Virus record (IMG/VR): IMGVR_UViG_3300008108_007099 | Coordinates: 27,492 to 91,491 of that record | Direction: 5' to 3' (one strand) | DNA length: 64,000 nt | Origin: a virus | Shown: piece after piece, positions 1 to 64,000 of the stretch | Numbering within the stretch: position 1 is the first letter of the stretch | Layout of the letters: every line of letters starts with the position of its first letter | Made by a program: the position numbers and the translations under genes | The notes under the pieces: generated by a model | What the model saw: only the letters and a program-made list of their open reading frames with translations | The model's database searches: none | What the model was told of the DNA's origin: nothing

Positions 1-3000
1 CCACCATGACCCTAGCTGGTAGTTCTACTGCCCTAGGTGGAAGCTGGGACCCTGCCGCTCTAACCACATCAAGTGGCTTGCTTGCCGGAACCTACTATCC
101 TTCTGGTGCCCTAACAATAGGAATCGCTTCTGGCGGTATCTCAAGCGAACTTCTTGCTGACGGATCAGTCGTTAGCGGCAAGCTGGGCTCAGCAGCTGTT
201 ACAACTTCTAATCTATCAAGCGGTGTAGTCACCAGCGGTTATATTGGTGATTCAGCCGTTCTTAGCGGCAACATTGGTTCCGGCCAGATTGGTTCAATCC
301 ATTTCGCCAGCGGTACTGTCGAAGGTCTTATCGGTTCTGGAAGCGTTCAAAGTGGCGATCTTGGCCTTGGCGCTGTTAACAACGAGAACATTGCTTCCGG
401 AACTGTTGCCAATGACAAACTAGTAAACAGCGCAATAACAATTGCCGGGTCAAGCACTGCTCTTGGCAGTAGCTGGGCTGCTGAAGGATTAACATTTGGA
501 GACGGTCTTGCTTCAGGTATCTACTATCCTTCTGGAGCGCTAACAGTTCAAGTTGCCTCTGGCGGAATCATAACAGATATGATTGCGGATTTGGCAGTTA
601 CCAATGACAAGCTTGGCGGAACATCTGTTACTTCCGACAAAATTGCAGACTATGCAGTTGTTAGCGGCAAACTAGCAAGCGGCGCAGTCAGCAACCTTGA
701 CATTGCCTCTGGCAGCATTGGCAATGATAGGCTAATGTTCCCCAGCATTAATATTGCTGGATCTGATACTACTCTTGGTGGTAACTGGATTGCTGAAGGA
801 GTTACATTTGCAAGTGGTCTTTCCGAGCTAACTTACTATCCCTCAGGATCGGCAGTTGTCGGCATCGCTTCTGGCGGTGTGATTACCAATATGATTGGTG
901 ATAACGTGGTCACCAGCGGCAAACTAGGCGCTGGTGCAGTAAACACTGACAACATTGCTAGCGGAGCAGTTGCTTCTGGCAATCTAGCAAATGGCGCAGT
1001 AAACACAGAAAACCTTACTGACGGTGCAGTTGTAAGCGGCAAGCTTGCTAATGATTCTGTTAACACCCTCAACATAACTGACGGCGCAGTTGTGTCTGGC
1101 AAGCTAGGGACTGGTGCTGTAACTACAAGCAATCTATCGAGTGGTGTAGTCACCAGTGGTTATATTGGTGACCAAGCCGTTCTAAGCGGAAATATTGGTT
1201 CTGGACAAATTGGCGCTATACACTTTGCTAGTGGCACGGTAGAAGGCCTAATTGGTTCTGGTAGTGTAACTAGTGGCGATCTTGGAATTGGTGCTGTCAA
1301 TAACGAGAACATTGCCTCGGGCACTATTGCTAATGATAAACTAGCAAACAACAGCCTCACCATCGGTGGAGCTACAGCGGCCCTAGGTTCTGGAGTTGAA
1401 TATTCATCTTTAAGTACTTCTAGCGGTTTGCTTAGTGCAACTTATTATCCATCTGGCGCTCTTACCATTGGCATCGCTTCTGGCGGTATCTCAAGCGAAC
1501 TTCTTGCCGATGGTTCAGTAGTAAGCGGCAAGCTCGGCACAGATTCAGTAAACAGTGCAAACATAACTGATGCAGCAGTTGTGAGCGGCAAGCTTGCAAC
1601 TGACAGTGTTGCAGCCGCTAACATTGGTGCTGGCGAAGTCGTAAGTGGCAAACTAGCTACTGACTCTGTTAATACAGCCAACATCACTGATGCAGCAGTA
1701 GTATCCGGCAAACTTGCAACTGACAGTGTTGCAGCCGCTAATATTGGAGCTGGCGAAGTTGTAAGTGGCAAACTAGCTACCGACTCTGTCAACACCGCCA
1801 ACATTACAGACGCAGCCGTAGTTTCCGGCAAGCTAGCAGCAAATTCAGTAGCAGCAGGCAACATCGGTGCAGGCGAAGTTGTAAGTGGCAAACTCGCAAC
1901 TGATTCAGTCAATACAGCCAATATTACAGATGCAGCCGTAGTCAGCGGTAAACTAGCAGCAAACAGTGTTGCAGCAGGCAATATTGGTGCAGGTGAAGTT
2001 GTAAGCGGCAAACTAGCAACTGACTCTGTCAACACTGCAAATATTACCGACGCCGCAGTAGTTTCTGGCAAGCTAGGAACTGGTGCTGTAACTACAAGCA
2101 ATCTATCAAGTGGTGTAGTCACCAGCGGTTACATTGGTGATTCAGCCGTTCTAAGCGGCAACATTGGTTCTGGTCAAATAGGTATAATCCACCTCGCAAG
2201 TGGTACTGTAGAGGGCTTGATCGGTTCTGGCAGCATTGGTAGCGGCGATTTAGCAATTGGCGCTGTAAACAATGAGAATATTGCAAGTGGAACAATAGCC
2301 AACGATAAGCTTGCAAATAACAGCCTCACCATCGGTGGTGCTACAGCTGCTCTAGGTTCTGGGGTTGCCTACGAAGCTCTTACTATAGGAGCTGGTTTAT
2401 TTGGAGGCACCTACTATCCTTCCGGCGCAGTCACGATTAGCATCGCATCTGGCGGTGTACTTTCGGACATGATTTATGACGCAGCAGTTGTTAGCGGCAA
2501 GCTCGGCACAGACTCAGTAAACAGTGCAAACATAACTGCCGCAGCAGTAGTTTCTGGTAAGCTTGCAGCAAACAGCGTTGCAGCAAGTAATATTGGTGCT
2601 GGAGAAGTTACAAGCGGCAAGCTTGCTAATGACTCTGTCAATACTGCAAATATTACTGACAACGCAGTAGTTAGTGGCAAGATTGCTTCCGGTTCTCTTG
2701 AATTCGTTAACATTGCTGGCACAACAGTTTCCGGCCAACTTGGTCTGAATGTTGTAACTTCTGCAAACATCGATGACGCAGCAGTAGTTTCCGGTAAGCT
2801 TGCAGCAAACTCCGTTGCAGCAAGTAACATCGGCGCAGGCGAAGTTGTAAGCGGTAAGCTTGCTAACGACTCGGTCAACACAGCAAACATTACTGACAAT
2901 GCAGTAGTCAGCGGCAAGATTGCTTCGGGATCTCTCGAATTTGTCAACATCGCAGGCACTACAGTTTCTGGCCAACTCGGCTTGAATGTTGTAACTTCTG

Positions 3001-4190
3001 CAAACATTGATGACGCAGCCGTAGTTTCCGGTAAGCTTGCAGCAAACTCCGTTGCAGCTAGTAACATTGGTGCAGGCGAAGTTGTAAGCGGTAAACTCGC
3101 AACCGATTCGGTCAATACTGCAAACATTACAGATGCAGCAGTAGTTTCTGGCAAGCTAGCAGCTAACAGCGTTGCAGCAGGAAACATTGGTGCAGGCGAG
3201 GTTGTAAGTGGTAAGCTCGCAACTGACTCTGTAAACACAGCCAATATTACCGATGCAGCAGTTGTATCTGGCAAACTAGCAGCAAACAGCGTTGCAGCAG
3301 GCAACATTGGTGCTGGTGAAGTTGTTAGTGGCAAACTCGCAACTGACTCTGTTAACACAGCTAATATTACAGACGCAGCAGTTGTGTCTGGCAAGCTAGG
3401 TACTGGTGCTGTAACTACAAGCAATCTATCCAGTGGTGTAGTCACCAGTGGCTATATTGGTGATTCGGCTGTTCTAAGCGGAAACATAGGTTCTGGCCAA
3501 GTTGGACTAGTCCATCTTGCTAGCGGCACTGTAGATGCTCTTATCACAAGCGGTGTAATAGTGAGCGGCGACCTTGGTATCGGCGCTGTAAACAACCTCA
3601 ATATTGCTAGCGGCACAATCAGCCAAGACAAGTTTGCTTCTGGAGCATTCTTTGTTCTAGATAATCCTGCTGATAACAGAATCGTTACAAGCTTGGCTTC
3701 TGGAACTAATAGTGCTACCGCTGAAACAAACCTTACATTTAACGGTGGGGCATTAGCCTTCACTGGTGTAAGCGGAACAGTCTTTGCAGCACAAGACCTA
3801 ACTCTAACAAGTGGTAACTTGCTAAATGTTTACAGTGGTACATTCACAGTAAGCAGCTACGGTTATACGCAGAACACTGCTTCTAGCTTTGCTGGACAGA
3901 CTGCTTCCTTTGCTGCCTTCACACTTCCTGACACCTTAGCAACTGGCGCATTCTTCGAGTATGTCGCAATTGACACTGCAACTGGCGCTCGCAGAGCAGG
4001 AAATGTTACCTGCGTATGGAACGCCGGGACAAATGGTGTTGAGTACCTTGAGACATCAACTATGGATTTAGGAGGAAGCACAACAGGTCTAATATTCAGC
4101 GCAGCAATTGCATCTGATGTTTTGACCTTGACCGCAAACATCACTGCTGGCACATGGACAATTAAGTTGTCCGCCAGAGTAATTGAATAA
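1..4190 (+). CDS. Giant Ser/Gly/Ala-rich repeat fibre protein 1 (5'-truncated by the window edge)
   Basis: The ORF-track ATG at 6 lies inside a repeat module (TMTLAGSSTALGGSW, cf. TVTIAGSSTALGGSW elsewhere), so the gene starts upstream. It has 5/10/20-aa periodic repeats (AVVSGKLATDSVNTANITD) and a ~170-aa non-repetitive beta-rich C-terminal domain. Confidence 0.8.
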   Translation, partial: TMTLAGSSTALGGSWDPAALTTSSGLLAGTYYPSGALTIGIASGGISSELLADGSVVSGKLGSAAVTTSNLSSGVVTSGYIGDSAVLSGNIGSGQIGSIHFASGTVEGLIGSGSVQSGDLGLGAVNNENIASGTVANDKLVNSAITIAGSSTALGSSWAAEGLTFGDGLASGIYYPSGALTVQVASGGIITDMIADLAVTNDKLGGTSVTSDKIADYAVVSGKLASGAVSNLDIASGSIGNDRLMFPSINIAGSDTTLGGNWIAEGVTFASGLSELTYYPSGSAVVGIASGGVITNMIGDNVVTSGKLGAGAVNTDNIASGAVASGNLANGAVNTENLTDGAVVSGKLANDSVNTLNITDGAVVSGKLGTGAVTTSNLSSGVVTSGYIGDQAVLSGNIGSGQIGAIHFASGTVEGLIGSGSVTSGDLGIGAVNNENIASGTIANDKLANNSLTIGGATAALGSGVEYSSLSTSSGLLSATYYPSGALTIGIASGGISSELLADGSVVSGKLGTDSVNSANITDAAVVSGKLATDSVAAANIGAGEVVSGKLATDSVNTANITDAAVVSGKLATDSVAAANIGAGEVVSGKLATDSVNTANITDAAVVSGKLAANSVAAGNIGAGEVVSGKLATDSVNTANITDAAVVSGKLAANSVAAGNIGAGEVVSGKLATDSVNTANITDAAVVSGKLGTGAVTTSNLSSGVVTSGYIGDSAVLSGNIGSGQIGIIHLASGTVEGLIGSGSIGSGDLAIGAVNNENIASGTIANDKLANNSLTIGGATAALGSGVAYEALTIGAGLFGGTYYPSGAVTISIASGGVLSDMIYDAAVVSGKLGTDSVNSANITAAAVVSGKLAANSVAASNIGAGEVTSGKLANDSVNTANITDNAVVSGKIASGSLEFVNIAGTTVSGQLGLNVVTSANIDDAAVVSGKLAANSVAASNIGAGEVVSGKLANDSVNTANITDNAVVSGKIASGSLEFVNIAGTTVSGQLGLNVVTSANIDDAAVVSGKLAANSVAASNIGAGEVVSGKLATDSVNTANITDAAVVSGKLAANSVAAGNIGAGEVVSGKLATDSVNTANITDAAVVSGKLAANSVAAGNIGAGEVVSGKLATDSVNTANITDAAVVSGKLGTGAVTTSNLSSGVVTSGYIGDSAVLSGNIGSGQVGLVHLASGTVDALITSGVIVSGDLGIGAVNNLNIASGTISQDKFASGAFFVLDNPADNRIVTSLASGTNSATAETNLTFNGGALAFTGVSGTVFAAQDLTLTSGNLLNVYSGTFTVSSYGYTQNTASSFAGQTASFAAFTLPDTLATGAFFEYVAIDTATGARRAGNVTCVWNAGTNGVEYLETSTMDLGGSTTGLIFSAAIASDVLTLTANITAGTWTIKLSARVIE
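1500..3420 (+). repeat. Coding tandem repeats (60/120-nt period) plus a ~240-nt duplication
   Basis: AAVVSGKLAxxSVAAxNIGAGEVVSGKLATDSVNTANITD recurs; an 80-aa block is duplicated at about 2620-2860 and 2860-3100; synonymous sites differ between copies. Confidence 0.9.
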
Positions 4191-4244
4191 TAACAATACT
4201 GAACTGATATATGAAGGTAACCAGATAGGAATATAGGGAAAACT

Positions 4245-7200
4245 ATGAGTCACGAATTAAAAGCTATAACTGGTCTATTCGTACCGAGCGGTTCATTGAT
4301 CCAAGGGACCTTAGCTTCCGGCACGGTTACTTCAGGTAGTATTGGCGCTGGTGCCGTTGTTAACGGCAACATCGCTTCAGGACAGGTTGGGACATTTCAG
4401 ATAGCCTCTGGAGCAATAACGGGAAACCTTATTGCTTCAGGGGCTGTCGCCTCTGTTGACTTAGCAGATAATTCTGTAGTCAGCGGCAAAATCGCAAGTG
4501 GTTCAGTATCGTGGTTTACTCTTGGAAGCGGAGTTGTTAATTCTGGTAATCTCGGAGTAAATTCTGTAGTAAGTGGCAATATAGCAAGTGGTGCGGTGGG
4601 TCTTTTCGGCTTGGCTTCTGGCGTTGTTGTTTCTGGTATAATTGGAAATAATGCAGTAAATAGCGGGAATATTTCGAGTGGTGCAGTTGGATTATATCAG
4701 CTTGGTGTAGCTTCTGGTACAGTAGAGGGAAAACAACTTACACTAGATGCCGATACCGGCATGTTAACTTGGCAAAGTCCACAGACAACAGTAGCCCGTG
4801 TGAAAAATGGCACAGCTGCTATTATTTCAGGTCTAGCTGTTGTTTACATTTCTGGTGGTGCTGGCGCAAATCCTTTTGTTGCACCAGCCCAAGCGAATGC
4901 GGACTTAACCTCCTTAGCCACTTTCGGAGTAGCGGCTGCCAATATAGGAGCTAATGCCGAGGGAACTGTTGTAACTCAAGGCATTTTAACAAATGTAAAT
5001 ACAAGTGCTTTCAATGACGGCGATGTACTATTCTTAAGCCCAACTGTTGCAGGAGCAGTCACAAATGTAAAACCCCAAGCTCCTGACCACCTTGTTCTTA
5101 TTGGCTATGTAACTAACGCAGCAAATAATGGCACAATTGAAGTTGCAATTCAAAACGGATATGAAATCGAAGAACTGCATGATGTAAAAATATTATCCGG
5201 TAGTTTGCAGTCCGGACAAATTCTACAATATAGCTCAGGCGTTTGGTGGAATCAAAACTTTGTTGCGGGCTCAACAAATCTAGGTAGCGGCTCTGTCACA
5301 TCTGGTGCTATCGCTTCTGGCCAAGTAGGACCTAGTGCTTTGGCTAGTGGTGTAATTGCAGGACTTATCGTTAGTGGTTCAGTACAAAGTGGCGATTTAG
5401 GTACTGGGGCAGTAAACAATATAAATATTTCTAGTGGTACGATTTCCAATGACAAGCTTGTAAATAACTCAATTACCATAGATGGCTCTTCCACTGCGCT
5501 AGGCGGCAGCTACTCTTCGCAGGCACTTACTACTTCTAGCGGACTGTTGGCCGGTACTTACTACCCATCTGGTTCTATTACAATAGGTATTGCCTCTGGC
5601 GGAATAGTAGCACAAATGATGGGCAGTGGTTCAATAACTGCCAATGCTATTGCGTCAGGTCAGGTTGGCCCAAATGCTTTGGCCAGTGGCGCTATTGCTG
5701 GACTTATTGCAAGTGGAGCTATTGGCAGTGGAGACTTGGGAATAGGCGCTGTAAATAATGAGAATATAACCTCTGGAACGGTTGCAAATGATAAGTTGGC
5801 AAATAGCACCGTAACAATCGCAGGTTCAAGTACTGCTCTTGGAGGTTCTTGGGCTGCAGAAAGCCTTACGGCAGCCAGTGGGCTATCAGCAGTTACCTAT
5901 TATCCTTCCGGAGCAGCAGTCATAGGAATAGCTTCCGGTGGTGTTATTGCTCAGATGCTTGCAAATGGTTCTGTAACATCAGGGGCAATTGCTTCTGGGC
6001 AAGTTGGCCCAAATGCATTGGCTAGCGGCGTAATTGCAGGCTTAATAGTAAGCGGATCGGTACAAAGTGGCGATTTAGGACTTGGCGCTGTCAACAACGA
6101 AAATATTGCCAGTGGCACTATAGCTAATGACAAACTCGCAAATAACTCAATTACTATTGATGGCGCTTTAACTGCTCTAGGCGGAACGCGCAGCTCATTA
6201 GCCCTGACAACATCTAGCGGCTTACTTGCCGGTACATATTATCCATCTGGAGCCTTGACAATTGGCATAGCTTCCGGTGGCATCACCAGTCAGTTGCTTG
6301 CCGATGGGGCTGTAAACACTAATGATATTGCTTCTGGCGCAGTAGGAACAAATCAAATAGCATCTGGAGCGGTTACTGGCACTAATATTGCCGCGACCAC
6401 AGTTGCAAATACAAATTTAGTAAACAGCACAGTTACGATTGCGGGTTCTTCCACTGCACTTGGCGCTTCTTGGGCAGCAGCCGCTCTTACGACAAGTAGC
6501 GGATTACTTGCTGGAACATATTATCCTTCTGGTGCGCTGACAATTGGAATTGCATCTGGCGGCATAGTTGCCCAAATGATGGGCAGCGGTTCGGTCACAA
6601 GCAACGCAATTGCATCTGGCCAAGTAGGAACATTTGCACTAGCCAGCGGTTTAATAACAGGATTGATTGTCAGCGGTTCAGTACAAAGTGGAGACCTTGG
6701 TCTTGGTGCTGTAAATAATGAAAACATAGCTTCTGGAACTGTTGCTAATGACAAATTGACAAATAGCACAGTCACAATTGCCGGTTCAAGTACTGCTCTT
6801 GGAGGTTCTTGGGCGGCAGCAGCATTAACTACCGCAAGCGGCTTGCTTGCCGGCACATACTATCCATCTGGCGCGCTCACCATTGGCATAGCATCTGGTG
6901 GAATTACAAGCCAAATGCTTGCCGATGCATCTGTTACAACAAATGACATTGCTTCTGGTGCAGTAGGAACGAATCAAATAGCTTCAGGGGCAGTAACCGG
7001 AACCAACATTGCTGCAACAACCGTTGCAAATACAAATTTAGTAAACAGCGCAATTACAATAGCTGGTTCTTCTACATCTTTAGGTGGAACTTGGGCAGCC
7101 GCTGCACTCACAACAAGTAGCGGATTACTTGCCGGCACATATTATCCATCAGGTTCGCTTACAATCGGAATTGCTTCCGGCGGCATAGTTGCACAAATGA

Positions 7201-8540
7201 TGGGAAGCGGATCGGTAAATAGCAACGCAATTGCTTCAGGACAGGTAGGGCCTTTTGCGTTGGCTAGTGGCGTAGTTGCCGGGTTAATTGGAAGTGGTTC
7301 AGTACAAAGCGGAGACCTTGGTCTTGGTGCTGTCAATAATGAAAATATTTCAAGTGGAACTGTTGCTAATGACAAATTGACAAATAGCACAGTCACAATT
7401 GCCGGTTCAAGTACTGCTCTAGGTGGCACTTGGGCAGCCCAAAGTCTAACAGCAGCCAGTGGCTTATCAGCCGTTACTTATTATCCCTCTGGAGCAGCTG
7501 TCATAGGAATTGCATCAGGTGGCGTATCATCTGGAATGCTTGCTAATGGATCAGTAGTTAGTGGCTCTATAGGTTCTGGTCAAATTGGACAGTTCCACTT
7601 AGCTAGCGGTGCCGCTAATTTGCTTCTCACTAGTGGAATAGTAGTGAGCGGCATGGTTGGAAATGCTGCTGTTACTAGTGGTAGCATTGCCAGTGGCTCT
7701 ATCGGACAAATGCACCTCAGCCAGCTTTTGATTCCCAAAATGCAAGCTCCCGGCAGACTTTCACTCTATAGTGGTGCTCCTGTTGTAAGCGGCGGATACA
7801 TAAGCGGCGCAAACAAATTATACTACAATCCTTACAACGGAAGTACTATATCTCTGTTCGATGGCGTTTCATGGTTAGAATATGAAATTAATCAGCCAGT
7901 CATGCTAGATTTGAATACTGGCTTGCAATCCGGAACCATGTATGACATTTTCATGTTTGGAAATGCCGGAATATCTGGTTCACCATCTTTAGCAGCGGTC
8001 AACTGGACAAGTGGCGGAAACAGAGCGCCAATAGTATATCAAAATGGAATACCTTTAAGCCAATTTACAGGCGGAAGATATTTAGGAACTATTAGAACAA
8101 CAACAAGTTCTACGTCTGAAGATAGTCCATACAGAAGATTTGTATGGAACTATGATAACAGAATTACAAATACTTTATATTACACTGACAGCACTCAGCA
8201 CACTTACAACAGTCCTACACCTAGAGTGTGGAACCTGAATTCCGGTTCACGACTTGAATTTATACAGGGCGTAGCTGGCATAGGTGCGTCTACCTCATGT
8301 TTTGTAGCCAGCTACGTGACTCCCGGTGCAACTAGTATTTGCAGCTTTGAGAGTGACGGAGTCTTCAGCGGAACTAACTACAATGTTTTCAATACATTTA
8401 CTGGTTTGTTCTGGTCACAAAGCATGCTAATGGTAGGAAATTGCAATGAAGGATATAATTACCTCCAATTGATGGAATCATGCCAGAGTGGAACAGTAAC
8501 GAATGTGTCTATGACTTTAACAGGGACAATAGAGGTTTAA
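4245..8540 (+). CDS. Giant SG-rich repeat fibre protein 2 with internal globular domain and C-terminal receptor-binding-like domain
   Basis: 1431 aa with a purine-rich SD-like leader. About 7 copies of the TIAGSSTALGGSW...YYPSG module, a globular insert (VARVKNGT...DGDVLFLSPT) and a C-terminal GRLSL...RYLGTIRTT...RRFVWNYDNR domain. Confidence 0.8.
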   Translation: MSHELKAITGLFVPSGSLIQGTLASGTVTSGSIGAGAVVNGNIASGQVGTFQIASGAITGNLIASGAVASVDLADNSVVSGKIASGSVSWFTLGSGVVNSGNLGVNSVVSGNIASGAVGLFGLASGVVVSGIIGNNAVNSGNISSGAVGLYQLGVASGTVEGKQLTLDADTGMLTWQSPQTTVARVKNGTAAIISGLAVVYISGGAGANPFVAPAQANADLTSLATFGVAAANIGANAEGTVVTQGILTNVNTSAFNDGDVLFLSPTVAGAVTNVKPQAPDHLVLIGYVTNAANNGTIEVAIQNGYEIEELHDVKILSGSLQSGQILQYSSGVWWNQNFVAGSTNLGSGSVTSGAIASGQVGPSALASGVIAGLIVSGSVQSGDLGTGAVNNINISSGTISNDKLVNNSITIDGSSTALGGSYSSQALTTSSGLLAGTYYPSGSITIGIASGGIVAQMMGSGSITANAIASGQVGPNALASGAIAGLIASGAIGSGDLGIGAVNNENITSGTVANDKLANSTVTIAGSSTALGGSWAAESLTAASGLSAVTYYPSGAAVIGIASGGVIAQMLANGSVTSGAIASGQVGPNALASGVIAGLIVSGSVQSGDLGLGAVNNENIASGTIANDKLANNSITIDGALTALGGTRSSLALTTSSGLLAGTYYPSGALTIGIASGGITSQLLADGAVNTNDIASGAVGTNQIASGAVTGTNIAATTVANTNLVNSTVTIAGSSTALGASWAAAALTTSSGLLAGTYYPSGALTIGIASGGIVAQMMGSGSVTSNAIASGQVGTFALASGLITGLIVSGSVQSGDLGLGAVNNENIASGTVANDKLTNSTVTIAGSSTALGGSWAAAALTTASGLLAGTYYPSGALTIGIASGGITSQMLADASVTTNDIASGAVGTNQIASGAVTGTNIAATTVANTNLVNSAITIAGSSTSLGGTWAAAALTTSSGLLAGTYYPSGSLTIGIASGGIVAQMMGSGSVNSNAIASGQVGPFALASGVVAGLIGSGSVQSGDLGLGAVNNENISSGTVANDKLTNSTVTIAGSSTALGGTWAAQSLTAASGLSAVTYYPSGAAVIGIASGGVSSGMLANGSVVSGSIGSGQIGQFHLASGAANLLLTSGIVVSGMVGNAAVTSGSIASGSIGQMHLSQLLIPKMQAPGRLSLYSGAPVVSGGYISGANKLYYNPYNGSTISLFDGVSWLEYEINQPVMLDLNTGLQSGTMYDIFMFGNAGISGSPSLAAVNWTSGGNRAPIVYQNGIPLSQFTGGRYLGTIRTTTSSTSEDSPYRRFVWNYDNRITNTLYYTDSTQHTYNSPTPRVWNLNSGSRLEFIQGVAGIGASTSCFVASYVTPGATSICSFESDGVFSGTNYNVFNTFTGLFWSQSMLMVGNCNEGYNYLQLMESCQSGTVTNVSMTLTGTIEV

Positions 8541-8543
8541 AAA

Positions 8544-11500
8544 ATGGCTGTATATACACTACAACAGTTCAACGATGCGGTCGCTGCGGTTTGCCCAATT
8601 ACGGGTGTAACAGTAAGTGGCAATGGCGTGTTGGGATATTTCCCAGCCGCTGGAGCTACATCAGGACAGCTTTCTGCTGCTAATGGCGTTGTTGCTACTT
8701 ACAGCGGACAAGTAACAAGCGGAACACCTCAAGGACCAGTTGCTTCTGGCAGCTTCAATGCGGCCATTTTGTTCAGCGGCACAGTCGTATCTCCAAACAT
8801 GGGAAGCGGCTCAATCTTATCAAATTCAATTGGTTCTGGTGCTGTTACTTCTCCAAAATTAGACGTTGGTGCTGTAGGCGCAAACGCCATCGCATCTGGT
8901 GCAATTACTAGCGGTAAATTAGCAGATAACGCCGTTTTCGGCAACATGGTTGCCTCTGGTGCAATTACAGCAAATAAACTTGGCATTGCATCAGTAATGA
9001 ATTTAAATTTGAGCAGTGGTTCAATTACTAATGACAAGCTGGTTAATAGCACTGTCACTATTGCTGGTTCATCTACAGCATTGGGTGGTTCTTGGGCTGC
9101 ACAAAGCTTGACAGCTGCCAGCGGATTGTCATCGGTAACTTATTATCCTTCCGGCACAGCCATATTTGGAATTGCATCTGGCGGCATCGTTGCTCAAATG
9201 ATGGGCAGTGGTTCAGTAACTACAAATGCTATAGCTAGCGGATCTATCACGGCAAATCTTTTGGCAAGCGGAGCTGTAACCGACATTGTTGGAAGTGGTT
9301 CTGTGACAAGTGGCGATGTCGGCATCGGCGCAATTAACAACTTGAATATTGCTTCAGGCACAATAAGCAACGATAAATTAGTAAACAGCGCGGTTACAAT
9401 TAACGGAGCTTCCACAGCACTTGGAGGTTCTTACAATAATTCTACACTTACTTTAGGCGCGGGATTAGCCGGTGGTTCCTACAACGGTTCTGGTGCTGTA
9501 ACAGCAAGTGTTGCTTCGGGCGGAATTACTAGCCAGATGTTGGCAGATTCTGCAGTTGCATCTGGTGATGTCGCTATTGGAGCAATAAATAACCAAAACA
9601 TAGCTTCTGGCACAGTTGCAAATGACAAATTAACAAATAATTCAGTAACAATTGCAGGAAGTTCTACAGCATTAGGTGGAAGCTGGGCAGCACAAAGCCT
9701 AGTTCATGCTAGCGGTCTTTCCGCTGTAACTTATTATCCCTCTGGCTCGGCTGTAGTAGGTATTGCTTCTGGCGGTATCGTTGCTCAAATGATGGGTAGT
9801 GGATCTGTAACTGCCAATGCTATTGCTAGCGGTTCAGTTACTGCCGACGCCTTGGCTAGCGGTGCTATTTCGGCGATAGTTGGAAGTGGCGCAATCACTA
9901 GCGGAGACTTAGGACTTGGCGCAGTAAATAATTTAAATGTTGCATCAGGAACTCTGTCAAACGACAAGCTTGTAAATAGCAGCGTTACAATCGCTGGATC
10001 TTCTACAGCTTTAGGTGGGTCTTGGGCTGCTTCCGCTCTAACAACTGCATCTGGATTGCTTGCCGGAACTTATTATCCATCAGGTTCACTGACAATTGGA
10101 ATTGCTTCCGGAGGCATTACTAGCGAGCTTCTCGCTGATGGCTCAGTAAATACAAACGATATTGCTTCCGGTGCAGTCGGAACAAATCAAATAGCATCCG
10201 GTGCTATTACTGGCACATCCATATCATCTGGAGCTATTACAGGTGCAAATATTGCTTCTGGCACTATTACAGGAAGTAAGCTAGCTGCCGCAACGGTACA
10301 AAACGCTAATCTCGCAAATTCATCTATAAACATAGCTGCTCTAAATGTGCCACTAGGCGGGTCTTGGACTCCACAAGCCTTAACCACCGCTAGCGGTTTG
10401 CTGGCTGGAACATTTTATGTAAGTGGTGCGCTAACCATTGGTATAGCTTCTGGCGGAATTACAAGTCAGCTAATAGCCGATGGGGCTGTTAATACAAATG
10501 ACATTGCTTCTGGAGCAGTTGGAACTAACCAAATTGCATCAGGTGCTGTCACCGGAACAAACATAGCCGCAACAACTGTTGCTAATGCAAACCTCGTCAA
10601 CAGCGCTGTAACTATCGCTGGTTCCTCAACGAGCTTGGGCGGTTCTTGGGCAGCTCAATCCTTGGTACATGCTAGCGGTCTTTCTGCTGTAACCTATTAC
10701 CCATCCGGTTCTGCTGTAGTTGGCATTGCTTCCGGTGGCATAGTTGCCCAAATGATGGGCAGCGGGTCAGTCACTGCCAACGCAATCGCAAGCGGTTCGG
10801 TTACTGCCGATGCTCTTGCTAGTGGCGCAATATCCGCCATCGTTGGCAGCGGTGCAATTACTAGTGGCGACTTAGGAATTGGCGCTGTCAACAATCTGAA
10901 TATTGCTTCAGGCACCGTAGCCAATGACAAACTTGCAAATAGTACAGTAACCATTGCAGGTTCCAGCACCTCCCTAGGTGGTAGCTGGGCTGCAGCAGCA
11001 CTTACAACAGCTAGCGGATTGGCCGCAGGAACATATTACCCGTCAGGCGCTTTGACAATAGGCATTGCTACTAACGGAGTAGTCACAGCTATGATTGCTT
11101 CTGGTGCAGTGGGGACTAATCAAATTGCTTCAGGTGCTGTCACCGGAACAAATATAGCAGCAACAACTGTTGCCAATGCAAACCTCGTTAACAGCGCTGT
11201 AACTATCGCTGGTTCCTCAACGAGCTTGGGCGGTTCTTGGGCAGCTGCAGCACTTACAACATCTAGCGGATTGCTTGCTGGCACATATTATCCATCAGGC
11301 GCACTGACTATAGGATTAGCTTCCGGCGGAATTACAAGCCAATTGATTGCTGACGGTGCTGTTGGAACAAACGAGCTTGCCACAAGTGCAGTGACTAATG
11401 ACAAAATTACAAGTGGTACTGTTGCTAATGACAAACTTGCTAATAGCAGCGTAACCATAGCAGGCTCCTCTACTGCTCTAGGCGGTAGCTGGGCAGCCCA

Positions 11501-14500
11501 AAGTTTGACGGCAGCAAGCGGTCTTTCATCAGTTACTTACTATCCTTCTGGATCGGCTGTAATTGGAATAGCTTCTGGCGGAATCGTTGCACAGATGATG
11601 GGTAGCGGTTCTGTCACCACAAATGCAATTGCTAGCGGTTCTGTCACCACAAATGCATTAGCAAGCGGAGCAATTTCAGCAATCGTTGGAAGCGGAGCAA
11701 TTACTAGCGGCGATTTAGGAATCGCAACTGTGAATAACTTAAACATAGTAAGTGGAACCATAAGCAACGATAAACTTGTAAATAGCTCAATCACTATCAA
11801 TGGTGCATCAACAGCACTAGGTGGAAGTTATGCTAACGCTGCCTTGACACTGGGCACTGGTCTCACAGGTGGTTCATATAATGGTTCAGGTGCAGTCACT
11901 GCAGCTATCGCTTCGGGCGGTATTACAAACGAAATGATTGCAGACAATGCAATCACTACAAATGACATAGCTTCTGGTCAAGTAACTGGAGCCAAGATTG
12001 CTGCAACCACAGTGGCAAATGCTAATTTGGTCAATAGCGCAGTCACAATTGCAGGTTCTTCCACTGCACTAGGTGGTAGCTGGGCCGCAGCAGCTTTAAC
12101 TACCGCAAGCGGACTAGCAGCAGGAACTTATTATCCTTCAGGCGCTCTTACCATAGGAATTGCAACAGCTGGCGTAGTAAATGCGATGATTGCTAGTGGA
12201 GCGGTCACAGGCACAAGCATAGCCGCTTCAACTGTAGCAAATGCGAACTTAGTAAATAGTGCTGTAACAATTGCAGGTTCTTCAACATCCTTGGGTGGTT
12301 CTTGGGCTGCTCAAGCACTTACAACTGCCAGTGGTTTATTGGCAGGAACTTACTATCCATCTGGAGCACTCACTATTGGTTTAGCATCCGGTGGAATTAC
12401 AAGTCAATTAATTGCAGATGGGGCCGTTGGAACAAACGAGCTTGCCACAAGTGCAGTAACTAACGACAAAATTACAAGCGGAACTGTTGCTAATGACAAA
12501 CTTGCAAACAGCACAGTCACAATCGCTGGCTCGTCTACTGCCTTAGGTGGAAGCTGGGCTGCACAAAGTCTAACTGCCGCAAGCGGTTTATCTGCTGTAA
12601 CATATTATCCTTCCGGAGCGGCTGTTATAGGCATCGCTTCTGGTGGAATTATAGCACAAATGATGGGTAGTGGTTCTGTAACTGCTAATGCAATCGCTAG
12701 CGGTTCGGTTACTGCAAATGCACTAGCTAGCGGAGCAATATCAGCCATAGTTGGTAGTGGTGCAATTACCAGTGGAGATTTGGGAATTGGTGCAATTAAT
12801 AATCTAAACATATCCAGCGGAACAATTAGCAACGATAAGCTTGCAAATAGCTCTATTACAATTAACGGCGCTTCAACAGCGCTTGGTGGCAGCTATGCAA
12901 ATGCCGCTCTAACACTTGGAACTGGCTTAACTGGTGGTTCATACAATGGATCAGGTGCCGTAACTGCAGCTATAGCTTCCGGTGGCATAACAGGAGAAAT
13001 GATTGCTGACAACGCAATCACAACAAATGATATTGCGTCGGGACAGGTTACAGGAGCCAAGATTGCCGCAAGCACTGTGGCAAATGCAAATCTTGCAAAC
13101 AGCACAATTACAATCGCTGGATCTTCTACCGCCTTAGGCGCAAGCTGGGCAGCAGCAGCCCTAACAACTTCTAGCGGCTTGACTGCTGGTACTTACTATC
13201 CTTCAGGCGCTCTTACCATAGGGATTGCATCTGGCGGCATCGTTGCCCAAATGATGGGAAGTGGATCAGTTCTATCGGGTGCAATTGGCTCAGGGCAAAT
13301 TGGGCCAAATCATTTATCTTCCGGAATTAGCGTTACCACTGCCACAAAAATAAGTATAGAGGGAACAAACGCCAGCGGTCTATATCCTGTAGTATTTACA
13401 AGTGGCATCGCTAGTAGCAACCAAGCCTATTCATGCTCTGGACTATTTTACAATCCGGCACTCAGAAGCCTTGATATAGTTTGTTATTTGAGCGGCGGTA
13501 CAACCGGTGGCGTTTCAATATTCCCCGGCAACAATGGTACAGCAACGATTGTGGGTCAAAATGCAGCCAGAAACGGTGCCAGTACTGGTGCATTCAGCAC
13601 TATTATTGGCAGGGATGCACTTGCAAGCGGATCATCGGAGGCCAACAGCGTTATTATAGGATATAGGGCAGCATGGGGATCACAAGGTACCGGCGATAAC
13701 GTTATAATCGGCAAAGAGGCCGCAGCAAACGCTGTGGGAACTAGTTTAAGCGTTCTTATAGGTGATTCTGTTGCAAGTAGAGGATTTGGGAATGGTACTT
13801 TTGGTAACGTTGCTATCGGTGCCGCAGCTGGTACGACTGCTGATGGCGTATTAATGTATGAAAGTGTGCATGTTGGAAGGCAAGCCGGCTCAGCTGGCCC
13901 TGCATTAGCCAGCGGCACAAGTGGTGGTAGTAATATTTACTTAGGCGCATATACCATGCGTGGTAGCGACGGTGGTCGTTGGAACGAAATAGTAATTGGC
14001 TGCAATATGAGTGGCCTTGGTACTAACACCATCACTATGGGACGAACTGATACTGCTTCCGGTAGAATTTATGGAAATATCAACTTCCCATATGGAATTT
14101 CGTTCCCATCCGGCGGTATCACATCAGGTGGTGTTTTCACAGCTTCCCTAGGATCTGGATTGGTCCGAAGTGGAGCTATAAGCTCTGGTCAGATAGGAAT
14201 AAATCATCTCGCTGCAGGCGCATGGTCTGCCAACCAAGTCTTAGGTCAAGATGGCGCAGGCAATCTAGACTGGATTACACCAACTACAACAGTGAATAGT
14301 GGTGGAATTACTAGCGGCATGCTAGGAATTGCTTCAGTAAACAATATCAACATTGTTTCTGGAACCATAAGCAACGATAAACTTGCCAACAGTGCCGTCA
14401 CAATCGCTGGTTCTTCAACATCCTTGGGTGGTTCTTGGGCCGCACAAGCTCTGATACATGCCAGTGGTCTATCTGCCGTCACTTATTATCCTTCTGGACA

Positions 14501-15422
14501 GGCCGTTGTTGGCATAGCATCTGGCGGAATCGTAGGAGAAATGATTGCCGACAACGCAATCACAACAAATGATATTGCATCGGGACAAGTGACAGGCGCT
14601 AAAATTGCCGCTACCACTGTAGCAAATGCAAATCTCGTAAACAGTGCTGTTACAATAGCCGGTTCTTCTACGGCACTTGGTGCAAGCTGGGCCGCAGCAG
14701 CCCTAACAACAGCCAGTGGTCTTCTAGCCGGCACATACTATCCATCAGGTGCTCTGACCATCGGCATAGCCTCTGGCGGAATTACGAGCGAACTAATTGC
14801 AGATAATGCGGTTGGAACTAATGAAATTAGTAACGGATCAGTTACTAATGCCAAATTGCAAAATAGCGCAGTCACGATTGCTGGCTCATCTACTTCTCTC
14901 GGCGGTAGCTGGGCGGCTCAAGCTCTTACAACAGCAAGCGGACTAGCAGCAGGAACATACTATCCATCAGGCGCTTTGACGATAGGTATTGCTACAGCCG
15001 GTGTTGTAACTGCCATGATTGCTTCTGGCGCAGTTGGTAGCAACCAAATAGCTTCTGGCGCTGTCGGCGAACTACAGATGTCCAACACAGTTGCCAACAA
15101 GACAATTATTGGCGATATTCAGACAATAAGTGCCCAAACAGGCGCTTACACGTTAGCATCTGGTGACGCCGGTAAACTAATTACAGTTAATGCAGCTGGC
15201 GCAACCATAGTCACAATACCAACAAACGCTACTGTACCTTTTGCGGTTGGATCACACATCGACTTCATTCAGCTTGGTGCTGGACAGGTCACAATTAGCG
15301 GCAATACTGGTGTAACCATAAATTACACTCCCGGCAACAAGCTTAGAACCCAATACGCTGGTGCTTCTGTAATCAAGATTGCCACAGATACTTGGTGTTT
15401 AGTTGGCGATATTTCAACATAA
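8544..15422 (+). CDS. Giant SG-rich repeat fibre protein 3 with YadA-head-like repeats and phage fibre C-terminal domain
   Basis: 2292 aa with about 18 copies of the shared module. (S/N)VxIG repeats at ~13550-14040. C-terminal YTLASGDAGKLIT...LRTQYAGASVIKIATDTWCLVGD resembles phage fibre tip domains. Confidence 0.8.
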   Translation: MAVYTLQQFNDAVAAVCPITGVTVSGNGVLGYFPAAGATSGQLSAANGVVATYSGQVTSGTPQGPVASGSFNAAILFSGTVVSPNMGSGSILSNSIGSGAVTSPKLDVGAVGANAIASGAITSGKLADNAVFGNMVASGAITANKLGIASVMNLNLSSGSITNDKLVNSTVTIAGSSTALGGSWAAQSLTAASGLSSVTYYPSGTAIFGIASGGIVAQMMGSGSVTTNAIASGSITANLLASGAVTDIVGSGSVTSGDVGIGAINNLNIASGTISNDKLVNSAVTINGASTALGGSYNNSTLTLGAGLAGGSYNGSGAVTASVASGGITSQMLADSAVASGDVAIGAINNQNIASGTVANDKLTNNSVTIAGSSTALGGSWAAQSLVHASGLSAVTYYPSGSAVVGIASGGIVAQMMGSGSVTANAIASGSVTADALASGAISAIVGSGAITSGDLGLGAVNNLNVASGTLSNDKLVNSSVTIAGSSTALGGSWAASALTTASGLLAGTYYPSGSLTIGIASGGITSELLADGSVNTNDIASGAVGTNQIASGAITGTSISSGAITGANIASGTITGSKLAAATVQNANLANSSINIAALNVPLGGSWTPQALTTASGLLAGTFYVSGALTIGIASGGITSQLIADGAVNTNDIASGAVGTNQIASGAVTGTNIAATTVANANLVNSAVTIAGSSTSLGGSWAAQSLVHASGLSAVTYYPSGSAVVGIASGGIVAQMMGSGSVTANAIASGSVTADALASGAISAIVGSGAITSGDLGIGAVNNLNIASGTVANDKLANSTVTIAGSSTSLGGSWAAAALTTASGLAAGTYYPSGALTIGIATNGVVTAMIASGAVGTNQIASGAVTGTNIAATTVANANLVNSAVTIAGSSTSLGGSWAAAALTTSSGLLAGTYYPSGALTIGLASGGITSQLIADGAVGTNELATSAVTNDKITSGTVANDKLANSSVTIAGSSTALGGSWAAQSLTAASGLSSVTYYPSGSAVIGIASGGIVAQMMGSGSVTTNAIASGSVTTNALASGAISAIVGSGAITSGDLGIATVNNLNIVSGTISNDKLVNSSITINGASTALGGSYANAALTLGTGLTGGSYNGSGAVTAAIASGGITNEMIADNAITTNDIASGQVTGAKIAATTVANANLVNSAVTIAGSSTALGGSWAAAALTTASGLAAGTYYPSGALTIGIATAGVVNAMIASGAVTGTSIAASTVANANLVNSAVTIAGSSTSLGGSWAAQALTTASGLLAGTYYPSGALTIGLASGGITSQLIADGAVGTNELATSAVTNDKITSGTVANDKLANSTVTIAGSSTALGGSWAAQSLTAASGLSAVTYYPSGAAVIGIASGGIIAQMMGSGSVTANAIASGSVTANALASGAISAIVGSGAITSGDLGIGAINNLNISSGTISNDKLANSSITINGASTALGGSYANAALTLGTGLTGGSYNGSGAVTAAIASGGITGEMIADNAITTNDIASGQVTGAKIAASTVANANLANSTITIAGSSTALGASWAAAALTTSSGLTAGTYYPSGALTIGIASGGIVAQMMGSGSVLSGAIGSGQIGPNHLSSGISVTTATKISIEGTNASGLYPVVFTSGIASSNQAYSCSGLFYNPALRSLDIVCYLSGGTTGGVSIFPGNNGTATIVGQNAARNGASTGAFSTIIGRDALASGSSEANSVIIGYRAAWGSQGTGDNVIIGKEAAANAVGTSLSVLIGDSVASRGFGNGTFGNVAIGAAAGTTADGVLMYESVHVGRQAGSAGPALASGTSGGSNIYLGAYTMRGSDGGRWNEIVIGCNMSGLGTNTITMGRTDTASGRIYGNINFPYGISFPSGGITSGGVFTASLGSGLVRSGAISSGQIGINHLAAGAWSANQVLGQDGAGNLDWITPTTTVNSGGITSGMLGIASVNNINIVSGTISNDKLANSAVTIAGSSTSLGGSWAAQALIHASGLSAVTYYPSGQAVVGIASGGIVGEMIADNAITTNDIASGQVTGAKIAATTVANANLVNSAVTIAGSSTALGASWAAAALTTASGLLAGTYYPSGALTIGIASGGITSELIADNAVGTNEISNGSVTNAKLQNSAVTIAGSSTSLGGSWAAQALTTASGLAAGTYYPSGALTIGIATAGVVTAMIASGAVGSNQIASGAVGELQMSNTVANKTIIGDIQTISAQTGAYTLASGDAGKLITVNAAGATIVTIPTNATVPFAVGSHIDFIQLGAGQVTISGNTGVTINYTPGNKLRTQYAGASVIKIATDTWCLVGDIST

Positions 15423-15467
15423 TTAACTATATTATGGTAATTCGTAGGAGAAAGCGGTAGATTTAAA

Positions 15468-17702
15468 ATGCGTAGAGTAATGATATATTCGAGGCCTCAA
15501 TTCACCTCTACCCCTACGCCCACAGCTTCTCCTACGCCATCGCCTTCTCCATCTGCAACACCTGAACCAACGCCAGTTGCCTTAAATGCATTTTTGTACG
15601 GTTGGGGCGGCAACGGATACGGCCAACTTGGAAATAACACTTCTACTGATACCAGATTTGCTGTGCAAACTGTGATGTCATCCAATTTCTGGAATACAGT
15701 TTCTGATACTATTGACGGCAGCACATATGCAATTAAGACCGATCTAAGCATGTGGACATTTGGCTACAACGCATACGGTCAATTGGGCGACAATACAACT
15801 ACAGTCAGAAGTTCTCCAGTACAAGTAACGGGAAGCAACACCAACTGGGTAAACGTTAACGGCGGATTAAATCACGTTATTGGCATTAAGACGGACGGCA
15901 CTTTATGGACTTGGGGTCAGCTGTGGGAAATAGCAAATGCTGGCCAAACCCATACTTTAGGTCTTGCAGCAAACAATACTCTATGGGCATGGGGCGGAAA
16001 CGCCTACGGGGAACTTGGTACATCATCTACTAACAGTGCTTTAACGCCTGTACAGATTGGTACATCTACGGCTTGGAAGTATATAACAGCTGGATTCCAG
16101 AATTCTTATGCTGTTAAAACAGATGGTTCACTGTGGGGCTGGGGCAGAAACAATCTTGGCCAGCTTGGTCAAAACAATGTAACCAACCTTAGCAGCATGG
16201 TTCAGATTGGGACTGGCAACTGGGTAAGCATAGCTGCCGGCGGTGGTTTTATGCTAGGCGTTAAAAATGATGGCACTATGTGGTCAGTTGGCGATAATAC
16301 TTTTGGACAGTTGGGAATTGGATCTAGTACAACTGCATTTAGTAGCATAACACAAGTTACCGTTGGATCTACATCTTGGTCTAGCGTGAGCGCAGGTTAT
16401 CAATTCGGCGTTGCGTTGCAGAAAAATGGCACGATATGGACATTTGGAAGAAACCTCTATAGTGCTTTGGGCAATATTGCAAGTTTTGGTTCTACCAGCA
16501 TAAACACACCAGAACAAGTAACTACTACAGGCCTTTCATGGGTTTCAGTGGTTGCAGGCGGATATCATGTAAGTGCCCTAACATTAAGCACTCCTATACC
16601 AACAAGCAGTCCTGCTCCAACACAGGTTCCTACCGCTACAGCTACACCAGCTCCAACATCGAGTCCGGCTCCCACTCCATCTGTTACGCCAGTGCCAACA
16701 GCAAGTGCAACTCCTGCTCCATCTGCAAGTGCAACACCAGCACCAACTGCAAGCCGTACACCAACACCAACGGCAAGCCCTGTTCCTACGAATACAGCAA
16801 CACCGGCTCCAACCGCAAGTGTTACACCGAATCCGACACCGTCGCCGACTTCATTGCCTGCTCCAAGTCCAACTATAGATCCTACTGGCACTACCGTAGA
16901 ATTGTGCTTTACAGACGCAGTGACAAGAGTAAATGGCGATATTGGAGCAATTACCTTCTCAGGATTTAATCCTGCATATGGCACCCTATCTGTTGCCTCA
17001 TATAATTCCGGCAGCGGTACCTCATGTCTGATTTATGGTTTGAATCGACCTGCATACAGTGATGAAACAGCTATTACTATATCTTATGATTCATCTAACT
17101 GCTATCTTGCAAGGCTAAGTCCTTATCAATGTTTGCCGACCTACAACCTTGTGCCTGTAAATAATACCTCTACCAAGGCACCACCCACACCTACACCAAC
17201 GCCGTCAAGAAGTCCTTCTCCGACACCATCGAGAAGTCCTTCGCCAACTCCTTCGCCTTCGCCATCTGCAAGTGCGGCAGCTACGGCCACACCAACGCCT
17301 TCACCATCTGCTACAGGTGGCAGCCCAACTCCCACACCTACAGGATTCGCAGGCTGCTACTCGCAAGATGCTACCGGACTAATGGATGTAACAGCAACTA
17401 CATATGGATTTGACTTTAGCAACCAGTTTACCAAGGGAAGTTCTACATTCTTATTTACGGTACTTGCTGATTGCAATGATATAACATTTACAGTGTTTGT
17501 CGATAATCAGAGTGGCACTGGTGATGTTAAGATAGTTGCGCCAAACGGTGCTGAAACTTTAGTTGGAACTGGCACTACTGGATGCCAGCACTTTACAGGC
17601 GTCCAACAGGGAGAAACTGTAGCCGTAGGTAAAGGCACAGCCGGTGCTACATACGGCGCTGGTACAGTCACAGGCTACATAGTAACTGGCGGCGGTTGTT
17701 AA
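15468..17702 (+). CDS. RCC1-repeat beta-propeller protein with Pro/Thr/Ser-rich linkers and Cys-containing C-terminal domains
   Basis: Seven (L/M)WxWGxNxxGQLG-type repeats (third one truncated); PTPTPSP stalks; AGGAG upstream. Confidence 0.85.
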
Positions 17703-17744
17703 TTACTAAAAACATACTATAATTCTTTATAAAGGAGAAATAGT

Positions 17745-18314
17745 ATGTTTTTTCATTTAGAAGCATTTCATGATAATGCAAAACAATTTTGTGAAATTAT
17801 CTCGAAGTTAAATTTTGTTGATAATACTTTCGGTCAAGAAGTTAAAAATTTCAATCATAAGCCTGAAGAATTAGCACAAGCTTTGAGCCATATTCTTGGC
17901 CGCCAACTTATTCACGCGGAAGAATCAGGCGTATATAGAAAACCTTTGCCTTTTATTCATTTCGAAAATTGGAATCCTCAAAGTGCTTTTAACGCGGCTA
18001 TAGCTCTTGAAGATACCAAATTCTTCACTTACAGACATAAAGAAACTAATGTCTATAACGTATTGCAAATGCCTGATAAGAATTTGGACATGGATCAGTT
18101 TATAAAAGATAATTCACAAAACTTTGACAATTGGGAAATTATAGCCGATATCAATCTAAAACAGGGAGATATGGTAGTTTTCCAGCCTTGGATTTGGCAT
18201 AGCTTCCAAGAAGGTAATTTAATTCAAGTATTCAGTTTCAATCGCAATGATAAACCATTAATCGAGGTTCCGGAGAGCTATGAAACTCCCGATGGTATCG
18301 TCCCTCCCGCCTAA
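17745..18314 (+). CDS. Putative 2OG-Fe(II) oxygenase-like protein (DUF6445-like)
   Basis: FIHFE (HxD/E) and distal GDMVVFQPWIWHSF His motif; strong SD AAGGAG. Confidence 0.55.
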   Translation: MFFHLEAFHDNAKQFCEIISKLNFVDNTFGQEVKNFNHKPEELAQALSHILGRQLIHAEESGVYRKPLPFIHFENWNPQSAFNAAIALEDTKFFTYRHKETNVYNVLQMPDKNLDMDQFIKDNSQNFDNWEIIADINLKQGDMVVFQPWIWHSFQEGNLIQVFSFNRNDKPLIEVPESYETPDGIVPPA

Positions 18315-18717
18315 CTTTAAAGAGTGCGGAGAGTGCCACAAATGCTGCGAAGGATGGGTGGGAGGAGATGCTTTTGGCGTTCCTTTTCACCCGCATAGAC
18401 CATGTGCTTTTCATCAAGGAAAGTGCTTGGTTTATTCATTCAGGCCCGATGTTTGCAAGAAATTCTTCTGTGCATGGGCACAGGGACTTTTTCCAGACTG
18501 GATGCGTCCTGATTTGACTAATGTTCTCATTTCAATAGGCGATTGGAGCAAAGGTCAGTACCTTAAAATAATTTTATGTGACACACCGATGCCGCAAAAT
18601 GTGGAAGAAGAGATTAAAAAGTTTATTAATTTGCATAAAACACCGTGCATGGTTCATGATAATGGGAAAACCGATTTATACGGACAGCCAGAATTTATCA
18701 AAGAATTTACTCAGTAA
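18280..18717 (+). CDS. YkgJ-like cysteine-cluster (Fe-S/Zn) protein
   Basis: CGECHKCC...PC...C.VY..RP.VC..F.C.W pattern. Confidence 0.7.
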   Translation: MKLPMVSSLPPNFKECGECHKCCEGWVGGDAFGVPFHPHRPCAFHQGKCLVYSFRPDVCKKFFCAWAQGLFPDWMRPDLTNVLISIGDWSKGQYLKIILCDTPMPQNVEEEIKKFINLHKTPCMVHDNGKTDLYGQPEFIKEFTQ

Positions 18718-19409
18718 ACCTTGCTGCAAATCCTTACTTCCTCTTCGGTTTTATCCCTGTTTACTATTGTAGACCCCTCAGAAACATCGTACGCGAACAA
18801 ACCAAGTTGCACCTGAGTGTATACATCAGCGCGCATAAAAACATCAATGCTACGAGTGACGCCACTAGCTATAACATTAGCCATTAACCTTCGCGCTATA
18901 AAAGGGTCTACAGAATAAGCATGCGCCTTGTATAAACAATTTAATCCTTCCCATTTTAAATGGACCGGCACGGGTGCTATTTGTAACTTACCTTGCTGCT
19001 GTTCTTCACAGCCCAAATATATAATTGCATTTAATGCCGGATGCTCAGTAAATGGCTTTACCATAACTGCATCATGTTCTAAAATTACAATTGGTTCATC
19101 GAGTTCGATACACTTAGCCCACAATGACACATGCCCTAAAAATGCAGCTACTTCGCCATTTTTAAGAGCACTATTTGGACACTTTATCCATTTCAACCAC
19201 GGTTCGTTTTCCAAGTGTTTAGGAGCAATAATTCCTTCGCCTGTGCCGTCAAAACCATTCCACAGCACGTATTTTTGTCCGACTTCTTCGCAAGATTTTA
19301 CACAGCGCTTAGTCATCCTTTCGGATTGAGCGTTTCCCGGCAATGTTAAAATATAAGCCTTATCTACTTTTACGTTATAGGCGTAAGATAAACTTTCTCT
19401 CATGTTCAT
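18711..19409 (-). CDS. Glycosyltransferase family 25
   Basis: AYILTL, FDG, E.A.FLGH.SLW..C, ILEHDA, AHAYSVDP. Start moved to 19409 (ATGA overlap with the upstream stop). Confidence 0.8.
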   Translation of the reverse strand: MNMRESLSYAYNVKVDKAYILTLPGNAQSERMTKRCVKSCEEVGQKYVLWNGFDGTGEGIIAPKHLENEPWLKWIKCPNSALKNGEVAAFLGHVSLWAKCIELDEPIVILEHDAVMVKPFTEHPALNAIIYLGCEEQQQGKLQIAPVPVHLKWEGLNCLYKAHAYSVDPFIARRLMANVIASGVTRSIDVFMRADVYTQVQLGLFAYDVSEGSTIVNRDKTEEEVRICSKVY

Positions 19410-20089
19410 TCTTTGGTTTTCCTTAATTCCGGAATAGTAGTTTGGCCCGGTACATCCATCGCAAATATGCCAAAGCAAAGAAAACTGCAACGGTTCAAGC
19501 TCATCATGCAATCGGCTGAGGTGTGTATTCCTCTCTCTAACACATGTGAAACTAAATTCTTAGCAGCGCACGGATCAATACTGTAAGCGTGCGTTCTAAG
19601 TAAGTGTCTATAGTCTTTATTAAGTTGCGCATGAGGAGGAATTATACTCCAAAAGTTATTTCTAACCATCTCTTGACATCCGAGATATATAATACTATTT
19701 ATGGCCATATGATGGGTAAATTTTTGCAACATTACCGCGTCATGTTCCAACGCAATTAACGGTTTATCTAATTCTATACAACGGCACCACAAGCTAAAGT
19801 GACTGAGCAAGCAACAAACTTCTTGAGGTGTCAATTCATGATTTATTTGCTTTAACCAAGAAAGCCAAGTTTTTTCCTGAGCATGCGGAGGGACAACTAT
19901 TCCCTGCATCATATTTCCAGTGCCATCAAAAGCATCCCAGTATTCAGCTTTCTGGCCAACCTTTAGGCACGAATCCATACACCTTCGTGCCATTTTTTCG
20001 CTTAGATCGTGGTTTCTGATACGTATGATGTACGCATTCTCCACTTCGGGATTGTGCGACCAAGACAGAGTTTTGTTTAATACTTTCAT
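19406..20089 (-). CDS. Glycosyltransferase family 25 (paralogue of the adjacent gene)
   Basis: AYIIRI, DAFDG, EVCCLLSHFSLW, LEHDA, THAYSIDP. Confidence 0.8.
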   Translation of the reverse strand: MKVLNKTLSWSHNPEVENAYIIRIRNHDLSEKMARRCMDSCLKVGQKAEYWDAFDGTGNMMQGIVVPPHAQEKTWLSWLKQINHELTPQEVCCLLSHFSLWCRCIELDKPLIALEHDAVMLQKFTHHMAINSIIYLGCQEMVRNNFWSIIPPHAQLNKDYRHLLRTHAYSIDPCAAKNLVSHVLERGIHTSADCMMSLNRCSFLCFGIFAMDVPGQTTIPELRKTKE

Positions 20090-20090
20090 A

Positions 20091-20885
20091 TTAATATTTT
20101 AGGTTAAATTGATTGTAATGAGATTCCAAAAAAGATCCCAACACTTCTTTGGCTGGCCTGCTTGTTTTGCTCAAATTCTTTCTTATATCATGAAGATTTT
20201 TAAGCCCCCAAGCAGCGTCTTTTTCTTCAGCGCAATAATTATGAATATTATCAAATTGATGATCTGCAAATTCATCTATTTCTAAAAATTTATACATATT
20301 GCGCAAAACGTTTTTAGGATTTTTGATTAAATCATCATATTCAACAATGAACAAATTACTCAAGCAGTTTTTTATGCCATGGGTCATGCTATTGTAAGGG
20401 TCGGATACATAATTTTCCCAAAGTATTTTTGCGCGGTTGGCAGTATTAACAGGCAATCCTTTATTGCGCAATTCAATATCTACAAAATTATTTGGGTCAG
20501 AATTCTTTTCAATCAGTGCAATGTAGCTTGTTAAAATATCAGCTACTGGTCTATTAGTGCAAATAATTTTCGGATTAGGATCGAAGAAAATTCTTAACGG
20601 AACAATATTTTTTGGATAACCTCTATGCTTATCTAAAATGTAAGGAGTTGTTATGTTTTCATAAAAACCGGATATTAAAGCCTTATAGATATTTTTTGAT
20701 ATAGTATGATAATCAAATGTATATGTCTTGTTCACCATATCTAAAGCGCCATTTGTGGCGCAAAGAAGATCAAGAATTGGACTAGTTGGTGTTACTGTAA
20801 ATCTTGTATCTTGACCAATAAGACTTCCTAAAAGCGTAGATCCGCTTCTCGGTAATCCAGATAAGAAGAAAACTTTTTTATTCAC
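20091..20885 (-). CDS. Sulfotransferase
   Basis: PAPS-binding GLPRSGSTLL, DKHR, RPVADILTS, VEYDDL. Confidence 0.85.
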   Translation of the reverse strand: MNKKVFFLSGLPRSGSTLLGSLIGQDTRFTVTPTSPILDLLCATNGALDMVNKTYTFDYHTISKNIYKALISGFYENITTPYILDKHRGYPKNIVPLRIFFDPNPKIICTNRPVADILTSYIALIEKNSDPNNFVDIELRNKGLPVNTANRAKILWENYVSDPYNSMTHGIKNCLSNLFIVEYDDLIKNPKNVLRNMYKFLEIDEFADHQFDNIHNYCAEEKDAAWGLKNLHDIRKNLSKTSRPAKEVLGSFLESHYNQFNLKY

Positions 20886-22236
20886 TTTTCAAACCTAAAG
20901 TTTTTACTACCAATTGCTTTAGTTCTGTCGCGACATCACTCCAAATTTTAGGAGTTTTTTGTCTCAACAAAGTCATGTTTTTACCAAACCAAGGAGTTTT
21001 ATCATTTTTAGTGTTGAAAATGTAATAGTCTGAGCAGGGAGTAAGAACAATACACTTTTTGTTTAATGCTCCTGCTATGGTTGAACTGACTGTCGGACAT
21101 GTGATTGTGAGATCGAATGAATTTATGTAGTCCGCCATATCTGACAAACTATCCAACTCTCCTGACAAATCAACTATTTCTGGATAGTTTGCTAATTCAT
21201 CCATGCATTCATTTTTTTGAATACTATAGAAGGTAACATCTAGGTCTTTCAGAGCCTCGTAAATTTCGGCAAGTTTAAAGTTTCTATAACGCGGATTAGG
21301 ATTGCCGGCCCACCTAAGTCCTATTTTCTTTTTGCCCTTAAGTCTCTTTTTACCAGCTTTTAAATATGGACCTGTCCATAAATCTTTTTCATTTAAAGAT
21401 AAAAGTATTGGCAAATACTGTGAGTATGTCCATTTGTAATCAGCGTATTTTTCTGGATCGAATTTAGTAATTATACTAAATCCATTTTTTTCATAGAATT
21501 CTGGGAGACCTTTTCTGCCCTCTTTTTCGGCATTTTCGTAAAAGACATTGTATAGCTTTGGGTTTATCCCCATGTCTTTTAGATTATTTAAAAATCTTAT
21601 GTTGATTATCTCATCGCCTAGTCCAGCCTCAAGATATACAATCAAATTTTTGCAATCAGGAGTGCCTTCCCAGAACTCTAGCGGCAATTCAGTCCTGTTA
21701 TGATATCTTCCATTTCTTTCTAGTCTTTGCACTTCATCTTTAGACATTATTACATGCTTCAACCCGTCTTTGAAATTTCCATTTCTAAGTAAATGGTGCG
21801 AAATACATGCATCATATTTTATTTGTTCAAAATTATTCAAATCTTTTCTGTCTATACTTTTGAGAACTTGGTAAGATTCTTCTTTTTGATTATTGTCATA
21901 TAAGCAATTGGCTTTTTCAAACAATATTGCATTTACCGCTGATGAGTCGTTGACACTTGAAAGTATTTCCAACGCTTTTTCAAAATCATTTTCAATTTTG
22001 TAAGCTTGGTACAAAATAAAATTAATTGAAGACTTTTGTTCTTCCGGCAATTCTTCTAAAGCTTTATTTCCATGAAAAATACAAGCTTGCATGTCATTTT
22101 GATTAAAAAACAGTTCAGTCAATAATGCATGCTCTAAAGGCTTGAACGCGCTTTTAGATAAAACTTTCAAAATATCGTTTAGCAATTCTTCTTCGCCGAA
22201 AATTTTAAGAGTGCGAAGAACAGCATATACATCCAT
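20878..22236 (-). CDS. TPR-repeat GT-B glycosyltransferase (GT9-like)
   Basis: Helical N-terminus; EAGLGDEII..RF, KIGLRWAGNP, FYSIQK, DLTIT. Confidence 0.75.
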   Translation of the reverse strand: MDVYAVLRTLKIFGEEELLNDILKVLSKSAFKPLEHALLTELFFNQNDMQACIFHGNKALEELPEEQKSSINFILYQAYKIENDFEKALEILSSVNDSSAVNAILFEKANCLYDNNQKEESYQVLKSIDRKDLNNFEQIKYDACISHHLLRNGNFKDGLKHVIMSKDEVQRLERNGRYHNRTELPLEFWEGTPDCKNLIVYLEAGLGDEIINIRFLNNLKDMGINPKLYNVFYENAEKEGRKGLPEFYEKNGFSIITKFDPEKYADYKWTYSQYLPILLSLNEKDLWTGPYLKAGKKRLKGKKKIGLRWAGNPNPRYRNFKLAEIYEALKDLDVTFYSIQKNECMDELANYPEIVDLSGELDSLSDMADYINSFDLTITCPTVSSTIAGALNKKCIVLTPCSDYYIFNTKNDKTPWFGKNMTLLRQKTPKIWSDVATELKQLVVKTLGLKSE

Positions 22237-23735
22237 TACTTAGTAATCCCTTTTTCTTTAAGAACTTCGCCTAGCTGAACCATAGCCTCGTCCCAAACGC
22301 GAGGAGATTTCTGTCGGACCAAAGTGACATTATCTCCATACCAATGTGTTTTATCTCCAACTTGGCACCACAAATAATATGCACTAATTGGCACCATAAC
22401 TATTACTTCTTTGCCTTGGCTGGCAGCCATATGCGCAATGCTAGTGCAACTTGTAATTACCAAATCCAAATTGCTTATCAAAGCGAAAGTATCTTCCAAA
22501 GTTTCAAGTTTGTCTTCCAGATTAACCAGTCCGGGGAAATCCGGCAATTCTTCAATGCCGTCATGCTTTTGTAGACTATAAAAGTCTGCGTCAACGTCCT
22601 TCAAAACTTTATGCAACTGCTTCAACGGATATGAACGATGCAGGTCATGCTCATAGTGCTTGCTACCGCGCCATCGCAGTCCAATTTTGAGCTTCTTGCC
22701 TTTAAGCTTCCATTTCTTCTTGAACTCAGGAGATGCAGACAGGTATGGACCGTACCACAAATCCTTATACTGACAATTTAGATATATTGGCAGCCGCATG
22801 GACAAAGTCCAATATACATCCTTAATACCAGACTTCTTTACTTCACTCAAATCTTCAATTACTGGAATATTGTTCTTTTGCAAAATTTGAGTTAAACCAA
22901 CACGATCGTTCTTGTCCCTGTCAGACTGTGTCGCGGTATACCAATAAGCGTTTATGCCTCTGTCTTTGAGATGCTTCATAAATCTGCTATTTATGATCTC
23001 ATCGCCAATTCCGGCTTCGCCATACACAATCAAATTCTTACAGTCAGGACTGCCTTCCCAAAATGTAAAACCAAGTTTTTTATTTCTTTCTTGCAAAGCT
23101 TCGGCTTGCCAAAGCTTCATCTTCGCGCCTTCTAACATAAAATTACGAAGACCTTCTTGGAACCTGTCTTCGTAAAGATAGTATGTTCCTAAATTGAACT
23201 TAATTTTTATCTTGGTCTCATCATCAAGTTCATCAGCGTGATTAAACAGAGCATCTTCTAGAATATTTTTAGCTTCTGGTTTGCGTTCGAGAAGGTAAAG
23301 GCTGTATGCCTTGTCTAATGCTAAATTAACAGAAGGCGTAAATTTTTCCTGAATCTTGATATAAGCCATTGCCTTTTCAGGATAATTGCATCGGTTGTAA
23401 ATGTTAATTAAATTACTTCGAAGAACATTTGTAAACTCATTGGCTGGAGATATGGCAATCGCCTTTTCTCCAGTTCTCATAGCACCATGCCAATTCTTAA
23501 GTTTAAAATAACACTTGCTTACATTTTCTAATTGAAAAAATGTGCGAGAGTTTTTCTCAAAAGCGCCTACAACTCTATCTGCCAACTCTGGTTCGCCTAG
23601 TTTTTCCAAAGTTACAATAAATGGCTCCAAATCATTTATTCCCATATTATCCTGCTGCATAGCAGGATTCATTTGCTGCTGTTGAGGCAAATTTGGGTAT
23701 GGAGGAGGAGTTCTGGGGAATTGACCTTCGTTCAT
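22236..23735 (-). CDS. TPR-repeat GT-B glycosyltransferase (GT9-like)
   Basis: TPR-like helices; EAGIGDEII..RF, KIGLRWRGS, RSYPL, LDLVITSCTSIAHMAA. Confidence 0.8.
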   Translation of the reverse strand: MNEGQFPRTPPPYPNLPQQQQMNPAMQQDNMGINDLEPFIVTLEKLGEPELADRVVGAFEKNSRTFFQLENVSKCYFKLKNWHGAMRTGEKAIAISPANEFTNVLRSNLINIYNRCNYPEKAMAYIKIQEKFTPSVNLALDKAYSLYLLERKPEAKNILEDALFNHADELDDETKIKIKFNLGTYYLYEDRFQEGLRNFMLEGAKMKLWQAEALQERNKKLGFTFWEGSPDCKNLIVYGEAGIGDEIINSRFMKHLKDRGINAYWYTATQSDRDKNDRVGLTQILQKNNIPVIEDLSEVKKSGIKDVYWTLSMRLPIYLNCQYKDLWYGPYLSASPEFKKKWKLKGKKLKIGLRWRGSKHYEHDLHRSYPLKQLHKVLKDVDADFYSLQKHDGIEELPDFPGLVNLEDKLETLEDTFALISNLDLVITSCTSIAHMAASQGKEVIVMVPISAYYLWCQVGDKTHWYGDNVTLVRQKSPRVWDEAMVQLGEVLKEKGITK

Positions 23736-24277
23736 TTGATCACCACCATTTTCACTTCAGTGCTTCTAATTACGTTGTTGAACCTTTTGGAAATTTCTGC
23801 AAGTTCTTGGAATTTAGAATTCCTGACCATATCAAGGTAATCGTCATCCGCTTGAATGTCATGTGACAAAATTTCAAAATCAATATCTACAAGATTGGCT
23901 ATGCCATTACTCTTGCCCATGAAATCTTGATACCATGAGCAATATTTCTTACTAAACTGTCGCAAAATTCCTAGGGTTATAGGCCTTTTGCAATCAATAT
24001 CATCTAAGAAAGATTCGTGTCGCGGATGAACACTTCTAATTTCAATAGTTGCTCCGCTTTCACATACACGATAAATTTCTTTCAGTAGTTTTAAGAAACC
24101 ATCGCCTATGTATTCCAATACGTAGTTGAGAACTACATGGTCAACAGAGTTTTCTTTGTAGGGCAACTTGCCAGATTCTAGGTCTAAAACCTTATCTGGT
24201 TCTACGGAAGAGTCCTTATCAATATTCAAAAAGCCATCAAGCTTTTTAACACCACAGCCAAGATTGAGTTTTTGCAT
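23732..24277 (-). CDS. Class I SAM-dependent methyltransferase
   Basis: KLNLGCG, NID, LPY..NSVD, LKEIYRVC. Confidence 0.8.
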   Translation of the reverse strand: MQKLNLGCGVKKLDGFLNIDKDSSVEPDKVLDLESGKLPYKENSVDHVVLNYVLEYIGDGFLKLLKEIYRVCESGATIEIRSVHPRHESFLDDIDCKRPITLGILRQFSKKYCSWYQDFMGKSNGIANLVDIDFEILSHDIQADDDYLDMVRNSKFQELAEISKRFNNVIRSTEVKMVVIK

Positions 24278-24307
24278 ACATAATTATATCCATACCGGAG
24301 AAATCAA

Positions 24308-24427
24308 ATGCAAAAAAATAGTGAATATTTTGAAGGATATAAAACAGGATACAGAGAAGGAGTGCTGGTTATGTTTTTGCCAGCACTATTCGTATTTGTA
24401 AGTATGTTATTGTTTATATTTGCTTAA
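24308..24427 (+). CDS. Small membrane protein, 39 aa (not in ORF track)
   Basis: GGAG at 24297-24300; MQKNSEYFEGYKTGYREGVLVMFLPALFVFVSMLLFIFA fills the intergenic gap. Confidence 0.55.
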   Translation: MQKNSEYFEGYKTGYREGVLVMFLPALFVFVSMLLFIFA

Positions 24428-25344
24428 AGATGTAACAACCAACCACTAAGAATAAATGCCAGCCAAGTTCCGAGCGTAATTGGGAGTACATCACCATACC
24501 TAGTAATTAGATCCTCTAGCCACTTTTTCTTGTCCTCATTGCCTTCCTGAAGAAGTGTGTCCCCATCAAGTTGTACACCGCCATTAGGACCGGGAGGATT
24601 TTTGATTTTGCTACGAATGCGACCAAGCATAATTTTTGCAAATGCTAAAGCGCCGTCTTGCATAGCCTGTTGTACTCTTGTGTAGTCATTATTTTTCTGG
24701 ATGTACTGAACAATAACGTGGTGAACTTTATGCGGTCTAGGGTATAGTTTAATGTGATCATACCCACCATACCACTCCCAACCACCGATATTACTTGCTA
24801 TGCGGCTATATTGATACTCATATGAACTATATAATGACCACTCTCCTGCTCTGCCCCAGATAGGAGTTGTTGGATCTATCATACCACCTTGTATAGACGC
24901 ATATGCGCCGCCGGGGTAAAAATATTCTATCGGGATAGCTCCGCCTAAGTCGCTACTACTAAATGCAAATGTTGGCGTAGTTTTGTAGTATACATTCCTA
25001 ATCCAGCCAACTTCTGGTGGCATTTTGTAAATAGATTGACCGGGATTTGTTTTAAAAACATAGTAACGGAAGAACTCCATAGGAGCCCATTCTTCATAAA
25101 TTTGGAATGCTAAGTCAACAGCTGCGTCCAGTTGTTGGTCATCTAATTCAATTGAAACAACGGGAGCTCCAAGCATTAGAAGAATGTAATCTTTAAGTTG
25201 TTGTGTAATTTTAGCTCTACCCGGTCTTGGCCCTAGTAAAGCTACATCTAAGGGGTCTGAAACGCCTAAATTGCTTTGATTACCGCAATCCAAGCTATTT
25301 GTGGTGGGCATTTTGATGTAAAGTTCGCTGGAATATCCGTTCAT
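24424..25344 (-). CDS. gp13: Neck protein, T4 gp13-like
   Basis: LKDYILLMLGAPVVSIELDDQQLD and ALAFAKIMLGRIRSK...PGPNGGVQLDG. Confidence 0.85.
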   Translation of the reverse strand: MNGYSSELYIKMPTTNSLDCGNQSNLGVSDPLDVALLGPRPGRAKITQQLKDYILLMLGAPVVSIELDDQQLDAAVDLAFQIYEEWAPMEFFRYYVFKTNPGQSIYKMPPEVGWIRNVYYKTTPTFAFSSSDLGGAIPIEYFYPGGAYASIQGGMIDPTTPIWGRAGEWSLYSSYEYQYSRIASNIGGWEWYGGYDHIKLYPRPHKVHHVIVQYIQKNNDYTRVQQAMQDGALAFAKIMLGRIRSKIKNPPGPNGGVQLDGDTLLQEGNEDKKKWLEDLITRYGDVLPITLGTWLAFILSGWLLHL

Positions 25345-25347
25345 ACT

Positions 25348-25357
25348 AATATATATT
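25348..25357. promoter_or_regulatory. Palindromic AATATATATT, candidate bidirectional late promoter
   Basis: Lies between divergent starts 25344(-) and 25372(+); ATATATA is 5 nt from the gp13 ATG. Confidence 0.5.
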
Positions 25358-25371
25358 GACGAGGTAACAAA

Positions 25372-28300
25372 ATGTCTAGCAAGCAGAAAATGATAGAAAT
25401 TTATGAAAGTTTTGCTACCAAATTGAGCAGCAAGGTAGTGAACGAAGCCGTAGAAAATTCAGCTCCAAAAATACCTCAATTGTTGAATGATATTGATATA
25501 GATTTCGTAAATCAGTTTGACCGCAAATATTGGGCTCAGGCAATTAAAAAGCGCTACGACATGTTTTTCCATTACTTGGTGAACTTAGATAAGTTGAGAA
25601 AAAAGGTTGCAGAACATTATTTTCCTCAAAAGCTAACTGACGCGAAATCAATATTTGATGCGCCGAAATTTGCTAATCTAGTACCATTCGTTAAAAAACG
25701 AGAAATCAAAAACCAAGCAGAGGCTGCTGCCAAGGCGGAAGCTACGAGAATGTTTCCTGCTGGCGCGGAAATAAACCCCACAGTTTTAAAACACCCTATT
25801 TTTAAAGATATTTCTGCTGATGAGCGGAGCGAATTGAGACAAATTATCGATAAGATAAACAAACATTATATTGCAGATACAGATAAAGAATTCAATAATT
25901 TCGTAGTTGGATCAGAAAATAAACCTAGAGACATTCAAGCAAAAGCATTTTTGAAAGATTTGGGTAGGAGTCTTGAGGGTAGCTATGGCAAACCAGATGG
26001 ATATGATTTAAACAATCCGCGACGTATGGCCATGAGCAAGGATGGTGAAAGCAAAGAATCTAGGTTTGTTACTGATGGATTTATATTCCCAACAAAAAAA
26101 GAAATAGAAGATGCAATACGCACAAAATTGAAACACATTAGTAGAGGGATAAGTATTCCAGTCGATGATGCTGACAATAAAAGGTTAGAGGGTCATGCCT
26201 TAAGAAAAGACAGAGTAACTAGCGATGAAGGAACATCGCCGCTGGAAAAACAACTGGTGCAGATGTACAAATTGCAAGCCAGACAAGAATTTGAGGCAAA
26301 AAAACAGGCAGATTCGCGTTTTAGATTTAAAGAGAGCGACATTGATAAGCGTGCTGCTAATTTAGCACGGCAAAAAATGAAGAGCTTTTCCGATGCAAAG
26401 GAGCTTGAAAATTACTTGATGACAGAAAAGGGAATTAGTCAGAAGGATTTGAAGGGATTGCAAAATCCTTTTCCAAACACAAAAATTGAAGAAATTGGCG
26501 ACAAATTTAAAAACTTTATTATTCAGAGGAATAGGGCAGTTGAAATTCCACACAAAGAGATGGACGTGGTTGACATAACAGACGGAGTCAAAAATGTAAG
26601 AAAAGTTCATAATCCAATTTTGAACAAAACCATAATGTTTCGTGATGTGAAACTAGAGCATCCTTTCGAAAGAAAAGAAGATAATTTAACACTTGATACA
26701 ACTAAAACAAATTTGTCAGGCAGAGGTCTAGGAGAAAAAACATTTGACCCAATTTTATTTGACAGATTGTTAGAAAGATGGAAGGCGCTGAAAAATCCTA
26801 AGGTGCCGAAATCTGCGAAAGCGGGTATAGAAAATATACTCCAGTCACACGGATTAACAAAAGAAAGTTCCGTCAATCAGATTATTGACGCAGCAAAAAG
26901 ATTTTATTATCAAGAAGCAGAACCAAGCTCATATGTACAAGGCAGTGATGTTTCGTCTACCTACAGTCATCATCCTTTAAGAATGTCTGCAGAATCGAAG
27001 TTTTTCAATAGGCATCATAATCCTAGTGAATATGATAAAGTTACAGAGATTTTATTTGATAAAGGTTCAAAATATAGACCTTCTGGCAAAACCTATGATA
27101 CGCTGACACTAATTGATAAGGCAATAAAAAGGTTTTTAAGGATTAAGAAAAATGATAAGCTAGGCGAGAAATTGCCAAAGATGATAATGCAAAGATCTTT
27201 TGGTGCTTTGAAAGCTTTGGCACAGGATCGCGTAATAAGTCAGCTTGCCGATCCAAGATTAATCATGGATGCAAATCTTGGCGTAACTGGCGCTCCGCCA
27301 AACTATTTCGGAAATGCAAATCTTATAAGAGAATTAGTCCATAAAGAAATGCTTAGGTATTTCAGGCAAAACCTTTTTACTGGCAGTATTCGTGGTAGGG
27401 GCGATTTTGTTGACATTTTGGATGCAGATGCAGAAGATTTAGCTTGCCGACAAGGTAAACGTTCTTACAGCACTGGAGACTGTTCGCTTAACATGGACAT
27501 TAAGAGTCTTCAGGCAATGCAGAATTCTGGGTACGCAAAATCAACAAGTTCTGTAAAAGAATTAAAAGCTGACGAGATGTCAGATGATATAGTTTCTCAA
27601 AGACGACAAATTCACAAAGCTATGGAAGGCGTTTATGAAATGATGAAAAGTCTTTATGTGGTTTTAAAAACAAAAGCTGCATTAGATAAGCACGGTCCAG
27701 CCATGCTAAAGGCAGAGCGTACTATCAAGCAAATGGAAGAGAAGTTCGCTGCAAATCCAAAGTTTAAAGATGTTAAAGACGTTTCTGCATTCAACGCAGC
27801 AAAAAAAGAAATTCAAAAATATAACAATGAAGCAAGAGACGAAGCAATATATCAAATTACACAATTCTTTGAAAACAATATGTCCAAAGATAGCGAACAG
27901 TTCCTTGAAGCTTTGCATAAAGATTATGTTACAAATTTAAACGACATACGTAAAAATCCAGCATTTTTGGCCAGAGTATCTATACCGCCTGAGTTAAAGG
28001 GCCCTGAAGATGCCGGTGCTATGGCAGTTGCTGATTTGAAAACATTTCAAGATAGGTTTAAGGCGCGTAGAAAGGATTCTGCCGCTGCTGCAACAATTGA
28101 TTCTAGATTTAGACAAGCAATTGAATCTTCGGATATGTCTCAGCTTGTAAAAACATTTTCTACGGCTGCCTTTGAAGAACCATCGCAGGCAGCAATATTG
28201 CACGATAAATTAACAAAAAGACTGCCTGAAACAGAAGCCAATTTTTTCAAAAAAATGACCGATAAAGAACTTCAAGAAATTACCAAAAAGTTAGATGCTA

Positions 28301-28749
28301 CAAATACGTTGCAGAATATTACCCATAATTTTTGGAATAGATTCCACTTTACAACTCCAGAGTTTGTGGAAGCTGATCCTAATACTTTGGTAGATTATTT
28401 TTCCAAAAATTTGAAATGGCTAAATGATAAGAATCTAATATTAATAGTTCAAAATATGCTAGATGAATTTGACAGAACTCATGAGCACCCAGAAGAAAAA
28501 AGCAGATTCGATTCTGAGCAATTTAATCATCCCGGTTACATCAAGTGGAAAGAACATGTTAAAAAAGCAAGAAGGCAAAAACGAGATGCGTTAAATATGG
28601 GAATACAAGAGCTCGAGAAACGCCGAAAATACAATCAATTTGTGGCAAGAATTACGCATCCAGAGAGACTTGAAAAGATGCTAAGTTTTGCTAGAGAAGC
28701 AGAACAACCAGAGCGCAAGAAAGCTGGAAGACCAAAGAAAAACGTATAA
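25372..28749 (+). CDS. Large hypothetical protein (possible internal virion protein)
   Basis: 1125-aa charged helical ORF; SD GAGG; N-terminal ...KVVNE. Confidence 0.7.
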   Translation: MSSKQKMIEIYESFATKLSSKVVNEAVENSAPKIPQLLNDIDIDFVNQFDRKYWAQAIKKRYDMFFHYLVNLDKLRKKVAEHYFPQKLTDAKSIFDAPKFANLVPFVKKREIKNQAEAAAKAEATRMFPAGAEINPTVLKHPIFKDISADERSELRQIIDKINKHYIADTDKEFNNFVVGSENKPRDIQAKAFLKDLGRSLEGSYGKPDGYDLNNPRRMAMSKDGESKESRFVTDGFIFPTKKEIEDAIRTKLKHISRGISIPVDDADNKRLEGHALRKDRVTSDEGTSPLEKQLVQMYKLQARQEFEAKKQADSRFRFKESDIDKRAANLARQKMKSFSDAKELENYLMTEKGISQKDLKGLQNPFPNTKIEEIGDKFKNFIIQRNRAVEIPHKEMDVVDITDGVKNVRKVHNPILNKTIMFRDVKLEHPFERKEDNLTLDTTKTNLSGRGLGEKTFDPILFDRLLERWKALKNPKVPKSAKAGIENILQSHGLTKESSVNQIIDAAKRFYYQEAEPSSYVQGSDVSSTYSHHPLRMSAESKFFNRHHNPSEYDKVTEILFDKGSKYRPSGKTYDTLTLIDKAIKRFLRIKKNDKLGEKLPKMIMQRSFGALKALAQDRVISQLADPRLIMDANLGVTGAPPNYFGNANLIRELVHKEMLRYFRQNLFTGSIRGRGDFVDILDADAEDLACRQGKRSYSTGDCSLNMDIKSLQAMQNSGYAKSTSSVKELKADEMSDDIVSQRRQIHKAMEGVYEMMKSLYVVLKTKAALDKHGPAMLKAERTIKQMEEKFAANPKFKDVKDVSAFNAAKKEIQKYNNEARDEAIYQITQFFENNMSKDSEQFLEALHKDYVTNLNDIRKNPAFLARVSIPPELKGPEDAGAMAVADLKTFQDRFKARRKDSAAAATIDSRFRQAIESSDMSQLVKTFSTAAFEEPSQAAILHDKLTKRLPETEANFFKKMTDKELQEITKKLDATNTLQNITHNFWNRFHFTTPEFVEADPNTLVDYFSKNLKWLNDKNLILIVQNMLDEFDRTHEHPEEKSRFDSEQFNHPGYIKWKEHVKKARRQKRDALNMGIQELEKRRKYNQFVARITHPERLEKMLSFAREAEQPERKKAGRPKKNV

Positions 28750-28755
28750 TGATTT

Positions 28756-29022
28756 ATGCAAAATGTTCTTCAGGACCCCGGATATGCAAATTTTTTAAAA
28801 ACTCACGGTTTAATTGCGCACATTTCTAAGCTTGATATACCGGATGTAAATGAATTTTTGCCAGTAATTTACAAAGTATGTTCTACCATATCTTCCACTG
28901 ATGAATTAGAAAACTTTGCTAAATTCCTCAATAAGATTTACGAAAGCGGATATTACAAATCAGCTGAAGACCATAAAAAGGCGCTGGCAGCTATGGGTCT
29001 TAATACCAGTCTTATAGTTTAA
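28756..29022 (+). CDS. Hypothetical protein
   Basis: 88-aa ORF; TATAAT 5 nt before ATG. Confidence 0.6.
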   Translation: MQNVLQDPGYANFLKTHGLIAHISKLDIPDVNEFLPVIYKVCSTISSTDELENFAKFLNKIYESGYYKSAEDHKKALAAMGLNTSLIV

Positions 29023-29692
29023 AACTTGGCTGTATGTCAGTTGGGCCGCATACTATAAAGCATCCTTCAGGAGCGCTCCTTACACTATTAATTTTCCACC
29101 ATCTTCTGGTATCGTTTTTAGGATAAAGAATTGAATTCTTAGTCAAAAAATCTAGGTGCGACCAGAAAATTAACTCCATGTCATCTTCTTTTATGATAAA
29201 ATTTTCAAAAACAAAGTTTCTTGTGTATTTAATTTTTACAGTTTTGTCGGAATAAAGAGGATCGACAACTTCTTTTGTTTCAGCCAACATGCAATACATG
29301 ATATCTTTTTTATAATTTCTTAATTTCTCGTTTACTGTCTGTGGTCTTAAAACTTCTTCGTCGGTTTCAGGTTGAGGAGACTGTGTTGGTTCTGGTTTTG
29401 TAAAATCTGGTATTTCAAATTCCTGAATTTTTACTTCCTCTTTTATTTTAGCCTCCTTAGGAGGAGGGGGAGGAGTAGGCATTTCAGGCTTTTGTTGTTC
29501 TGCCGTTACAGTAGTTGTTGTTCCAAAATCTAGTTTTTTATTGGGTTTTTGCGGATTTTGTTTATTATTCACGATGTCAGGAGAGAAGTCCATGTTGTGG
29601 ACTTCGAAATTATCCCAAACTTCTTGAGACATCATTATTGGGTTGGGTCCGCGAACCTTATATACAGATCCATCTTTATTTTTAATTACCAT
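29012..29692 (-). CDS. Hypothetical protein with Pro-rich linker
   Basis: Start moved to MVIKNKDG (29692), 6 nt after ATATATA. Confidence 0.65.
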   Translation of the reverse strand: MVIKNKDGSVYKVRGPNPIMMSQEVWDNFEVHNMDFSPDIVNNKQNPQKPNKKLDFGTTTTVTAEQQKPEMPTPPPPPKEAKIKEEVKIQEFEIPDFTKPEPTQSPQPETDEEVLRPQTVNEKLRNYKKDIMYCMLAETKEVVDPLYSDKTVKIKYTRNFVFENFIIKEDDMELIFWSHLDFLTKNSILYPKNDTRRWWKINSVRSAPEGCFIVCGPTDIQPSFKL

Positions 29693-29729
29693 GTTAATTA
29701 TATATATAGTAAAGAGATCTGGAGGCATA

Positions 29730-30179
29730 ATGGCTTTAGTTGTTCCAAATATTGGGGAAACCGCGCTACTTAAGAAAATGTTTAATCAAGAGCAGACAAC
29801 AACTCTGCTTCTTAAGCTGTATTACAATGACGCTACACCAAACGCTTTTTCCACCTTATCTTCATTTAGTGAATGTGGGTTTTCTGGGGATCCTCCAACA
29901 CCAAATGGGTCTTTTCCCGGTTATACAAACGCAACCATAACCAACAGCAATTGGGTAGTTGCTACTCCAGTTGGTGCTACCTATGCCGAAGCCGGATATG
30001 GAGAACAAACTTTCACTTTTAACGCATATACTTCCGCTCAAACAGTTTTTGGATACTATGTGACAGACACTCTCAACAATCTGTTGTGGGCAGAAAGATT
30101 TACAAACGCACCATTTACTTTGCCGCCCGCTGGCGGAACTATAGCAGTCACCCTAACTATTAATTTGGAAAATGTATAA
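29730..30179 (+). CDS. Probable virion structural protein (tail/baseplate-associated)
   Basis: SD GGAGG before ATG 29730; LKLYYND...VFGYYVT...LLWAERF beta-rich pattern. Confidence 0.6.
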   Translation: MALVVPNIGETALLKKMFNQEQTTTLLLKLYYNDATPNAFSTLSSFSECGFSGDPPTPNGSFPGYTNATITNSNWVVATPVGATYAEAGYGEQTFTFNAYTSAQTVFGYYVTDTLNNLLWAERFTNAPFTLPPAGGTIAVTLTINLENV

Positions 30180-31626
30180 GATTATCGTTAATATATGTTT
30201 TAAAGAATGGCTGTTAGTTGAAGATGAAAAATCTCAGCTAGCAGAGTTTAGTGTATTGAAAAACGATTACATAAATCCTTTCATAGACAGGCTCATACAG
30301 CATGGAGATACACATCCCGGATTTTTGACTCCATCACAAAAAACCGAACTTATGCATCTTAAGACATCTGACGACTTGTTTCACATGATGTCTTCGGCAG
30401 ATCGGGGTTATTTTGACAAAGCTGGTGCATTGACAGATAGCGATAAAATTAAAAAACTCATCAACCGCGAAATCGGCAAACTGAATTTTGATGCTGCTGG
30501 TAACTTGGGAGATTTAATACATCAAGTCAATACTGCTAAAACCTCAAAAAGTCTTCCAGAATACGATCCAGAAAGCGATGCAACTCCTTACAGAAGACAT
30601 ACTGTTGACGACATAAAACAATTTTTAGATCACATTTTTAGTAGAAAAGTTATTTACACTACCAAGCGCGCCGAAAAAGATTTCGGGGGAACTGGCGGAG
30701 CAAAGGGTGCAACGGAAGATACGCCGGGCATCGAGGGATTAGCAAAGGTACAAGCAAAGGATCCAGAAGAGATTCGTGAACTTGGTGCAAACTTAGAGGC
30801 AAGGCGAAAGATAGACAAACTTTCAGATTGTGTCAGACTTATATTTACAAAACAGAATGAAAAATATGCTAGGAAAGCGAAAAACTATGCAAAGCAAGTT
30901 GAAAACTCAATAGCTGACCCAGAGGAAAAATTGTCTGTTTCGCAATTAGTAGATTTGAAATTAGCCAGTTTATTTCAAATTGTTTCAAGATACATGAATG
31001 AGCGCGTAACTTCTATAGACGAAAGAGGATTCCCAACTTCTAGTGATTTATTTGTACAAAAAGATATAGACAATGTTTTACAGGGCAGAGTTAAATTGCT
31101 CGATAGAATAGTCAAGAGTGAAAATTTTATTCCATATTTACGTAAACTCATCAAGGATAACGACCCTGTAGCGGTTGATTTAGAGAAGGCCGTGCTTGGA
31201 ATTCTATTTGTGGCGGCTGCCAAAAAAGCTTCGTCAACCTCCGGAAGTATCGCACAAGTTATGCCAGCCTTTATGGGATTGGAAGCAGTAAAATCAAACG
31301 CTGCAAATCAAAAATTCCTCCAGAATCTTAAAGAGAAATTCTTAGATGACAAAGTATTAACTGACAAATTTAATTTCAAAAAATTAGATGCTTTAAATGC
31401 AGTTTCAGAAGGAAAAGACGGAGCACTAGATTCTTACATGATTTCTCATACTTTTCCAGACATAAATAAGGGAACTGAAGAAGCAGCTACTTTCTTGAAT
31501 TTTATGGAAAAAATGAAAAACACGAAAGAGCCTTTAATAGGAGCAAGGGGCGAAAGACTGACGTTAGATCTTGAAAAAGATTGTGAAGATGTTGCGCAGA
31601 TTTTGCAAAAGGCTGGTGTTATATGA
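30172..31626 (+). CDS. Hypothetical protein, putative internal head protein
   Basis: 484 aa; N-terminal FKEWLLVE. Confidence 0.65.
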   Translation: MYKIIVNICFKEWLLVEDEKSQLAEFSVLKNDYINPFIDRLIQHGDTHPGFLTPSQKTELMHLKTSDDLFHMMSSADRGYFDKAGALTDSDKIKKLINREIGKLNFDAAGNLGDLIHQVNTAKTSKSLPEYDPESDATPYRRHTVDDIKQFLDHIFSRKVIYTTKRAEKDFGGTGGAKGATEDTPGIEGLAKVQAKDPEEIRELGANLEARRKIDKLSDCVRLIFTKQNEKYARKAKNYAKQVENSIADPEEKLSVSQLVDLKLASLFQIVSRYMNERVTSIDERGFPTSSDLFVQKDIDNVLQGRVKLLDRIVKSENFIPYLRKLIKDNDPVAVDLEKAVLGILFVAAAKKASSTSGSIAQVMPAFMGLEAVKSNAANQKFLQNLKEKFLDDKVLTDKFNFKKLDALNAVSEGKDGALDSYMISHTFPDINKGTEEAATFLNFMEKMKNTKEPLIGARGERLTLDLEKDCEDVAQILQKAGVI

Positions 31627-32195
31627 CAATTTATAATTGCAACGGTAGGCCATATCGACCTACTGGAAGTCTTCAGCAATTTGGCGATGAATTGCCAGAG
31701 CATGCCTTATTCAATCAATGGGATGAAGAATCTATAAGACAAGGTGGTTCTCCAATATTTTATTATGAACTTTTCGTAAATATGAACAATATCGATCCCA
31801 TTTATTTGGAGACGAGAACAAAAATATACAGTCCGCAACCTGTGCAATTATGGTGTTATTACGAACCAGTTCCAAGTCAAAATTATCAGACTCCTTTTGG
31901 AATAGACAGCCCAGATGATATGTTGTTTGAATTCAATTATCAAACTGTTTTAAAAACTCTTGGACATGTGCCAAAAATAGGAAGTAGATTTTTTACACCA
32001 TTTTTGAAAGAAAACTGGGTAATTATAGAACGAAAGACTGGCGAAATGAAAATGTACGGCGTGGTAAGATTACAATGTTTGTGTCAGAGATTCCAAGAAG
32101 ATTCTGTTTCTGGCACTTCTGTTAATGAATCGCAGGGAGTAAATTATAGCTCTGTACTTCAGCCAGTTACACAACCTACATATAAAATAATTTAA
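31623..32195 (+). CDS. gp14: Neck/head-completion protein, T4 gp14-like
   Basis: EESIRQGG.PIFYY, DPIYLE, FGIDSPD, PKIG; located between gp13- and gp15-like genes. Confidence 0.65.
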   Translation: MTIYNCNGRPYRPTGSLQQFGDELPEHALFNQWDEESIRQGGSPIFYYELFVNMNNIDPIYLETRTKIYSPQPVQLWCYYEPVPSQNYQTPFGIDSPDDMLFEFNYQTVLKTLGHVPKIGSRFFTPFLKENWVIIERKTGEMKMYGVVRLQCLCQRFQEDSVSGTSVNESQGVNYSSVLQPVTQPTYKII

Positions 32196-32205
32196 AGGAG
32201 CATTT

Positions 32206-32895
32206 ATGAAAAGTTTTTTTGAATTTTACGACAAACTTAAGTCTAAGAGGCTTAATGAGCAGGACGCCATGGTGCCACCAAATATGGGCATGGGACAAGC
32301 ACCTCCCGGTGGTCAAATGCCTAGTGCAGGAGGCATGGATAGCATGGGTGCTCCCGGTCAAGTTGCCGGGCAACAAGGAATGAACCTTGACGCACCGCAA
32401 GATATGGGTGGTATGGATCAGCTTGATGCTGACCAAGATGAGGGCAAGGAAGATTCTGACAGCCAAACCGCGCCACCAGAAGGAGAGGCCACAGCAGAAT
32501 CTTTGTACCCCACGATTGACACTCTTATTAAATTCGTCAAGGATTACAGCGTTGGCGATGATGATGACAAAGATCAAAAGCGCGAAGAGCTTTTGTCGCA
32601 ACTTGATGCGATTAAAAACAATATCGCTGATTTAACAGGAGTCCAGCCTCCATCAGGTCCATCCGACGAAGAGAGTGATGACAGCGTTGGGGCTAATCAG
32701 ATTGACGCTTCAGCAGATGAAATTCCACCGGGAAAGCAAACTGCTTACGGTGGTGAATTCGGTGACCAAGCTGGAGGAGCAAGCATGCCAAATATGGACG
32801 GAACAGGAAACATGTACGGCAACATGGATGGAGGTTCTAACCCTGCCACTACCGGTGGCGGCGCACTTGGATTTGGCGGCGCATTCGCCGGATAA
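32206..32895 (+). CDS. Acidic low-complexity protein, putative internal head protein
   Basis: SD AAGGAG; MKSFFEFY...RLNE; Gly/Met/Asp-rich. Confidence 0.7.
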   Translation: MKSFFEFYDKLKSKRLNEQDAMVPPNMGMGQAPPGGQMPSAGGMDSMGAPGQVAGQQGMNLDAPQDMGGMDQLDADQDEGKEDSDSQTAPPEGEATAESLYPTIDTLIKFVKDYSVGDDDDKDQKREELLSQLDAIKNNIADLTGVQPPSGPSDEESDDSVGANQIDASADEIPPGKQTAYGGEFGDQAGGASMPNMDGTGNMYGNMDGGSNPATTGGGALGFGGAFAG

Positions 32896-32914
32896 TAGAT
32901 GTATTATTGAATTC

Positions 32915-32944
32915 AAAAGGAGGATCATTGGATCCTCCTTTTTT
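32915..32944. terminator. Bidirectional intrinsic terminator
   Basis: AAAAGGAGGATC-ATTG-GATCCTCCTTTT(TT) between convergent genes. Confidence 0.85.
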
Positions 32945-33731
32945 ATTTAAATAGCTTCAATTTCAACTTTACATAATTTTCAACTTTCATGCTAAGCTTG
33001 TTAACTAATAATTTTAATTGCACCAGCCCATATAATTGTACATACTTTGATAATTTTTTATATAGATTGTCGAAATAATTATGTTGATTGTCTTTGTAAC
33101 CTCTGGCTATTATGCTTCTCCTGTTGGCAAATGTTGCAGCTTGCCATCTTCTATTGTTCTTTAATTCTGTACTCATTTCCTCTATAGTAATTTTTTCATT
33201 TAACACAGGAAATACTTGGCATATCTTATCGCCTTTCTTGAACCGTAGTGCCTGTCCTTCTCTGGGACTATTAAATACTATGAAGAATAAACTGCTCCAC
33301 CAACTTGTTTCAAGGTGACCTGAAATTACGCATGCAACATTATCTTCTGAGTAGAATCTAGGATGATTTTCTATTCTCAAAACGTATTTTTCATCGACCA
33401 TAATATCCAAGCATGTATTCATGCTAAAGTGTTTTTCTCCTAAACAACCAACTGGTATACCTATTTTTTGAACTATTTCTGTGTCTTTCTTCCAATTATC
33501 TTCTGCAATTATTTGTATTTTACCATTCGTTTTACTGACGGTTATTTCTGTATTGAATGGATAACATATTTCTATCCCATAAGTATTTGCATCAACGAAT
33601 GGTTTGCACATGTAAGGTTGTATTTTTTGTTCTTTTCTGTGCTCGGTAGGCGCGCCAGACCAGCCTTCTAATTCCAAATGTATTGGTTTTGGAGCAAATT
33701 CATTGTTTAAATGTCTGTATTTCAAATGCAT
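32943..33731 (-). CDS. DUF6065-like hypothetical protein
   Basis: C.PFVDAN.YG, ISGHLETSWW, F.KGD.ICQVFP. Start moved to 33731 after GGAG. Confidence 0.6.
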   Translation of the reverse strand: MHLKYRHLNNEFAPKPIHLELEGWSGAPTEHRKEQKIQPYMCKPFVDANTYGIEICYPFNTEITVSKTNGKIQIIAEDNWKKDTEIVQKIGIPVGCLGEKHFSMNTCLDIMVDEKYVLRIENHPRFYSEDNVACVISGHLETSWWSSLFFIVFNSPREGQALRFKKGDKICQVFPVLNEKITIEEMSTELKNNRRWQAATFANRRSIIARGYKDNQHNYFDNLYKKLSKYVQLYGLVQLKLLVNKLSMKVENYVKLKLKLFK

Positions 33732-33764
33732 TTTTAACTCCAAGTACATAACTATTTTAGTACT

Positions 33765-34763
33765 ATGCAACCTATAGGCCCAAATCCAAATTCGTATGGC
33801 AAGTCTCTTAATGACTGCCAAGACCAATCACCGATGTGGAGGTCGGAAAACATTGATCCACCACCGGGATTTTGCGACCAGCCACCGGATAATCAGAACA
33901 ATCAAGCAAACAAAATACCAGCACCTTCTGACTGGTTTGATGACTTTCTAGACAAGAAATATATGCTGGGATCACAAAACAATGCTGATCCTATGCAAAC
34001 CGGACAAATTGTAAACAATCTTAATCCTCCAAACAGGAATGTCGTTTATCGATATGCAAGGTCGCTAAGGTCTTGTGACGAAGCTGTAATGGATTTGTTT
34101 AGAAATTTAGTTGTAATTGATGACGATGGGAAGAGCCATCAAGTACCTATCATATGGGCAACACAAGAACGCGCAGTTGCCGCCGTAGTTCAACAAAACG
34201 TTAGAAAAGATCTTACCTTGGTTGTTGACAGAATCAGGCTCCCCATGTTGGCCATCAGTTCTACGGAATATGCAATTGATCCATCTCGATACACATATCA
34301 CAAGGCAATAAATTTCTTGAGTGATAACAAAGGATTGCCAACATTTGTGGAATCTGAAAGGTTTGAAAGAGATACGGTATTTGGGTTAGCAAGAGGCATT
34401 CCAATTAATATTGGCTACACAATGTACGCATGGACTCTTCAACTTGAGGACATGAACCAAATACTAGAACAAATCCTAACTAAATTCTCTCCTGTTGCAT
34501 ATATAAAAGTCAGAGGAGTACTCTGGGAAGTCTGCGTCAAATTAGATTCGATAGCAAACAATTTGGAAACAGAGCCCGGGGATGCTGCTTTAAGAGTAAT
34601 TAAGTTTCAATTTGGTATCACTGCCGAAACTTACGTTAATCAGCCGATTACACGAAACAAGGCAGTCCTTAATACTAAAGTTGATTTTGTTAATTCTCTT
34701 AATGAAGCGGAAATCTCAGAGGTAATTAAACGTCTGGAAGAATCGGTAGAAGGGGTACAATGA
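33765..34763 (+). CDS. gp15: Tail sheath stabiliser/terminator, T4 gp15-like
   Basis: VPIIWATQER, RLPMLAI, PINIGYTM..W..QLEDMNQILEQI..KFSP; directly upstream of the sheath gene. Confidence 0.75.
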   Translation: MQPIGPNPNSYGKSLNDCQDQSPMWRSENIDPPPGFCDQPPDNQNNQANKIPAPSDWFDDFLDKKYMLGSQNNADPMQTGQIVNNLNPPNRNVVYRYARSLRSCDEAVMDLFRNLVVIDDDGKSHQVPIIWATQERAVAAVVQQNVRKDLTLVVDRIRLPMLAISSTEYAIDPSRYTYHKAINFLSDNKGLPTFVESERFERDTVFGLARGIPINIGYTMYAWTLQLEDMNQILEQILTKFSPVAYIKVRGVLWEVCVKLDSIANNLETEPGDAALRVIKFQFGITAETYVNQPITRNKAVLNTKVDFVNSLNEAEISEVIKRLEESVEGVQ

Positions 34764-34963
34764 TTGAAATAACCAATATGCAGAAATCGCCAATACAATT
34801 GATTATCAAATCAAAGCGCGCTTTGCATTCATATGATGTGATAGATATTCCCGGCGTTGGGAACGGACAAAATAAAATATTGATAGAAGAACATCTGCAT
34901 ACACCATATATAGATAGGGCAGAGAAGTCTGGTTATATCAAACAGAGAATTTTGAAAGATTAA
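34760..34963 (+). CDS. Hypothetical protein
   Basis: 67 aa; ATGA overlap with the previous gene. Confidence 0.6.
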   Translation: MIEITNMQKSPIQLIIKSKRALHSYDVIDIPGVGNGQNKILIEEHLHTPYIDRAEKSGYIKQRILKD

Positions 34964-34979
34964 GACATAGGAGTAAATT

Positions 34980-37544
34980 ATGGCACTATTACAAAGTTTT
35001 CCGCCTTCAAACACAATAAGTCCTTCGGTCAGATTCACCGAACAAGACTTAACTTTGCTTACAACGACTCCAGCAACCAATGCTATTGGTTTGGTTGGAT
35101 TTGCTAGTAAGGGCCCCATCAATACCCCTACTTTAGTAACGTCAACTTATGAATTACATACTCTGTTTGGCTACCCGCATCCTTCCCAAGGATACGCGCC
35201 ATACTTGATGTATGCTGCACAAAATGCTTTGGCTTTCACAAATGCAGTTTGGATTGTGCGTGTAGCAGATACTGATCCCAACTCTTTGTATTACGCAACC
35301 ACAGCTAGCAAACAAGTACCTGCTGCAGGCGGTTTGCTTAAAGTCCATGGAGCATTGTTTGACGTAGGCGACACCATTTCTTATCCCGGCGTTGCAGACT
35401 ATACATATAGCTTCCGTTGGGCTCTTAACGGAGTACTAAGCAGTAAGGTTGTTAAGTTGCGTACTGATGCTGGAAGACCAGCTCCGTTTACTGGTGTTCC
35501 TTACACTGTACCGGAAATTGTTGATGAGCTAAATCTAAGTCTAAATCCAACGATTGATGGTGTCGAGTTCTTCTTGTATACTGACTCAAGCACAGGTCAG
35601 GAAGCAGTTGGGTTCCAGACAGTTTGGGCCTATGGCGACCAGTCCAGCTTAGAGCTAATCAGCGTACTTGACAATCTTGTTGGATCTACGCCTGCCACTA
35701 CAGGAACTGCTCCTAATTACACTAACGTTAATAACGCTATCGGTTTAGGCAATGATATGACTGTTCCTGTTAAAACAGGCACTGCAACTCACTATCCTGC
35801 TTCCGCTTCAGTCGTTACACCCGGAATTTGGGACTTCCCAGTCGGCACTTACAACTTACAGGTAGTAACTGATGGATCTGGGCTTGTTAGCGTTGACAAC
35901 GTTATTAGAACTTATGATTTCTCTACATTATTAAGTGGAGCTTCCTATCCTACTACAGCACTTTTGGTTGCTGATTTGAATACAGCTATCACAACTATCG
36001 ACCCAACTGTTGCAGGTGTTCCTCTTGAAGGAGTGCCAGTTTGCTTCCAGTTTGCAGCTAGTTCTGATGCTGTCCAAGTCACAACCAACACCGCTCTAAC
36101 GGATGGTCAGGGATTGCTATGTGGTAGAAATGCCAAGATTAATGTTCGCGGCGGTACTCTCGCTGCAATATTCGGATTTAATGCTGCTGGCGTAACTGGA
36201 CTAACACCTGACGGTGTAGCTGACAACGAGGACAGCGATGCTAATGACGGTATGTGGATTGGAACTAACAGCATTCCTGTTACCGATCCAACTTATTACA
36301 CATTCGAGCTATTTGCTGACAGCCCGGGCATAGAAGGCAATCAGACCTTTGTTACCTTCAAGAAATATCCTGAAGGCAATACATTCAGCATGGATGTGTT
36401 CCTTCTAAATCCCGTAACAAATGCAACTCTTCAGGTTGAAGGATGGGGTAATCTTTCTAAGGACCCAGACTCTGCTTTCTATATCCAAACTTACATTAAT
36501 AGTTTTAGCAACTACATCAGGGTTCTAGACAATACAGCTACTACTGCACCTCCCGCAGATACTAGCAACCAACAATCTGTCGCACAGAATGATATTCGTT
36601 TGAGCGGCGGTTCAGATGGATATCCTGTCGGCGAGACTGCTTTGCGTGACGCCTTGTTGATAGGCAGTCCTGTCAATATGAGTGGCGTTTATGCCTTCAG
36701 CGACCCAGAGCAGATCAATATCGACCTTTGTGCTGTTCCCGGTGGTACAACGACCATTGTAATAGATGGACTTATCTCAATGTGCGAAGAGTATCGTCAG
36801 GATTGCCTTGCAGTTATCGATCCGCCAGCCGGATTGACTCCTACCGAAGTAGTTCAATGGCAGAATGGCCAAAGCCCTGTTAACTCTCAGAGATTCAACA
36901 GCGATTTTGCCGCTCTCTACTGGCCTTGGATCATGATCTATGACAGCTACAATAACTTCAATGTTTGGTGTCCTCCTAGCGTTGGCACAGTAGCTGCTAT
37001 AGTGAATAGCGACAACATTAGCGCTCCTTGGTTTGCTCCTGCTGGCATTCAAAGAGGTGTTGTGCCTAACGTTATTGACGTTGCATATGTGCCTACTCTC
37101 AAAGAGAAGGACAACATGTATGGCAACCAAAACGCTGTCAACCCGATCGTACGCTATGCTGGATCACCAGATTACGTCATCTGGGGCCAGAAGACTCTAC
37201 AGCGTGCTCCTACGGCTCTTGACCGCATTAATGTTCGTAGAATGATGTTCTATGTCGAGAAGCAGATCAGAAGTCTATCTCGTCAACTTCTATTCCAGCC
37301 TCACACAGACTCGCTTAGAAGGCAATTCATTCTTCTTGCTAATGGCGTGTTGAACAACGTTCAAAACAACCAAGGCATTACAGCCTACAAGGTGGTTTGC
37401 GATGAAAATCTCAATCCTCCCGAGGTAATTGATCGAAACGAGTTAAGAGCGCAAATCGGAATCGTTCCGACTAGAGCTGTTGAATTCATCTTTATTGAAT
37501 TCACACTCTACAGAACTGGTGCATTAGATACGGTAACAGCTTAA
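34980..37544 (+). CDS. gp18: Contractile tail sheath protein
   Basis: SPSVRFTEQD, VGFASKGP, WFAPAG..RG, IWGQKTL, DRINVRR, PTRAVEFI. Confidence 0.95.
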   Translation: MALLQSFPPSNTISPSVRFTEQDLTLLTTTPATNAIGLVGFASKGPINTPTLVTSTYELHTLFGYPHPSQGYAPYLMYAAQNALAFTNAVWIVRVADTDPNSLYYATTASKQVPAAGGLLKVHGALFDVGDTISYPGVADYTYSFRWALNGVLSSKVVKLRTDAGRPAPFTGVPYTVPEIVDELNLSLNPTIDGVEFFLYTDSSTGQEAVGFQTVWAYGDQSSLELISVLDNLVGSTPATTGTAPNYTNVNNAIGLGNDMTVPVKTGTATHYPASASVVTPGIWDFPVGTYNLQVVTDGSGLVSVDNVIRTYDFSTLLSGASYPTTALLVADLNTAITTIDPTVAGVPLEGVPVCFQFAASSDAVQVTTNTALTDGQGLLCGRNAKINVRGGTLAAIFGFNAAGVTGLTPDGVADNEDSDANDGMWIGTNSIPVTDPTYYTFELFADSPGIEGNQTFVTFKKYPEGNTFSMDVFLLNPVTNATLQVEGWGNLSKDPDSAFYIQTYINSFSNYIRVLDNTATTAPPADTSNQQSVAQNDIRLSGGSDGYPVGETALRDALLIGSPVNMSGVYAFSDPEQINIDLCAVPGGTTTIVIDGLISMCEEYRQDCLAVIDPPAGLTPTEVVQWQNGQSPVNSQRFNSDFAALYWPWIMIYDSYNNFNVWCPPSVGTVAAIVNSDNISAPWFAPAGIQRGVVPNVIDVAYVPTLKEKDNMYGNQNAVNPIVRYAGSPDYVIWGQKTLQRAPTALDRINVRRMMFYVEKQIRSLSRQLLFQPHTDSLRRQFILLANGVLNNVQNNQGITAYKVVCDENLNPPEVIDRNELRAQIGIVPTRAVEFIFIEFTLYRTGALDTVTA

Positions 37545-37565
37545 TAGTTAAAAGGAGATATAAAT

Positions 37566-38201
37566 ATGGCAGATCCAATTATGATGGGCATAGGCCCAAT
37601 AGGAACAACAAACGACATCATCTTCAAGAGGAAGTTTAGATGGACATTTGAAGTAAATCAGGTTTGCGGCGGTGGAAACACTTTCGGACAAATTCCTGCT
37701 TCATTCGTCAAAGTTGCGTCTAGACCGAATGTTTCTTTTGATGAAACTGAAATTAACTTCTTACAGGGAAAAATGTATATCCCCGGTAAGGCGACATTTG
37801 AGACTGTCACAGTAACCTACTATGACATTACTCCTGTCCGCAGCACAACAATCCTTAACTTGTATAACTGGATTGGTTCAGTTTACAATTTCCTCGGCGA
37901 GCCAACATTGGCCAACAATATGGCAGGAAGCTGGGAGAATCCCACCATGTCCTCGTTTGGCAATGGTGTTGGCGGATACGGTGGCACTGGCATTCTAACC
38001 ATGTATGATGGTGGCGGCGCTCCTCTAGAGCAGTGGACACTATACACATGCTGGCCACAATCTGTTAACTTTGGCGACTTGGATTACAGCAGCAGCGACG
38101 AGTGTAATATTGAGTTAACTCTTCGTTACACGTTTGCTAAGTGGCGTAACCTTTGCGGATACGAGCAACCGAACCCCTGCTACGCCGGCTGCCGTTTCTA
38201 A
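37566..38201 (+). CDS. gp19: Tail tube protein
   Basis: KRKFRW, RPNVSF, PGKATF, EQWTL..CWP.SVNFGDLDY, LTLRY; follows the sheath gene. Confidence 0.9.
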   Translation: MADPIMMGIGPIGTTNDIIFKRKFRWTFEVNQVCGGGNTFGQIPASFVKVASRPNVSFDETEINFLQGKMYIPGKATFETVTVTYYDITPVRSTTILNLYNWIGSVYNFLGEPTLANNMAGSWENPTMSSFGNGVGGYGGTGILTMYDGGGAPLEQWTLYTCWPQSVNFGDLDYSSSDECNIELTLRYTFAKWRNLCGYEQPNPCYAGCRF

Positions 38202-38223
38202 TATTGAGAATTATCACCAGTTC

Positions 38224-38260
38224 AAAATCCCCGTCTTTGAAATAAAAAGACGGGGATTTT
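38224..38260 (+). terminator. Intrinsic terminator after the sheath-tube operon
   Basis: 15-bp stem AAAATCCCCGTCTTT / AAAGACGGGGATTTT. Confidence 0.85.
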
Positions 38261-38294
38261 CTCTTTTATAGATATATATTTTTGGAGGATTTTT

Positions 38295-38867
38295 ATGCGT
38301 GCTGAAGGCGAGATGGGGATATGGAGTCTCGATAACTTCGTAATGAAGAGGCAGTTTCGCTGGCTTTTCAGTATCGAGAATATTGTTGGCAAACCTGAAG
38401 CTAACACCGTAAATGTAAAACCTCCACTAAAATCACAAAGGCCCAATATTAGCTTCAAAGAAATTCCTCTAGAACATCAAAGCGAAACTATTTACATGCC
38501 GGGAAAAGTTGAATGGAAGCCTATAAATTTAACAGTTTATGATGTTGCAGCTTATTCATTGTTCAATGGTGCCTGCAGGCTAATAGACAATAATGTTTAC
38601 AGATGGATTAAATTGTTTTATTGGCCAGAAAATTCTACATACGGGTTCGCCACAAATCAGAACCCCAATACGTCTTTCAAAAGACCAGCTTTCTTGACTA
38701 TGCTTGATGGTCAAGGTGGAGTATTAGAGCAATGGCAATTCGACAACGCTTGGTGTCAAGACGTTAATTTTGGCGAACTTGATATGGCAGGATCAGACGT
38801 TATGACTATAGACCTTACTTTGAGATATGACCGAGCCTATATAATTGGACCGCGCTTGCCTGCTTAA
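38295..38867 (+). CDS. Second tail tube-fold protein
   Basis: Same motifs as 37566 (KRQFRW, RPNISF, PGK, VNFGELD, LTLRYD); own ATAGATATATA element and GGAGG. Confidence 0.85.
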   Translation: MRAEGEMGIWSLDNFVMKRQFRWLFSIENIVGKPEANTVNVKPPLKSQRPNISFKEIPLEHQSETIYMPGKVEWKPINLTVYDVAAYSLFNGACRLIDNNVYRWIKLFYWPENSTYGFATNQNPNTSFKRPAFLTMLDGQGGVLEQWQFDNAWCQDVNFGELDMAGSDVMTIDLTLRYDRAYIIGPRLPA

Positions 38868-38869
38868 TT

Positions 38870-39106
38870 TCAGTCGTGCATTTGCTCAAATTTAATCATA
38901 TGCCTGCACTTGCTTAGAAATTCATCTAATTGCTTTGGTTTTAAACCCAAAACCCTGCAAGCCCCGCTTTTATTCAGGCGTCCCTTTTTAGTATATACTT
39001 TGCTCTCATTTAAAAGCAATGCTTCTATTTGTTTGCCTAAACCGCTTTTTTCTAGAATATCAAGTATCTCTTGTCTTTCTATAATATCAACAAAATGATT
39101 TTTCAT
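38870..39106 (-). CDS. Small HTH-like protein
   Basis: GRLNKSGACRVLGLKPKQL; downstream of the late sigma gene. Confidence 0.6.
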   Translation of the reverse strand: MKNHFVDIIERQEILDILEKSGLGKQIEALLLNESKVYTKKGRLNKSGACRVLGLKPKQLDEFLSKCRHMIKFEQMHD

Positions 39107-39121
39107 AATATAAATTATAGC

Positions 39122-39643
39122 CTAATGGTTTTTCTTTTTCTCTTTTTTTCTACCAGACATAACTGGATTACCATTCTTTATAGCAAATATTTTACTATAT
39201 TTCTTTTTAAGCTCGTTATAGTTCTTAGCTGTGCGCCATAGTTGCCTAAAGTGATTTAGTATGCAGGTTGTCATATAGTTAAAAGCTTTACCCTTACTTG
39301 GGTCAAATTTTTCTACTCTTTCAAAGCAGATAAGAACACCCTCTTGTATGGCGTCGTCCTCATCTATGTTACTAAACTTAGCATATCTTACTATATTTTT
39401 AGACAAAGTATAGAAAGCGTCTGCAAGTATTTTTTGTGCAGAAGTAAGGTCATCACTTGCTCGCACAATTTCTATATTGTCAAGGGCCAGAGGCACCATG
39501 ACACTATTTTTTACTTGAAAGATAGACCTTTGAAAATTAAGATCTTCTAAAAGAATTTGAAATTTATTTTGTTGTTTTTTGGCTGTTTGGAATCTTATAA
39601 TAATAGATTCAAAACTTTTATTATTTAAATATTCGGATGACAT
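39122..39643 (-). CDS. gp55: Late-transcription sigma factor, T4 gp55-like
   Basis: YLNNK N-terminus; DDAIQEGVLICF....KFDPSKGKAFNYMTTCI.NHFRQ. Confidence 0.85.
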   Translation of the reverse strand: MSSEYLNNKSFESIIIRFQTAKKQQNKFQILLEDLNFQRSIFQVKNSVMVPLALDNIEIVRASDDLTSAQKILADAFYTLSKNIVRYAKFSNIDEDDAIQEGVLICFERVEKFDPSKGKAFNYMTTCILNHFRQLWRTAKNYNELKKKYSKIFAIKNGNPVMSGRKKEKKKNH

Positions 39644-39673
39644 AATCTAATATATTAACCTATTAAAAATTTT

Positions 39674-40402
39674 ATGCAAACTTTTTTAGCGATTCCAGCC
39701 AACTCTGACATCCAATTGCGGACAAATAACTCAAAATTTTGTCCGGATGTAATTATATATCAAAAAGAAGAAGAAATACATAAAGATAAAAAAGTTGTAA
39801 TATTGAGAGATGACGAGAAAATATTATCCTGTTCAAATATAAATGAAATAAATAAATTTTGCATTAAAAGCGGAGAATGGCTTATCAAAGACAATACCAG
39901 ATTAAGAAATGCTTCTCAATCTGCTAAAATAGCACCAATTATTGTTGAAACAAATAAAAATTTGCATCCGTGCATATTGGACAAAACTTTACAATATGAA
40001 TATGAAAAAAAAGATTATGTGCAATTTGCAAATTTAGCAGAACAATATTTCTTTGAAAATGGATTTTACAAAGATTTGTTTTTGCTCTATTATCAAAGTG
40101 TAATCTTGTTCTTTAAGTTAGATAAGCACAAAGAAGCCCAAGATAAATTATCCCTTCTTCTGAACAAGAATGATTCTTTGGCTGAAGGGTGGTGTCTACT
40201 GGGAGATTTTCTAGTACATAAAAAAATATTTCATGAAGCTAAGCGCGCTTATGCTCTCGCGATACAAAAAGGCCAAACCAGAGATATCTATGACGACCTT
40301 CCGGTTTGGCCTAAAAAATATGAAAAGTATCCAAAGGAAAAAATACAAGAAATAGATAAACTTATGGAAGAAACCAAAGTTATATCAGTGGACAATTTCT
40401 AA
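39674..40402 (+). CDS. TPR-containing protein
   Basis: AEGWCLLGD...EAKRAYALA TPR motif. Confidence 0.6.
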   Translation: MQTFLAIPANSDIQLRTNNSKFCPDVIIYQKEEEIHKDKKVVILRDDEKILSCSNINEINKFCIKSGEWLIKDNTRLRNASQSAKIAPIIVETNKNLHPCILDKTLQYEYEKKDYVQFANLAEQYFFENGFYKDLFLLYYQSVILFFKLDKHKEAQDKLSLLLNKNDSLAEGWCLLGDFLVHKKIFHEAKRAYALAIQKGQTRDIYDDLPVWPKKYEKYPKEKIQEIDKLMEETKVISVDNF

Positions 40403-40783
40403 TTCGTTAACTACCACTGTGACTTGGTCTTCCCACCTGCTTACTGTGATCTGCTTTCTGCCGGGAGGTAGGCGCTGCAAATTTTCTTCTAATTCTCCAA
40501 TAGAACAATTAATTACTTTGAAAACATTTTTTGCAAGTCTTTTTGTTTGCTCTTGAACTTGCTGTTCAGGATTCACGTATGTCTTGTCAGGGTAGTAAGC
40601 GGTTATTTGCTCCCTAGCTTCATTCAATATCTGATTGTATATCTTCAGGTTACATGAACAATTAGGATTAGCTAAGAATTTTTGAACAGGATCTTTAAGA
40701 GATTCCGGAAGCGTGTTTCTGAAATTCTCATCCTTTAAAGCATTTTTTACATCAAGTACTGATATTGGTGCTGACATTTTCAA
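40385..40783 (-). CDS. Hypothetical protein
   Basis: ~130-aa ORF (NPNCSCN); AAGGAG upstream. Confidence 0.65.
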   Translation of the reverse strand: MKMSAPISVLDVKNALKDENFRNTLPESLKDPVQKFLANPNCSCNLKIYNQILNEAREQITAYYPDKTYVNPEQQVQEQTKRLAKNVFKVINCSIGELEENLQRLPPGRKQITVSRWEDQVTVVVNELEIVH

Positions 40784-40991
40784 TCTCCTTCATTGTGTGA
40801 CCACATACAACACATTTATAAATCTTCTTCTGTGGTATCATTTTTGAATCCGTTTTTTGATCGATTGGCTTGGAATGATCTAAAAACGGAGGTTTCTTTT
40901 GTAATATACTTCTATCGTACTGCACTAACATCTCGGCAGGCAGGAAATATTTTTTATTACAGTTTTGACACCAAAAAGCTTTGTTTTCCAT
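40752..40991 (-). CDS. Zinc-ribbon protein
   Basis: CQNC...CVVCG. Confidence 0.6.
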   Translation of the reverse strand: MENKAFWCQNCNKKYFLPAEMLVQYDRSILQKKPPFLDHSKPIDQKTDSKMIPQKKIYKCVVCGHTMKEIENVSTNIST

Positions 40992-40992
40992 A

Positions 40993-41328
40993 TTACTGAT
41001 TTAATGTAGTTTTTGACTCTATAAAAACCATAATAGTTGCCCAAAAAACTGCTAAAAGTGAAGTGGCACAACCATTAGCAAAATTAAGTCCTAGCTGTAA
41101 TAGCAAACTCATTATGTCGCCACGCCACTCAGGAGTTAAGAAAAATAGACTCAAAAACAATCCGCTCCAAAAACCACAACATTGATGACAATCCAAAACC
41201 TTCATTACATATTCTGGAATAATTTTTTTCAAAAATTCTTTTACAGGAACAAAAATAGCCCCTTCAACTATAATGACCGTCATACCTACAGATCCCAAAA
41301 GCATCAATAAAAATGAAGCTAGCGCCAT
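40993..41328 (-). CDS. Membrane protein (DUF1360-like)
   Basis: Three hydrophobic segments; L.CHQCCGFW.G. Confidence 0.65.
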   Translation of the reverse strand: MALASFLLMLLGSVGMTVIIVEGAIFVPVKEFLKKIIPEYVMKVLDCHQCCGFWSGLFLSLFFLTPEWRGDIMSLLLQLGLNFANGCATSLLAVFWATIMVFIESKTTLNQ

Positions 41329-41687
41329 GATAACACCTTTATTTCCTTTCCTTTTCTAAACAAAACTGTCTCTGCATAATTAGAGGCATCTTCTATGTAT
41401 AATTCAAGTTTATCTATATCAGTTGCAAAATACTTTACACTGCTATGTTTTATAGTCGCTATATTTATAGGTATACCTAGTTCTATTTCTAATATCTTTT
41501 TTTCTTCTTCAGTCAAAAGCGAACAAAAGTCTAATACACATCTAGTTGCTACTGATCTAAGGCTTGGACTTGCTTGAGCCACCGTCCATCCATCAAATAA
41601 AAATTTGTATTTTGGTAGCTTAGATTGTATAATTTTATTTGTAAACACAAATTTTTCTAAATCTTTTATAGAAAGATTTTTTACCAT
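41319..41687 (-). CDS. Hypothetical protein
   Basis: 122 aa; extended -10 TGcTATAAT 5 nt before ATG. Confidence 0.6.
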   Translation of the reverse strand: MVKNLSIKDLEKFVFTNKIIQSKLPKYKFLFDGWTVAQASPSLRSVATRCVLDFCSLLTEEEKKILEIELGIPINIATIKHSSVKYFATDIDKLELYIEDASNYAETVLFRKGKEIKVLSWR

Positions 41688-41722
41688 ACTCTATTATAGC
41701 AAGTCAATATAGGAGAATATAA

Positions 41723-42745
41723 ATGTCAGAATTTCCAAATCCTGAAGGTCAAGTAGCTGGTGGTGGTGTGCAAATTACTGGTAACATTCCACCGGAATTA
41801 CTAGCTAGAATGCAAAGGCCAGAGAATGCTCAGAGTCCTCAGAGTCCTCAGAGTCCTCAGCCAGTCCCACACTTGCCACCTCATAATGTTCCAATGCAAA
41901 CGAATTTTTCGAATGCTTCTGCCTCTACTCCATATGCATCTAATTCAAATCTTGAGTCTATCTTAAGTAAACTACGCCAGCAAAACACTGTTTATGAGGA
42001 AATTACACTTCCTAGTTTAGGACGCTTTTACAATGGTACTGACGGTCCTGTAGATGGCAAGCTGCATATTAGACCAATGTGTGGCGAGGAAGAACAGATT
42101 CTTGCGACTCCGCGATTTGTCCGTAAGGGACAGGCTATAGATATGATTTTCAGTCGTTGTATCCAAGAAAGTTTCAAGCCCGCTGAACTTCTTTCTGCCG
42201 ACAGGACTTTTATTCTTATTTACCTTCGTGGTATTTCTTATGGTGCTGAATATGAGGTTGAGGTAAAGGATCCAGATTCTGACCGTAAGTTTACTACTGT
42301 AATTGATTTGGATGGGCTTGTAAAGAATATTTGTCCGGCTGACTTTGGTCCTAACTTGAGCGACCAATTGCCAAAGAGCGGGTTGCCTTTTACATATCGA
42401 CTGTCTCGTGGCAAAGATGAAACTGAAATTCAGGAGCATCGCGAACGTCGTCTTCGTCAGTACGGAGATAATGCAGCCGATGACACGTTGCTATTCCGCA
42501 GCACTCAACTAGTTGAATCAATTGCAGACATTACTGACAAGACTGAAATTCAGATTATTCTGAGAAGTTTGCCAATTCAAGATTTGACATATTTGCGTCA
42601 GGTTTGCAATGAGCCTCCTTTTGGCGTTGATACCAAGGTCTCGATTGTTTCGCCTATGAGTAGCGAAGAATTCGAGGTGGATCTCCCTTTGGAATCGGCC
42701 TTTTTCTTCCCACGGCGCAAGAAGAAGGACAAGACCCTAGCTTAA
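41723..42745 (+). CDS. Baseplate hub assembly protein / tail assembly chaperone, T4 gp26-like
   Basis: EEITLPSLG.FY, IRPM..EEEQILAT, DR.FILIYLR.ISYG, LPL...FFFP. Confidence 0.75.
   Translation: MSEFPNPEGQVAGGGVQITGNIPPELLARMQRPENAQSPQSPQSPQPVPHLPPHNVPMQTNFSNASASTPYASNSNLESILSKLRQQNTVYEEITLPSLGRFYNGTDGPVDGKLHIRPMCGEEEQILATPRFVRKGQAIDMIFSRCIQESFKPAELLSADRTFILIYLRGISYGAEYEVEVKDPDSDRKFTTVIDLDGLVKNICPADFGPNLSDQLPKSGLPFTYRLSRGKDETEIQEHRERRLRQYGDNAADDTLLFRSTQLVESIADITDKTEIQIILRSLPIQDLTYLRQVCNEPPFGVDTKVSIVSPMSSEEFEVDLPLESAFFFPRRKKKDKTLA
41831..41860 (+). repeat. (CAGAGTCCT)x3 coding repeat (QSP)
   Basis: Exact 9-nt tandem repeat in the disordered N-terminus. Confidence 0.85.
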
Positions 42746-42930
42746 TGATGCGTCGAAACCTTCTCGATGAGCTTTTTTTCTTCATGTATCACTTACGAAT
42801 TAGCAAAGCCGAATGGCTTGCTCTAGAAATTTTTGAACGAAAATATCTTATTGACAAGTATATTCAACAAAAGAATTTAGAGCGCGAAGAGATAGATAAA
42901 GAGAGGAAAAAAGCTAATAGAAGAAGGTAG
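42745..42930 (+). CDS. Small baseplate assembly protein, T4 gp51-like
   Basis: ELFFFMYHL......L.IFERKYLI; TAATG overlap with the gp26-like gene. Confidence 0.65.
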   Translation: MMRRNLLDELFFFMYHLRISKAEWLALEIFERKYLIDKYIQQKNLEREEIDKERKKANRRR

Positions 42931-42935
42931 TTTTA

Positions 42936-43688
42936 ATGGTACAACAAATAAAAGAACGCTATCAAAATCCAACCGTAGATGAAGAAGTTCGTCTACGGAT
43001 GTATTTTTATAACAGCAATCTTTTTTCAAATGTTTATGAAATCAAAGAAATAAACATTTTTTTCATACCTAAAGGCTTCTCGCCCCAAGAGATTGGAGCA
43101 AGAGAATTAGTTCAAACTATACCCGGCAGCCAAGTTGTTAATGAGGGTGTAGGCAAGTATTACGTAGACATTTTTACAACTGACGGTGTTTATGTTGTTG
43201 GAAATTACACCGATGTCTGGACAGTGAATTTTGTAAATGACAACGAAGGAACATCAGAACTTGCAAACTTATTTACTGTTTATCCAAGACTTTGGTATTC
43301 GACTCCAATACCAGTGGTTTACGATTTTAATTATGTATTCAGACCTAGTCAATTAAGAATTGGAAGCAAACAATATCTGATAATTCAGGTCACGCCAAAC
43401 GTACCTAAAGGCACTGATCTTCAACGCTATTACGAAAACCTCGCAATTTTAGGAAACATTTTGGTTTCAATTGAGAAAAGATGCGGTGCGTGTCTGCCAC
43501 AAGAACAAGATTTGCGAATGATTGTTGATAAAGAACCAGTTCAATTTAGAGAAAAAATGTTTGGCTATTATTGGCTTGATACTGACAAGTGTGGTTTTGA
43601 AGTTGGAATTTATGATATTTGGTTCCAAATTAACATGGGTGAAAATAATTACATTTCACCACGATATCAACTTCAAATTTATTCCTAA
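42936..43688 (+). CDS. Probable structural protein (beta-sandwich domains)
   Basis: GKYYV...GNYTDVW and GIYDIWF strand motifs; in the baseplate operon. Confidence 0.55.
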   Translation: MVQQIKERYQNPTVDEEVRLRMYFYNSNLFSNVYEIKEINIFFIPKGFSPQEIGARELVQTIPGSQVVNEGVGKYYVDIFTTDGVYVVGNYTDVWTVNFVNDNEGTSELANLFTVYPRLWYSTPIPVVYDFNYVFRPSQLRIGSKQYLIIQVTPNVPKGTDLQRYYENLAILGNILVSIEKRCGACLPQEQDLRMIVDKEPVQFREKMFGYYWLDTDKCGFEVGIYDIWFQINMGENNYISPRYQLQIYS

Positions 43689-43694
43689 AACCCC

Positions 43695-43723
43695 TTGCTT
43701 TTTACCGTCAATTCGCTTACCTT
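43695..43723 (+). promoter_or_regulatory. Sigma70-like promoter for the MoxR/VWA operon
   Basis: TTGCTT-N17-TACCTT; SD AAGGAG follows. Confidence 0.45.
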
Positions 43724-43756
43724 TCTCCTACCGAGCGAGCCCAGCAAGGAGAGAAA

Positions 43757-45184
43757 ATGCAAGGCGACAAGAAATTGGATTTTTGGTTTAAACACGGTCG
43801 TAATGTTTTGTTTGTTGGAAAACATGGATGCGGTAAAACTGCTAGCATTAAACAGTGTTTTGAAAGAAATGGATTAGTACACGGAACAACATATTTGTAT
43901 TTTAGCGCAAGCACATTAGACCCTTGGGTAGATTTAGTTGGCGTTCCAGAAAAGGTAGAAAAAGACGGCAAGGTTTTTCTAGATCTCGTAAGACCGAAAG
44001 CATTAGCTTCCGGTACAGTAGAAGCTATATTTTTTGATGAATTTAATAGAGCACCGAAAAAAGTAAGGAATGCCGTAATGGAATTGATGCAATTCCGTTC
44101 AATTAATGGTATGGTGTTTCCCAATTTAAAGTGCATATGGGCTGCTATCAACCCAGAAGAAGATGATAAGTATGATGTGGAAAAAATTGACCCAGCTCAA
44201 AAAGATCGTTTTCACGTAATTCAAAATGTCCCATACAAGCCAAACAAGGAATGGTTTATTAGTCGTTTTGGCGAAAACATAGCTGTGAGCGCGATCGAAT
44301 GGTGGGGCGACTTGCCGGATGAAGAAAAAGAAAAGGTAAGTCCAAGACGGCTTGAATATGCTTTAAATGAATTTGAAATAGGCGGCACGCTCTCTGACGT
44401 GCTTCCGATGACTTCAAATGTAAACAAGTTGCTACAGGCATTGAGAAATGGCCCTGTAGAAGAGAAATTAAAAGAAATGATGGAAAATAATGATGTCGTG
44501 TCTGCAAAAGCGTTTCTGGCTAACGATAATAATTTTTCATCAGCAGTGAAATTTATTTTAGCAGAAGATTCATACTTGAGCTTTTTCGTTCCTCTAATGC
44601 CAAAGGAACGCGTATGTGCTTTGATGTCCGAATATCCACATGTTTGCAGAACCGTCACCCAAGTTTCACAAACAAATAAAGAAATGTGGAACTTGATGCG
44701 CGAAATAGTCATGGCAGGACAAGATGAAAAATTAGTTAAAATGTTGCATAGGTATGTGTCAACTAATGAAGATTTATTGGTAAAAGATTCAACAAGTGAA
44801 GCTCCCGAGCCGCCGTATTACAATCAGAATCCGAAAAAGATTTCTTTCATCAATTTTCAGTCTATGACAGATCTTCAAGGGGAAAAAGTTGATGAATATT
44901 TTGAAGAAATTAAAAAAGCAGTGTCGAAAGACATGACTGAAGAAGATGCTCTCGAATGCATCAATGCCTTGGCTCATATTATGCAGAATTCTTGGTCTAC
45001 TTGCATGCTCAAGCCTGAAAGGAAGGCCTTGGTAGGAATAATAAATCATTGTTTGAAAATACTTAGCGATACTAAAAAATACAGTTCGGTATTGGCTTGG
45101 GTAACAAGCGAAAACAGATTAATTTGTAACATGTTTGTAAAACTTCAGCAATGCGGCCTGTACAAGAAAGTTTTGAGGGTATAG
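43757..45184 (+). CDS. MoxR-like AAA+ ATPase
   Basis: Walker A GKHGCGKT, DLVGVP, Walker B IFFDEFNRA, AAINP, DPAQKDRF, SPRR. Confidence 0.9.
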   Translation: MQGDKKLDFWFKHGRNVLFVGKHGCGKTASIKQCFERNGLVHGTTYLYFSASTLDPWVDLVGVPEKVEKDGKVFLDLVRPKALASGTVEAIFFDEFNRAPKKVRNAVMELMQFRSINGMVFPNLKCIWAAINPEEDDKYDVEKIDPAQKDRFHVIQNVPYKPNKEWFISRFGENIAVSAIEWWGDLPDEEKEKVSPRRLEYALNEFEIGGTLSDVLPMTSNVNKLLQALRNGPVEEKLKEMMENNDVVSAKAFLANDNNFSSAVKFILAEDSYLSFFVPLMPKERVCALMSEYPHVCRTVTQVSQTNKEMWNLMREIVMAGQDEKLVKMLHRYVSTNEDLLVKDSTSEAPEPPYYNQNPKKISFINFQSMTDLQGEKVDEYFEEIKKAVSKDMTEEDALECINALAHIMQNSWSTCMLKPERKALVGIINHCLKILSDTKKYSSVLAWVTSENRLICNMFVKLQQCGLYKKVLRV

Positions 45185-45185
45185 C

Positions 45186-46433
45186 ATGAAACCAATATCG
45201 GACATATTGTGGCAAGAAATATGCAATGATCTATTAGATCACCATTCTCTTTTTTATAAATTGGGAGAAATGGGAAAGCCATTTCTCACCGATAGAATTT
45301 CTACAGCTTGTGTTACTTTTGACAAAAAGGGTAATTTTTTGTGCTTTTTATTCAACCCAGACTTTTGGGAGAAATCTACTTTATATGAAAAGAAGTTTGT
45401 GATTTGTCACGAAGCATTACATATTATTTTGAATCACGGAAAACGATTTGCTGATAGCAAAGACAATACTCGCGCAAATTACGCGATGGATGTGGTCGTA
45501 AATCACAGCTTAGTAAATCGTTTTGGATTCATACGTGATGAGATATCTGGTTGGCAGGATTATTGTTGGGTAGATACCATTTTTAAAAATAAAAAAGTCA
45601 ACAGTATGGATATTCCGGAAGATGAGACTGCCGAATATTATCTTAACCTTTTAAACAGAATTTATTCTGATGATAAGTTTTCAAAACAATTTGGACTTGT
45701 TGATGAACATAGCTTTACAGAAGAGGATATGAAAGAGCTATTTGAACAATTGAATGCAGAATTAAGCGAAGAAGAAAAAGAGGCTTTAAAGAAATACTTA
45801 GAAAAACACGGCAAAGAAGCCGGGAATACCGCTGGCGGATTAGCTCACTTAGTTGCAAATGAAAAAGTAAAGGTCAAGAGAAAGTGGGAAAGCGTTATTA
45901 CAAAATGGACAAATCTTCGTTTGAAAGATGGAGATGAGTGTGTAGAACAATGGGCCAGAAAGCACAGGAGATTTCAATTTTTAAATAACGGCATGTTTTT
46001 GCCTAGCGAGATGGATATTGAAGAAATGTCTTTGCAAAAAGACAAAATAACAGTTTATTTCTATTGTGATACAAGCGGAAGTTGTTGGCACCTTAAAGAC
46101 AGATTTTTTTTGGCTGCCGAGTCTTTACCTAAAAAACATTTCGATGTTAAGATGTTTTGCTTTGATACTGCTGTATACCCGACTGATTTGAAATCTAGAA
46201 AAATGTATGGAGGAGGCGGCACAAGTTTCGGAATAATCGAAAATCATCTTGCGTCTGAAACAGTAAATAAAAGCTTGCCATATCCAGAATCAGTATGGGT
46301 TTTAACTGACGGCCATGGTGACCTAATTAATCCTAAATTTCCAGAACGCTGGCACTGGTTCATAACCGAGTATGGATCTAATTCTTATGTGCCATCCAAA
46401 TCTAAGTTTTATTCCTTATCGGACTTTTCCTGA
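45186..46433 (+). CDS. Metallopeptidase-VWA protein (DUF2201-like)
   Basis: HEALH, NYAMD..VN, MIDAS DTSGS, GGGGTSF, LTDG. Confidence 0.88.
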   Translation: MKPISDILWQEICNDLLDHHSLFYKLGEMGKPFLTDRISTACVTFDKKGNFLCFLFNPDFWEKSTLYEKKFVICHEALHIILNHGKRFADSKDNTRANYAMDVVVNHSLVNRFGFIRDEISGWQDYCWVDTIFKNKKVNSMDIPEDETAEYYLNLLNRIYSDDKFSKQFGLVDEHSFTEEDMKELFEQLNAELSEEEKEALKKYLEKHGKEAGNTAGGLAHLVANEKVKVKRKWESVITKWTNLRLKDGDECVEQWARKHRRFQFLNNGMFLPSEMDIEEMSLQKDKITVYFYCDTSGSCWHLKDRFFLAAESLPKKHFDVKMFCFDTAVYPTDLKSRKMYGGGGTSFGIIENHLASETVNKSLPYPESVWVLTDGHGDLINPKFPERWHWFITEYGSNSYVPSKSKFYSLSDFS

Positions 46434-46966
46434 TTCATGAAAAAATACTTATCCGGAAGCTTCAAAAATTCACGTAGAGGAATGCAGGTATAGTCGCGGT
46501 ACTGCAGACTGTAGTTGTATGTGCCCTCTAGTATTTTTGTTTTGCAGAAAACAAGCCAAGGCTTTCTATCTCTTTTGTAAAAAAGCAGAGGAGGACGGCC
46601 ACACCTTTTACTGTCGTCTTCTACTTGTTTGATAAATTCATCCAAATCTGCAATACTACCATCTATAGCAGAACTTAATTCTATTTTGTTATAGCCGCCT
46701 TTACTTTCACAAACAAACCTGAAATTTTCTGGACACACTAGATCACCAGTAAAGGAATCAATAGCATGTTTAGGCATGTCTTTGATACTTCCCCATCGAT
46801 TGCCGCTACCGACAGATCTGCTAAAACCTTTGCCAAATCTTTCATTTAAAAAAGCAACTAACTCTCGTTCAACTCTTTTGCCTTTTCTGCAGCCGTTTGT
46901 TCGCTTGGTTTTGCTTTTAAACTTTTCTATGTGGAAAGTTTCTTCAATGTCATCAAAATCCATCAC
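46409..46966 (-). CDS. Holliday junction resolvase-like PD-(D/E)XK nuclease
   Basis: KGKRVERE, SG, GDL, ESK, PLLFYKRDR.PW. Confidence 0.75.
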   Translation of the reverse strand: MMDFDDIEETFHIEKFKSKTKRTNGCRKGKRVERELVAFLNERFGKGFSRSVGSGNRWGSIKDMPKHAIDSFTGDLVCPENFRFVCESKGGYNKIELSSAIDGSIADLDEFIKQVEDDSKRCGRPPLLFYKRDRKPWLVFCKTKILEGTYNYSLQYRDYTCIPLREFLKLPDKYFFMNQEKSDKE

Positions 46967-48003
46967 TCCCCCAGATTTTTTAAAAGCGCGTCACATCTTT
47001 TGTTAATATCTTTTAAATTAGCAAAAATATAGTTCGCTTTGTTTTTTTCTATATCTGACATATTAAGCTTGTCAAGCTTATTAGTAATAGAGTTAGAAAT
47101 GGTGCTAAATTTATTTTTCATTCCACTAATTACATCATTTAAATTTTCTTGTTTTTCCAAACTCAAAGAATTTTTCCAGTTTGACTTATCTGTCTTTAAT
47201 TTATACATAGGCAAATCAAAGCTCTTGTCTGGAGCCTCTTTTAAAGAAAAATTGTACTCGGATAACTCTATAGAAAAATTGTTGTGCAAACTTAACTCAA
47301 TATATCCATTTTTTGGAAGCTCATAGAATCTGTAATTTTTGATTCTCTTTTTGATAATATCAACACTTTCAAAAAATATTGCTGTTGTGCTGCAAAAGAA
47401 AATTTGATTAAGCTCTTCGCGCAAGTCTACAACAATAAGAGGTCTATGCTCATTTCTAAATAAATGCAACTTTCTAAAATCTTCCTCTACTTCACCATAA
47501 GCTACTGCATAATGACTATTCTTACTATGCATCAGAAAGTTTTTAACTTTATCCAAGAAATCTTCGTCTTGTTCTAATATTCTTAGGAATAGTTCTGAAT
47601 CACATTCTGTTTCTACTTCGTAATGATACTTTAAAGTTTCATACTCATTTTTATTAATTACTCCGTTGTGTATTACCGCTTTTTTTAAACATCTGCTTAC
47701 GAAAGGATGATTATTTTCATTGTACGCGGGGATGCCAACACCGGCAGATGCAGCGCGACAATGAAACAGCCCTAAATTAATGTTATTTTGCCATATTGCT
47801 TTGTATTCTGCTAAATTAACAAATTCAATCGCAGGAATTGGCTTTTTGTAATACAAAACTTGCTTGTTTGGGAAGTTTTGTACGCAATAAAAACCAGATG
47901 CATCAGTGCCGCGCACCTGTGTCTTCACAAACAGCGCAGTTGACAAATCTTTGGTGAGTTCAGGGTTTTTACTCTCACCTATAAATCCAAATAATCCACA
48001 CAT
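46963..48003 (-). CDS. Class II (Ntn) glutamine amidotransferase
   Basis: MCGLFG, RG.DASG, HCRAAS, NNHPF, HNGVI, CDSE. Confidence 0.88.
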   Translation of the reverse strand: MCGLFGFIGESKNPELTKDLSTALFVKTQVRGTDASGFYCVQNFPNKQVLYYKKPIPAIEFVNLAEYKAIWQNNINLGLFHCRAASAGVGIPAYNENNHPFVSRCLKKAVIHNGVINKNEYETLKYHYEVETECDSELFLRILEQDEDFLDKVKNFLMHSKNSHYAVAYGEVEEDFRKLHLFRNEHRPLIVVDLREELNQIFFCSTTAIFFESVDIIKKRIKNYRFYELPKNGYIELSLHNNFSIELSEYNFSLKEAPDKSFDLPMYKLKTDKSNWKNSLSLEKQENLNDVISGMKNKFSTISNSITNKLDKLNMSDIEKNKANYIFANLKDINKRCDALLKNLGE

Positions 48004-48004
48004 A

Positions 48005-48541
48005 TTAGGATGCTGGTCTTGCTTGGTCTGTTGGGCCGCCCAGAGGCGGTATGGTGCTCAAATCGGTTGTTCCAGTTGTCATGGCAGTTTGATTATCAAA
48101 GTTGTTTCCTCCAACCTTGCTCATATCGTTTTGGTCCGATCCAAGCTCTTCGGAGCCCTTGTCCATAACTGCTAAATTATTGATTGGACCTTTAATCTTG
48201 TTTAGAATGTTTTGATTAATTAAGTCCAAGCAGCCCTTAATTATTGCTGCAATATCTTGGTTTTGTGTATCTTTGTCGCCATCAGCTAAAAGTTTCATGT
48301 TGTAAGCTACAGTTTGTAATGGAACTAAAAATACTTGTTGCTGTTTTAACCAGTGCCCATGAATCATAGTTTGAACTAAAGAGAAAATGTCTTCGCAGTC
48401 TCCTTTTAATTCTACTAAACCTGTAGATGCCAAGTTTAACATAGACTGCAATCGTTCTGCAACTTCCGAAGCAGCTTTCTTAAGTACACGATTATCCTCT
48501 AGTAGGACAAATCTTTTAAATGATATTGTTTCTTCGAACAT
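48005..48541 (-). CDS. Hypothetical protein, putative internal head protein
   Basis: SFKRFVLLE; ATAAATA 4 nt before ATG. Confidence 0.65.
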   Translation of the reverse strand: MFEETISFKRFVLLEDNRVLKKAASEVAERLQSMLNLASTGLVELKGDCEDIFSLVQTMIHGHWLKQQQVFLVPLQTVAYNMKLLADGDKDTQNQDIAAIIKGCLDLINQNILNKIKGPINNLAVMDKGSEELGSDQNDMSKVGGNNFDNQTAMTTGTTDLSTIPPLGGPTDQARPAS

Positions 48542-48568
48542 ACTTTATTTATCGCTCAGATATATTTA

Positions 48569-49096
48569 TTATACCTGTTCTAATGCCATTTTTTTTGCTA
48601 TTTCAAAAGGAATTGGAGAATAATTATGATGTTCAACACAACAATTGAAATAAGCTGGGTCTATACTTGTATCGTTTAACATCACTTTGCGATGATGTAT
48701 ATGACCATGCATATTAATCAATCCATCAAACAAACAGCTATTATGCACAGGATAATGAGATAAAATAAAACTTCTATCCAGTCTGTGCGTTCCTCTAATG
48801 TCTTTGAAATACGGCATGTAGTCTGATATTTTGAATATATCATGATTTCCTCTAATTAAAACCTTTTTACCGTTTAATCGCTCGAGAATTTTAATGTTTT
48901 TTCTTGATATTGCAACATCACCAAGGTGATAAACTTGATCATTTTTATTTACATTCTTATTCCAATTATCTATCATCGTTTCATCCATGGCTTCCACGGA
49001 AGGAAACTTACGTATCAAGCTGCCGTCATCCTTAACAAAAGTTAAGAATTTTTCATGGCCAAAATGAGTATCTGAAATAAGAAAGAGGTTCGCCAT
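48569..49096 (-). CDS. Calcineurin-like metallophosphoesterase
   Basis: SDTHFGH, LGD, GNHD, SHYP, HGHIH. Start moved to MANLFL (49096). Confidence 0.9.
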   Translation of the reverse strand: MANLFLISDTHFGHEKFLTFVKDDGSLIRKFPSVEAMDETMIDNWNKNVNKNDQVYHLGDVAISRKNIKILERLNGKKVLIRGNHDIFKISDYMPYFKDIRGTHRLDRSFILSHYPVHNSCLFDGLINMHGHIHHRKVMLNDTSIDPAYFNCCVEHHNYSPIPFEIAKKMALEQV

Positions 49097-49137
49097 AAAC
49101 CTATTATGGCGAACCTCATAAGTTTTTTCAATACTAA

Positions 49138-51591
49138 TTAGCCGCACTTAGACCAACCGCAATCGCGGCAGACAATGCAACCATCATCTCTTTGAATATT
49201 AGCGCTTTTGCACTCTGGACATTCTTCTCCGTGAACTTTTGTTCCGTCCTTGATGTACTTTTTGAGAGTTCTAGCAAGCACTTTGCTTAGGCTGGCTAAA
49301 TCTCCTTTAGTTTTTTCCAGCTGATGGACCACGAACTCAATGCTGGTTCCATGGCGCAAAGCAGTACTTACCATACGACACAACGCATCGCCGTTTTCGT
49401 GATTGTTTATGTTTGTTAATGGATATGACTCATCATTTGACATAAACAGGTAATTGCTTCGGGCTTTTTTCTTCAAAAGTCCCTTTGACAGATTCTTCTT
49501 AATCATAGGCTGGTCGTTGAGAAGATTCTGGCCGGCAAATACCTCGTAGGGGTCGCCTTCCAAAAGTCCTACTACAACGTAGTATGGCTCGCCTTTGATT
49601 ATGGGGAAATGTACTTCCGCGTCGATCTCCTGTGGTCTTTTTGGAGCATCATTTTTGATAATTTTGTTCTCGGAAACTTTCGTCTCCTTCTTTGGCTTTT
49701 CAATTAACACACCGGTACGACAATTCTTCCTGTACACAGTCATGCCTTTGCAGCCAAATCTCCATGCTGCCTCATAGATTTTTGCCACTTGATCTTCAGT
49801 TACATCTTCTGGAAGATTAACTGTCTTGGAAATAGCATGATCTACATACTTTTGAGCTTCTGCTTGTAGCTTAACAGCAGCAACCCAATCAATATCCTCT
49901 GCGCAGTGACCATACCAAGGAGACTTTGATAAGTCGCTACACCCAGCCACCTTTCGCCATTGTGCTACCTTGGGATGAATGACTTCAAATTCTTGCCAGC
50001 AATCGCCATTTTGATCGCGGAAGTCAATCCTTACGTTCTTGTCTGTGGGATTTACTTTCTTTCGCCTTGTGTATGGATTGAGCATGAATAATGGCTCAAT
50101 TCCGCTTGTTGTTTGAGTCATGATAGATACCGAACCGGTAGGCGCAATCGTTAAATTGGCTATGTTCCTGCGACCATGGATGCTTATATCATTGTAAAGT
50201 TCAGGATCATTTTCCCGAATCATTTGCAGAAATTGAGAGTCTTTTTCCTTTTCCCAATTCCAAATCTTGAACGGCCCAAGCTCTCTTGCCATCTCCATGC
50301 TGCTTCTAAAAGATGCCAAGCAAAGAGTACGCATAATTTTGCCGGTGGTTTCAATGCTTTCATCGGAACCGTATCCTATTCCGAGCGCGGCTAGAGTATC
50401 GCCCAGAGCTGTAATACCAGTTCCGGTTCTACGTCCCTTTTCGCACTTATCATACACTGTCTTCCACAAATCAAGTTCCCGCTGCTTGATTGATTTATCC
50501 TCTGGGTCCTTCTTGACCTTTTCGATAATTGATTGAATTTTCTCCAATTCCATATCGATCATGTCATCCATCATTCTTTGAATGATTTGACCATGCTTGG
50601 AGAACAATTCGAAATCAAAATAAGCATCCTTGGTAAAAGGATTTACCACATAGCTAAACAAGTTCAAAACCATCAAGCGGCAGGAGTCCCAAGAACACAA
50701 TGGCAACTCACTGCAGGGATTAGTACTTATTGTTTTGAAACCTTCATCTGCATAACAATCAACTGCGTTGTATTGGGTTACTTTATCCCAGAACAACAAT
50801 CCCGGTTCTGCGCGGAGCCAAGCATTGTGAATAATCTTGGACCACAATTCTTTTGCTTTTACAATCTTGTCATTTTCAGAAGGCGGAGCATCAACAGGGA
50901 ACCTGAGCCTGAAAGTATCATCGTTTTCAACTGCCTTAAGGAATTCATCACTCAGTAAGACAGAAACATTTGCTCCAGTTACCTTGGTGTCATCATTTTT
51001 GACGGTAATAAAGTTTTCAACTTCTTTGTGAGCAACATTGATGGAAAGCATCAATGCCCCTCTGCGACCACTTTGGCCAACTTCCCTAATTGTGTTGGAG
51101 TACCTTTCCATCCAGCTTGTTATGCCAGTTGAACTTCTGGCAGCATTTTTTACTGGTGCTTGTGCTGGTCTAAGTTTGCTAATATCAACTCCTACACCGC
51201 CTCTTCTCTTGCTTATCTGAGCAAGCATTTCATCTGTGCGCATAATGCCGCCGTAGGAGTCATCAGGGCTCTCTACTACGTAGCAATTACTTAAACTGAT
51301 AATTTGGTTATTGTTACCAATACCAAACATCGGGCTTCCTTGCGGCACCACGTACTTGAATCTGTCCAGCAGTTCGAAGAACTTATTTTCTGAGATGGGA
51401 TCTTTGAATTTCTTGCTCTCAATGCGAGCAAATTCCTTAGCTAATCTCTTGTGCATGTCTGACGGAGTAGATTCTAAAAGATTGCCGTTGTTATCGCGCA
51501 ACGCATACTTATCCAAAAAAACCTTCGCTGCCAATTCGTCGCCTTCAAAATATGATACGGACGCTTCAAAAGCGTTTTCATAAGTGTACAT
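49138..51591 (-). CDS. nrdJ: Class II (B12-dependent) ribonucleotide reductase
   Basis: SNCYV, TNPCSE, RRTG.G, IAPTGS, AISKTVN, KGMTVYR..CR; C-terminal TSCPD-like region and zinc ribbon. Confidence 0.92.
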   Translation of the reverse strand: MYTYENAFEASVSYFEGDELAAKVFLDKYALRDNNGNLLESTPSDMHKRLAKEFARIESKKFKDPISENKFFELLDRFKYVVPQGSPMFGIGNNNQIISLSNCYVVESPDDSYGGIMRTDEMLAQISKRRGGVGVDISKLRPAQAPVKNAARSSTGITSWMERYSNTIREVGQSGRRGALMLSINVAHKEVENFITVKNDDTKVTGANVSVLLSDEFLKAVENDDTFRLRFPVDAPPSENDKIVKAKELWSKIIHNAWLRAEPGLLFWDKVTQYNAVDCYADEGFKTISTNPCSELPLCSWDSCRLMVLNLFSYVVNPFTKDAYFDFELFSKHGQIIQRMMDDMIDMELEKIQSIIEKVKKDPEDKSIKQRELDLWKTVYDKCEKGRRTGTGITALGDTLAALGIGYGSDESIETTGKIMRTLCLASFRSSMEMARELGPFKIWNWEKEKDSQFLQMIRENDPELYNDISIHGRRNIANLTIAPTGSVSIMTQTTSGIEPLFMLNPYTRRKKVNPTDKNVRIDFRDQNGDCWQEFEVIHPKVAQWRKVAGCSDLSKSPWYGHCAEDIDWVAAVKLQAEAQKYVDHAISKTVNLPEDVTEDQVAKIYEAAWRFGCKGMTVYRKNCRTGVLIEKPKKETKVSENKIIKNDAPKRPQEIDAEVHFPIIKGEPYYVVVGLLEGDPYEVFAGQNLLNDQPMIKKNLSKGLLKKKARSNYLFMSNDESYPLTNINNHENGDALCRMVSTALRHGTSIEFVVHQLEKTKGDLASLSKVLARTLKKYIKDGTKVHGEECPECKSANIQRDDGCIVCRDCGWSKCG

Positions 51592-51668
51592 TGTTTCCTG
51601 CTTTCTTTGAAATTAATGACTAAAAAATTATCTACAGCCTTCTTAGAAATTTTAGGTCAAATGCAAAA

Positions 51669-53651
51669 TTAAACCAATATACTTGTTCCATTTTTCATTT
51701 GTAAATTTAGTTCCTGACAACCGTTAAGCAATTCTAAAAGATCGTGGTCGTGTGTGGTCACAACTACCTGTTTTTCTTTGGCTAATTCACAAATCATGTT
51801 GTAAATTCCTTCAACACCGACTGGGTCTATGTTGGTTGTTACCTCGTCAAGAAATACTAAACTCGGCATTCTTCCTGTATTCAAAGTCATTACATGAGCA
51901 AAAGCTTGTGAAAGGGCCAGATTTATTCTCCGCCTTTGACCATTGCTCATGATGTGATAAATCAACGGCTTTCTGTCGGGGAATTTTAAAATTGTTTCCG
52001 ACAGTTCATTGTCAAAATTTATTTCTATTTTTGAATCAATCAAAAACTGAAGCCAATAGTTTACGTTGGCATTAAGCGCGGGAATTACTTCATCAATTAT
52101 GTACTTCCTAATTCCAGAATCGCCGAAGGCTATAGTCCAAAATGCGTAATACTCTGACTGAGTTTTTAAATCATTAATTATTACTTGTTTTGCTGATAAA
52201 GAACTATTTTCCTGTGTAATTTTTGCGTGTGTATCTTCGATCAGAGATGTGTATGGACAACCATTTTCCAAGTCTGTTAATGCTTTTTTGCTCGTTTCTT
52301 TGATGATACGAATCTTTTCTTCCACACCGGCTTTTTTGACAGTGTTGTCAGGTATTTGTATTTTATTGAGAACGCTTATCTTATCCAGCGTGTCTTTCTG
52401 TTTCTTTTCAATAGCTTTTACTTGTTTTAACTTTTCTGCCAAAACTTCCTGCAATGCCTTCTCTTTTGTTTCAAATTGAGTTTTTTGATTATCGTAATCC
52501 TTGCATTTAGCATCTGCTTCAGAGTACTTGACTTTTATATCTTTCAATAGTGATTCGTGTTCTTGCTTTATTGTTGCATAATTATCGGGATTTATGGGCG
52601 CAAAGCAATGCTGGCAGTTAACGCCGGGTTCTAACTTGTCAATTTTTGACAAGACTTCATTTATTTTTTTGCCTTCTGCCACATAATTTTGTTTAACAAT
52701 AACAAATTCATGTTTTTCTTCAAGCAATTTGGTTTTGCTTGAACTAACAGCTTGCAAATCTTTTTCGCAAGATTTTTTATCTTCTTGCAATTTTGCTAAT
52801 TCGGATTTGTATGTTTCAAGGTCAGAAGTAGCTTCTGAGAGCTGCTTTTGCGCCTCTTCAAATTTCTGCACATCCTCAGATAAATTTAAAGATTCAAGCT
52901 CTTTTTCTGCGGAATCTAATTGAGACGCAAGGCTTTTAATTTCGGTTATTTTGGTGCTTTTCCAGAGCTTCAATTTTTCCTTGTAAAGATGCTCTGTTTG
53001 TTCAAGATTTTTTATGTTGCTTTCAATATGTGAGAGTTCCAACTCGGCAGTTTTAATAGACGATGCGTGATCTTTAGCAAGGCTTTTTGCCGTCTCATGG
53101 TATCCGCGATACTTTTCTAAACTCAAAAGATTTTCGACTATGCTTCTTTTTTCGGCTGCATCGCATTCCAAAAAAGAATTGCTGTTATCGTCCGTAAACA
53201 CAAATATGTTTGTGAAAGTTTGGTAGTTTAGCCCAAGAGTGTCTTCAATTAATTTTTGAGTTGCAGGCATCCCGCCCAGTGTAAGTTCGTTATCATTCTT
53301 CCAAAAACGCAAGCTGTCAGGCTTTCGCTTTCTTTCTACCTTATAGTCATCCCAGCACACTTCTACACTTAAGCCTTTAGTGCAGTTTATGTGCATTATA
53401 TCTTTGTGACTTATTTTTTTAGGACTTTTGATAGTCTTTCCAAACAATCCATATACTATTATTTCTGGTATGCTGCTTTTGCCAGATCCGTTCGATGATA
53501 GACGTTCTTCTTCGCCCTTTTTAAGGCTATCTAAATTAACTCCCTTTACCAGAATTATGTTTCCATAATTGGCAAAGTTGAGTTCTATTCCGTCGTCGCC
53601 AAAACACAAAAAATTCTTGGCGGCGATTCTTTTAAAATTAATCTTTTGCAT
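51669..53651 (-). CDS. gp46: Rad50/SbcC-like recombination ATPase
   Basis: NGSGKSS, coiled coil with CQHC hook, MSNGQ, FLDE, TTH. Confidence 0.92.
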   Translation of the reverse strand: MQKINFKRIAAKNFLCFGDDGIELNFANYGNIILVKGVNLDSLKKGEEERLSSNGSGKSSIPEIIVYGLFGKTIKSPKKISHKDIMHINCTKGLSVEVCWDDYKVERKRKPDSLRFWKNDNELTLGGMPATQKLIEDTLGLNYQTFTNIFVFTDDNSNSFLECDAAEKRSIVENLLSLEKYRGYHETAKSLAKDHASSIKTAELELSHIESNIKNLEQTEHLYKEKLKLWKSTKITEIKSLASQLDSAEKELESLNLSEDVQKFEEAQKQLSEATSDLETYKSELAKLQEDKKSCEKDLQAVSSSKTKLLEEKHEFVIVKQNYVAEGKKINEVLSKIDKLEPGVNCQHCFAPINPDNYATIKQEHESLLKDIKVKYSEADAKCKDYDNQKTQFETKEKALQEVLAEKLKQVKAIEKKQKDTLDKISVLNKIQIPDNTVKKAGVEEKIRIIKETSKKALTDLENGCPYTSLIEDTHAKITQENSSLSAKQVIINDLKTQSEYYAFWTIAFGDSGIRKYIIDEVIPALNANVNYWLQFLIDSKIEINFDNELSETILKFPDRKPLIYHIMSNGQRRRINLALSQAFAHVMTLNTGRMPSLVFLDEVTTNIDPVGVEGIYNMICELAKEKQVVVTTHDHDLLELLNGCQELNLQMKNGTSILV

Positions 53652-54711
53652 CTTCTGCAGCCTTGACTATCTTGTTGCCAATTTCAATAAGAATCTTCTT
53701 ATCCAATGCCAAGTTTTGCACTTGTTCTACATAACGTTCAAGTAATTTGTCTTGGTTGGCGATCAAGTCTTTCGCGTCTGCCAGAGCATGTTCGTCCTGC
53801 TTTTTTATCTGTTTTTTGACTTGGACAGTAGAAGCTTTTAATTCCTCTACAACCTTTGCCATGTTTTTCTTATTGCTGTTTGCATCATTGCTTTCGCTTA
53901 TTATGCAAACAAACCCATCTTTAATTTCATTTGCATTGTAATTCTCTATTTCACTTTCCTGTATGTAAAAATGCTTTGGGCTGAAAGTATTCTCGATATA
54001 CGATAAAGAATCATTCGACGCATCCAATAAGAGAATATGTTTGTCTTCATGAGCTTCGCCGAAAGATAATTGCAAAGGACTACCGATGTATTCAACCGTT
54101 TCAGTTAATTTTTGCGCGCTGTGGTAATGACCAAAAAAGGCTCTCTTGTATCTTTTGAACAGATCACAGCCAACTACAGTCATATCTCCATCATGCTCTA
54201 TTATTACATCTGCTACTGAACCAGCTGAGTTTAACCTTGCTCCATCGATGGCCAAGTGCCCCAAAAGATAAGAATTTTCTACTTTGTCTTTTAAATTTTC
54301 AAGCTCCGTTAAAGGTTCATGTGTGTACGGAATGAAATGCCAGTTCGTTCCATGTATATCAATTTCACAGGTTTTGTCTATGACAGTTACATTTTTGATT
54401 GCTTTAAATGGTCTTACGCTACTAACACTCCAACTTGAAGCATACCATAAATCATGATTTCCCAATAATAAATATGTTTGAAAACTTTCGTTTTGGTATT
54501 TTTCAAATACATTGAAAACCAAATTGTAAGTCAAACTGTCAATTTTTTGTCTGTCGTGGAGGAGATCTCCTCCAAAAAGTACTGCATCAACCTTTTTACT
54601 TTTAGCAGTTTCAAATACCCATTCCAAGGCCGCAATACAATGCTGCAACCTCTCCTGACTTTTTTTATGTGGATGTACGTGAAGATCACTGAAAAGCAGA
54701 AAGGTAGCCAT
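53638..54711 (-). CDS. gp47: Mre11/SbcD-like nuclease
   Basis: SDLH, GGDLL, GNHD, GHYH, YIGSP.QLSFGE. Confidence 0.92.
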   Translation of the reverse strand: MATFLLFSDLHVHPHKKSQERLQHCIAALEWVFETAKSKKVDAVLFGGDLLHDRQKIDSLTYNLVFNVFEKYQNESFQTYLLLGNHDLWYASSWSVSSVRPFKAIKNVTVIDKTCEIDIHGTNWHFIPYTHEPLTELENLKDKVENSYLLGHLAIDGARLNSAGSVADVIIEHDGDMTVVGCDLFKRYKRAFFGHYHSAQKLTETVEYIGSPLQLSFGEAHEDKHILLLDASNDSLSYIENTFSPKHFYIQESEIENYNANEIKDGFVCIISESNDANSNKKNMAKVVEELKASTVQVKKQIKKQDEHALADAKDLIANQDKLLERYVEQVQNLALDKKILIEIGNKIVKAAEDAKD

Positions 54712-54747
54712 AATGTAATCATACTACTTTTACAGCCGATTTCAAGT

Positions 54748-55104
54748 TTAAGACTTTTTTTCTTGCTTTTTCAAGCATTTGTCCAGCGCGTTCCAAACAT
54801 CTGTATTTTTCAAATCAATATCAGTAGGTGCTGCTGGTGCTCCTCCCAATCCGCCTCCAAGACCAGACATGTCTGGTCCTCCTAAAGGTGGCGCTGCTCC
54901 TCCTCCTAATCCACCAGCTGGAGGTGTGGCTCCCAAACCGGGATCTCCTCCTATGCCCCCTGCAGGCAACGGTGGCGCTCCACCCATGCCTCCTCCAATA
55001 TCTCCTCCTGTCGGTGGAGCACTTCCAGCACCAGCTGCTCCTCCAACAGGTGCTGCGTCGGCTTCATTAAGCATATTTTTTACGAAATTTCTGAAGGTTA
55101 TCAT
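54748..55104 (-). CDS. Gly/Pro-rich protein, putative internal head protein
   Basis: MITFRNFVKNMLNE; ATAAATA 5 nt before ATG. Confidence 0.7.
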   Translation of the reverse strand: MITFRNFVKNMLNEADAAPVGGAAGAGSAPPTGGDIGGGMGGAPPLPAGGIGGDPGLGATPPAGGLGGGAAPPLGGPDMSGLGGGLGGAPAAPTDIDLKNTDVWNALDKCLKKQEKKS

Positions 55105-55109
55105 TACAT

Positions 55110-55132
55110 TATTTATCCATGATTAATAAATA
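55110..55132. promoter_or_regulatory. Back-to-back T4-like late promoters (ATAAATA on each strand)
   Basis: 55110-55116 (-) and 55126-55132 (+), each exactly 5 nt from an ATG. Confidence 0.65.
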
Positions 55133-55137
55133 ATTTT

Positions 55138-55593
55138 ATGAAGAGCTTTAGAACATGGTTAGAAGATGTCGCGCCATCAGCGATGGATGACCCTACTGTT
55201 GCTGGTATTCCAGATGAAACTCCAGCTGCTAGTCCTGCCGACACAAAAATGACTACAAAACAATATCTTGAAAAATATAAACTTAAACCGTGGAAAGCTT
55301 CCAAAGAACAAATACTTTCTTTTTGGAAAACCGTTGCACCTAATTCTCCTTTAGCTTTAAAACCAATTGCTTATGATCATGAAGGTTCGTCAATTCAGGA
55401 AGATACTGTCAGAATTACTGGTAGCAAGGAATTCATTTCAAGTGTTTTAAGTCGTCTGAAAGACTTTCTTAATTACGAAAATGACAAAACTAAGGTCATG
55501 GTGGCTTACAGACAAAGCCCAAGAAGCTTTTTACCCGGCAATAAAAATTCTTATATTTTCTATTTGCAGGTCATGGAGAGAGGCAAAGATTGA
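55138..55593 (+). CDS. Hypothetical protein, putative internal head protein
   Basis: MKSFRTWLE. Confidence 0.7.
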   Translation: MKSFRTWLEDVAPSAMDDPTVAGIPDETPAASPADTKMTTKQYLEKYKLKPWKASKEQILSFWKTVAPNSPLALKPIAYDHEGSSIQEDTVRITGSKEFISSVLSRLKDFLNYENDKTKVMVAYRQSPRSFLPGNKNSYIFYLQVMERGKD

Positions 55594-55745
55594 TATACTT
55601 CGTGATATTCTGTTAATTCTTCTGTTCTTTTAATTTGATTGTCGATTTTATCCGCGAGGTCCTGTTGTTTTTGCGTCATGTTTATGAATTTGCTATCAAT
55701 TTTTTCCACAAGGGCTTTAATTACCGCAACGTCGTCTAGTATCAT
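55560..55745 (-). CDS. Small coiled-coil hypothetical protein
   Basis: 61 aa; GGAGG upstream. Confidence 0.45.
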   Translation of the reverse strand: MILDDVAVIKALVEKIDSKFINMTQKQQDLADKIDNQIKRTEELTEYHEVYQSLPLSMTCK

Positions 55746-55868
55746 AATGGGACGGACCTCCGTTTTATGGACATAGTATTAATGCTGAAGAATGACTTTT
55801 ACAAGTACATTTGTGTGGAAAAATTTCTGCGGAAACCCTAAAATTAAATTATAGACAGAGGTGCAAAG

Positions 55869-57281
55869 ATGGCAAAAATTTTACTTAAAAACGACATAAG
55901 CCAAATCACAACAAAGAATGAACCTTTGTCTAAATTTCTTTACGAGAATCTCAGATTCCGCGATAGAAATTATTTCCACAATAGAGCTTACAGGCAAAGA
56001 ATTTGGGACGGTTACACGAATTTCTTTAATAAAAATAACGGTAAATTCCTAACTGGATTGCTCCCAGAAATTTTGATGGCTTGCAAAGCCATGAATGAGC
56101 CAGTTGAATTTATTGACCAAAGAACAAATGTTGAATTTTCTGTAAAAGAAATAACCTCATCCTTTTTGCATTCCTGTACACCAAAAGGTTCTACACCAAT
56201 AACTTTGGAAGACTATCAGGTAGACTTGGTAAATACCGCAATCAAGAATAAAAGAGGTGTTATATTTGCGCCAACCAGCGCTGGCAAGTCGTTGACAATG
56301 CTATCCATACTTAAATGCCTACCGTCTGGCACTAAAACTCTTGTATTACAAAACAGAAAAACTCTAGCAATTCAAAACTACGAAGAATATACTAAATGGG
56401 GCCTCCATAATGTAGGACGCATTTGGGGTGGGGTTGATGAGCCCAGTGATATTACTGTGTCTACTGTTCAGTCTATTTCAAAAGCGGAAGATCTTTTGCC
56501 GCAAGTGGAAGTACTTTTAGTTGATGAAATACATGATATGATGAGCGCGGCTCCCAAAGCTGTTTACAGAATGCTAAAAAAATGCAGTGTTAGAATTGCA
56601 GTTTCTGCTACTCCTTTCAAATTTGGAGAAAGCGACAAAATACAAAAATTTTATGTTAAAGGATTCTTCGGCCCTCCCTTCAAAATTAAATCAACAGAAA
56701 CAGGAGTTGTTACAACCAAAGAATTACAAGAGCGCGGAAGACTATCCAAAAGCAAATGTAAATTCTTCAAAATAACATCTCCAGATTTAGAATATGAGCT
56801 TTACCAAGACGCTGTAAATTTGGGCATTGTCGAAAATGCCGAACTTCACGAGAAGGTTGTTAATTTAGCAAACTCACAGTTAGGCAGAACTTTAATTTTG
56901 GTCGATAGATTAGCCCATGGCGATACATTGCAGTCTCTAATACCCAACGCTCTATGGGTTCAGGGTAAGGATAATGATGAAACAAGAAAGCAAGTTATAG
57001 AACAATTGCAAAAATCTGAGAATTGTATAGCCATTGCTACACAAGGTATTTTCAATACTGGAATTAACGTATTTGTGCATACTTTGATTAATGCTGCCGG
57101 TGGGCAAGCAGACCATCAAATAATACAGAGAATGGGTCGCGGTCTTAGAACAGCCAAAGATAAAGAAGAATTACTTTACATTGATTTTATATTTGAAACA
57201 AACCCTTACCTACACAGACATAGCCTAAAACGGGTCAAAATTTTGCAAAAACAGGGACACGATGTAGAAATTCTGGACTAA
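55869..57281 (+). CDS. uvsW: SF2 DNA helicase, UvsW-like
   Basis: WDGY, DYQ, APTSAGKS, DEIH, SATP, TGIN, QRMGRGLR. Confidence 0.88.
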   Translation: MAKILLKNDISQITTKNEPLSKFLYENLRFRDRNYFHNRAYRQRIWDGYTNFFNKNNGKFLTGLLPEILMACKAMNEPVEFIDQRTNVEFSVKEITSSFLHSCTPKGSTPITLEDYQVDLVNTAIKNKRGVIFAPTSAGKSLTMLSILKCLPSGTKTLVLQNRKTLAIQNYEEYTKWGLHNVGRIWGGVDEPSDITVSTVQSISKAEDLLPQVEVLLVDEIHDMMSAAPKAVYRMLKKCSVRIAVSATPFKFGESDKIQKFYVKGFFGPPFKIKSTETGVVTTKELQERGRLSKSKCKFFKITSPDLEYELYQDAVNLGIVENAELHEKVVNLANSQLGRTLILVDRLAHGDTLQSLIPNALWVQGKDNDETRKQVIEQLQKSENCIAIATQGIFNTGINVFVHTLINAAGGQADHQIIQRMGRGLRTAKDKEELLYIDFIFETNPYLHRHSLKRVKILQKQGHDVEILD

Positions 57282-57622
57282 GTTCCGGCTGTCATGATGT
57301 CAACGATATCACCTATGGTGCCATCTATTTCATCAACATTATCTAATTGTTTTCTTTTTGGATCGTCAGGCGGTAATTGTTTATAGAATTGAAGATTTTT
57401 AATTGTGTTTTTTACTCCCATTTGAGTGGAAGTTCCTTTGGGACCCGGCACTTCTTGCGTTTTAAGGTTTCGCAAAGGCTGTTTTCTCAGCTCTCCATTA
57501 CTTCCAATTCCGCCTAAATCAAATGCGCTTCTTAAAATGTCAAGATAATTAGTTTCTTGGTTCTGAATTGTTTCATTCAAAACTGTTAAATACCATGACT
57601 TAAATTCTAGCTTTATTTCCAT
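57278..57622 (-). CDS. Hypothetical protein, putative internal head protein
   Basis: LEFKSWYLTVLNE; TATAAATA 5 nt before ATG. Confidence 0.65.
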   Translation of the reverse strand: MEIKLEFKSWYLTVLNETIQNQETNYLDILRSAFDLGGIGSNGELRKQPLRNLKTQEVPGPKGTSTQMGVKNTIKNLQFYKQLPPDDPKRKQLDNVDEIDGTIGDIVDIMTAGT

Positions 57623-57627
57623 AGATA

Positions 57628-57635
57628 TATTTATA
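57628..57635 (-). promoter_or_regulatory. T4 late promoter consensus TATAAATA
   Basis: Exact match to the gp55 promoter consensus. Confidence 0.7.
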
Positions 57636-57652
57636 GAGGCTTAAGGTATTTT

Positions 57653-58471
57653 TTGATGCAGCATAAATTATTATTTAAAGAGTGGATTGGCAAGAGTCCT
57701 GAAGTTATGTACGGATTTAGGCCAGACGTAAGCAAAATTGAGATTCCATTCTATGAATTGGAGCCAATAGAAGCCTTTAGTGTTGAGAAATGTTTAGAAG
57801 CTTTGGCCGCGACTGGTAAAATAGACGGAAAAGAAGCAAATGACATTTGGAAAACTCAGCTTTCATACGGACATGGATTGGGAAAAGTTAGTGTTACAAG
57901 TTCTCCTTATGGATCCTATAAATTTGTAGTAAGAAGATATGTAACTGATGCTAAAGGTAATTTGGTGCCAATATGCAGGCTTGTAATACCACTAACAAAT
58001 GATTACAACCATCGCGGTCCTAATGACCCCGGCGAAGAAATATTAGCCGTCAAAATGTACGATAAAATTAAACAAATAATGTCAGAACCTTATCCTGCTC
58101 CTAATTGTGACTTTCAAAAAAGATTCGCGCACTTTGTTTACAACTTTAGTAAAGCCGTTAAATTAAAACATCCAAACATCATGGTTTACCAAGGCACTGT
58201 TAAGTTAGACGACAATAATTACATCATCAGTTTTACCTTTAAAGGATATGGTAACGGCGTGCCTAACTCACAAAAAGCAGAAGAGTTTTTGATTAATTGG
58301 CAGTATCTGCCTGAGACTGGATTATTGAGATGCTGGGGTTATGACGTAGTTTCTCCTGTAAAACAACGAGAATGGCAACCTGCTGTAAGTGAATGGGATG
58401 AGTATTTTTGTCCAACTCAGCCAGAAAATCAGATTATGAGTTGTATCATGGAAGCTTTTATGACCTATTGA
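57653..58471 (+). CDS. Hypothetical protein
   Basis: 272 aa; N-terminal LLFKEWI. Confidence 0.7.
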   Translation: MMQHKLLFKEWIGKSPEVMYGFRPDVSKIEIPFYELEPIEAFSVEKCLEALAATGKIDGKEANDIWKTQLSYGHGLGKVSVTSSPYGSYKFVVRRYVTDAKGNLVPICRLVIPLTNDYNHRGPNDPGEEILAVKMYDKIKQIMSEPYPAPNCDFQKRFAHFVYNFSKAVKLKHPNIMVYQGTVKLDDNNYIISFTFKGYGNGVPNSQKAEEFLINWQYLPETGLLRCWGYDVVSPVKQREWQPAVSEWDEYFCPTQPENQIMSCIMEAFMTY

Positions 58472-59150
58472 TTTCAAAATCAAATAAGTTATTATATATT
58501 TCTTTAGCATAATCAACGTTAAATTTATCAAAACTTTTAGAATCAGTTCGCTGAGTAATATCGTTTTTCAATTCTTCTGGCAGTTTTTTAATCCACTCTG
58601 ACAAATAAATGTAAATTGGTTTAATCTTTCGTAAAATTGCAGAAGTTTTAATCTTTGAAGCATTTTCTGCGTATTTTTCAAATGTTAATTCGTCGCCGCA
58701 AATTTTCTTAATTTCTTTCAAGCTCTCAAGCAAATCATACTCCATATCAGCATCTTGCATTGAATAAACTTGTTTTGTTAATTTATTCGCGTTTGCAACT
58801 AACTTATTCCAATAAAACCAGCGCCTTTCAGCTGGATCTCCTGTTAAAATAACAGGCTCGATTAATACAGGCGTGTCTTTTTTATTTATTCTTTTGAATA
58901 TCATCAATTGAGCTTTAATAAATAATTCGTATTCACCAATAGTTTCAAAATCTCTTTCTTTAATTAACTTAAGCATAGTCCTGAAAAGAACACTTTTCTT
59001 CAGGGTTTTAATTTGGGGGGTTTTAGAATGCATGTAATCAGGGAAAATCTTCCGCGATAATTCGACCCATAAACAACATACGCGGTAAGCAGTATCATCT
59101 TTGCCACTGAAACCATGCAACATGCTCATTTCTGGATCGTATTTCATCAC
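58458..59150 (-). CDS. Hypothetical helical protein, divergent from the ncRNA/PolA locus
   Basis: 230 aa; TAGAAT 6 nt before ATG 59147. Confidence 0.7.
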   Translation of the reverse strand: MMKYDPEMSMLHGFSGKDDTAYRVCCLWVELSRKIFPDYMHSKTPQIKTLKKSVLFRTMLKLIKERDFETIGEYELFIKAQLMIFKRINKKDTPVLIEPVILTGDPAERRWFYWNKLVANANKLTKQVYSMQDADMEYDLLESLKEIKKICGDELTFEKYAENASKIKTSAILRKIKPIYIYLSEWIKKLPEELKNDITQRTDSKSFDKFNVDYAKEIYNNLFDFEINRS

Positions 59151-59211
59151 AAAATTCTACATCTAAATCAAATTTGCCACAACTGCAAAACAACTAAAAT
59201 TGGTCATGGAT

Positions 59212-59652
59212 TAGTAAGGTGAATTAACGACCTGAAAGTCCATCGAGTCTCTTTCATAAGACAATGTTAATTCATTGTTGAAATTTAGAGATGGAAAAAC
59301 CAGTTGGGTCGATTACTCATTACCTTCAAAAGAGATTTGAGTAAAAGATAACCCCTGTGGTATGTAACGAGTACCATGGACCAACTACGGCAAAGAGGTG
59401 AGCCATACCTCCTACCCCAGCTGATGCGGGTTACCTGTCAGAGAAATCTGAATAGGTTGAAAAAGGGGTGAAATCCAACAAGAGTGAGTACTAACAGACT
59501 CAGGGTGGTTGGATTGGACAGTATGGTTAGTAGTTGCAAAACAGTTAAGTCAGTATCTCTTTAAGGTTACCAACTCCTTAGTTTTAAAGAAGATAAGTAA
59601 ACTTCTTACTTTTCTTTTTAACTATGAGTTACAGGAACCCGTGGAGGTCGGT
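59212..59652 (+). ncRNA. Candidate large structured non-coding RNA (~440 nt), family not recognised
   Basis: 585-nt gap with no ORF in the track and >=10 nested helices found by eye (coordinates in findings). G-U pairs and a GAAA tetraloop favour the + strand. Ends approximate. Confidence 0.65.
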
Positions 59653-59682
59653 TTTGAATAGCGATTAAAATTCTTTAATTAT

Positions 59683-59718
59683 TTGATATTTGTAACTTTT
59701 ATGGTATTATCCTAGAAT
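59683..59718 (+). promoter_or_regulatory. Sigma70-like promoter(s) for the PolA-like gene
   Basis: TTGATA-N16-TATTAT (with TG extension) and TTGTAA-N17-TAGAAT. Confidence 0.5.
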
Positions 59719-59735
59719 GTAAATTAGGAGAAGGC

Positions 59736-61040
59736 ATGCAGTTACAAGATCTTACGGCCAAGCTATTTGATTTCTTTAGCAAGACCAGAATGGTTTTTGT
59801 AACTTGGGATCCTGTTTCTTTTGACTCTACGACCCTAGCTAAGCTTCAAGTTCGAATTAGGTTCGATAACGGCAAAGACAATTCGATCGCGGTTCCTCTC
59901 AATTCAAGCAATTGTTTGATAATCACCAATATCCTTGAAAAACTTAATTCCACCCGTAAAACAGTTTTCGTTGGGCATGACTTTAAGATTCTGTTTACAT
60001 TTTTCAGACGTTTAAATAACAAACTTCTCGACTTGGCAAACGTATTTGATTTGGGTTGGTACGAATCCTATTACTCAAAACCTTCATCGGCAGGTAACCA
60101 AGTCCTGCAAGTTAAGCATTTGAAGGAATGGTTTGCCAACCAAGATTCTATGCGCGTATATCAAAACATATTTTCAAAATTAATTGTTCAAACCCTTCCT
60201 GCAATTGAAGGTAACGGTTTGATTAACACAGACCTTGGTCTTTTAGTGTTTCCAAATTTTGTTGTAGAAGGTCAGGCAAACGGAAGGTTGTCTTGTATTT
60301 GCGAGTACAAGCGATGCTACAACCCGCACAGTTTGTCTGATGACGAAAAAGCCGATTTGATTCTCGGCAAAGACAACGAACTCTTTATTTGGTTCGATTA
60401 CAACAACATGGAAGTTGCTGTTCTTGCTGAATTAGCAAACGACGACAACCTCAAAGAACTTATTAGTAAGAACCCTAAACAGGTTTATGAGAAAATATTT
60501 GAGTGCGCGACAGGAACAGTTGTTGAAGATGCGAGGAAACTTGCAAAAACAATGTTTCTGCCATGCATTTATGGTCAAGGTGCTGCTGGTTTGGCAAAAA
60601 GCCTAGACATCTCCTTGGACCAAGCAGCTATCTACCTGCACAATTTGAGAAATGCTTTTTCTAAGAGCTTCACTTTTGTTGAAAACGCCCACAAAGAAGC
60701 TGCAGAAAATTCATGTGCAACAGATCGCTTCGGAAGGGTTCGTAGGTTCCAGTCTGATGAGGCGTTTAAGGCCCGAAATTTCGCAATACAGGCACCATCG
60801 GCTCTTTTATGCCTCGAGTCCTTGGTTAACCTCCAAAACGCCGCAGGAAAGCTTTTTAAAGTAATGTTCACGGTTCATGATGGTTATTGTATTGCTGGTG
60901 AAAAAAGTTACTTGGAAGAGGCGTACAGGTTGGCCAAATCTGTACTAGAAAAAACCTCAGAGTTTCTGCCGGTAAAACTGAGCGTGTCAGCAAAACTAGG
61001 AAGAAATTTGGCAAAAATGACATCCATAGGAAAAAGGTAA
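59736..61040 (+). CDS. polA: Family A DNA polymerase-like protein, short (thumb missing, degenerate exonuclease)
   Basis: NGRLS, motif A FDYNNMEV, motif B RKLAKTMFLPCIYG, RFGRVR, NFAIQ, motif C VHDG; SD AGGAG. Confidence 0.85.
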   Translation: MQLQDLTAKLFDFFSKTRMVFVTWDPVSFDSTTLAKLQVRIRFDNGKDNSIAVPLNSSNCLIITNILEKLNSTRKTVFVGHDFKILFTFFRRLNNKLLDLANVFDLGWYESYYSKPSSAGNQVLQVKHLKEWFANQDSMRVYQNIFSKLIVQTLPAIEGNGLINTDLGLLVFPNFVVEGQANGRLSCICEYKRCYNPHSLSDDEKADLILGKDNELFIWFDYNNMEVAVLAELANDDNLKELISKNPKQVYEKIFECATGTVVEDARKLAKTMFLPCIYGQGAAGLAKSLDISLDQAAIYLHNLRNAFSKSFTFVENAHKEAAENSCATDRFGRVRRFQSDEAFKARNFAIQAPSALLCLESLVNLQNAAGKLFKVMFTVHDGYCIAGEKSYLEEAYRLAKSVLEKTSEFLPVKLSVSAKLGRNLAKMTSIGKR

Positions 61041-61044
61041 ATGT

Positions 61045-61605
61045 ATGCTATCAGTTTTTAAAAACTTTCCAGTAAGTGATAAAGAATACCAGATACTAGA
61101 CAAAAAATTCGGCCAGTTGTGCTATTATGCTTCTTGGCAACTAATCAGAAAGAATAGCGCCAATAATCACCAGTTTGATTTGGATGATGTTTCTCAGGAA
61201 TTAATGGTTGCAGTGCTGAGGGCCGCCAGTTATTACAAAAGACAGGTGTTTATAGACACCTCCCTTTCAGCACTCAAAAATGCTAGCATGGATAAAACAA
61301 GCAGACTTATTGTTAAAGAATTGTCGAATCTATGGGACAATCGCACTCGACATGGTGCCAGCCGTCAGAAGTTTGGCGATCACCAAGAACAAATCATGAA
61401 AGAACTTTGCCGCAAATTTTTGCCACCAAACGAAATTCCGTCCATGACTCGTGAACTAATAATGGAAAATAAATTTTTAACTTATTGCAAACAAATCCTT
61501 TGGAATGCTACAAAACATTTAGGAAGAAAGATTAGTCGCGAAAAACCCCTTCGCGCTGGTCAAGTTAGTTTGTCTGATCACGAATACCTTTCAACCGTGG
61601 AGTGA
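61045..61605 (+). CDS. Divergent sigma-factor-like protein (region 2 only)
   Basis: DLDDVSQELMVAVLRA (2.2-like) and FLTYCKQILWN...GRK (2.3-2.4-like). Confidence 0.5.
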   Translation: MLSVFKNFPVSDKEYQILDKKFGQLCYYASWQLIRKNSANNHQFDLDDVSQELMVAVLRAASYYKRQVFIDTSLSALKNASMDKTSRLIVKELSNLWDNRTRHGASRQKFGDHQEQIMKELCRKFLPPNEIPSMTRELIMENKFLTYCKQILWNATKHLGRKISREKPLRAGQVSLSDHEYLSTVE

Positions 61606-61609
61606 AAAC

Positions 61610-62074
61610 ATGAACAGAGGCCCGTACGTAGAGATTAGATTGACACCACCAATGATTGAATTGGCTCACACTTTGGCCAAAGAACTAGGTGTTTTAAGAA
61701 ATTCAATCGAGGAAGGTGCTGGTAACATTACTGGATTCTGTGCCGAATTAGCATGCAAAAAGCACTTCGGCATACCTCTAGATGAAATTCAGAACACTTA
61801 TCACTATGACATTTTGGTTAACGGTATTACGTATGATGTGAAAGCTAAAAAAAGAAAAGATGCTCCAAGATACTGGCACGAAGCTAGCATCTCTGATTAC
61901 AACACAAGTCAAAAGTGTAATTTGGGTTTTTATCCGAAACAACAATATTTGGACGAAGCAAGATTCCTTAAAAAAGGACAAATCGATGGCTCAAATAATT
62001 TTGAAGTTAAAGGGGATTGCTGGAATTTGGTCTACGAAAAATTAAATCCAATCAGCCAAATTAAAAGAAATTAG
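61610..62074 (+). CDS. PD-(D/E)XK nuclease-like protein (paralogue of 63214, internally shortened)
   Basis: G..AE, YDI, YDVKAK. Confidence 0.6.
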   Translation: MNRGPYVEIRLTPPMIELAHTLAKELGVLRNSIEEGAGNITGFCAELACKKHFGIPLDEIQNTYHYDILVNGITYDVKAKKRKDAPRYWHEASISDYNTSQKCNLGFYPKQQYLDEARFLKKGQIDGSNNFEVKGDCWNLVYEKLNPISQIKRN

Positions 62075-62148
62075 TGCAAAGTCGTGGAGTTGAACCAACG
62101 TGTGCCGGCTTATAAGGCCGGTCCTCAAAGCCGTCGAGGACACTTTGC
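62075..62148 (-). tRNA. tRNA-Ile(UAU), atypical
   Basis: GCAAAGT/ACTTTGC acceptor, CCTC/GAGG D stem, CCGGC-CT TAT AA-GCCGG anticodon arm, GGTTCAACTCC T loop. G at position 8, bulged T stem, no encoded CCA. Confidence 0.75.
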
Positions 62149-62152
62149 AGAT

Positions 62153-62227
62153 TGGGCTCTCTGGGACTTGAACCCAGAACCGAACGATTATGAGTCGTTT
62201 GCTCTAGACCAGTTGAGCTAAGAGCCC
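62153..62227 (-). tRNA. tRNA with CAU anticodon, most likely Ile2 (lysidine)
   Basis: Canonical cloverleaf GGGCTCT...AACGA-CT CAT AA-TCGTT...CTGGGTTCAAGTCCCAG; the anticodon arm resembles bacterial Ile2, with no initiator features. Confidence 0.88.
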
Positions 62228-62236
62228 TGTATAAAA

Positions 62237-62265
62237 ATAATAGCGGGCGAAATGTTTTTTATCAA
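62237..62265 (-). promoter_or_regulatory. Sigma70-like promoter of the tRNA pair
   Basis: TTGATA-N17-TATTAT, 9 nt upstream of the first tRNA. Confidence 0.7.
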
Positions 62266-62395
62266 GAGGAATTTTTCAAATGCTTTTCCGATCATATTGT
62301 GTTTCATATTCTCGCGTATTTGCCTTGCAAATTTATTCGACACCTATTACAACATTAGGATTCAGTTATTGTAATTGTTGGTCTAGGAGAAAGAT

Positions 62396-63039
62396 GTGGA
62401 GCAGCCCATTAGGCTCAAGAGAGGCGCTGTAAGGGAAGACGGCAAGATATTTTATGCTTACAGGTCTTGTAAAAGAAATTCTACTGCAATATGGTTATGT
62501 ATTTTGCCTATGTGAATACTTCAGGGGTGCCGATATACAAAAATGAAGCTGAGTACAACAAGTGGTTAGAAAGAAGAAGGTCTACTCATAGAAGATTTCA
62601 TGATCGTTGCAAGCAGTTGCCTGCTCCATCATGTCTTTTAGGTGACCCACATCCAACAATACCTAATTTGTTTGTTAAAAGAATTTATGGTCACAAGGTA
62701 ACATATGGAACTTTGGAAGAGGCAACGAGAGCCAGACTCAAAAGAAACGAAAGTTGTAAAAAACACAGGGAAATTCACAAGGAAAGGCGCAAAAAGAGGC
62801 TTCAAGAGTTAAGAAATGAGCGGATGAATTTCCTAAAAGAAAATCCACATTTACGCAGAAGCAGGGGCGACATAGACCCTGTACTTGGACAAATCTTTTG
62901 GGGATATTCAAATATGGGAAATGAACTCTGGTATGATCCAGCGCGGTTCGCAGAGAAAAAAGCCAAATTTAGTGCGCAGAGACAAAAAAGATATTACAAA
63001 AAGAAATCTGCTAAATTAGCAGAGAAAAAAAATATGTAA
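62396..63039 (+). CDS. Basic repeat-domain protein, apparently split by a frameshift (62396-62515 and 62491-63039)
   Basis: AGGAG then GTG at 62396 gives KRGAVREDGKIFYAY; a similar unit RGDIDPVLGQIFWGY lies in the downstream frame. Confidence 0.5.
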
Positions 63040-63047
63040 AAGATTTT

Positions 63048-63093
63048 TGTCAATTCCTGTCAATGCTAGGCAATCCCTGTCAACGCCAGTCAA
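63048..63093. repeat. Five (T/A)G(T/G)CAA units at exact 10-bp spacing
   Basis: Hexamers start at 63048, 63058, 63068, 63078 and 63088. Confidence 0.8.
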
Positions 63094-63144
63094 CATCTGA
63101 TTGGCGTTTCTATTTTATGCATAACTTTGTTTCTTAAATCTAAG

Positions 63145-63153
63145 TGTTATAAT
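63145..63153 (+). promoter_or_regulatory. Extended -10 promoter TGtTATAAT
   Basis: Upstream of 63214; followed by a TTGAGC/GCTCAA hairpin and SD AAGGA. Confidence 0.6.
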
Positions 63154-63213
63154 GTATTAAAAGCGATATTGAGCTTGTAGCTCAAATCGTCAAAACTTTT
63201 AGTAAGGAAAAAT

Positions 63214-63738
63214 ATGTTTGAAATGTTTGAACTGCCATTAGACGAAGAGATTTTGCAGTGTGCTAAAATCCGAGCTAAGAATCAAAGGGCTAATAAAAAT
63301 TCGTTCGAGAGAGGAAAAGGAAACTTTGTTGGTTATGTTGGTGAGTATGCCGTTAAGAAGTTTCTTGGTTTGCCTTTTGAGCCTTCAACTAAAGATTATG
63401 ACTTCATACTAGATGGTAAAAGATATGAAGTAAAGACGAAGAAAACAAAGTATGAGGTATTGCCTCATTACGAAGGCAGCGTAGACACGCATAGTGCGAA
63501 GCAGGATTGTGACTATTATCTGTTTTGTCGCGCCATAGTAACCGTACCAGATGCTGGAATAGATCAAGTATTTGCATTCGGATATTTCCCAAAAAAGTCC
63601 TACATGAAAAAAGCCAAATTCAGGAAGAAGGGCGAAAGGGATGAATCTAATGGTTGGACTGTGAAAAAGGACTGTTTCAATCTAGAGTATCAATTGTTGA
63701 AGCCGTTTAGTAAATTAGTGAAGATGGCAACTGTATGA
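63214..63738 (+). CDS. PD-(D/E)XK nuclease-like protein
   Basis: GYVGE, YDF, YEVKTK, CDYYLF. Confidence 0.7.
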   Translation: MFEMFELPLDEEILQCAKIRAKNQRANKNSFERGKGNFVGYVGEYAVKKFLGLPFEPSTKDYDFILDGKRYEVKTKKTKYEVLPHYEGSVDTHSAKQDCDYYLFCRAIVTVPDAGIDQVFAFGYFPKKSYMKKAKFRKKGERDESNGWTVKKDCFNLEYQLLKPFSKLVKMATV

Positions 63739-63956
63739 TGTTAAGAACTAAGCCGGAAACAATTATTGTGTCCGGCACATCTGTTGTAACATCTCCCCGC
63801 GCTTGTCGGGTTTTTAATTGTCATTGGGTACGGAGCTGGTACTATAGCTGGAGTAAATTTTTCAACTACAACGATAATTTTTCGTATCATTGGGCTGGCA
63901 AAACGATGTCACAGTACACTTGGTATGGTATAAGGCATGATAAGAGTAAGGTGTGA
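63735..63956 (+). CDS. Hypothetical protein
   Basis: 73 aa; ATGA overlap with the previous gene. Confidence 0.35.
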   Translation: MMLRTKPETIIVSGTSVVTSPRACRVFNCHWVRSWYYSWSKFFNYNDNFSYHWAGKTMSQYTWYGIRHDKSKV

Positions 63957-64000
63957 TGCTAATTTAACAGGCGTACCATTGGACAGGGCGACTCCGTTTT

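Follow-up and report, generated by a model that had tools for sequence, protein, structure and literature searches.

A new structured RNA kept beside a thumbless family A DNA polymerase and a sigma-like protein in uncultivated huge phages

Background

Family A DNA polymerases paired with a small partner protein have been described from SCCmec and other Bacillota elements as CcPol-MP or PolA-SSB pairs. CcPol has only part of an exonuclease domain and its thumb is reduced; the gene immediately downstream encodes the small partner that confers de novo priming, and there is a helicase gene in the neighbourhood (PMC7581432, PMC10061031). E. coli Pol I with a truncated thumb remains active, at lower processivity and fidelity (Minnick 1996, quoted in PMC10061031). 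A reclassification of family A into 19 clusters names broken, shortened and extended thumbs, and a text search of it turned up no mention of a missing one (PMC10201439).

Among phage sigma factors, T4 gp55, a late sigma that works with gp33 and the gp45 clamp, embodies the concept of late transcription tied to replication. Meanwhile, GOLLD, ROOL and ColE1 RNA II are RNAs of several hundred nucleotides with many helices. Here we describe a locus from uncultivated huge phages (related genomes of 380-600 kb) that brings together likenesses to all of these systems, and compare it with each.

Results and discussion

Layout of the locus

The window analysed is the final 64 kb (64,000 nucleotides) of a 91-kb viral contig with an estimated completeness of 15%. 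Synteny was surveyed across 80 related loci, and the RNA was counted over ~65 distinct upstream regions. The block comprises the following features:

57653-58471, + strand, gene of a 272-aa protein, the upstream member of the conserved block
58458-59150, - strand, gene of a 230-aa protein, divergent from RNA and polymerase gene
59174-59200, + strand, candidate promoter of the RNA (TTGCCA, 15 nt, TAAAAT)
59205-59656, + strand, structured RNA of ~450 nt (fold and covariation)
59683-59710, + strand, putative sigma70-like promoter of the polymerase gene (TTGATA, 16 nt, TATTAT, with TG before the -10)
59736-61040, + strand, family A DNA polymerase, 434 aa (PF00476 and predicted fold)
61045-61605, + strand, sigma-70 region-2-like protein, 186 aa (fold matches and a sub-threshold Pfam match)

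The RNA sits in an ORF-poor gap of 585 nt (59151-59735) between the 230-aa gene and the polymerase gene. Genes for Rad50/SbcC-like and Mre11/SbcD-like proteins (51669-54711) and for an SF2 helicase (55869-57281) are close by, two tRNA genes (62074-62227) lie near the block, and gene orientation flips at ~55.1 kb, ~4 kb away from the region.

A sequence-only reading of the window had proposed an RNA-like region co-oriented with and directly upstream of a polymerase lacking its thumb, a sigma-region-2-like gene starting 4 nt after the polymerase stop, a divergent 230-aa gene and a polymerase gene with a sigma70-like promoter of its own. This anatomy is borne out. Covariation and a strand test agree with the position and orientation of the RNA; the partial PF00476 match, a gap of ~24 residues and the alignment with KlenTaq agree on the thumb; the 4-nt spacing is confirmed by the coordinates; and matches to sigma-2 folds support the resemblance of the 186-aa protein. 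The divergent gene is present at 58458-59150, and 66 of the 80 loci have a relative of it ahead of the polymerase gene, on the other strand. The promoter was found at 59683-59710 with 10 of 12 consensus matches, though sigma70-like sites in the region are not above chance (3 found, 2.2 expected).

The two flanking proteins offered few leads. Neither the 230-aa protein itself (229 aa from the ATG at 59147) nor a profile of its family matched Pfam, PHROG or PDB. Its proximity to an Atlas cluster carrying T4_Gp59_N (score 0.92, 138 shared features) is a weak lead that was not confirmed: Pfam T4_Gp59 matched none of 40 relatives, and hhalign of the family against T4 gp59 gave a probability of 0.2. 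The 272-aa gene shares 14 nt with the 3' end of the 230-aa gene, and in 44 of 80 loci tblastn found a relative of it upstream of the polymerase; the protein received no Pfam, PDB or Atlas assignment.

A new structured RNA

The fold of the gap has a z-score of -3.66, and none of 100 shuffled sequences folded equally well. Covariation was assessed in an alignment of eight loci, whose polymerases are 41-76% identical. Among 32 RNA pairs, 13 vary on both sides, compared with 6.5 +/- 1.7 after shuffling (reached by 0 of 500 shuffles), and 89.8% of alignment cells are paired, compared with 79.3%. The covariation score was 0.405, against 0.193 for shuffled alignments (0 of 500) and 0.055-0.123 for slid controls. 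G-U cells outnumber A-C cells in these pairs (26 versus 6), which favours the + strand and hence an RNA co-oriented with the polymerase gene. Two of the covarying helices have strands ~200-330 nt apart. The helices of the window copy were read by eye from its sequence, and only those marked as counted have column-level counts in the relatives:

59206-59210 / 59239-59243, + strand, outer helix, by eye only
59217-59220 / 59230-59233, + strand, inner hairpin within an AGUA/GAAA internal loop, pairs counted
59355-59362 / 59372-59379, + strand, hairpin, equivalent to the counted hairpin with a UACGGGA loop in relatives
59395-59399 / 59407-59411, + strand, hairpin GAGGU...ACCUC, in a register unlike the four counted pairs
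59426-59432 / 59636-59642, + strand, long-range helix, pairs counted
59296-59301 / 59650-59655, + strand, closing helix AAAACC/GGUUUU, by eye
~59583-59622, + strand, long A/U-rich hairpin, by eye

The long-range helix shows compensatory variants among sequence clusters (GGCGGG/CCCGCC, GGCAGGC/GCCTGCC, GGCTGGTT/AACCAGCC and GCCGACTT/AAGTCGGC). The alignment-based fold gives 59650-59655 another upstream partner than 59296-59301, and the window copy scored only 9.6 bits against a model built from its relatives, at the right position.

The compensatory changes, which include the two helices with distant strands, together with the excess of G-U pairs over A-C mismatches, speak against the reading in which the gap holds no functional RNA and its conservation reflects DNA-level signals (divergent promoters, protein-binding sites) or an unrecognised small gene. 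The region does have promoters for both flanking transcription units, and in some relatives it contains spurious ORFs of 50-90 aa. However, no ORF of at least 50 aa was found in the RNA region of most close relatives, and the covariation largely refutes this reading, which we regard as highly improbable.

A scan of 59100-59760 against Rfam 15 (E <= 10) returned chance-level fragments only and no RNA family, and a scan of 54000-64000 (E <= 1) returned two tRNAs and one chance-level match over tRNA-Met, nothing else. ARAGORN found no tmRNA. RNase P, tmRNA, group I and II introns, 6S, GOLLD and ROOL were discarded as identities for lack of a match to an Rfam covariance model. The ~450-nt RNA is a new structured RNA that matches no Rfam family. 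Like GOLLD and ROOL, it is phage-borne, has tRNA genes nearby and has a function that is not evident from sequence. Unlike them and ColE1 RNA II, it occupies a fixed place 5' of one operon, and two nested long-range helices close a multi-hairpin core.

Position and transcription of the RNA

The RNA is recognisable upstream of homologous short polymerase genes in ~30 of ~65 distinct loci, and related contigs carry a single copy, each time in this position. Where extra genes are inserted after the 230-aa gene, the RNA remains with the polymerase gene. In at least six loci, the usual place of the RNA is taken by a protein ORF that runs up to the polymerase gene. The possible promoter of the RNA, read from sequence at 59174-59200, is weak in the window and was missed by the consensus scan because its spacer is 15 nt; in the eight-locus alignment, close relatives have better sites at the same spot (TTGACA-like, 17 nt, TATAAT).

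No intrinsic terminator was found that would separate the RNA from the polymerase gene: the one hairpin with a U run behind it is the long A/U-rich one, and in relatives these U residues are base-paired. The RNA may therefore be a leader and not a separate unit. In such a case, transcription from the upstream sigma70-type promoter would run through into the polymerase gene, and the levels of polymerase and sigma-like protein would be set in cis by the fold or by a protein that binds it, perhaps the polymerase itself, on the model of T4 gp43, which acts on its own mRNA. The shared strand, the retention of the RNA beside the polymerase gene where other genes are inserted and the distance of ~65-170 nt from the 3' helix end to the polymerase ATG (across sequence clusters with a recognised RNA) all fit a leader. 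Yet ~450 nt far exceeds known autoregulatory operators, and no pairing with the ribosome-binding site was seen. Moreover, a separate sigma70-like promoter lies between RNA and polymerase gene both in the window and in relative L002 (TTGCAA ... TAGAAT at the same position), and loci of cluster 3 have a small ORF of 61-89 aa in between. We find a leader rather unlikely.

ColE1 replication likewise combines a promoter, a strongly folded RNA and an enzyme of the Pol I type. The sigma70-type promoter, ~450-nt RNA and adjacent polymerase mirror this logic, and the region lies ~4 kb from the switch in gene orientation. The RNA could, by this analogy, be a pre-primer at a replication origin, which would fold and hybridise with DNA like ColE1 RNA II or the mitochondrial light-strand transcript, and be extended by the family A polymerase before the DnaE-type replicase takes over. 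Against it, cumulative GC skew in a complete 572-kb relative shows no turn at the polymerase locus (252 kb) and a shift of slope at ~345 kb, a weak test because this relative has an atypical locus. The RNA ends in a conserved, C-rich 3' part that is tied up in covarying intramolecular helices, which does not favour a persistent RNA-DNA hybrid. We consider a pre-primer quite improbable.

A family A polymerase without a thumb

The 434-aa protein matches Pfam PF00476 with 96.2 bits (cut-off 34.3), over profile positions 149-379 only. Its structural model (pLDDT 93.9, pTM 0.92) aligns with KlenTaq 297-832 over 386-392 residues (Z 32; for KlenTaq 301-832, 386 residues with Z 32.4 and rmsd 2.7) and leaves ~145 KlenTaq residues without a counterpart. 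Palm and fingers are present. Between the motif-1 helix (aa 136-158) and NGRLS (aa 182-186) lie ~24 residues, with no long helices modelled, where Pol I carries the ~95-130 residues of its thumb helices. The thumb subdomain of the right hand is absent from the modelled enzyme.

From its exonuclease-like domain onwards to the C-terminus, the protein has the overall fold of the large fragment of Pol I (KlenTaq, Bst LF, Klenow), with which it also shares motifs A and B, the Asp of motif C, the steric-gate Glu and an F762-type Phe. The 3'-5' exonuclease-like domain has lost its exonuclease residues and is inactive, as in Taq and Bst. Unlike Pol I, the phage polymerase has no 5' nuclease domain, its exonuclease-like domain is short, and it displays an invariant HDG. 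D221, E226 (the steric gate), K271 and D382 do not vary among 38 aligned sequences, and at least 90% of them keep F274, while motif C reads HDG(Y) in all of them, replacing HDE. An HDG motif C, with its Glu lost, resembles the HDS of T7 RNA polymerase-type enzymes, unlike DNA polymerases. Nearly all of 66 relatives measure 416-453 aa (range 391-484), and a search among relatives for longer forms found none, which is weak evidence.

DNA polymerase genes were surveyed in five large genomes of related phages, of which three are CheckV-complete. Each has exactly one family A polymerase, of the thumbless type, and none has a family B polymerase. Split DnaE-type genes (DNA_pol3_alpha) occur in four of the five; the DnaE match is absent in the complete genome G001. 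Judging from this gene content, the thumbless polymerase is therefore probably accessory and need not be processive, with the DnaE-type enzyme as the likely replicase.

A sigma-like protein coupled to the polymerase gene

The model of the 186-aa protein (pLDDT 86.9) is all-helical, and at least 20 of its best 50 structural matches are sigma domain 2, the best with a Z of 7.4 (79 residues, model 5-164), a value too low to be safe for a helical protein. Its score against Pfam Sigma70_r2 is 15.6 bits (cut-off 24), and 10 of 36 relatives likewise give a sub-threshold match; two of the 36 family members match the sigma factor phrog_351, and distant profile matches, P0160 (24.4 bits) and P0161 (27.4), exceed the Sigma70_r2 cut-off and provide a transitive link to sigma-70. 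Residues ~41-66 resemble regions 2.1/2.2 (D48..Q51-E52) and residues ~140-165 resemble regions 2.3/2.4 (F144.TY147...I.W153-N154). No Sigma70_r4 match was found, and the protein ends ~20 residues past the region 2.4-like helix. Collectively, motifs and model suggest a minimal, sigma-like protein made of a sigma-70 region-2 domain.

In sigma-70, D403, Q406 and E407 bind core RNA polymerase, and D48-x-x-Q51-E52, aligned by eye, presumably corresponds to them. Retention of the region 2.2 and 2.3 signatures points to binding of RNA polymerase and not to a role as polymerase clamp. An insertion of ~70 aa splits region 2 and bears an invariant basic motif, LW.NRTRHGANRQKFG, in the 36 aligned relatives. 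To our knowledge, no known sigma factor has an insertion of this kind. It is the best-conserved part of the protein, which hints at a partner other than RNA polymerase.

T4 gp55 is the nearest analogue: it has 185 aa, region 2 and no region 4, both genes sit amid genes for replication and recombination, and that of gp55 lies near gp46/gp47 as the 186-aa gene lies near the Rad50/SbcC- and Mre11/SbcD-like genes. T4 gp55 differs in having no such basic insertion and no gene coupling to a polymerase. A comparison of the 36-sequence profile with gp55 in hhalign gave a probability of 0.1, and is a weak one with a single-sequence template.

The sigma-like gene directly follows the polymerase gene in ~75 of 80 loci, with gaps of -91 to +90 nt and with overlapping or abutting stop and start codons. 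It is better conserved across loci than the polymerase (43-83% versus 27-76% identity). The sequence-only reading had allowed that the adjacency of these elements could be incidental; the RNA upstream in many loci and the near-constant sigma-like gene downstream show that it is not. The fixed order of RNA, polymerase and sigma-like gene over deep divergence would equally suit a physical complex, with which the tight junction is likewise compatible.

That reading had also proposed a single system akin to retrons, DRTs and telomerase. The conserved RNA and the synteny sustain this idea in part, and it survived the refuting check that it had set itself, as many homologous short polymerase genes do have the conserved RNA upstream. 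The enzyme analogy fails, as the protein is a family A DNA polymerase with a steric-gate Glu and not a reverse transcriptase, and a scan of neighbouring proteins revealed no reverse transcriptase domain either. By analogy to CcPol-MP, polymerase and sigma-like protein, with or without the RNA, might still form one machine. The sigma-2-like subunit would then help the polymerase to start or stay on DNA, either by melting or holding single-stranded DNA or by binding the RNA, and the RNA would be a primer, scaffold or specificity element. The near-universal gene pairing, the syntenic RNA and the invariant basic insertion, which has no known role, are in line with this, and so are the likenesses to CcPol in the partly truncated exonuclease domain, reduced thumb, downstream partner gene and nearby helicase gene (PMC7581432, PMC10061031). 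Nevertheless, the thumb is shortened in CcPol-MP and absent here, the context is a huge phage, and the CcPol-MP partner has an SSB-like OB fold, whereas the phage partner is predicted to be a helical sigma region-2 domain. Membership of the 186-aa protein in PolA-SSB was discarded on its all-helical model and sigma structural matches. The residues typical for binding core RNA polymerase, the loci without the RNA in its usual place and the absence of a polymerase/sigma fusion among the relatives searched (a seeming one in L041 is interrupted by a stop codon) also weigh against one machine, which we hold to be unlikely.

Conclusions

Our tentative preference, at a little under an even chance, is that the block is a co-expressed core for replication and late transcription, and not a proven RNP. 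Anatomy, folds, covariation and synteny are shown; the activities and co-expression that we infer are those of three separate functional units, kept side by side and probably expressed together. The polymerase is a minimal enzyme of the Pol I type; with an intact active site and no proofreading, 5' nuclease or thumb, it is expected to work on short patches with low processivity, in repair, in filling gaps or on Okazaki fragments. The 186-aa protein, by analogy to T4 gp55, would be a minimal sigma that steers RNA polymerase to phage promoters, and the place of its gene right behind the polymerase stop would couple sigma production to the expression of replication genes. The new RNA, kept 5' of the operon, would be a separately promoted and stable non-coding RNA, made early. 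The RNA, the thumbless polymerase and the mini-sigma are each real and unusual, and they are kept adjacent in a clade of huge phages.

Organization of the locus

The source contig is 91.5 kb long, with a completeness of 15% according to CheckV, so the full genome would span several hundred kb; the window is its final 64 kb. An ORF map reproduced the gene layout proposed in the sequence-only reading, with agreement in coordinates, strands and lengths.

Features of the polymerase block and an adjoining gene pair
51669-54711, minus strand: adjoining Rad50/SbcC-like (SMC_N, AAA_23) and Mre11/SbcD-like (Metallophos) genes
58458-59150, minus strand: gene for a 230-aa protein (ORF map)
Between the 230-aa and polymerase genes: gap of 585 nt (ORF map)
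59736-61040, plus strand: polymerase gene, 434 aa (ORF map)
61045-61605, plus strand: sigma-like gene, 186 aa, starting 4 nt past the polymerase stop

Genes of the neighbourhood include a tail sheath, a ribonucleotide reductase, the Rad50/SbcC-like and Mre11/SbcD-like pair and an SF2 helicase. The presence of this pair near the block is reminiscent of T4, where a few kb separate gene 47, which partners gene 46, from gene 55 for the late sigma factor. No similarity between the DNA of the locus and GenBank phages was detected by blastn, and the only GenBank phage relative at the protein level was LR756511.1, a 595-kb uncultured phage without annotation. Literature searches found no published description of a module of RNA, polymerase and sigma-like protein. 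Relatives of the 230-aa protein occur in the block in 66 of the 80 viral loci that encode polymerase relatives, and those of the 272-aa protein encoded upstream in 44. No database assignment was found for either protein; the 230-aa protein had a weak Atlas neighbour with a gp59 N-terminal domain, which hhalign did not confirm.

Other features of the window were also recorded. Directly downstream of the block, at 62074-62227 on the minus strand, a tRNA-Ile (anticodon UAU) lies 4 nt from a tRNA with a CAU anticodon called as Met. Proteins of 154 aa (61610-62074, plus strand) and 174 aa (63214-63738, plus strand) look like paralogues, since both match the same ORFs in loci L002 and L037. Three huge ORFs of 1395, 1431 and 2292 aa occupy 3-15422 on the plus strand, the first two without any Pfam match. 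Where gene orientation switches, at 54748-55104 (minus strand), there is an island of 54% G+C in a genome of about 35% G+C. We rejected this island as a second RNA: it holds an ORF of about 118 aa, Gly/Pro-rich and of low complexity, which is conserved in L002.

A family A polymerase without a thumb

Only the second half of the Pfam DNA_pol_A profile matched the polymerase. Among its 66 relatives, lengths vary from 391 to 484 aa, and nearly all fall between 416 and 453 aa. The alignment showed that D221 and E226 of motif A, K271 and F274 of motif B and the Asp of motif C are all retained, while an invariant Gly takes the place of the motif C Glu (HDGY). Exonuclease motif I has the sequence DST instead of DxE. 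From the PLI..VLP.IE..GL helix to NGRLS there are only about 24 residues in the alignment. The predicted structure (pLDDT 93.9, pTM 0.92) superposes on KlenTaq 297-832 with 386-392 residues aligned and a Z of about 32, from which the model indicates an entire Klenow-like fragment lacking the thumb and some loops of the exonuclease domain. The absence of the thumb, claimed earlier, is thus upheld by both the short spacing and the confident model. A text search of the published 19-cluster classification of family A polymerases turned up broken, short or extended thumbs and none that is missing (PMC10201439). No longer, thumb-bearing close relatives were found, which is weak evidence. A polymerase split by an intron was considered and rejected: the upstream gene is on the opposite strand, and the 272-aa protein has no polymerase similarity.

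The genomic context of this enzyme was evaluated in five large related genomes of 380-572 kb, three of them CheckV-complete and two at 79-85%. No family B polymerase was found in these five, and each encodes exactly one family A polymerase, always of the thumbless type. Four of the five carry split DNA_pol3_alpha genes, which probably encode a split replicase; the thumbless polymerase is therefore most likely, judging from gene content, an accessory enzyme of low processivity. Low processivity would agree with the effect of thumb truncation reported for Pol I, as quoted in PMC10061031. The split genes are of the DnaE type and were seen in G002-G005 (reached through L065, L058, L074 and L038) as a gene of about 470 aa and one of about 830-980 aa, separated by 10-16 kb, with Pfam positions 3-98 in one and 100-259 in the other.

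A conserved structured RNA upstream of the polymerase

The gap upstream of the polymerase gene encodes a real RNA. The gap folds better than shuffled sequence (z = -3.66), and between two loci whose polymerases are 76% identical the RNA is kept in blocks, with one compensatory change. A common core was recovered in eight loci (polymerases 41-76% identical), for which RNAalifold predicted 32 pairs, 13 of them changed on both sides. Paired alignment cells reached 89.8%, against 79.3% in shuffles, and the covariation score was 0.405, against 0.193 in shuffles (0 of 500 reached it) and 0.055-0.123 with slid partners. The plus strand fits better, since G-U cells outnumber A-C cells (26 vs 6), with pairing plus strand at 89.8% vs 82.0% for the other strand, in a test biased toward the plus strand because the structure was derived on it. 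Fold energy, covariation and conservation across loci thus bear out the proposed RNA-like region, and that the gap holds no RNA at all is extremely improbable.

The 5′ part of the RNA comprises a hairpin with an AGUA/GAAA internal loop followed by a variable hairpin. Two nested long-range helices close the core, which contains a UACGGGA-loop hairpin, the GAGGUGAGCC hairpin and a long A/U hairpin; the 3′ GGUUU has more than one candidate partner among the 5′ segments. The RNA had no match in Rfam 15. Segments GAAAGUCC, ACAGGAACCCG, ACGGGAACC and GGUGAAAUCC had suggested RNase P, a group I intron or a cobalamin riboswitch, which we rejected, as Rfam returned nothing at E ≤ 10. GAAAGUCC falls within the local hairpin with the AGUA/GAAA internal loop, and GGUGAAAUCC within an insertion present in the window copy only.

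The upstream regions of the 80 loci group into sequence clusters, three of which (1, 2 and 4) contain a conserved non-coding block with common landmarks: AAAACC on the 5′ side, a hairpin with an ACGGGA loop, the element AGGUG(A/U)GCC, and a helix of the form GGC.../...GCC with CCYCGGU after it. nhmmer joins these clusters to L036/L045 and L019, and the long-range helix shows numerous compensatory variants across loci. As the sequence-only reading would predict, short polymerase genes are preceded by the conserved RNA across relatives, in approximately 30 of 65 distinct upstream regions. Two covariance models, R1 and R2, cover the 5′ core only and detect the close clade and a few cluster 2 members, being too insensitive for a family-wide count; the 5′-core model found a single copy per related contig, each upstream of the polymerase gene, and gave the window's own copy only 9.6 bits. 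A crude descriptor of the long-range helix (score ≥ 18) matched 16 of 65 regions, against 4 of 65 when these were reverse-complemented, an enrichment rather than a clean classifier. The extent of ORF-free sequence ahead of the polymerase gene was discarded as a proxy because spurious ORFs made it too noisy.

In loci that carry an additional gene after the 230-aa gene, the RNA keeps its place beside the polymerase gene. In cluster 3, a small ORF separates an RNA-like block from the polymerase gene, and in at least six loci a protein ORF abuts that gene. The cluster 3 ORF (61-89 aa; L016, L025, L028, L048, L050, L057) is conserved in that lineage only. That the RNA is the leader of the polymerase/sigma operon is an unlikely reading. 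An origin pre-primer is distinctly improbable, and the GC skew of one complete relative gave no signal at the locus.

Immediately 3′ of the closing helix lies a box, GATT(G)TAAAG..AGAATT(T/C), at 59660-59685. The same box occurs at the same place in L002 and in cluster 2 loci (e.g. L063, L064), hence in two sequence clusters; it could be a phage-specific promoter of the polymerase/sigma operon or mark where the RNA actually ends on its 3′ side. An intrinsic terminator at about 59587-59620 was rejected, since relatives show this U run base-paired to a run of A residues further upstream within one long hairpin; a terminator scan of the region scored none.

A minimal sigma-like protein

In about 75 of the 80 loci the polymerase gene is directly followed by the 186-aa gene, the distance between them ranging from -91 to +90 nt; among the exceptions, three loci have the genes about 0.9 kb apart, one 3.7 kb apart, and one has no detected sigma-like gene. 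Conservation of the 186-aa protein exceeds that of the polymerase. The predicted structure of the 186-aa protein is helical (pLDDT 86.9). Foldseek returned nothing with this model; an exhaustive structural alignment against 48,161 chains ranked sigma domain 2 top, with at least 20 of the best 50 matches. The sigma-region-2-like gene claimed just past the polymerase stop was confirmed in position, and the structural matches favour the expected fold. The best match (Z 7.4) aligns about 75-80 residues over model positions 5-165, which means, if the model holds, a sigma-2 domain interrupted by an insertion. By eye, D48-x-x-Q51-E52 and F144.TY147...I.W153-N154 agree with sigma regions 2.2 and 2.3/2.4, and within the insertion lies the family's best-conserved motif, LW.NRTRHGANRQKFG.

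Pfam Sigma70_r2 matched 10 of 36 relatives below threshold. Searched against 1.84 billion representatives, the family profile matched only 96 clusters, the weakest of which, P0160 and P0161, exceed the Sigma70_r2 cut-off. A comparison with T4 gp55, for which a single sequence served as template, revealed no similarity. An apparent polymerase/sigma fusion in L041 was dismissed, as a stop codon divides the two genes, and no fusion occurs in the data examined. By analogy with CcPol-MP, in which an SCCmec PolA acts with a small partner as a primase-polymerase, the polymerase and sigma-2 protein, with or without the RNA, might form an initiation or primase-like complex, which we consider unlikely.

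Interpretation and implications

The block is deeply conserved; a complex is not what the evidence shows. Our best reading, held tentatively, is that of three co-located units, in which a structured RNA would be made early, the polymerase would be a Pol I-like, short-patch enzyme, and synthesis of a minimal sigma factor would be tied to replication genes. It is quite unlikely that the polymerase and sigma region-2-like protein constitute a site-specific primase-polymerase or replication-coupled initiation complex with the RNA of about 450 nt as primer, scaffold or guide. In such a complex, the task of the sigma-2 module would be to melt DNA and hold on to the single strand, or else to contact the adjacent structured RNA by its invariant basic insertion, so that the DNA polymerase could start or be targeted; the pair would parallel, for a DNA polymerase, a single-subunit RNA polymerase acting with its specificity factor.

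Loss of the thumb from a family A polymerase with every catalytic residue kept, seen across 142 viral-contig matches and no fewer than 66 protein clusters, constitutes a natural experiment on the purpose of the thumb. The RNA represents a new large non-coding RNA family of huge phages, supported by covariation, and its fixed genomic partner offers a concrete lead for the search for its function. Should the three parts indeed assemble into one complex, this would represent a polymerase ribonucleoprotein of a new kind. A sigma factor consisting of region 2 only, with a new invariant insertion and encoded almost always directly behind this polymerase, suggests that huge phages might couple late transcription to replication, by a route that would differ from the clamp-based one of T4.

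Follow-up and report, generated by a model that had tools for sequence, protein, structure and literature searches.

What occupies the long gap directly ahead of a DNA polymerase gene in what appears to be the genome of a huge phage? The window analysed here is a 64-kb stretch of DNA (64,000 nt) that forms the last part of a 91.5-kb IMG/VR record. CheckV puts the completeness of that record at 15%, which implies a genome of roughly 600 kb. Positions 59151-59735 (585 nt) are the window's longest stretch without an ORF of at least 80 aa; the runner-up, of 416 nt, contains two tRNAs. A sequence-only reading of the window had singled out this gap and proposed that it holds a large multi-junction non-coding RNA rather than a simple terminator, one that it could not match to tmRNA, RNase P or a group I or II intron. 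It had suggested a search of Rfam, a comparison of folding with shuffled sequences and an analysis of covariation upstream of homologous polymerase genes. All three came out in its favour, although, as described below, many of the individual helices that it drew did not.

The features of the locus are as follows.

55869-57281: DEAD/ResIII helicase gene, near the RNA gap, with two small ORFs between it and the 229-aa gene
58458-59147, minus strand: divergent gene of 229 aa, syntenic in most loci (tblastn)
59174-59200, plus strand: sigma-70-type promoter of the RNA, with -35 TTGCCA at 59174-79, a 15-nt spacer and -10 TAAAAT at 59195-200
59206-59652, plus strand: RNA gene, ~445 nt
59683-59710, plus strand: promoter-like site of the polymerase gene, TTGATA-16-TATTAT with TG, matching at 10/12 positions
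59726-30, plus strand: Shine-Dalgarno (SD) sequence AGGAG of the polymerase gene, with its ATG at 59736
59736-61040, plus strand: family A polymerase (PolA) gene, 434 aa, matching Pfam DNA_pol_A (E 2.6e-27) over residues 212-425 only
61045-61605: 186-aa gene, followed by a 154-aa gene and the two tRNAs
62074-62227, minus strand: tRNA-Ile(UAU) and tRNA-Met (ARAGORN), 1 kb downstream and on the opposite strand

Evidence for a new RNA family

Comparison across related loci shows that the plus strand of 59206-59652 encodes a predicted non-coding RNA of about 445 nt, which belongs to a new family. The plus strand folds at -129 kcal/mol, with a z-score of -4.3 against dinucleotide shuffles (-3.2 for the minus strand), and each of 18 homologues also folds better than its shuffles (z from -2.3 to -10.9, the shuffles here being approximate). 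No member examined has a stop-free run of more than 75 codons. We assign the RNA to the plus strand on the basis of an invariant G.U pair in the helix 59401-08/59521-28, other G.U pairs that are kept and the promoter.

The 5' end of the RNA is placed from its promoter, and the 3' end lies at or beyond 59652, where the last covarying pairing ends. The TAAAAT box that the sequence-only reading had noticed at 59195-59200 is real: it ends 6 nt before the proposed first base (59206), and in 16/16 full-length members the first helix begins 3-11 nt after the end of a TAnAAT box, these promoters scoring 8-11 against a background mean of 7.4. From its sequence, the promoter is of the kind expected to be read by host RNA polymerase.

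Known families do not account for the gap. It has no match in Rfam 15 at gathering score and only noise at E-values up to 10; at gathering score, just the two tRNAs are reported. The same search of 12 related loci gave nothing relevant, and a blastn search with the gap as query found zero matches in 50,697 phage records. Three exact-motif scans of IMG/VR returned mostly chance matches, from which nhmmer retained only contigs that were already known. No second copy was found elsewhere in the 91-kb record.

Homologues were instead collected through the neighbouring polymerase, using about 100 loci of PolA relatives from IMG/VR, JGI metagenomes and one GTDB contig. At least 26 distinct contigs, from phages or metagenomes, carry the RNA at the same place, before a short PolA gene. 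Among the PolA loci whose upstream sequence is long enough, 26/26 have it; they belong to two PolA clades, whose proteins range from 85% down to about 30% identity to that of the window. With a profile HMM made from six sequences, 18 distinct members of 371-467 nt were identified; in these, the RNA stops 80-115 nt short of the PolA start. A covariance model of an 87-position core adds L151 (78.7 bits) and a third subgroup (L033, L035, L036 and L037, at 20-26 bits) and, with filters off, a fourth (L053, L055, L067 and L096, at 19-24 bits), all in the same genomic place as the other members; blastn adds L059 and L106. In all subgroups, the RNA and PolA point the same way, and 70-115 nt lie between the end of the RNA and the ATG of PolA. 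The comparison shows that the RNA is inherited together with the short family A polymerase gene and the conserved 186-aa gene, relatives of which follow PolA at about 100 loci with 47-82% identity.

The RNA is known only from what appear to be huge freshwater phages. RNA-bearing fragments of 91-132 kb have CheckV completeness of 15-27%, pointing to genomes of about 500-600 kb. One member, L151, is the 271-kb contig CAYVOK010000001.1, binned in an Acidimicrobiaceae MAG, with a PolA 41% identical to that of the window; it is either a lead to a host or a mis-binned huge-phage contig.

Covariation and architecture

The fold was scored on a MAFFT alignment of 18 sequences, made without knowledge of structure, using seven helices with 35 pairs. 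The partners can pair in 93.9% of cells, compared with 77.2% after shuffling, and 22/35 pairs show compensatory changes. Covariation reaches a score of 0.443; shuffled partners give 0.137, with 0/500 shuffles as high, and shifting the partners by 1-3 columns lowers the score to 0.05-0.11. For the core, an Infernal alignment (22 distinct sequences), which is biased towards the model by construction, gives 96.3% paired, 15/16 pairs with compensatory changes and a covariation score of 0.70 against 0.26 shuffled (0/500 as high). When every pair of columns was scanned without bias, three stacks stood out: the stem of the 5' hairpin, the pairing that we call PK1 and a long-range GC helix. The pairings of the window, which were verified base by base, are listed below.

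59206-59243, plus strand: 5' hairpin domain, with an outer helix 59206-11/59238-43 (tentative) and an inner hairpin 59217-20/59230-33 (firm)
59221-29, plus strand: conserved 9-nt loop of the 5' hairpin, GAAKUGWCN
59224-59229, plus strand: 5' strand of PK1, in the 5' hairpin loop, pairing with 59542-59548 (A59543 bulged)
59247-59292, plus strand: variable hairpin, 59247-52/59287-92 with an inner helix 59260-66/59273-79
59293-59301, plus strand: A-rich joiner GGAAAAACC, an A-rich run followed by CC, nearly invariant
59302-59386, plus strand: core three-way domain, in which helix 59302-07/59381-86 encloses a variable hairpin (59308-49) and the hairpin 59355-63/59371-79
59366-59370, plus strand: 5' strand of PK2, loop AACGA, pairing with the 3' tail 59648-59652
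59390-59537, plus strand: central domain, with helices 59390-93/59534-37 and 59401-08/59521-28 and the hairpin 59472-78/59509-15 with 59485-89/59498-502
59426-59432, plus strand: 5' strand of H8, GCGGGUU, pairing with 59636-59642 (AACCCGU)
59572-59630, plus strand: A/U-rich long stem-loop, with its tip at 59586-97/59605-17 and a U-run at 59611-19
59636-59652, plus strand: 3' clamp, comprising the 3' strands of H8 (59636-42) and PK2 (59648-52)

In the 5' domain, the inner stem pairs in 100% of cells and 2/4 of its pairs show compensatory changes. The outer helix varies in sequence among relatives and did no better than shuffled partners in a crude, register-free test (5.5 vs 4.9 bp). The hairpin that follows is found at this position in all members, with differing sequence and length. 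The hairpin 59355-63/59371-79 of the three-way core carries ACGAG in its loop. The central domain has a conserved purine-rich internal loop (AGAGGUG / AGUAG); all four pairs of its basal helix 59390-93/59534-37 show compensatory changes, including swaps of whole strands (CAAC/GUUG to GUUG/CAAC), and the helix with the invariant G.U is 91% paired. The segment 59433-59471 is an insertion common to the window and L016 only. The structure of the 3' domain (59549-59635) is only partly worked out.

Three long-range pairings appear from this comparative evidence to lock the 5' hairpin domain, the three-way core and the central domain together. PK1 joins the 5' hairpin loop to a strand about 320 nt downstream through six pairs, which are 99% paired and of which four show changes on both sides (G-C/A-U/U-A and A-U/U-A/G-C). 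H8 is 94% paired, with 4/6 pairs compensatory, and is rewritten between subgroups, from GGCGGGG/CCCCGCC to GGCAGGC/GCCUGCC, GGCUGGUU/AACCAGCC and, in subgroup 4, GCCGAC/GUCGGC. PK2 changes from CGAG/CUCG to CGGG/CCCG between subgroups and to UGGG/CCCA in L081; the window forms 4/5 of its pairs, and the A.G opposition is replaced by A-U or C-G in L027, in L081 and in subgroup 3. The clamp pairings thus change coherently from subgroup to subgroup. Since the 3' strands of H8 and PK2 both lie in the last ~17 nt, the 3' end would clamp two distant domains. A further pairing, of GGUG in the internal loop with a CACC, UACC or GGCC just before the clamp, fits subgroup 2 and was rejected for the family as it fails in the window, L002 and L016.

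Of the twelve helices drawn in the sequence-only reading, about five hold. Four (59355-63/59371-79, 59401-08/59521-28, 59472-79/59508-15 and 59485-89/59498-502) are backed by covariation, and 59313-19/59338-44 survives as a local variable hairpin. Two more, 59413-18/59465-70 and 59433-42/59447-57, belong to the insertion seen only in the window and L016. The others gave way to different pairings or found no support (59306-09/59351-54). The complement in 59218-28/59266-76 is missing in relatives, and its bases form the 4-bp 5' hairpin and a pseudoknot instead; 59382-88/59530-36 is replaced by 59302-07 with 59381-86 and 59390-93 with 59534-37; and 59542-48, drawn as part of 59543-49/59617-23, pairs with the 5' hairpin loop. 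The idea of a pseudoknot between the 5' loop and the 3' end likewise had the wrong partners, the 3' end pairing with 59426-32 and 59366-70.

The polymerase, its neighbours and the slot between them

The 434-aa PolA has about 22 residues between its EGNGL and GRLS motifs, the position of the Klenow thumb. The thumb of Klenow has about 125 residues. The palm motifs are kept and the exonuclease motifs are degenerate (DSTT, GHDFK). In these features, namely a kept palm, a truncated thumb and a degenerate exonuclease, it resembles divPolA1, a second, divergent family A polymerase of large phages, as that is described in the part of Yutin et al. 2024 (PMC11348598) considered here; the same part makes no mention of an RNA associated with divPolA1.

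The only lead for the 186-aa ORF in a protein atlas is a weak one, to a Sigma70 region 2-like protein. The 229-aa gene usually lies upstream of PolA on the other strand; its protein matched nothing in Pfam, PHROGs or a PDB profile search, and the atlas offers a weak, unconfirmed lead to the T4 gp59 helicase loader. A confident AlphaFold model of it (pLDDT 89.5) is all-helical with two domains; when it was compared with PDB folds by Foldseek and VIA-align, no match was convincing.

What the slot between PolA and the 229-aa gene contains follows the PolA clades. Depending on the clade, it holds the RNA described here, a second structured region with a basic ORF, an ORF resembling archaeo-eukaryotic-type (AEP) primases, an ORF of 387-398 aa or one of 551 aa.

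The AEP-like ORF (421-438 aa; L056:995-2311, L057:771-2036, L112:740-2023, L063:1034-2311) occurs in a well-supported PolA clade of eight rows, directly upstream of PolA and in the same direction. It has an AEP-like N-terminal domain and a winged-helix-like C-terminal part. Two members match Pfam AEP-TOTE (E 5e-5 and 9e-5), both below the curated cut-off, and conserved residues fit putative AEP DxD and GIHAY motifs. Its fold matches are to Prim-PolC, CAPP Prim-Pol and the LigD polymerase (Z 6.4-7.7), from a model with a mean pLDDT of only 54. With moderate confidence, we regard this ORF as primase-polymerase-like.

The other occupants were noted in passing. The second RNA-like region is ~350-400 nt long and richer in GC (L041:1440-1840, L070:1740-2130, L091:1640-2030; also in L042, L046, L050, L054, L071 and L089) and is followed by a Lys/Arg-rich ORF of 70-85 aa. 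It matches neither Rfam nor the core model of the window's RNA family, to which it is apparently unrelated; in L070, a pairing between its ACGGGGCC stretch and a C-rich 3' tail can be drawn by eye. The 387-398-aa ORF (L001:1826-2989, L044:1096-2292, L048:287-1456) includes one from the 595-kb record LR756511. The L001 copy extends 4 nt past the start of PolA. By eye, the ORF shows GRVHTN, DIxNSQP and TIHDS motifs; the suggestion that it is itself PolA-like was dropped when hhalign against the PolA alignment gave a probability of 0.6%.

A possible partner of replication initiation

The reading that we tentatively favour, with low confidence and from genomic position, is that the RNA is a partner of replication initiation. 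It would be the first unit of a PolA replication operon and the RNA partner of that module. Instead of just adjusting expression, it would help DNA synthesis to begin, by providing a primer, by placing one or by serving as a scaffold for the polymerase, and it may act at a replication origin. We are led to this by the sister clades, in which the AEP primase-like gene sits in the same slot, in the same direction and directly upstream of PolA. We also count in its favour the closed, knotted fold ending in a clamp and, in subgroup 1, the separate good promoter of PolA.

Occurrence in the same slot as a primase gene is an association and not a function, and the slot may simply be a variable site, given that unrelated ORFs and the second RNA are also found there. 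The initiation reading also leaves the internal terminator-like hairpin unaccounted for. Its strongest form, in which the knotted RNA replaced the primase-polymerase and acts as an initiator, a primer or an RNA subunit for the thumb-less family A polymerase, strikes us as improbable. Searches of three RNA-bearing records turned up no AEP homologue anywhere else in them, but these records are only 15-27% complete and leave replacement a conjecture.

A possible leader of the PolA message

The chief alternative, which we consider possible if on the doubtful side, is that the RNA acts in cis as the 5' UTR of the operon of PolA and the sigma-like gene, controlling read-through, message stability or translation. 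Read-through might be controlled at the internal hairpin and U-run or after the clamp, in response to a ligand or a protein such as the polymerase itself. This would explain the constant co-orientation of RNA and PolA and their short spacing in every subgroup. In loci where the slot holds a protein gene, that gene too lies directly upstream of PolA in the same direction, and one promoter may serve the whole unit.

The promoters speak on both sides. The PolA promoter is good in subgroup 1, which argues against a leader, and at background level in subgroup 2, where the RNA is, for want of a standout PolA promoter, probably the leader of the PolA message.

So does the terminator-like hairpin. The tip 59586-97/59605-17 with the U-run 59611-19 resembles an intrinsic terminator, and a hairpin of this shape with 6-9 U recurs with differing sequence in subgroups 1-3; in subgroup 4 (L053) the hairpin lacks a clear U-run. 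By eye, the first bases of 59426-32 can also form a small hairpin in most members, a hint of alternative pairing. A scan tool, however, called no terminator at 59586-59619, and the U-run is itself base-paired, to an A-run that precedes it, as part of a longer conserved stem. Because the covarying strands of the clamp come after this hairpin, the functional fold needs transcription to read through it. The same arrangement led us to reject a platform of the riboswitch or attenuator kind, which would overlap the 3' strand of the sensor: here, the terminator-like hairpin is upstream of the closing strands.

Beyond the clamp, the family comparison found nothing conserved in the spacer, including no conserved U-run; no conserved expression platform was found downstream of the RNA, nor any conserved sequence or pairing that links it to the PolA ribosome-binding site. 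Some PolA relatives do without the RNA. At 370-470 nt and with three pseudoknots, it would also be far larger than known riboswitches.

Other explanations

A stand-alone ornate phage RNA unrelated to the polymerase, whether self-assembling in the manner of ROOL and GOLLD or a decoy against a host defence or factor, is in our view rather unlikely. In favour are its own host-type promoter, its compact knotted fold, the variable content of the slot and the fact that phages are known to carry large ornate RNAs of unknown role (PMC12286853); the linkage to PolA would then be inherited synteny. That linkage nevertheless persists in two separate clades and to PolA identities as low as about 30%, the RNA is single-copy in the 91-kb record, and it is not similar to the ROOL, GOLLD, OLE or HEARO models. 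Covariance models of ROOL, GOLLD, HEARO, OLE and raiA matched neither the window nor 12 related loci.

It is very improbable that the RNA is a ribozyme or what is left of a mobile element (an intron of group I or II, an RNase P-like RNA or a self-cleaving RNA), even though its size and density of pseudoknots are typical of large ribozymes. The sequence-only reading could match it to none of tmRNA, RNase P and the two intron groups, and the comparisons that follow bear this out. The RNase P models RF00010 and RF00011 gave no match at gathering score or at E-values up to 10; RF00010 found nothing over the whole record and matches in 11/14 control genomes. The architecture is also wrong for RNase P: the two ends of the RNA are not joined by a P1-like pairing, the 3' tail being paired instead with the loop of a hairpin and with a strand enclosed by two helices, and no P4 helix of conserved CR-I and CR-V outside P2 was recognised. 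By eye, the window contains look-alikes of RNase P motifs, GAAAGUCC at 59234 and ACAGGAACCCG at 59631; these, like the 16S-like motifs (GGGUGAAGU, CACCUCCUUA in L023), are not conserved in the family and are therefore treated as coincidences.

For tmRNA, there is no Rfam match, and ARAGORN reports only the two tRNAs at 62074-62227. For group I introns, Rfam is again negative, the long-range 5' strand lies inside the central helices and not after a P4-P6 domain, and the order of helices fits the P3/P7 arrangement no better than it fits P2/P4 of RNase P. The RNA has its own promoter, and as PolA is a complete ORF with its own SD sequence and ATG, there are no exons to join. For group II introns, there is no Rfam match, and the sole domain V-like hairpin, with a GAAA loop (59433-57), is missing from most relatives. 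Inheritance looks vertical, which also speaks against a mobile element.

Finally, a DNA element such as an origin or a set of protein-binding sites that folds incidentally is extremely improbable: it could appeal to the location in a replication module and to a local minimum of cumulative GC skew near 54-60 kb, a signal that we discarded as uninformative because it tracks gene orientation on too short a fragment, and it is at odds with the kept G.U pairs (one invariant), which would be C-A mismatches on the other strand, with compensatory changes in pairings 200-320 nt apart that include loop-to-strand pseudoknots, with a promoter exactly at the RNA 5' end and with a reading of the region that revealed no iterons or repeat arrays.

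Comparison with known RNA systems

Few bacterial or phage RNAs reach this size and structural density, and those with known functions are mostly ribozymes or the cores of RNA-protein machines. The RNA shares with ROOL, GOLLD, OLE and raiA the size class of ~400 nt or more and a dense conserved structure. ROOL and GOLLD are associated with phages and prophages, and the biochemical role of the large ornate RNAs is unknown (PMC12286853). The two cases differ in setting: those RNAs are found near tRNAs, whereas the one described here precedes PolA.

With pseudoknot riboswitches and the autoregulatory leaders of phages, it has in common that a structured RNA lies directly upstream of a co-oriented replication gene and that a distal 3' strand closes the fold. 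Examples of such leaders are the T4 gene 32 pseudoknot and the gene 43 operator. Our RNA is three to ten times larger, has no expression platform that we could find and carries its own promoter, with a second promoter before PolA in subgroup 1.

The closest parallel to the initiation role that we tentatively favour is RNA II of ColE1-type plasmids, the primer that is extended by DNA polymerase I after forming a hybrid at the origin that is processed by RNase H. Both would be transcripts of several hundred nucleotides made from a host-type promoter, with a fold that matters for function, a likeness that for our RNA is read from genomic position. RNA II is functionally coupled to a family A polymerase in starting replication, and our RNA may be too, a coupling that we propose here by analogy. 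In both, a C-rich stretch close to the 3' end is paired with G-rich segments. The two show no sequence or structural homology, no antisense unit resembling RNA I was seen in the window, where a simple promoter scan gave no minus-strand promoter within 59206-59652, and to our knowledge RNA II does not have the three pseudoknots described here.

Whichever reading holds, the RNA provides a concrete, testable object for asking how huge phages start or control their replication, and a well-defined target for structure determination, with only about 370 nt in its shortest members and many natural variants. Should it have replaced a primase, it would represent an RNA-based start of phage DNA replication, for which the only counterpart that we know of is that of the ColE1-type plasmids.
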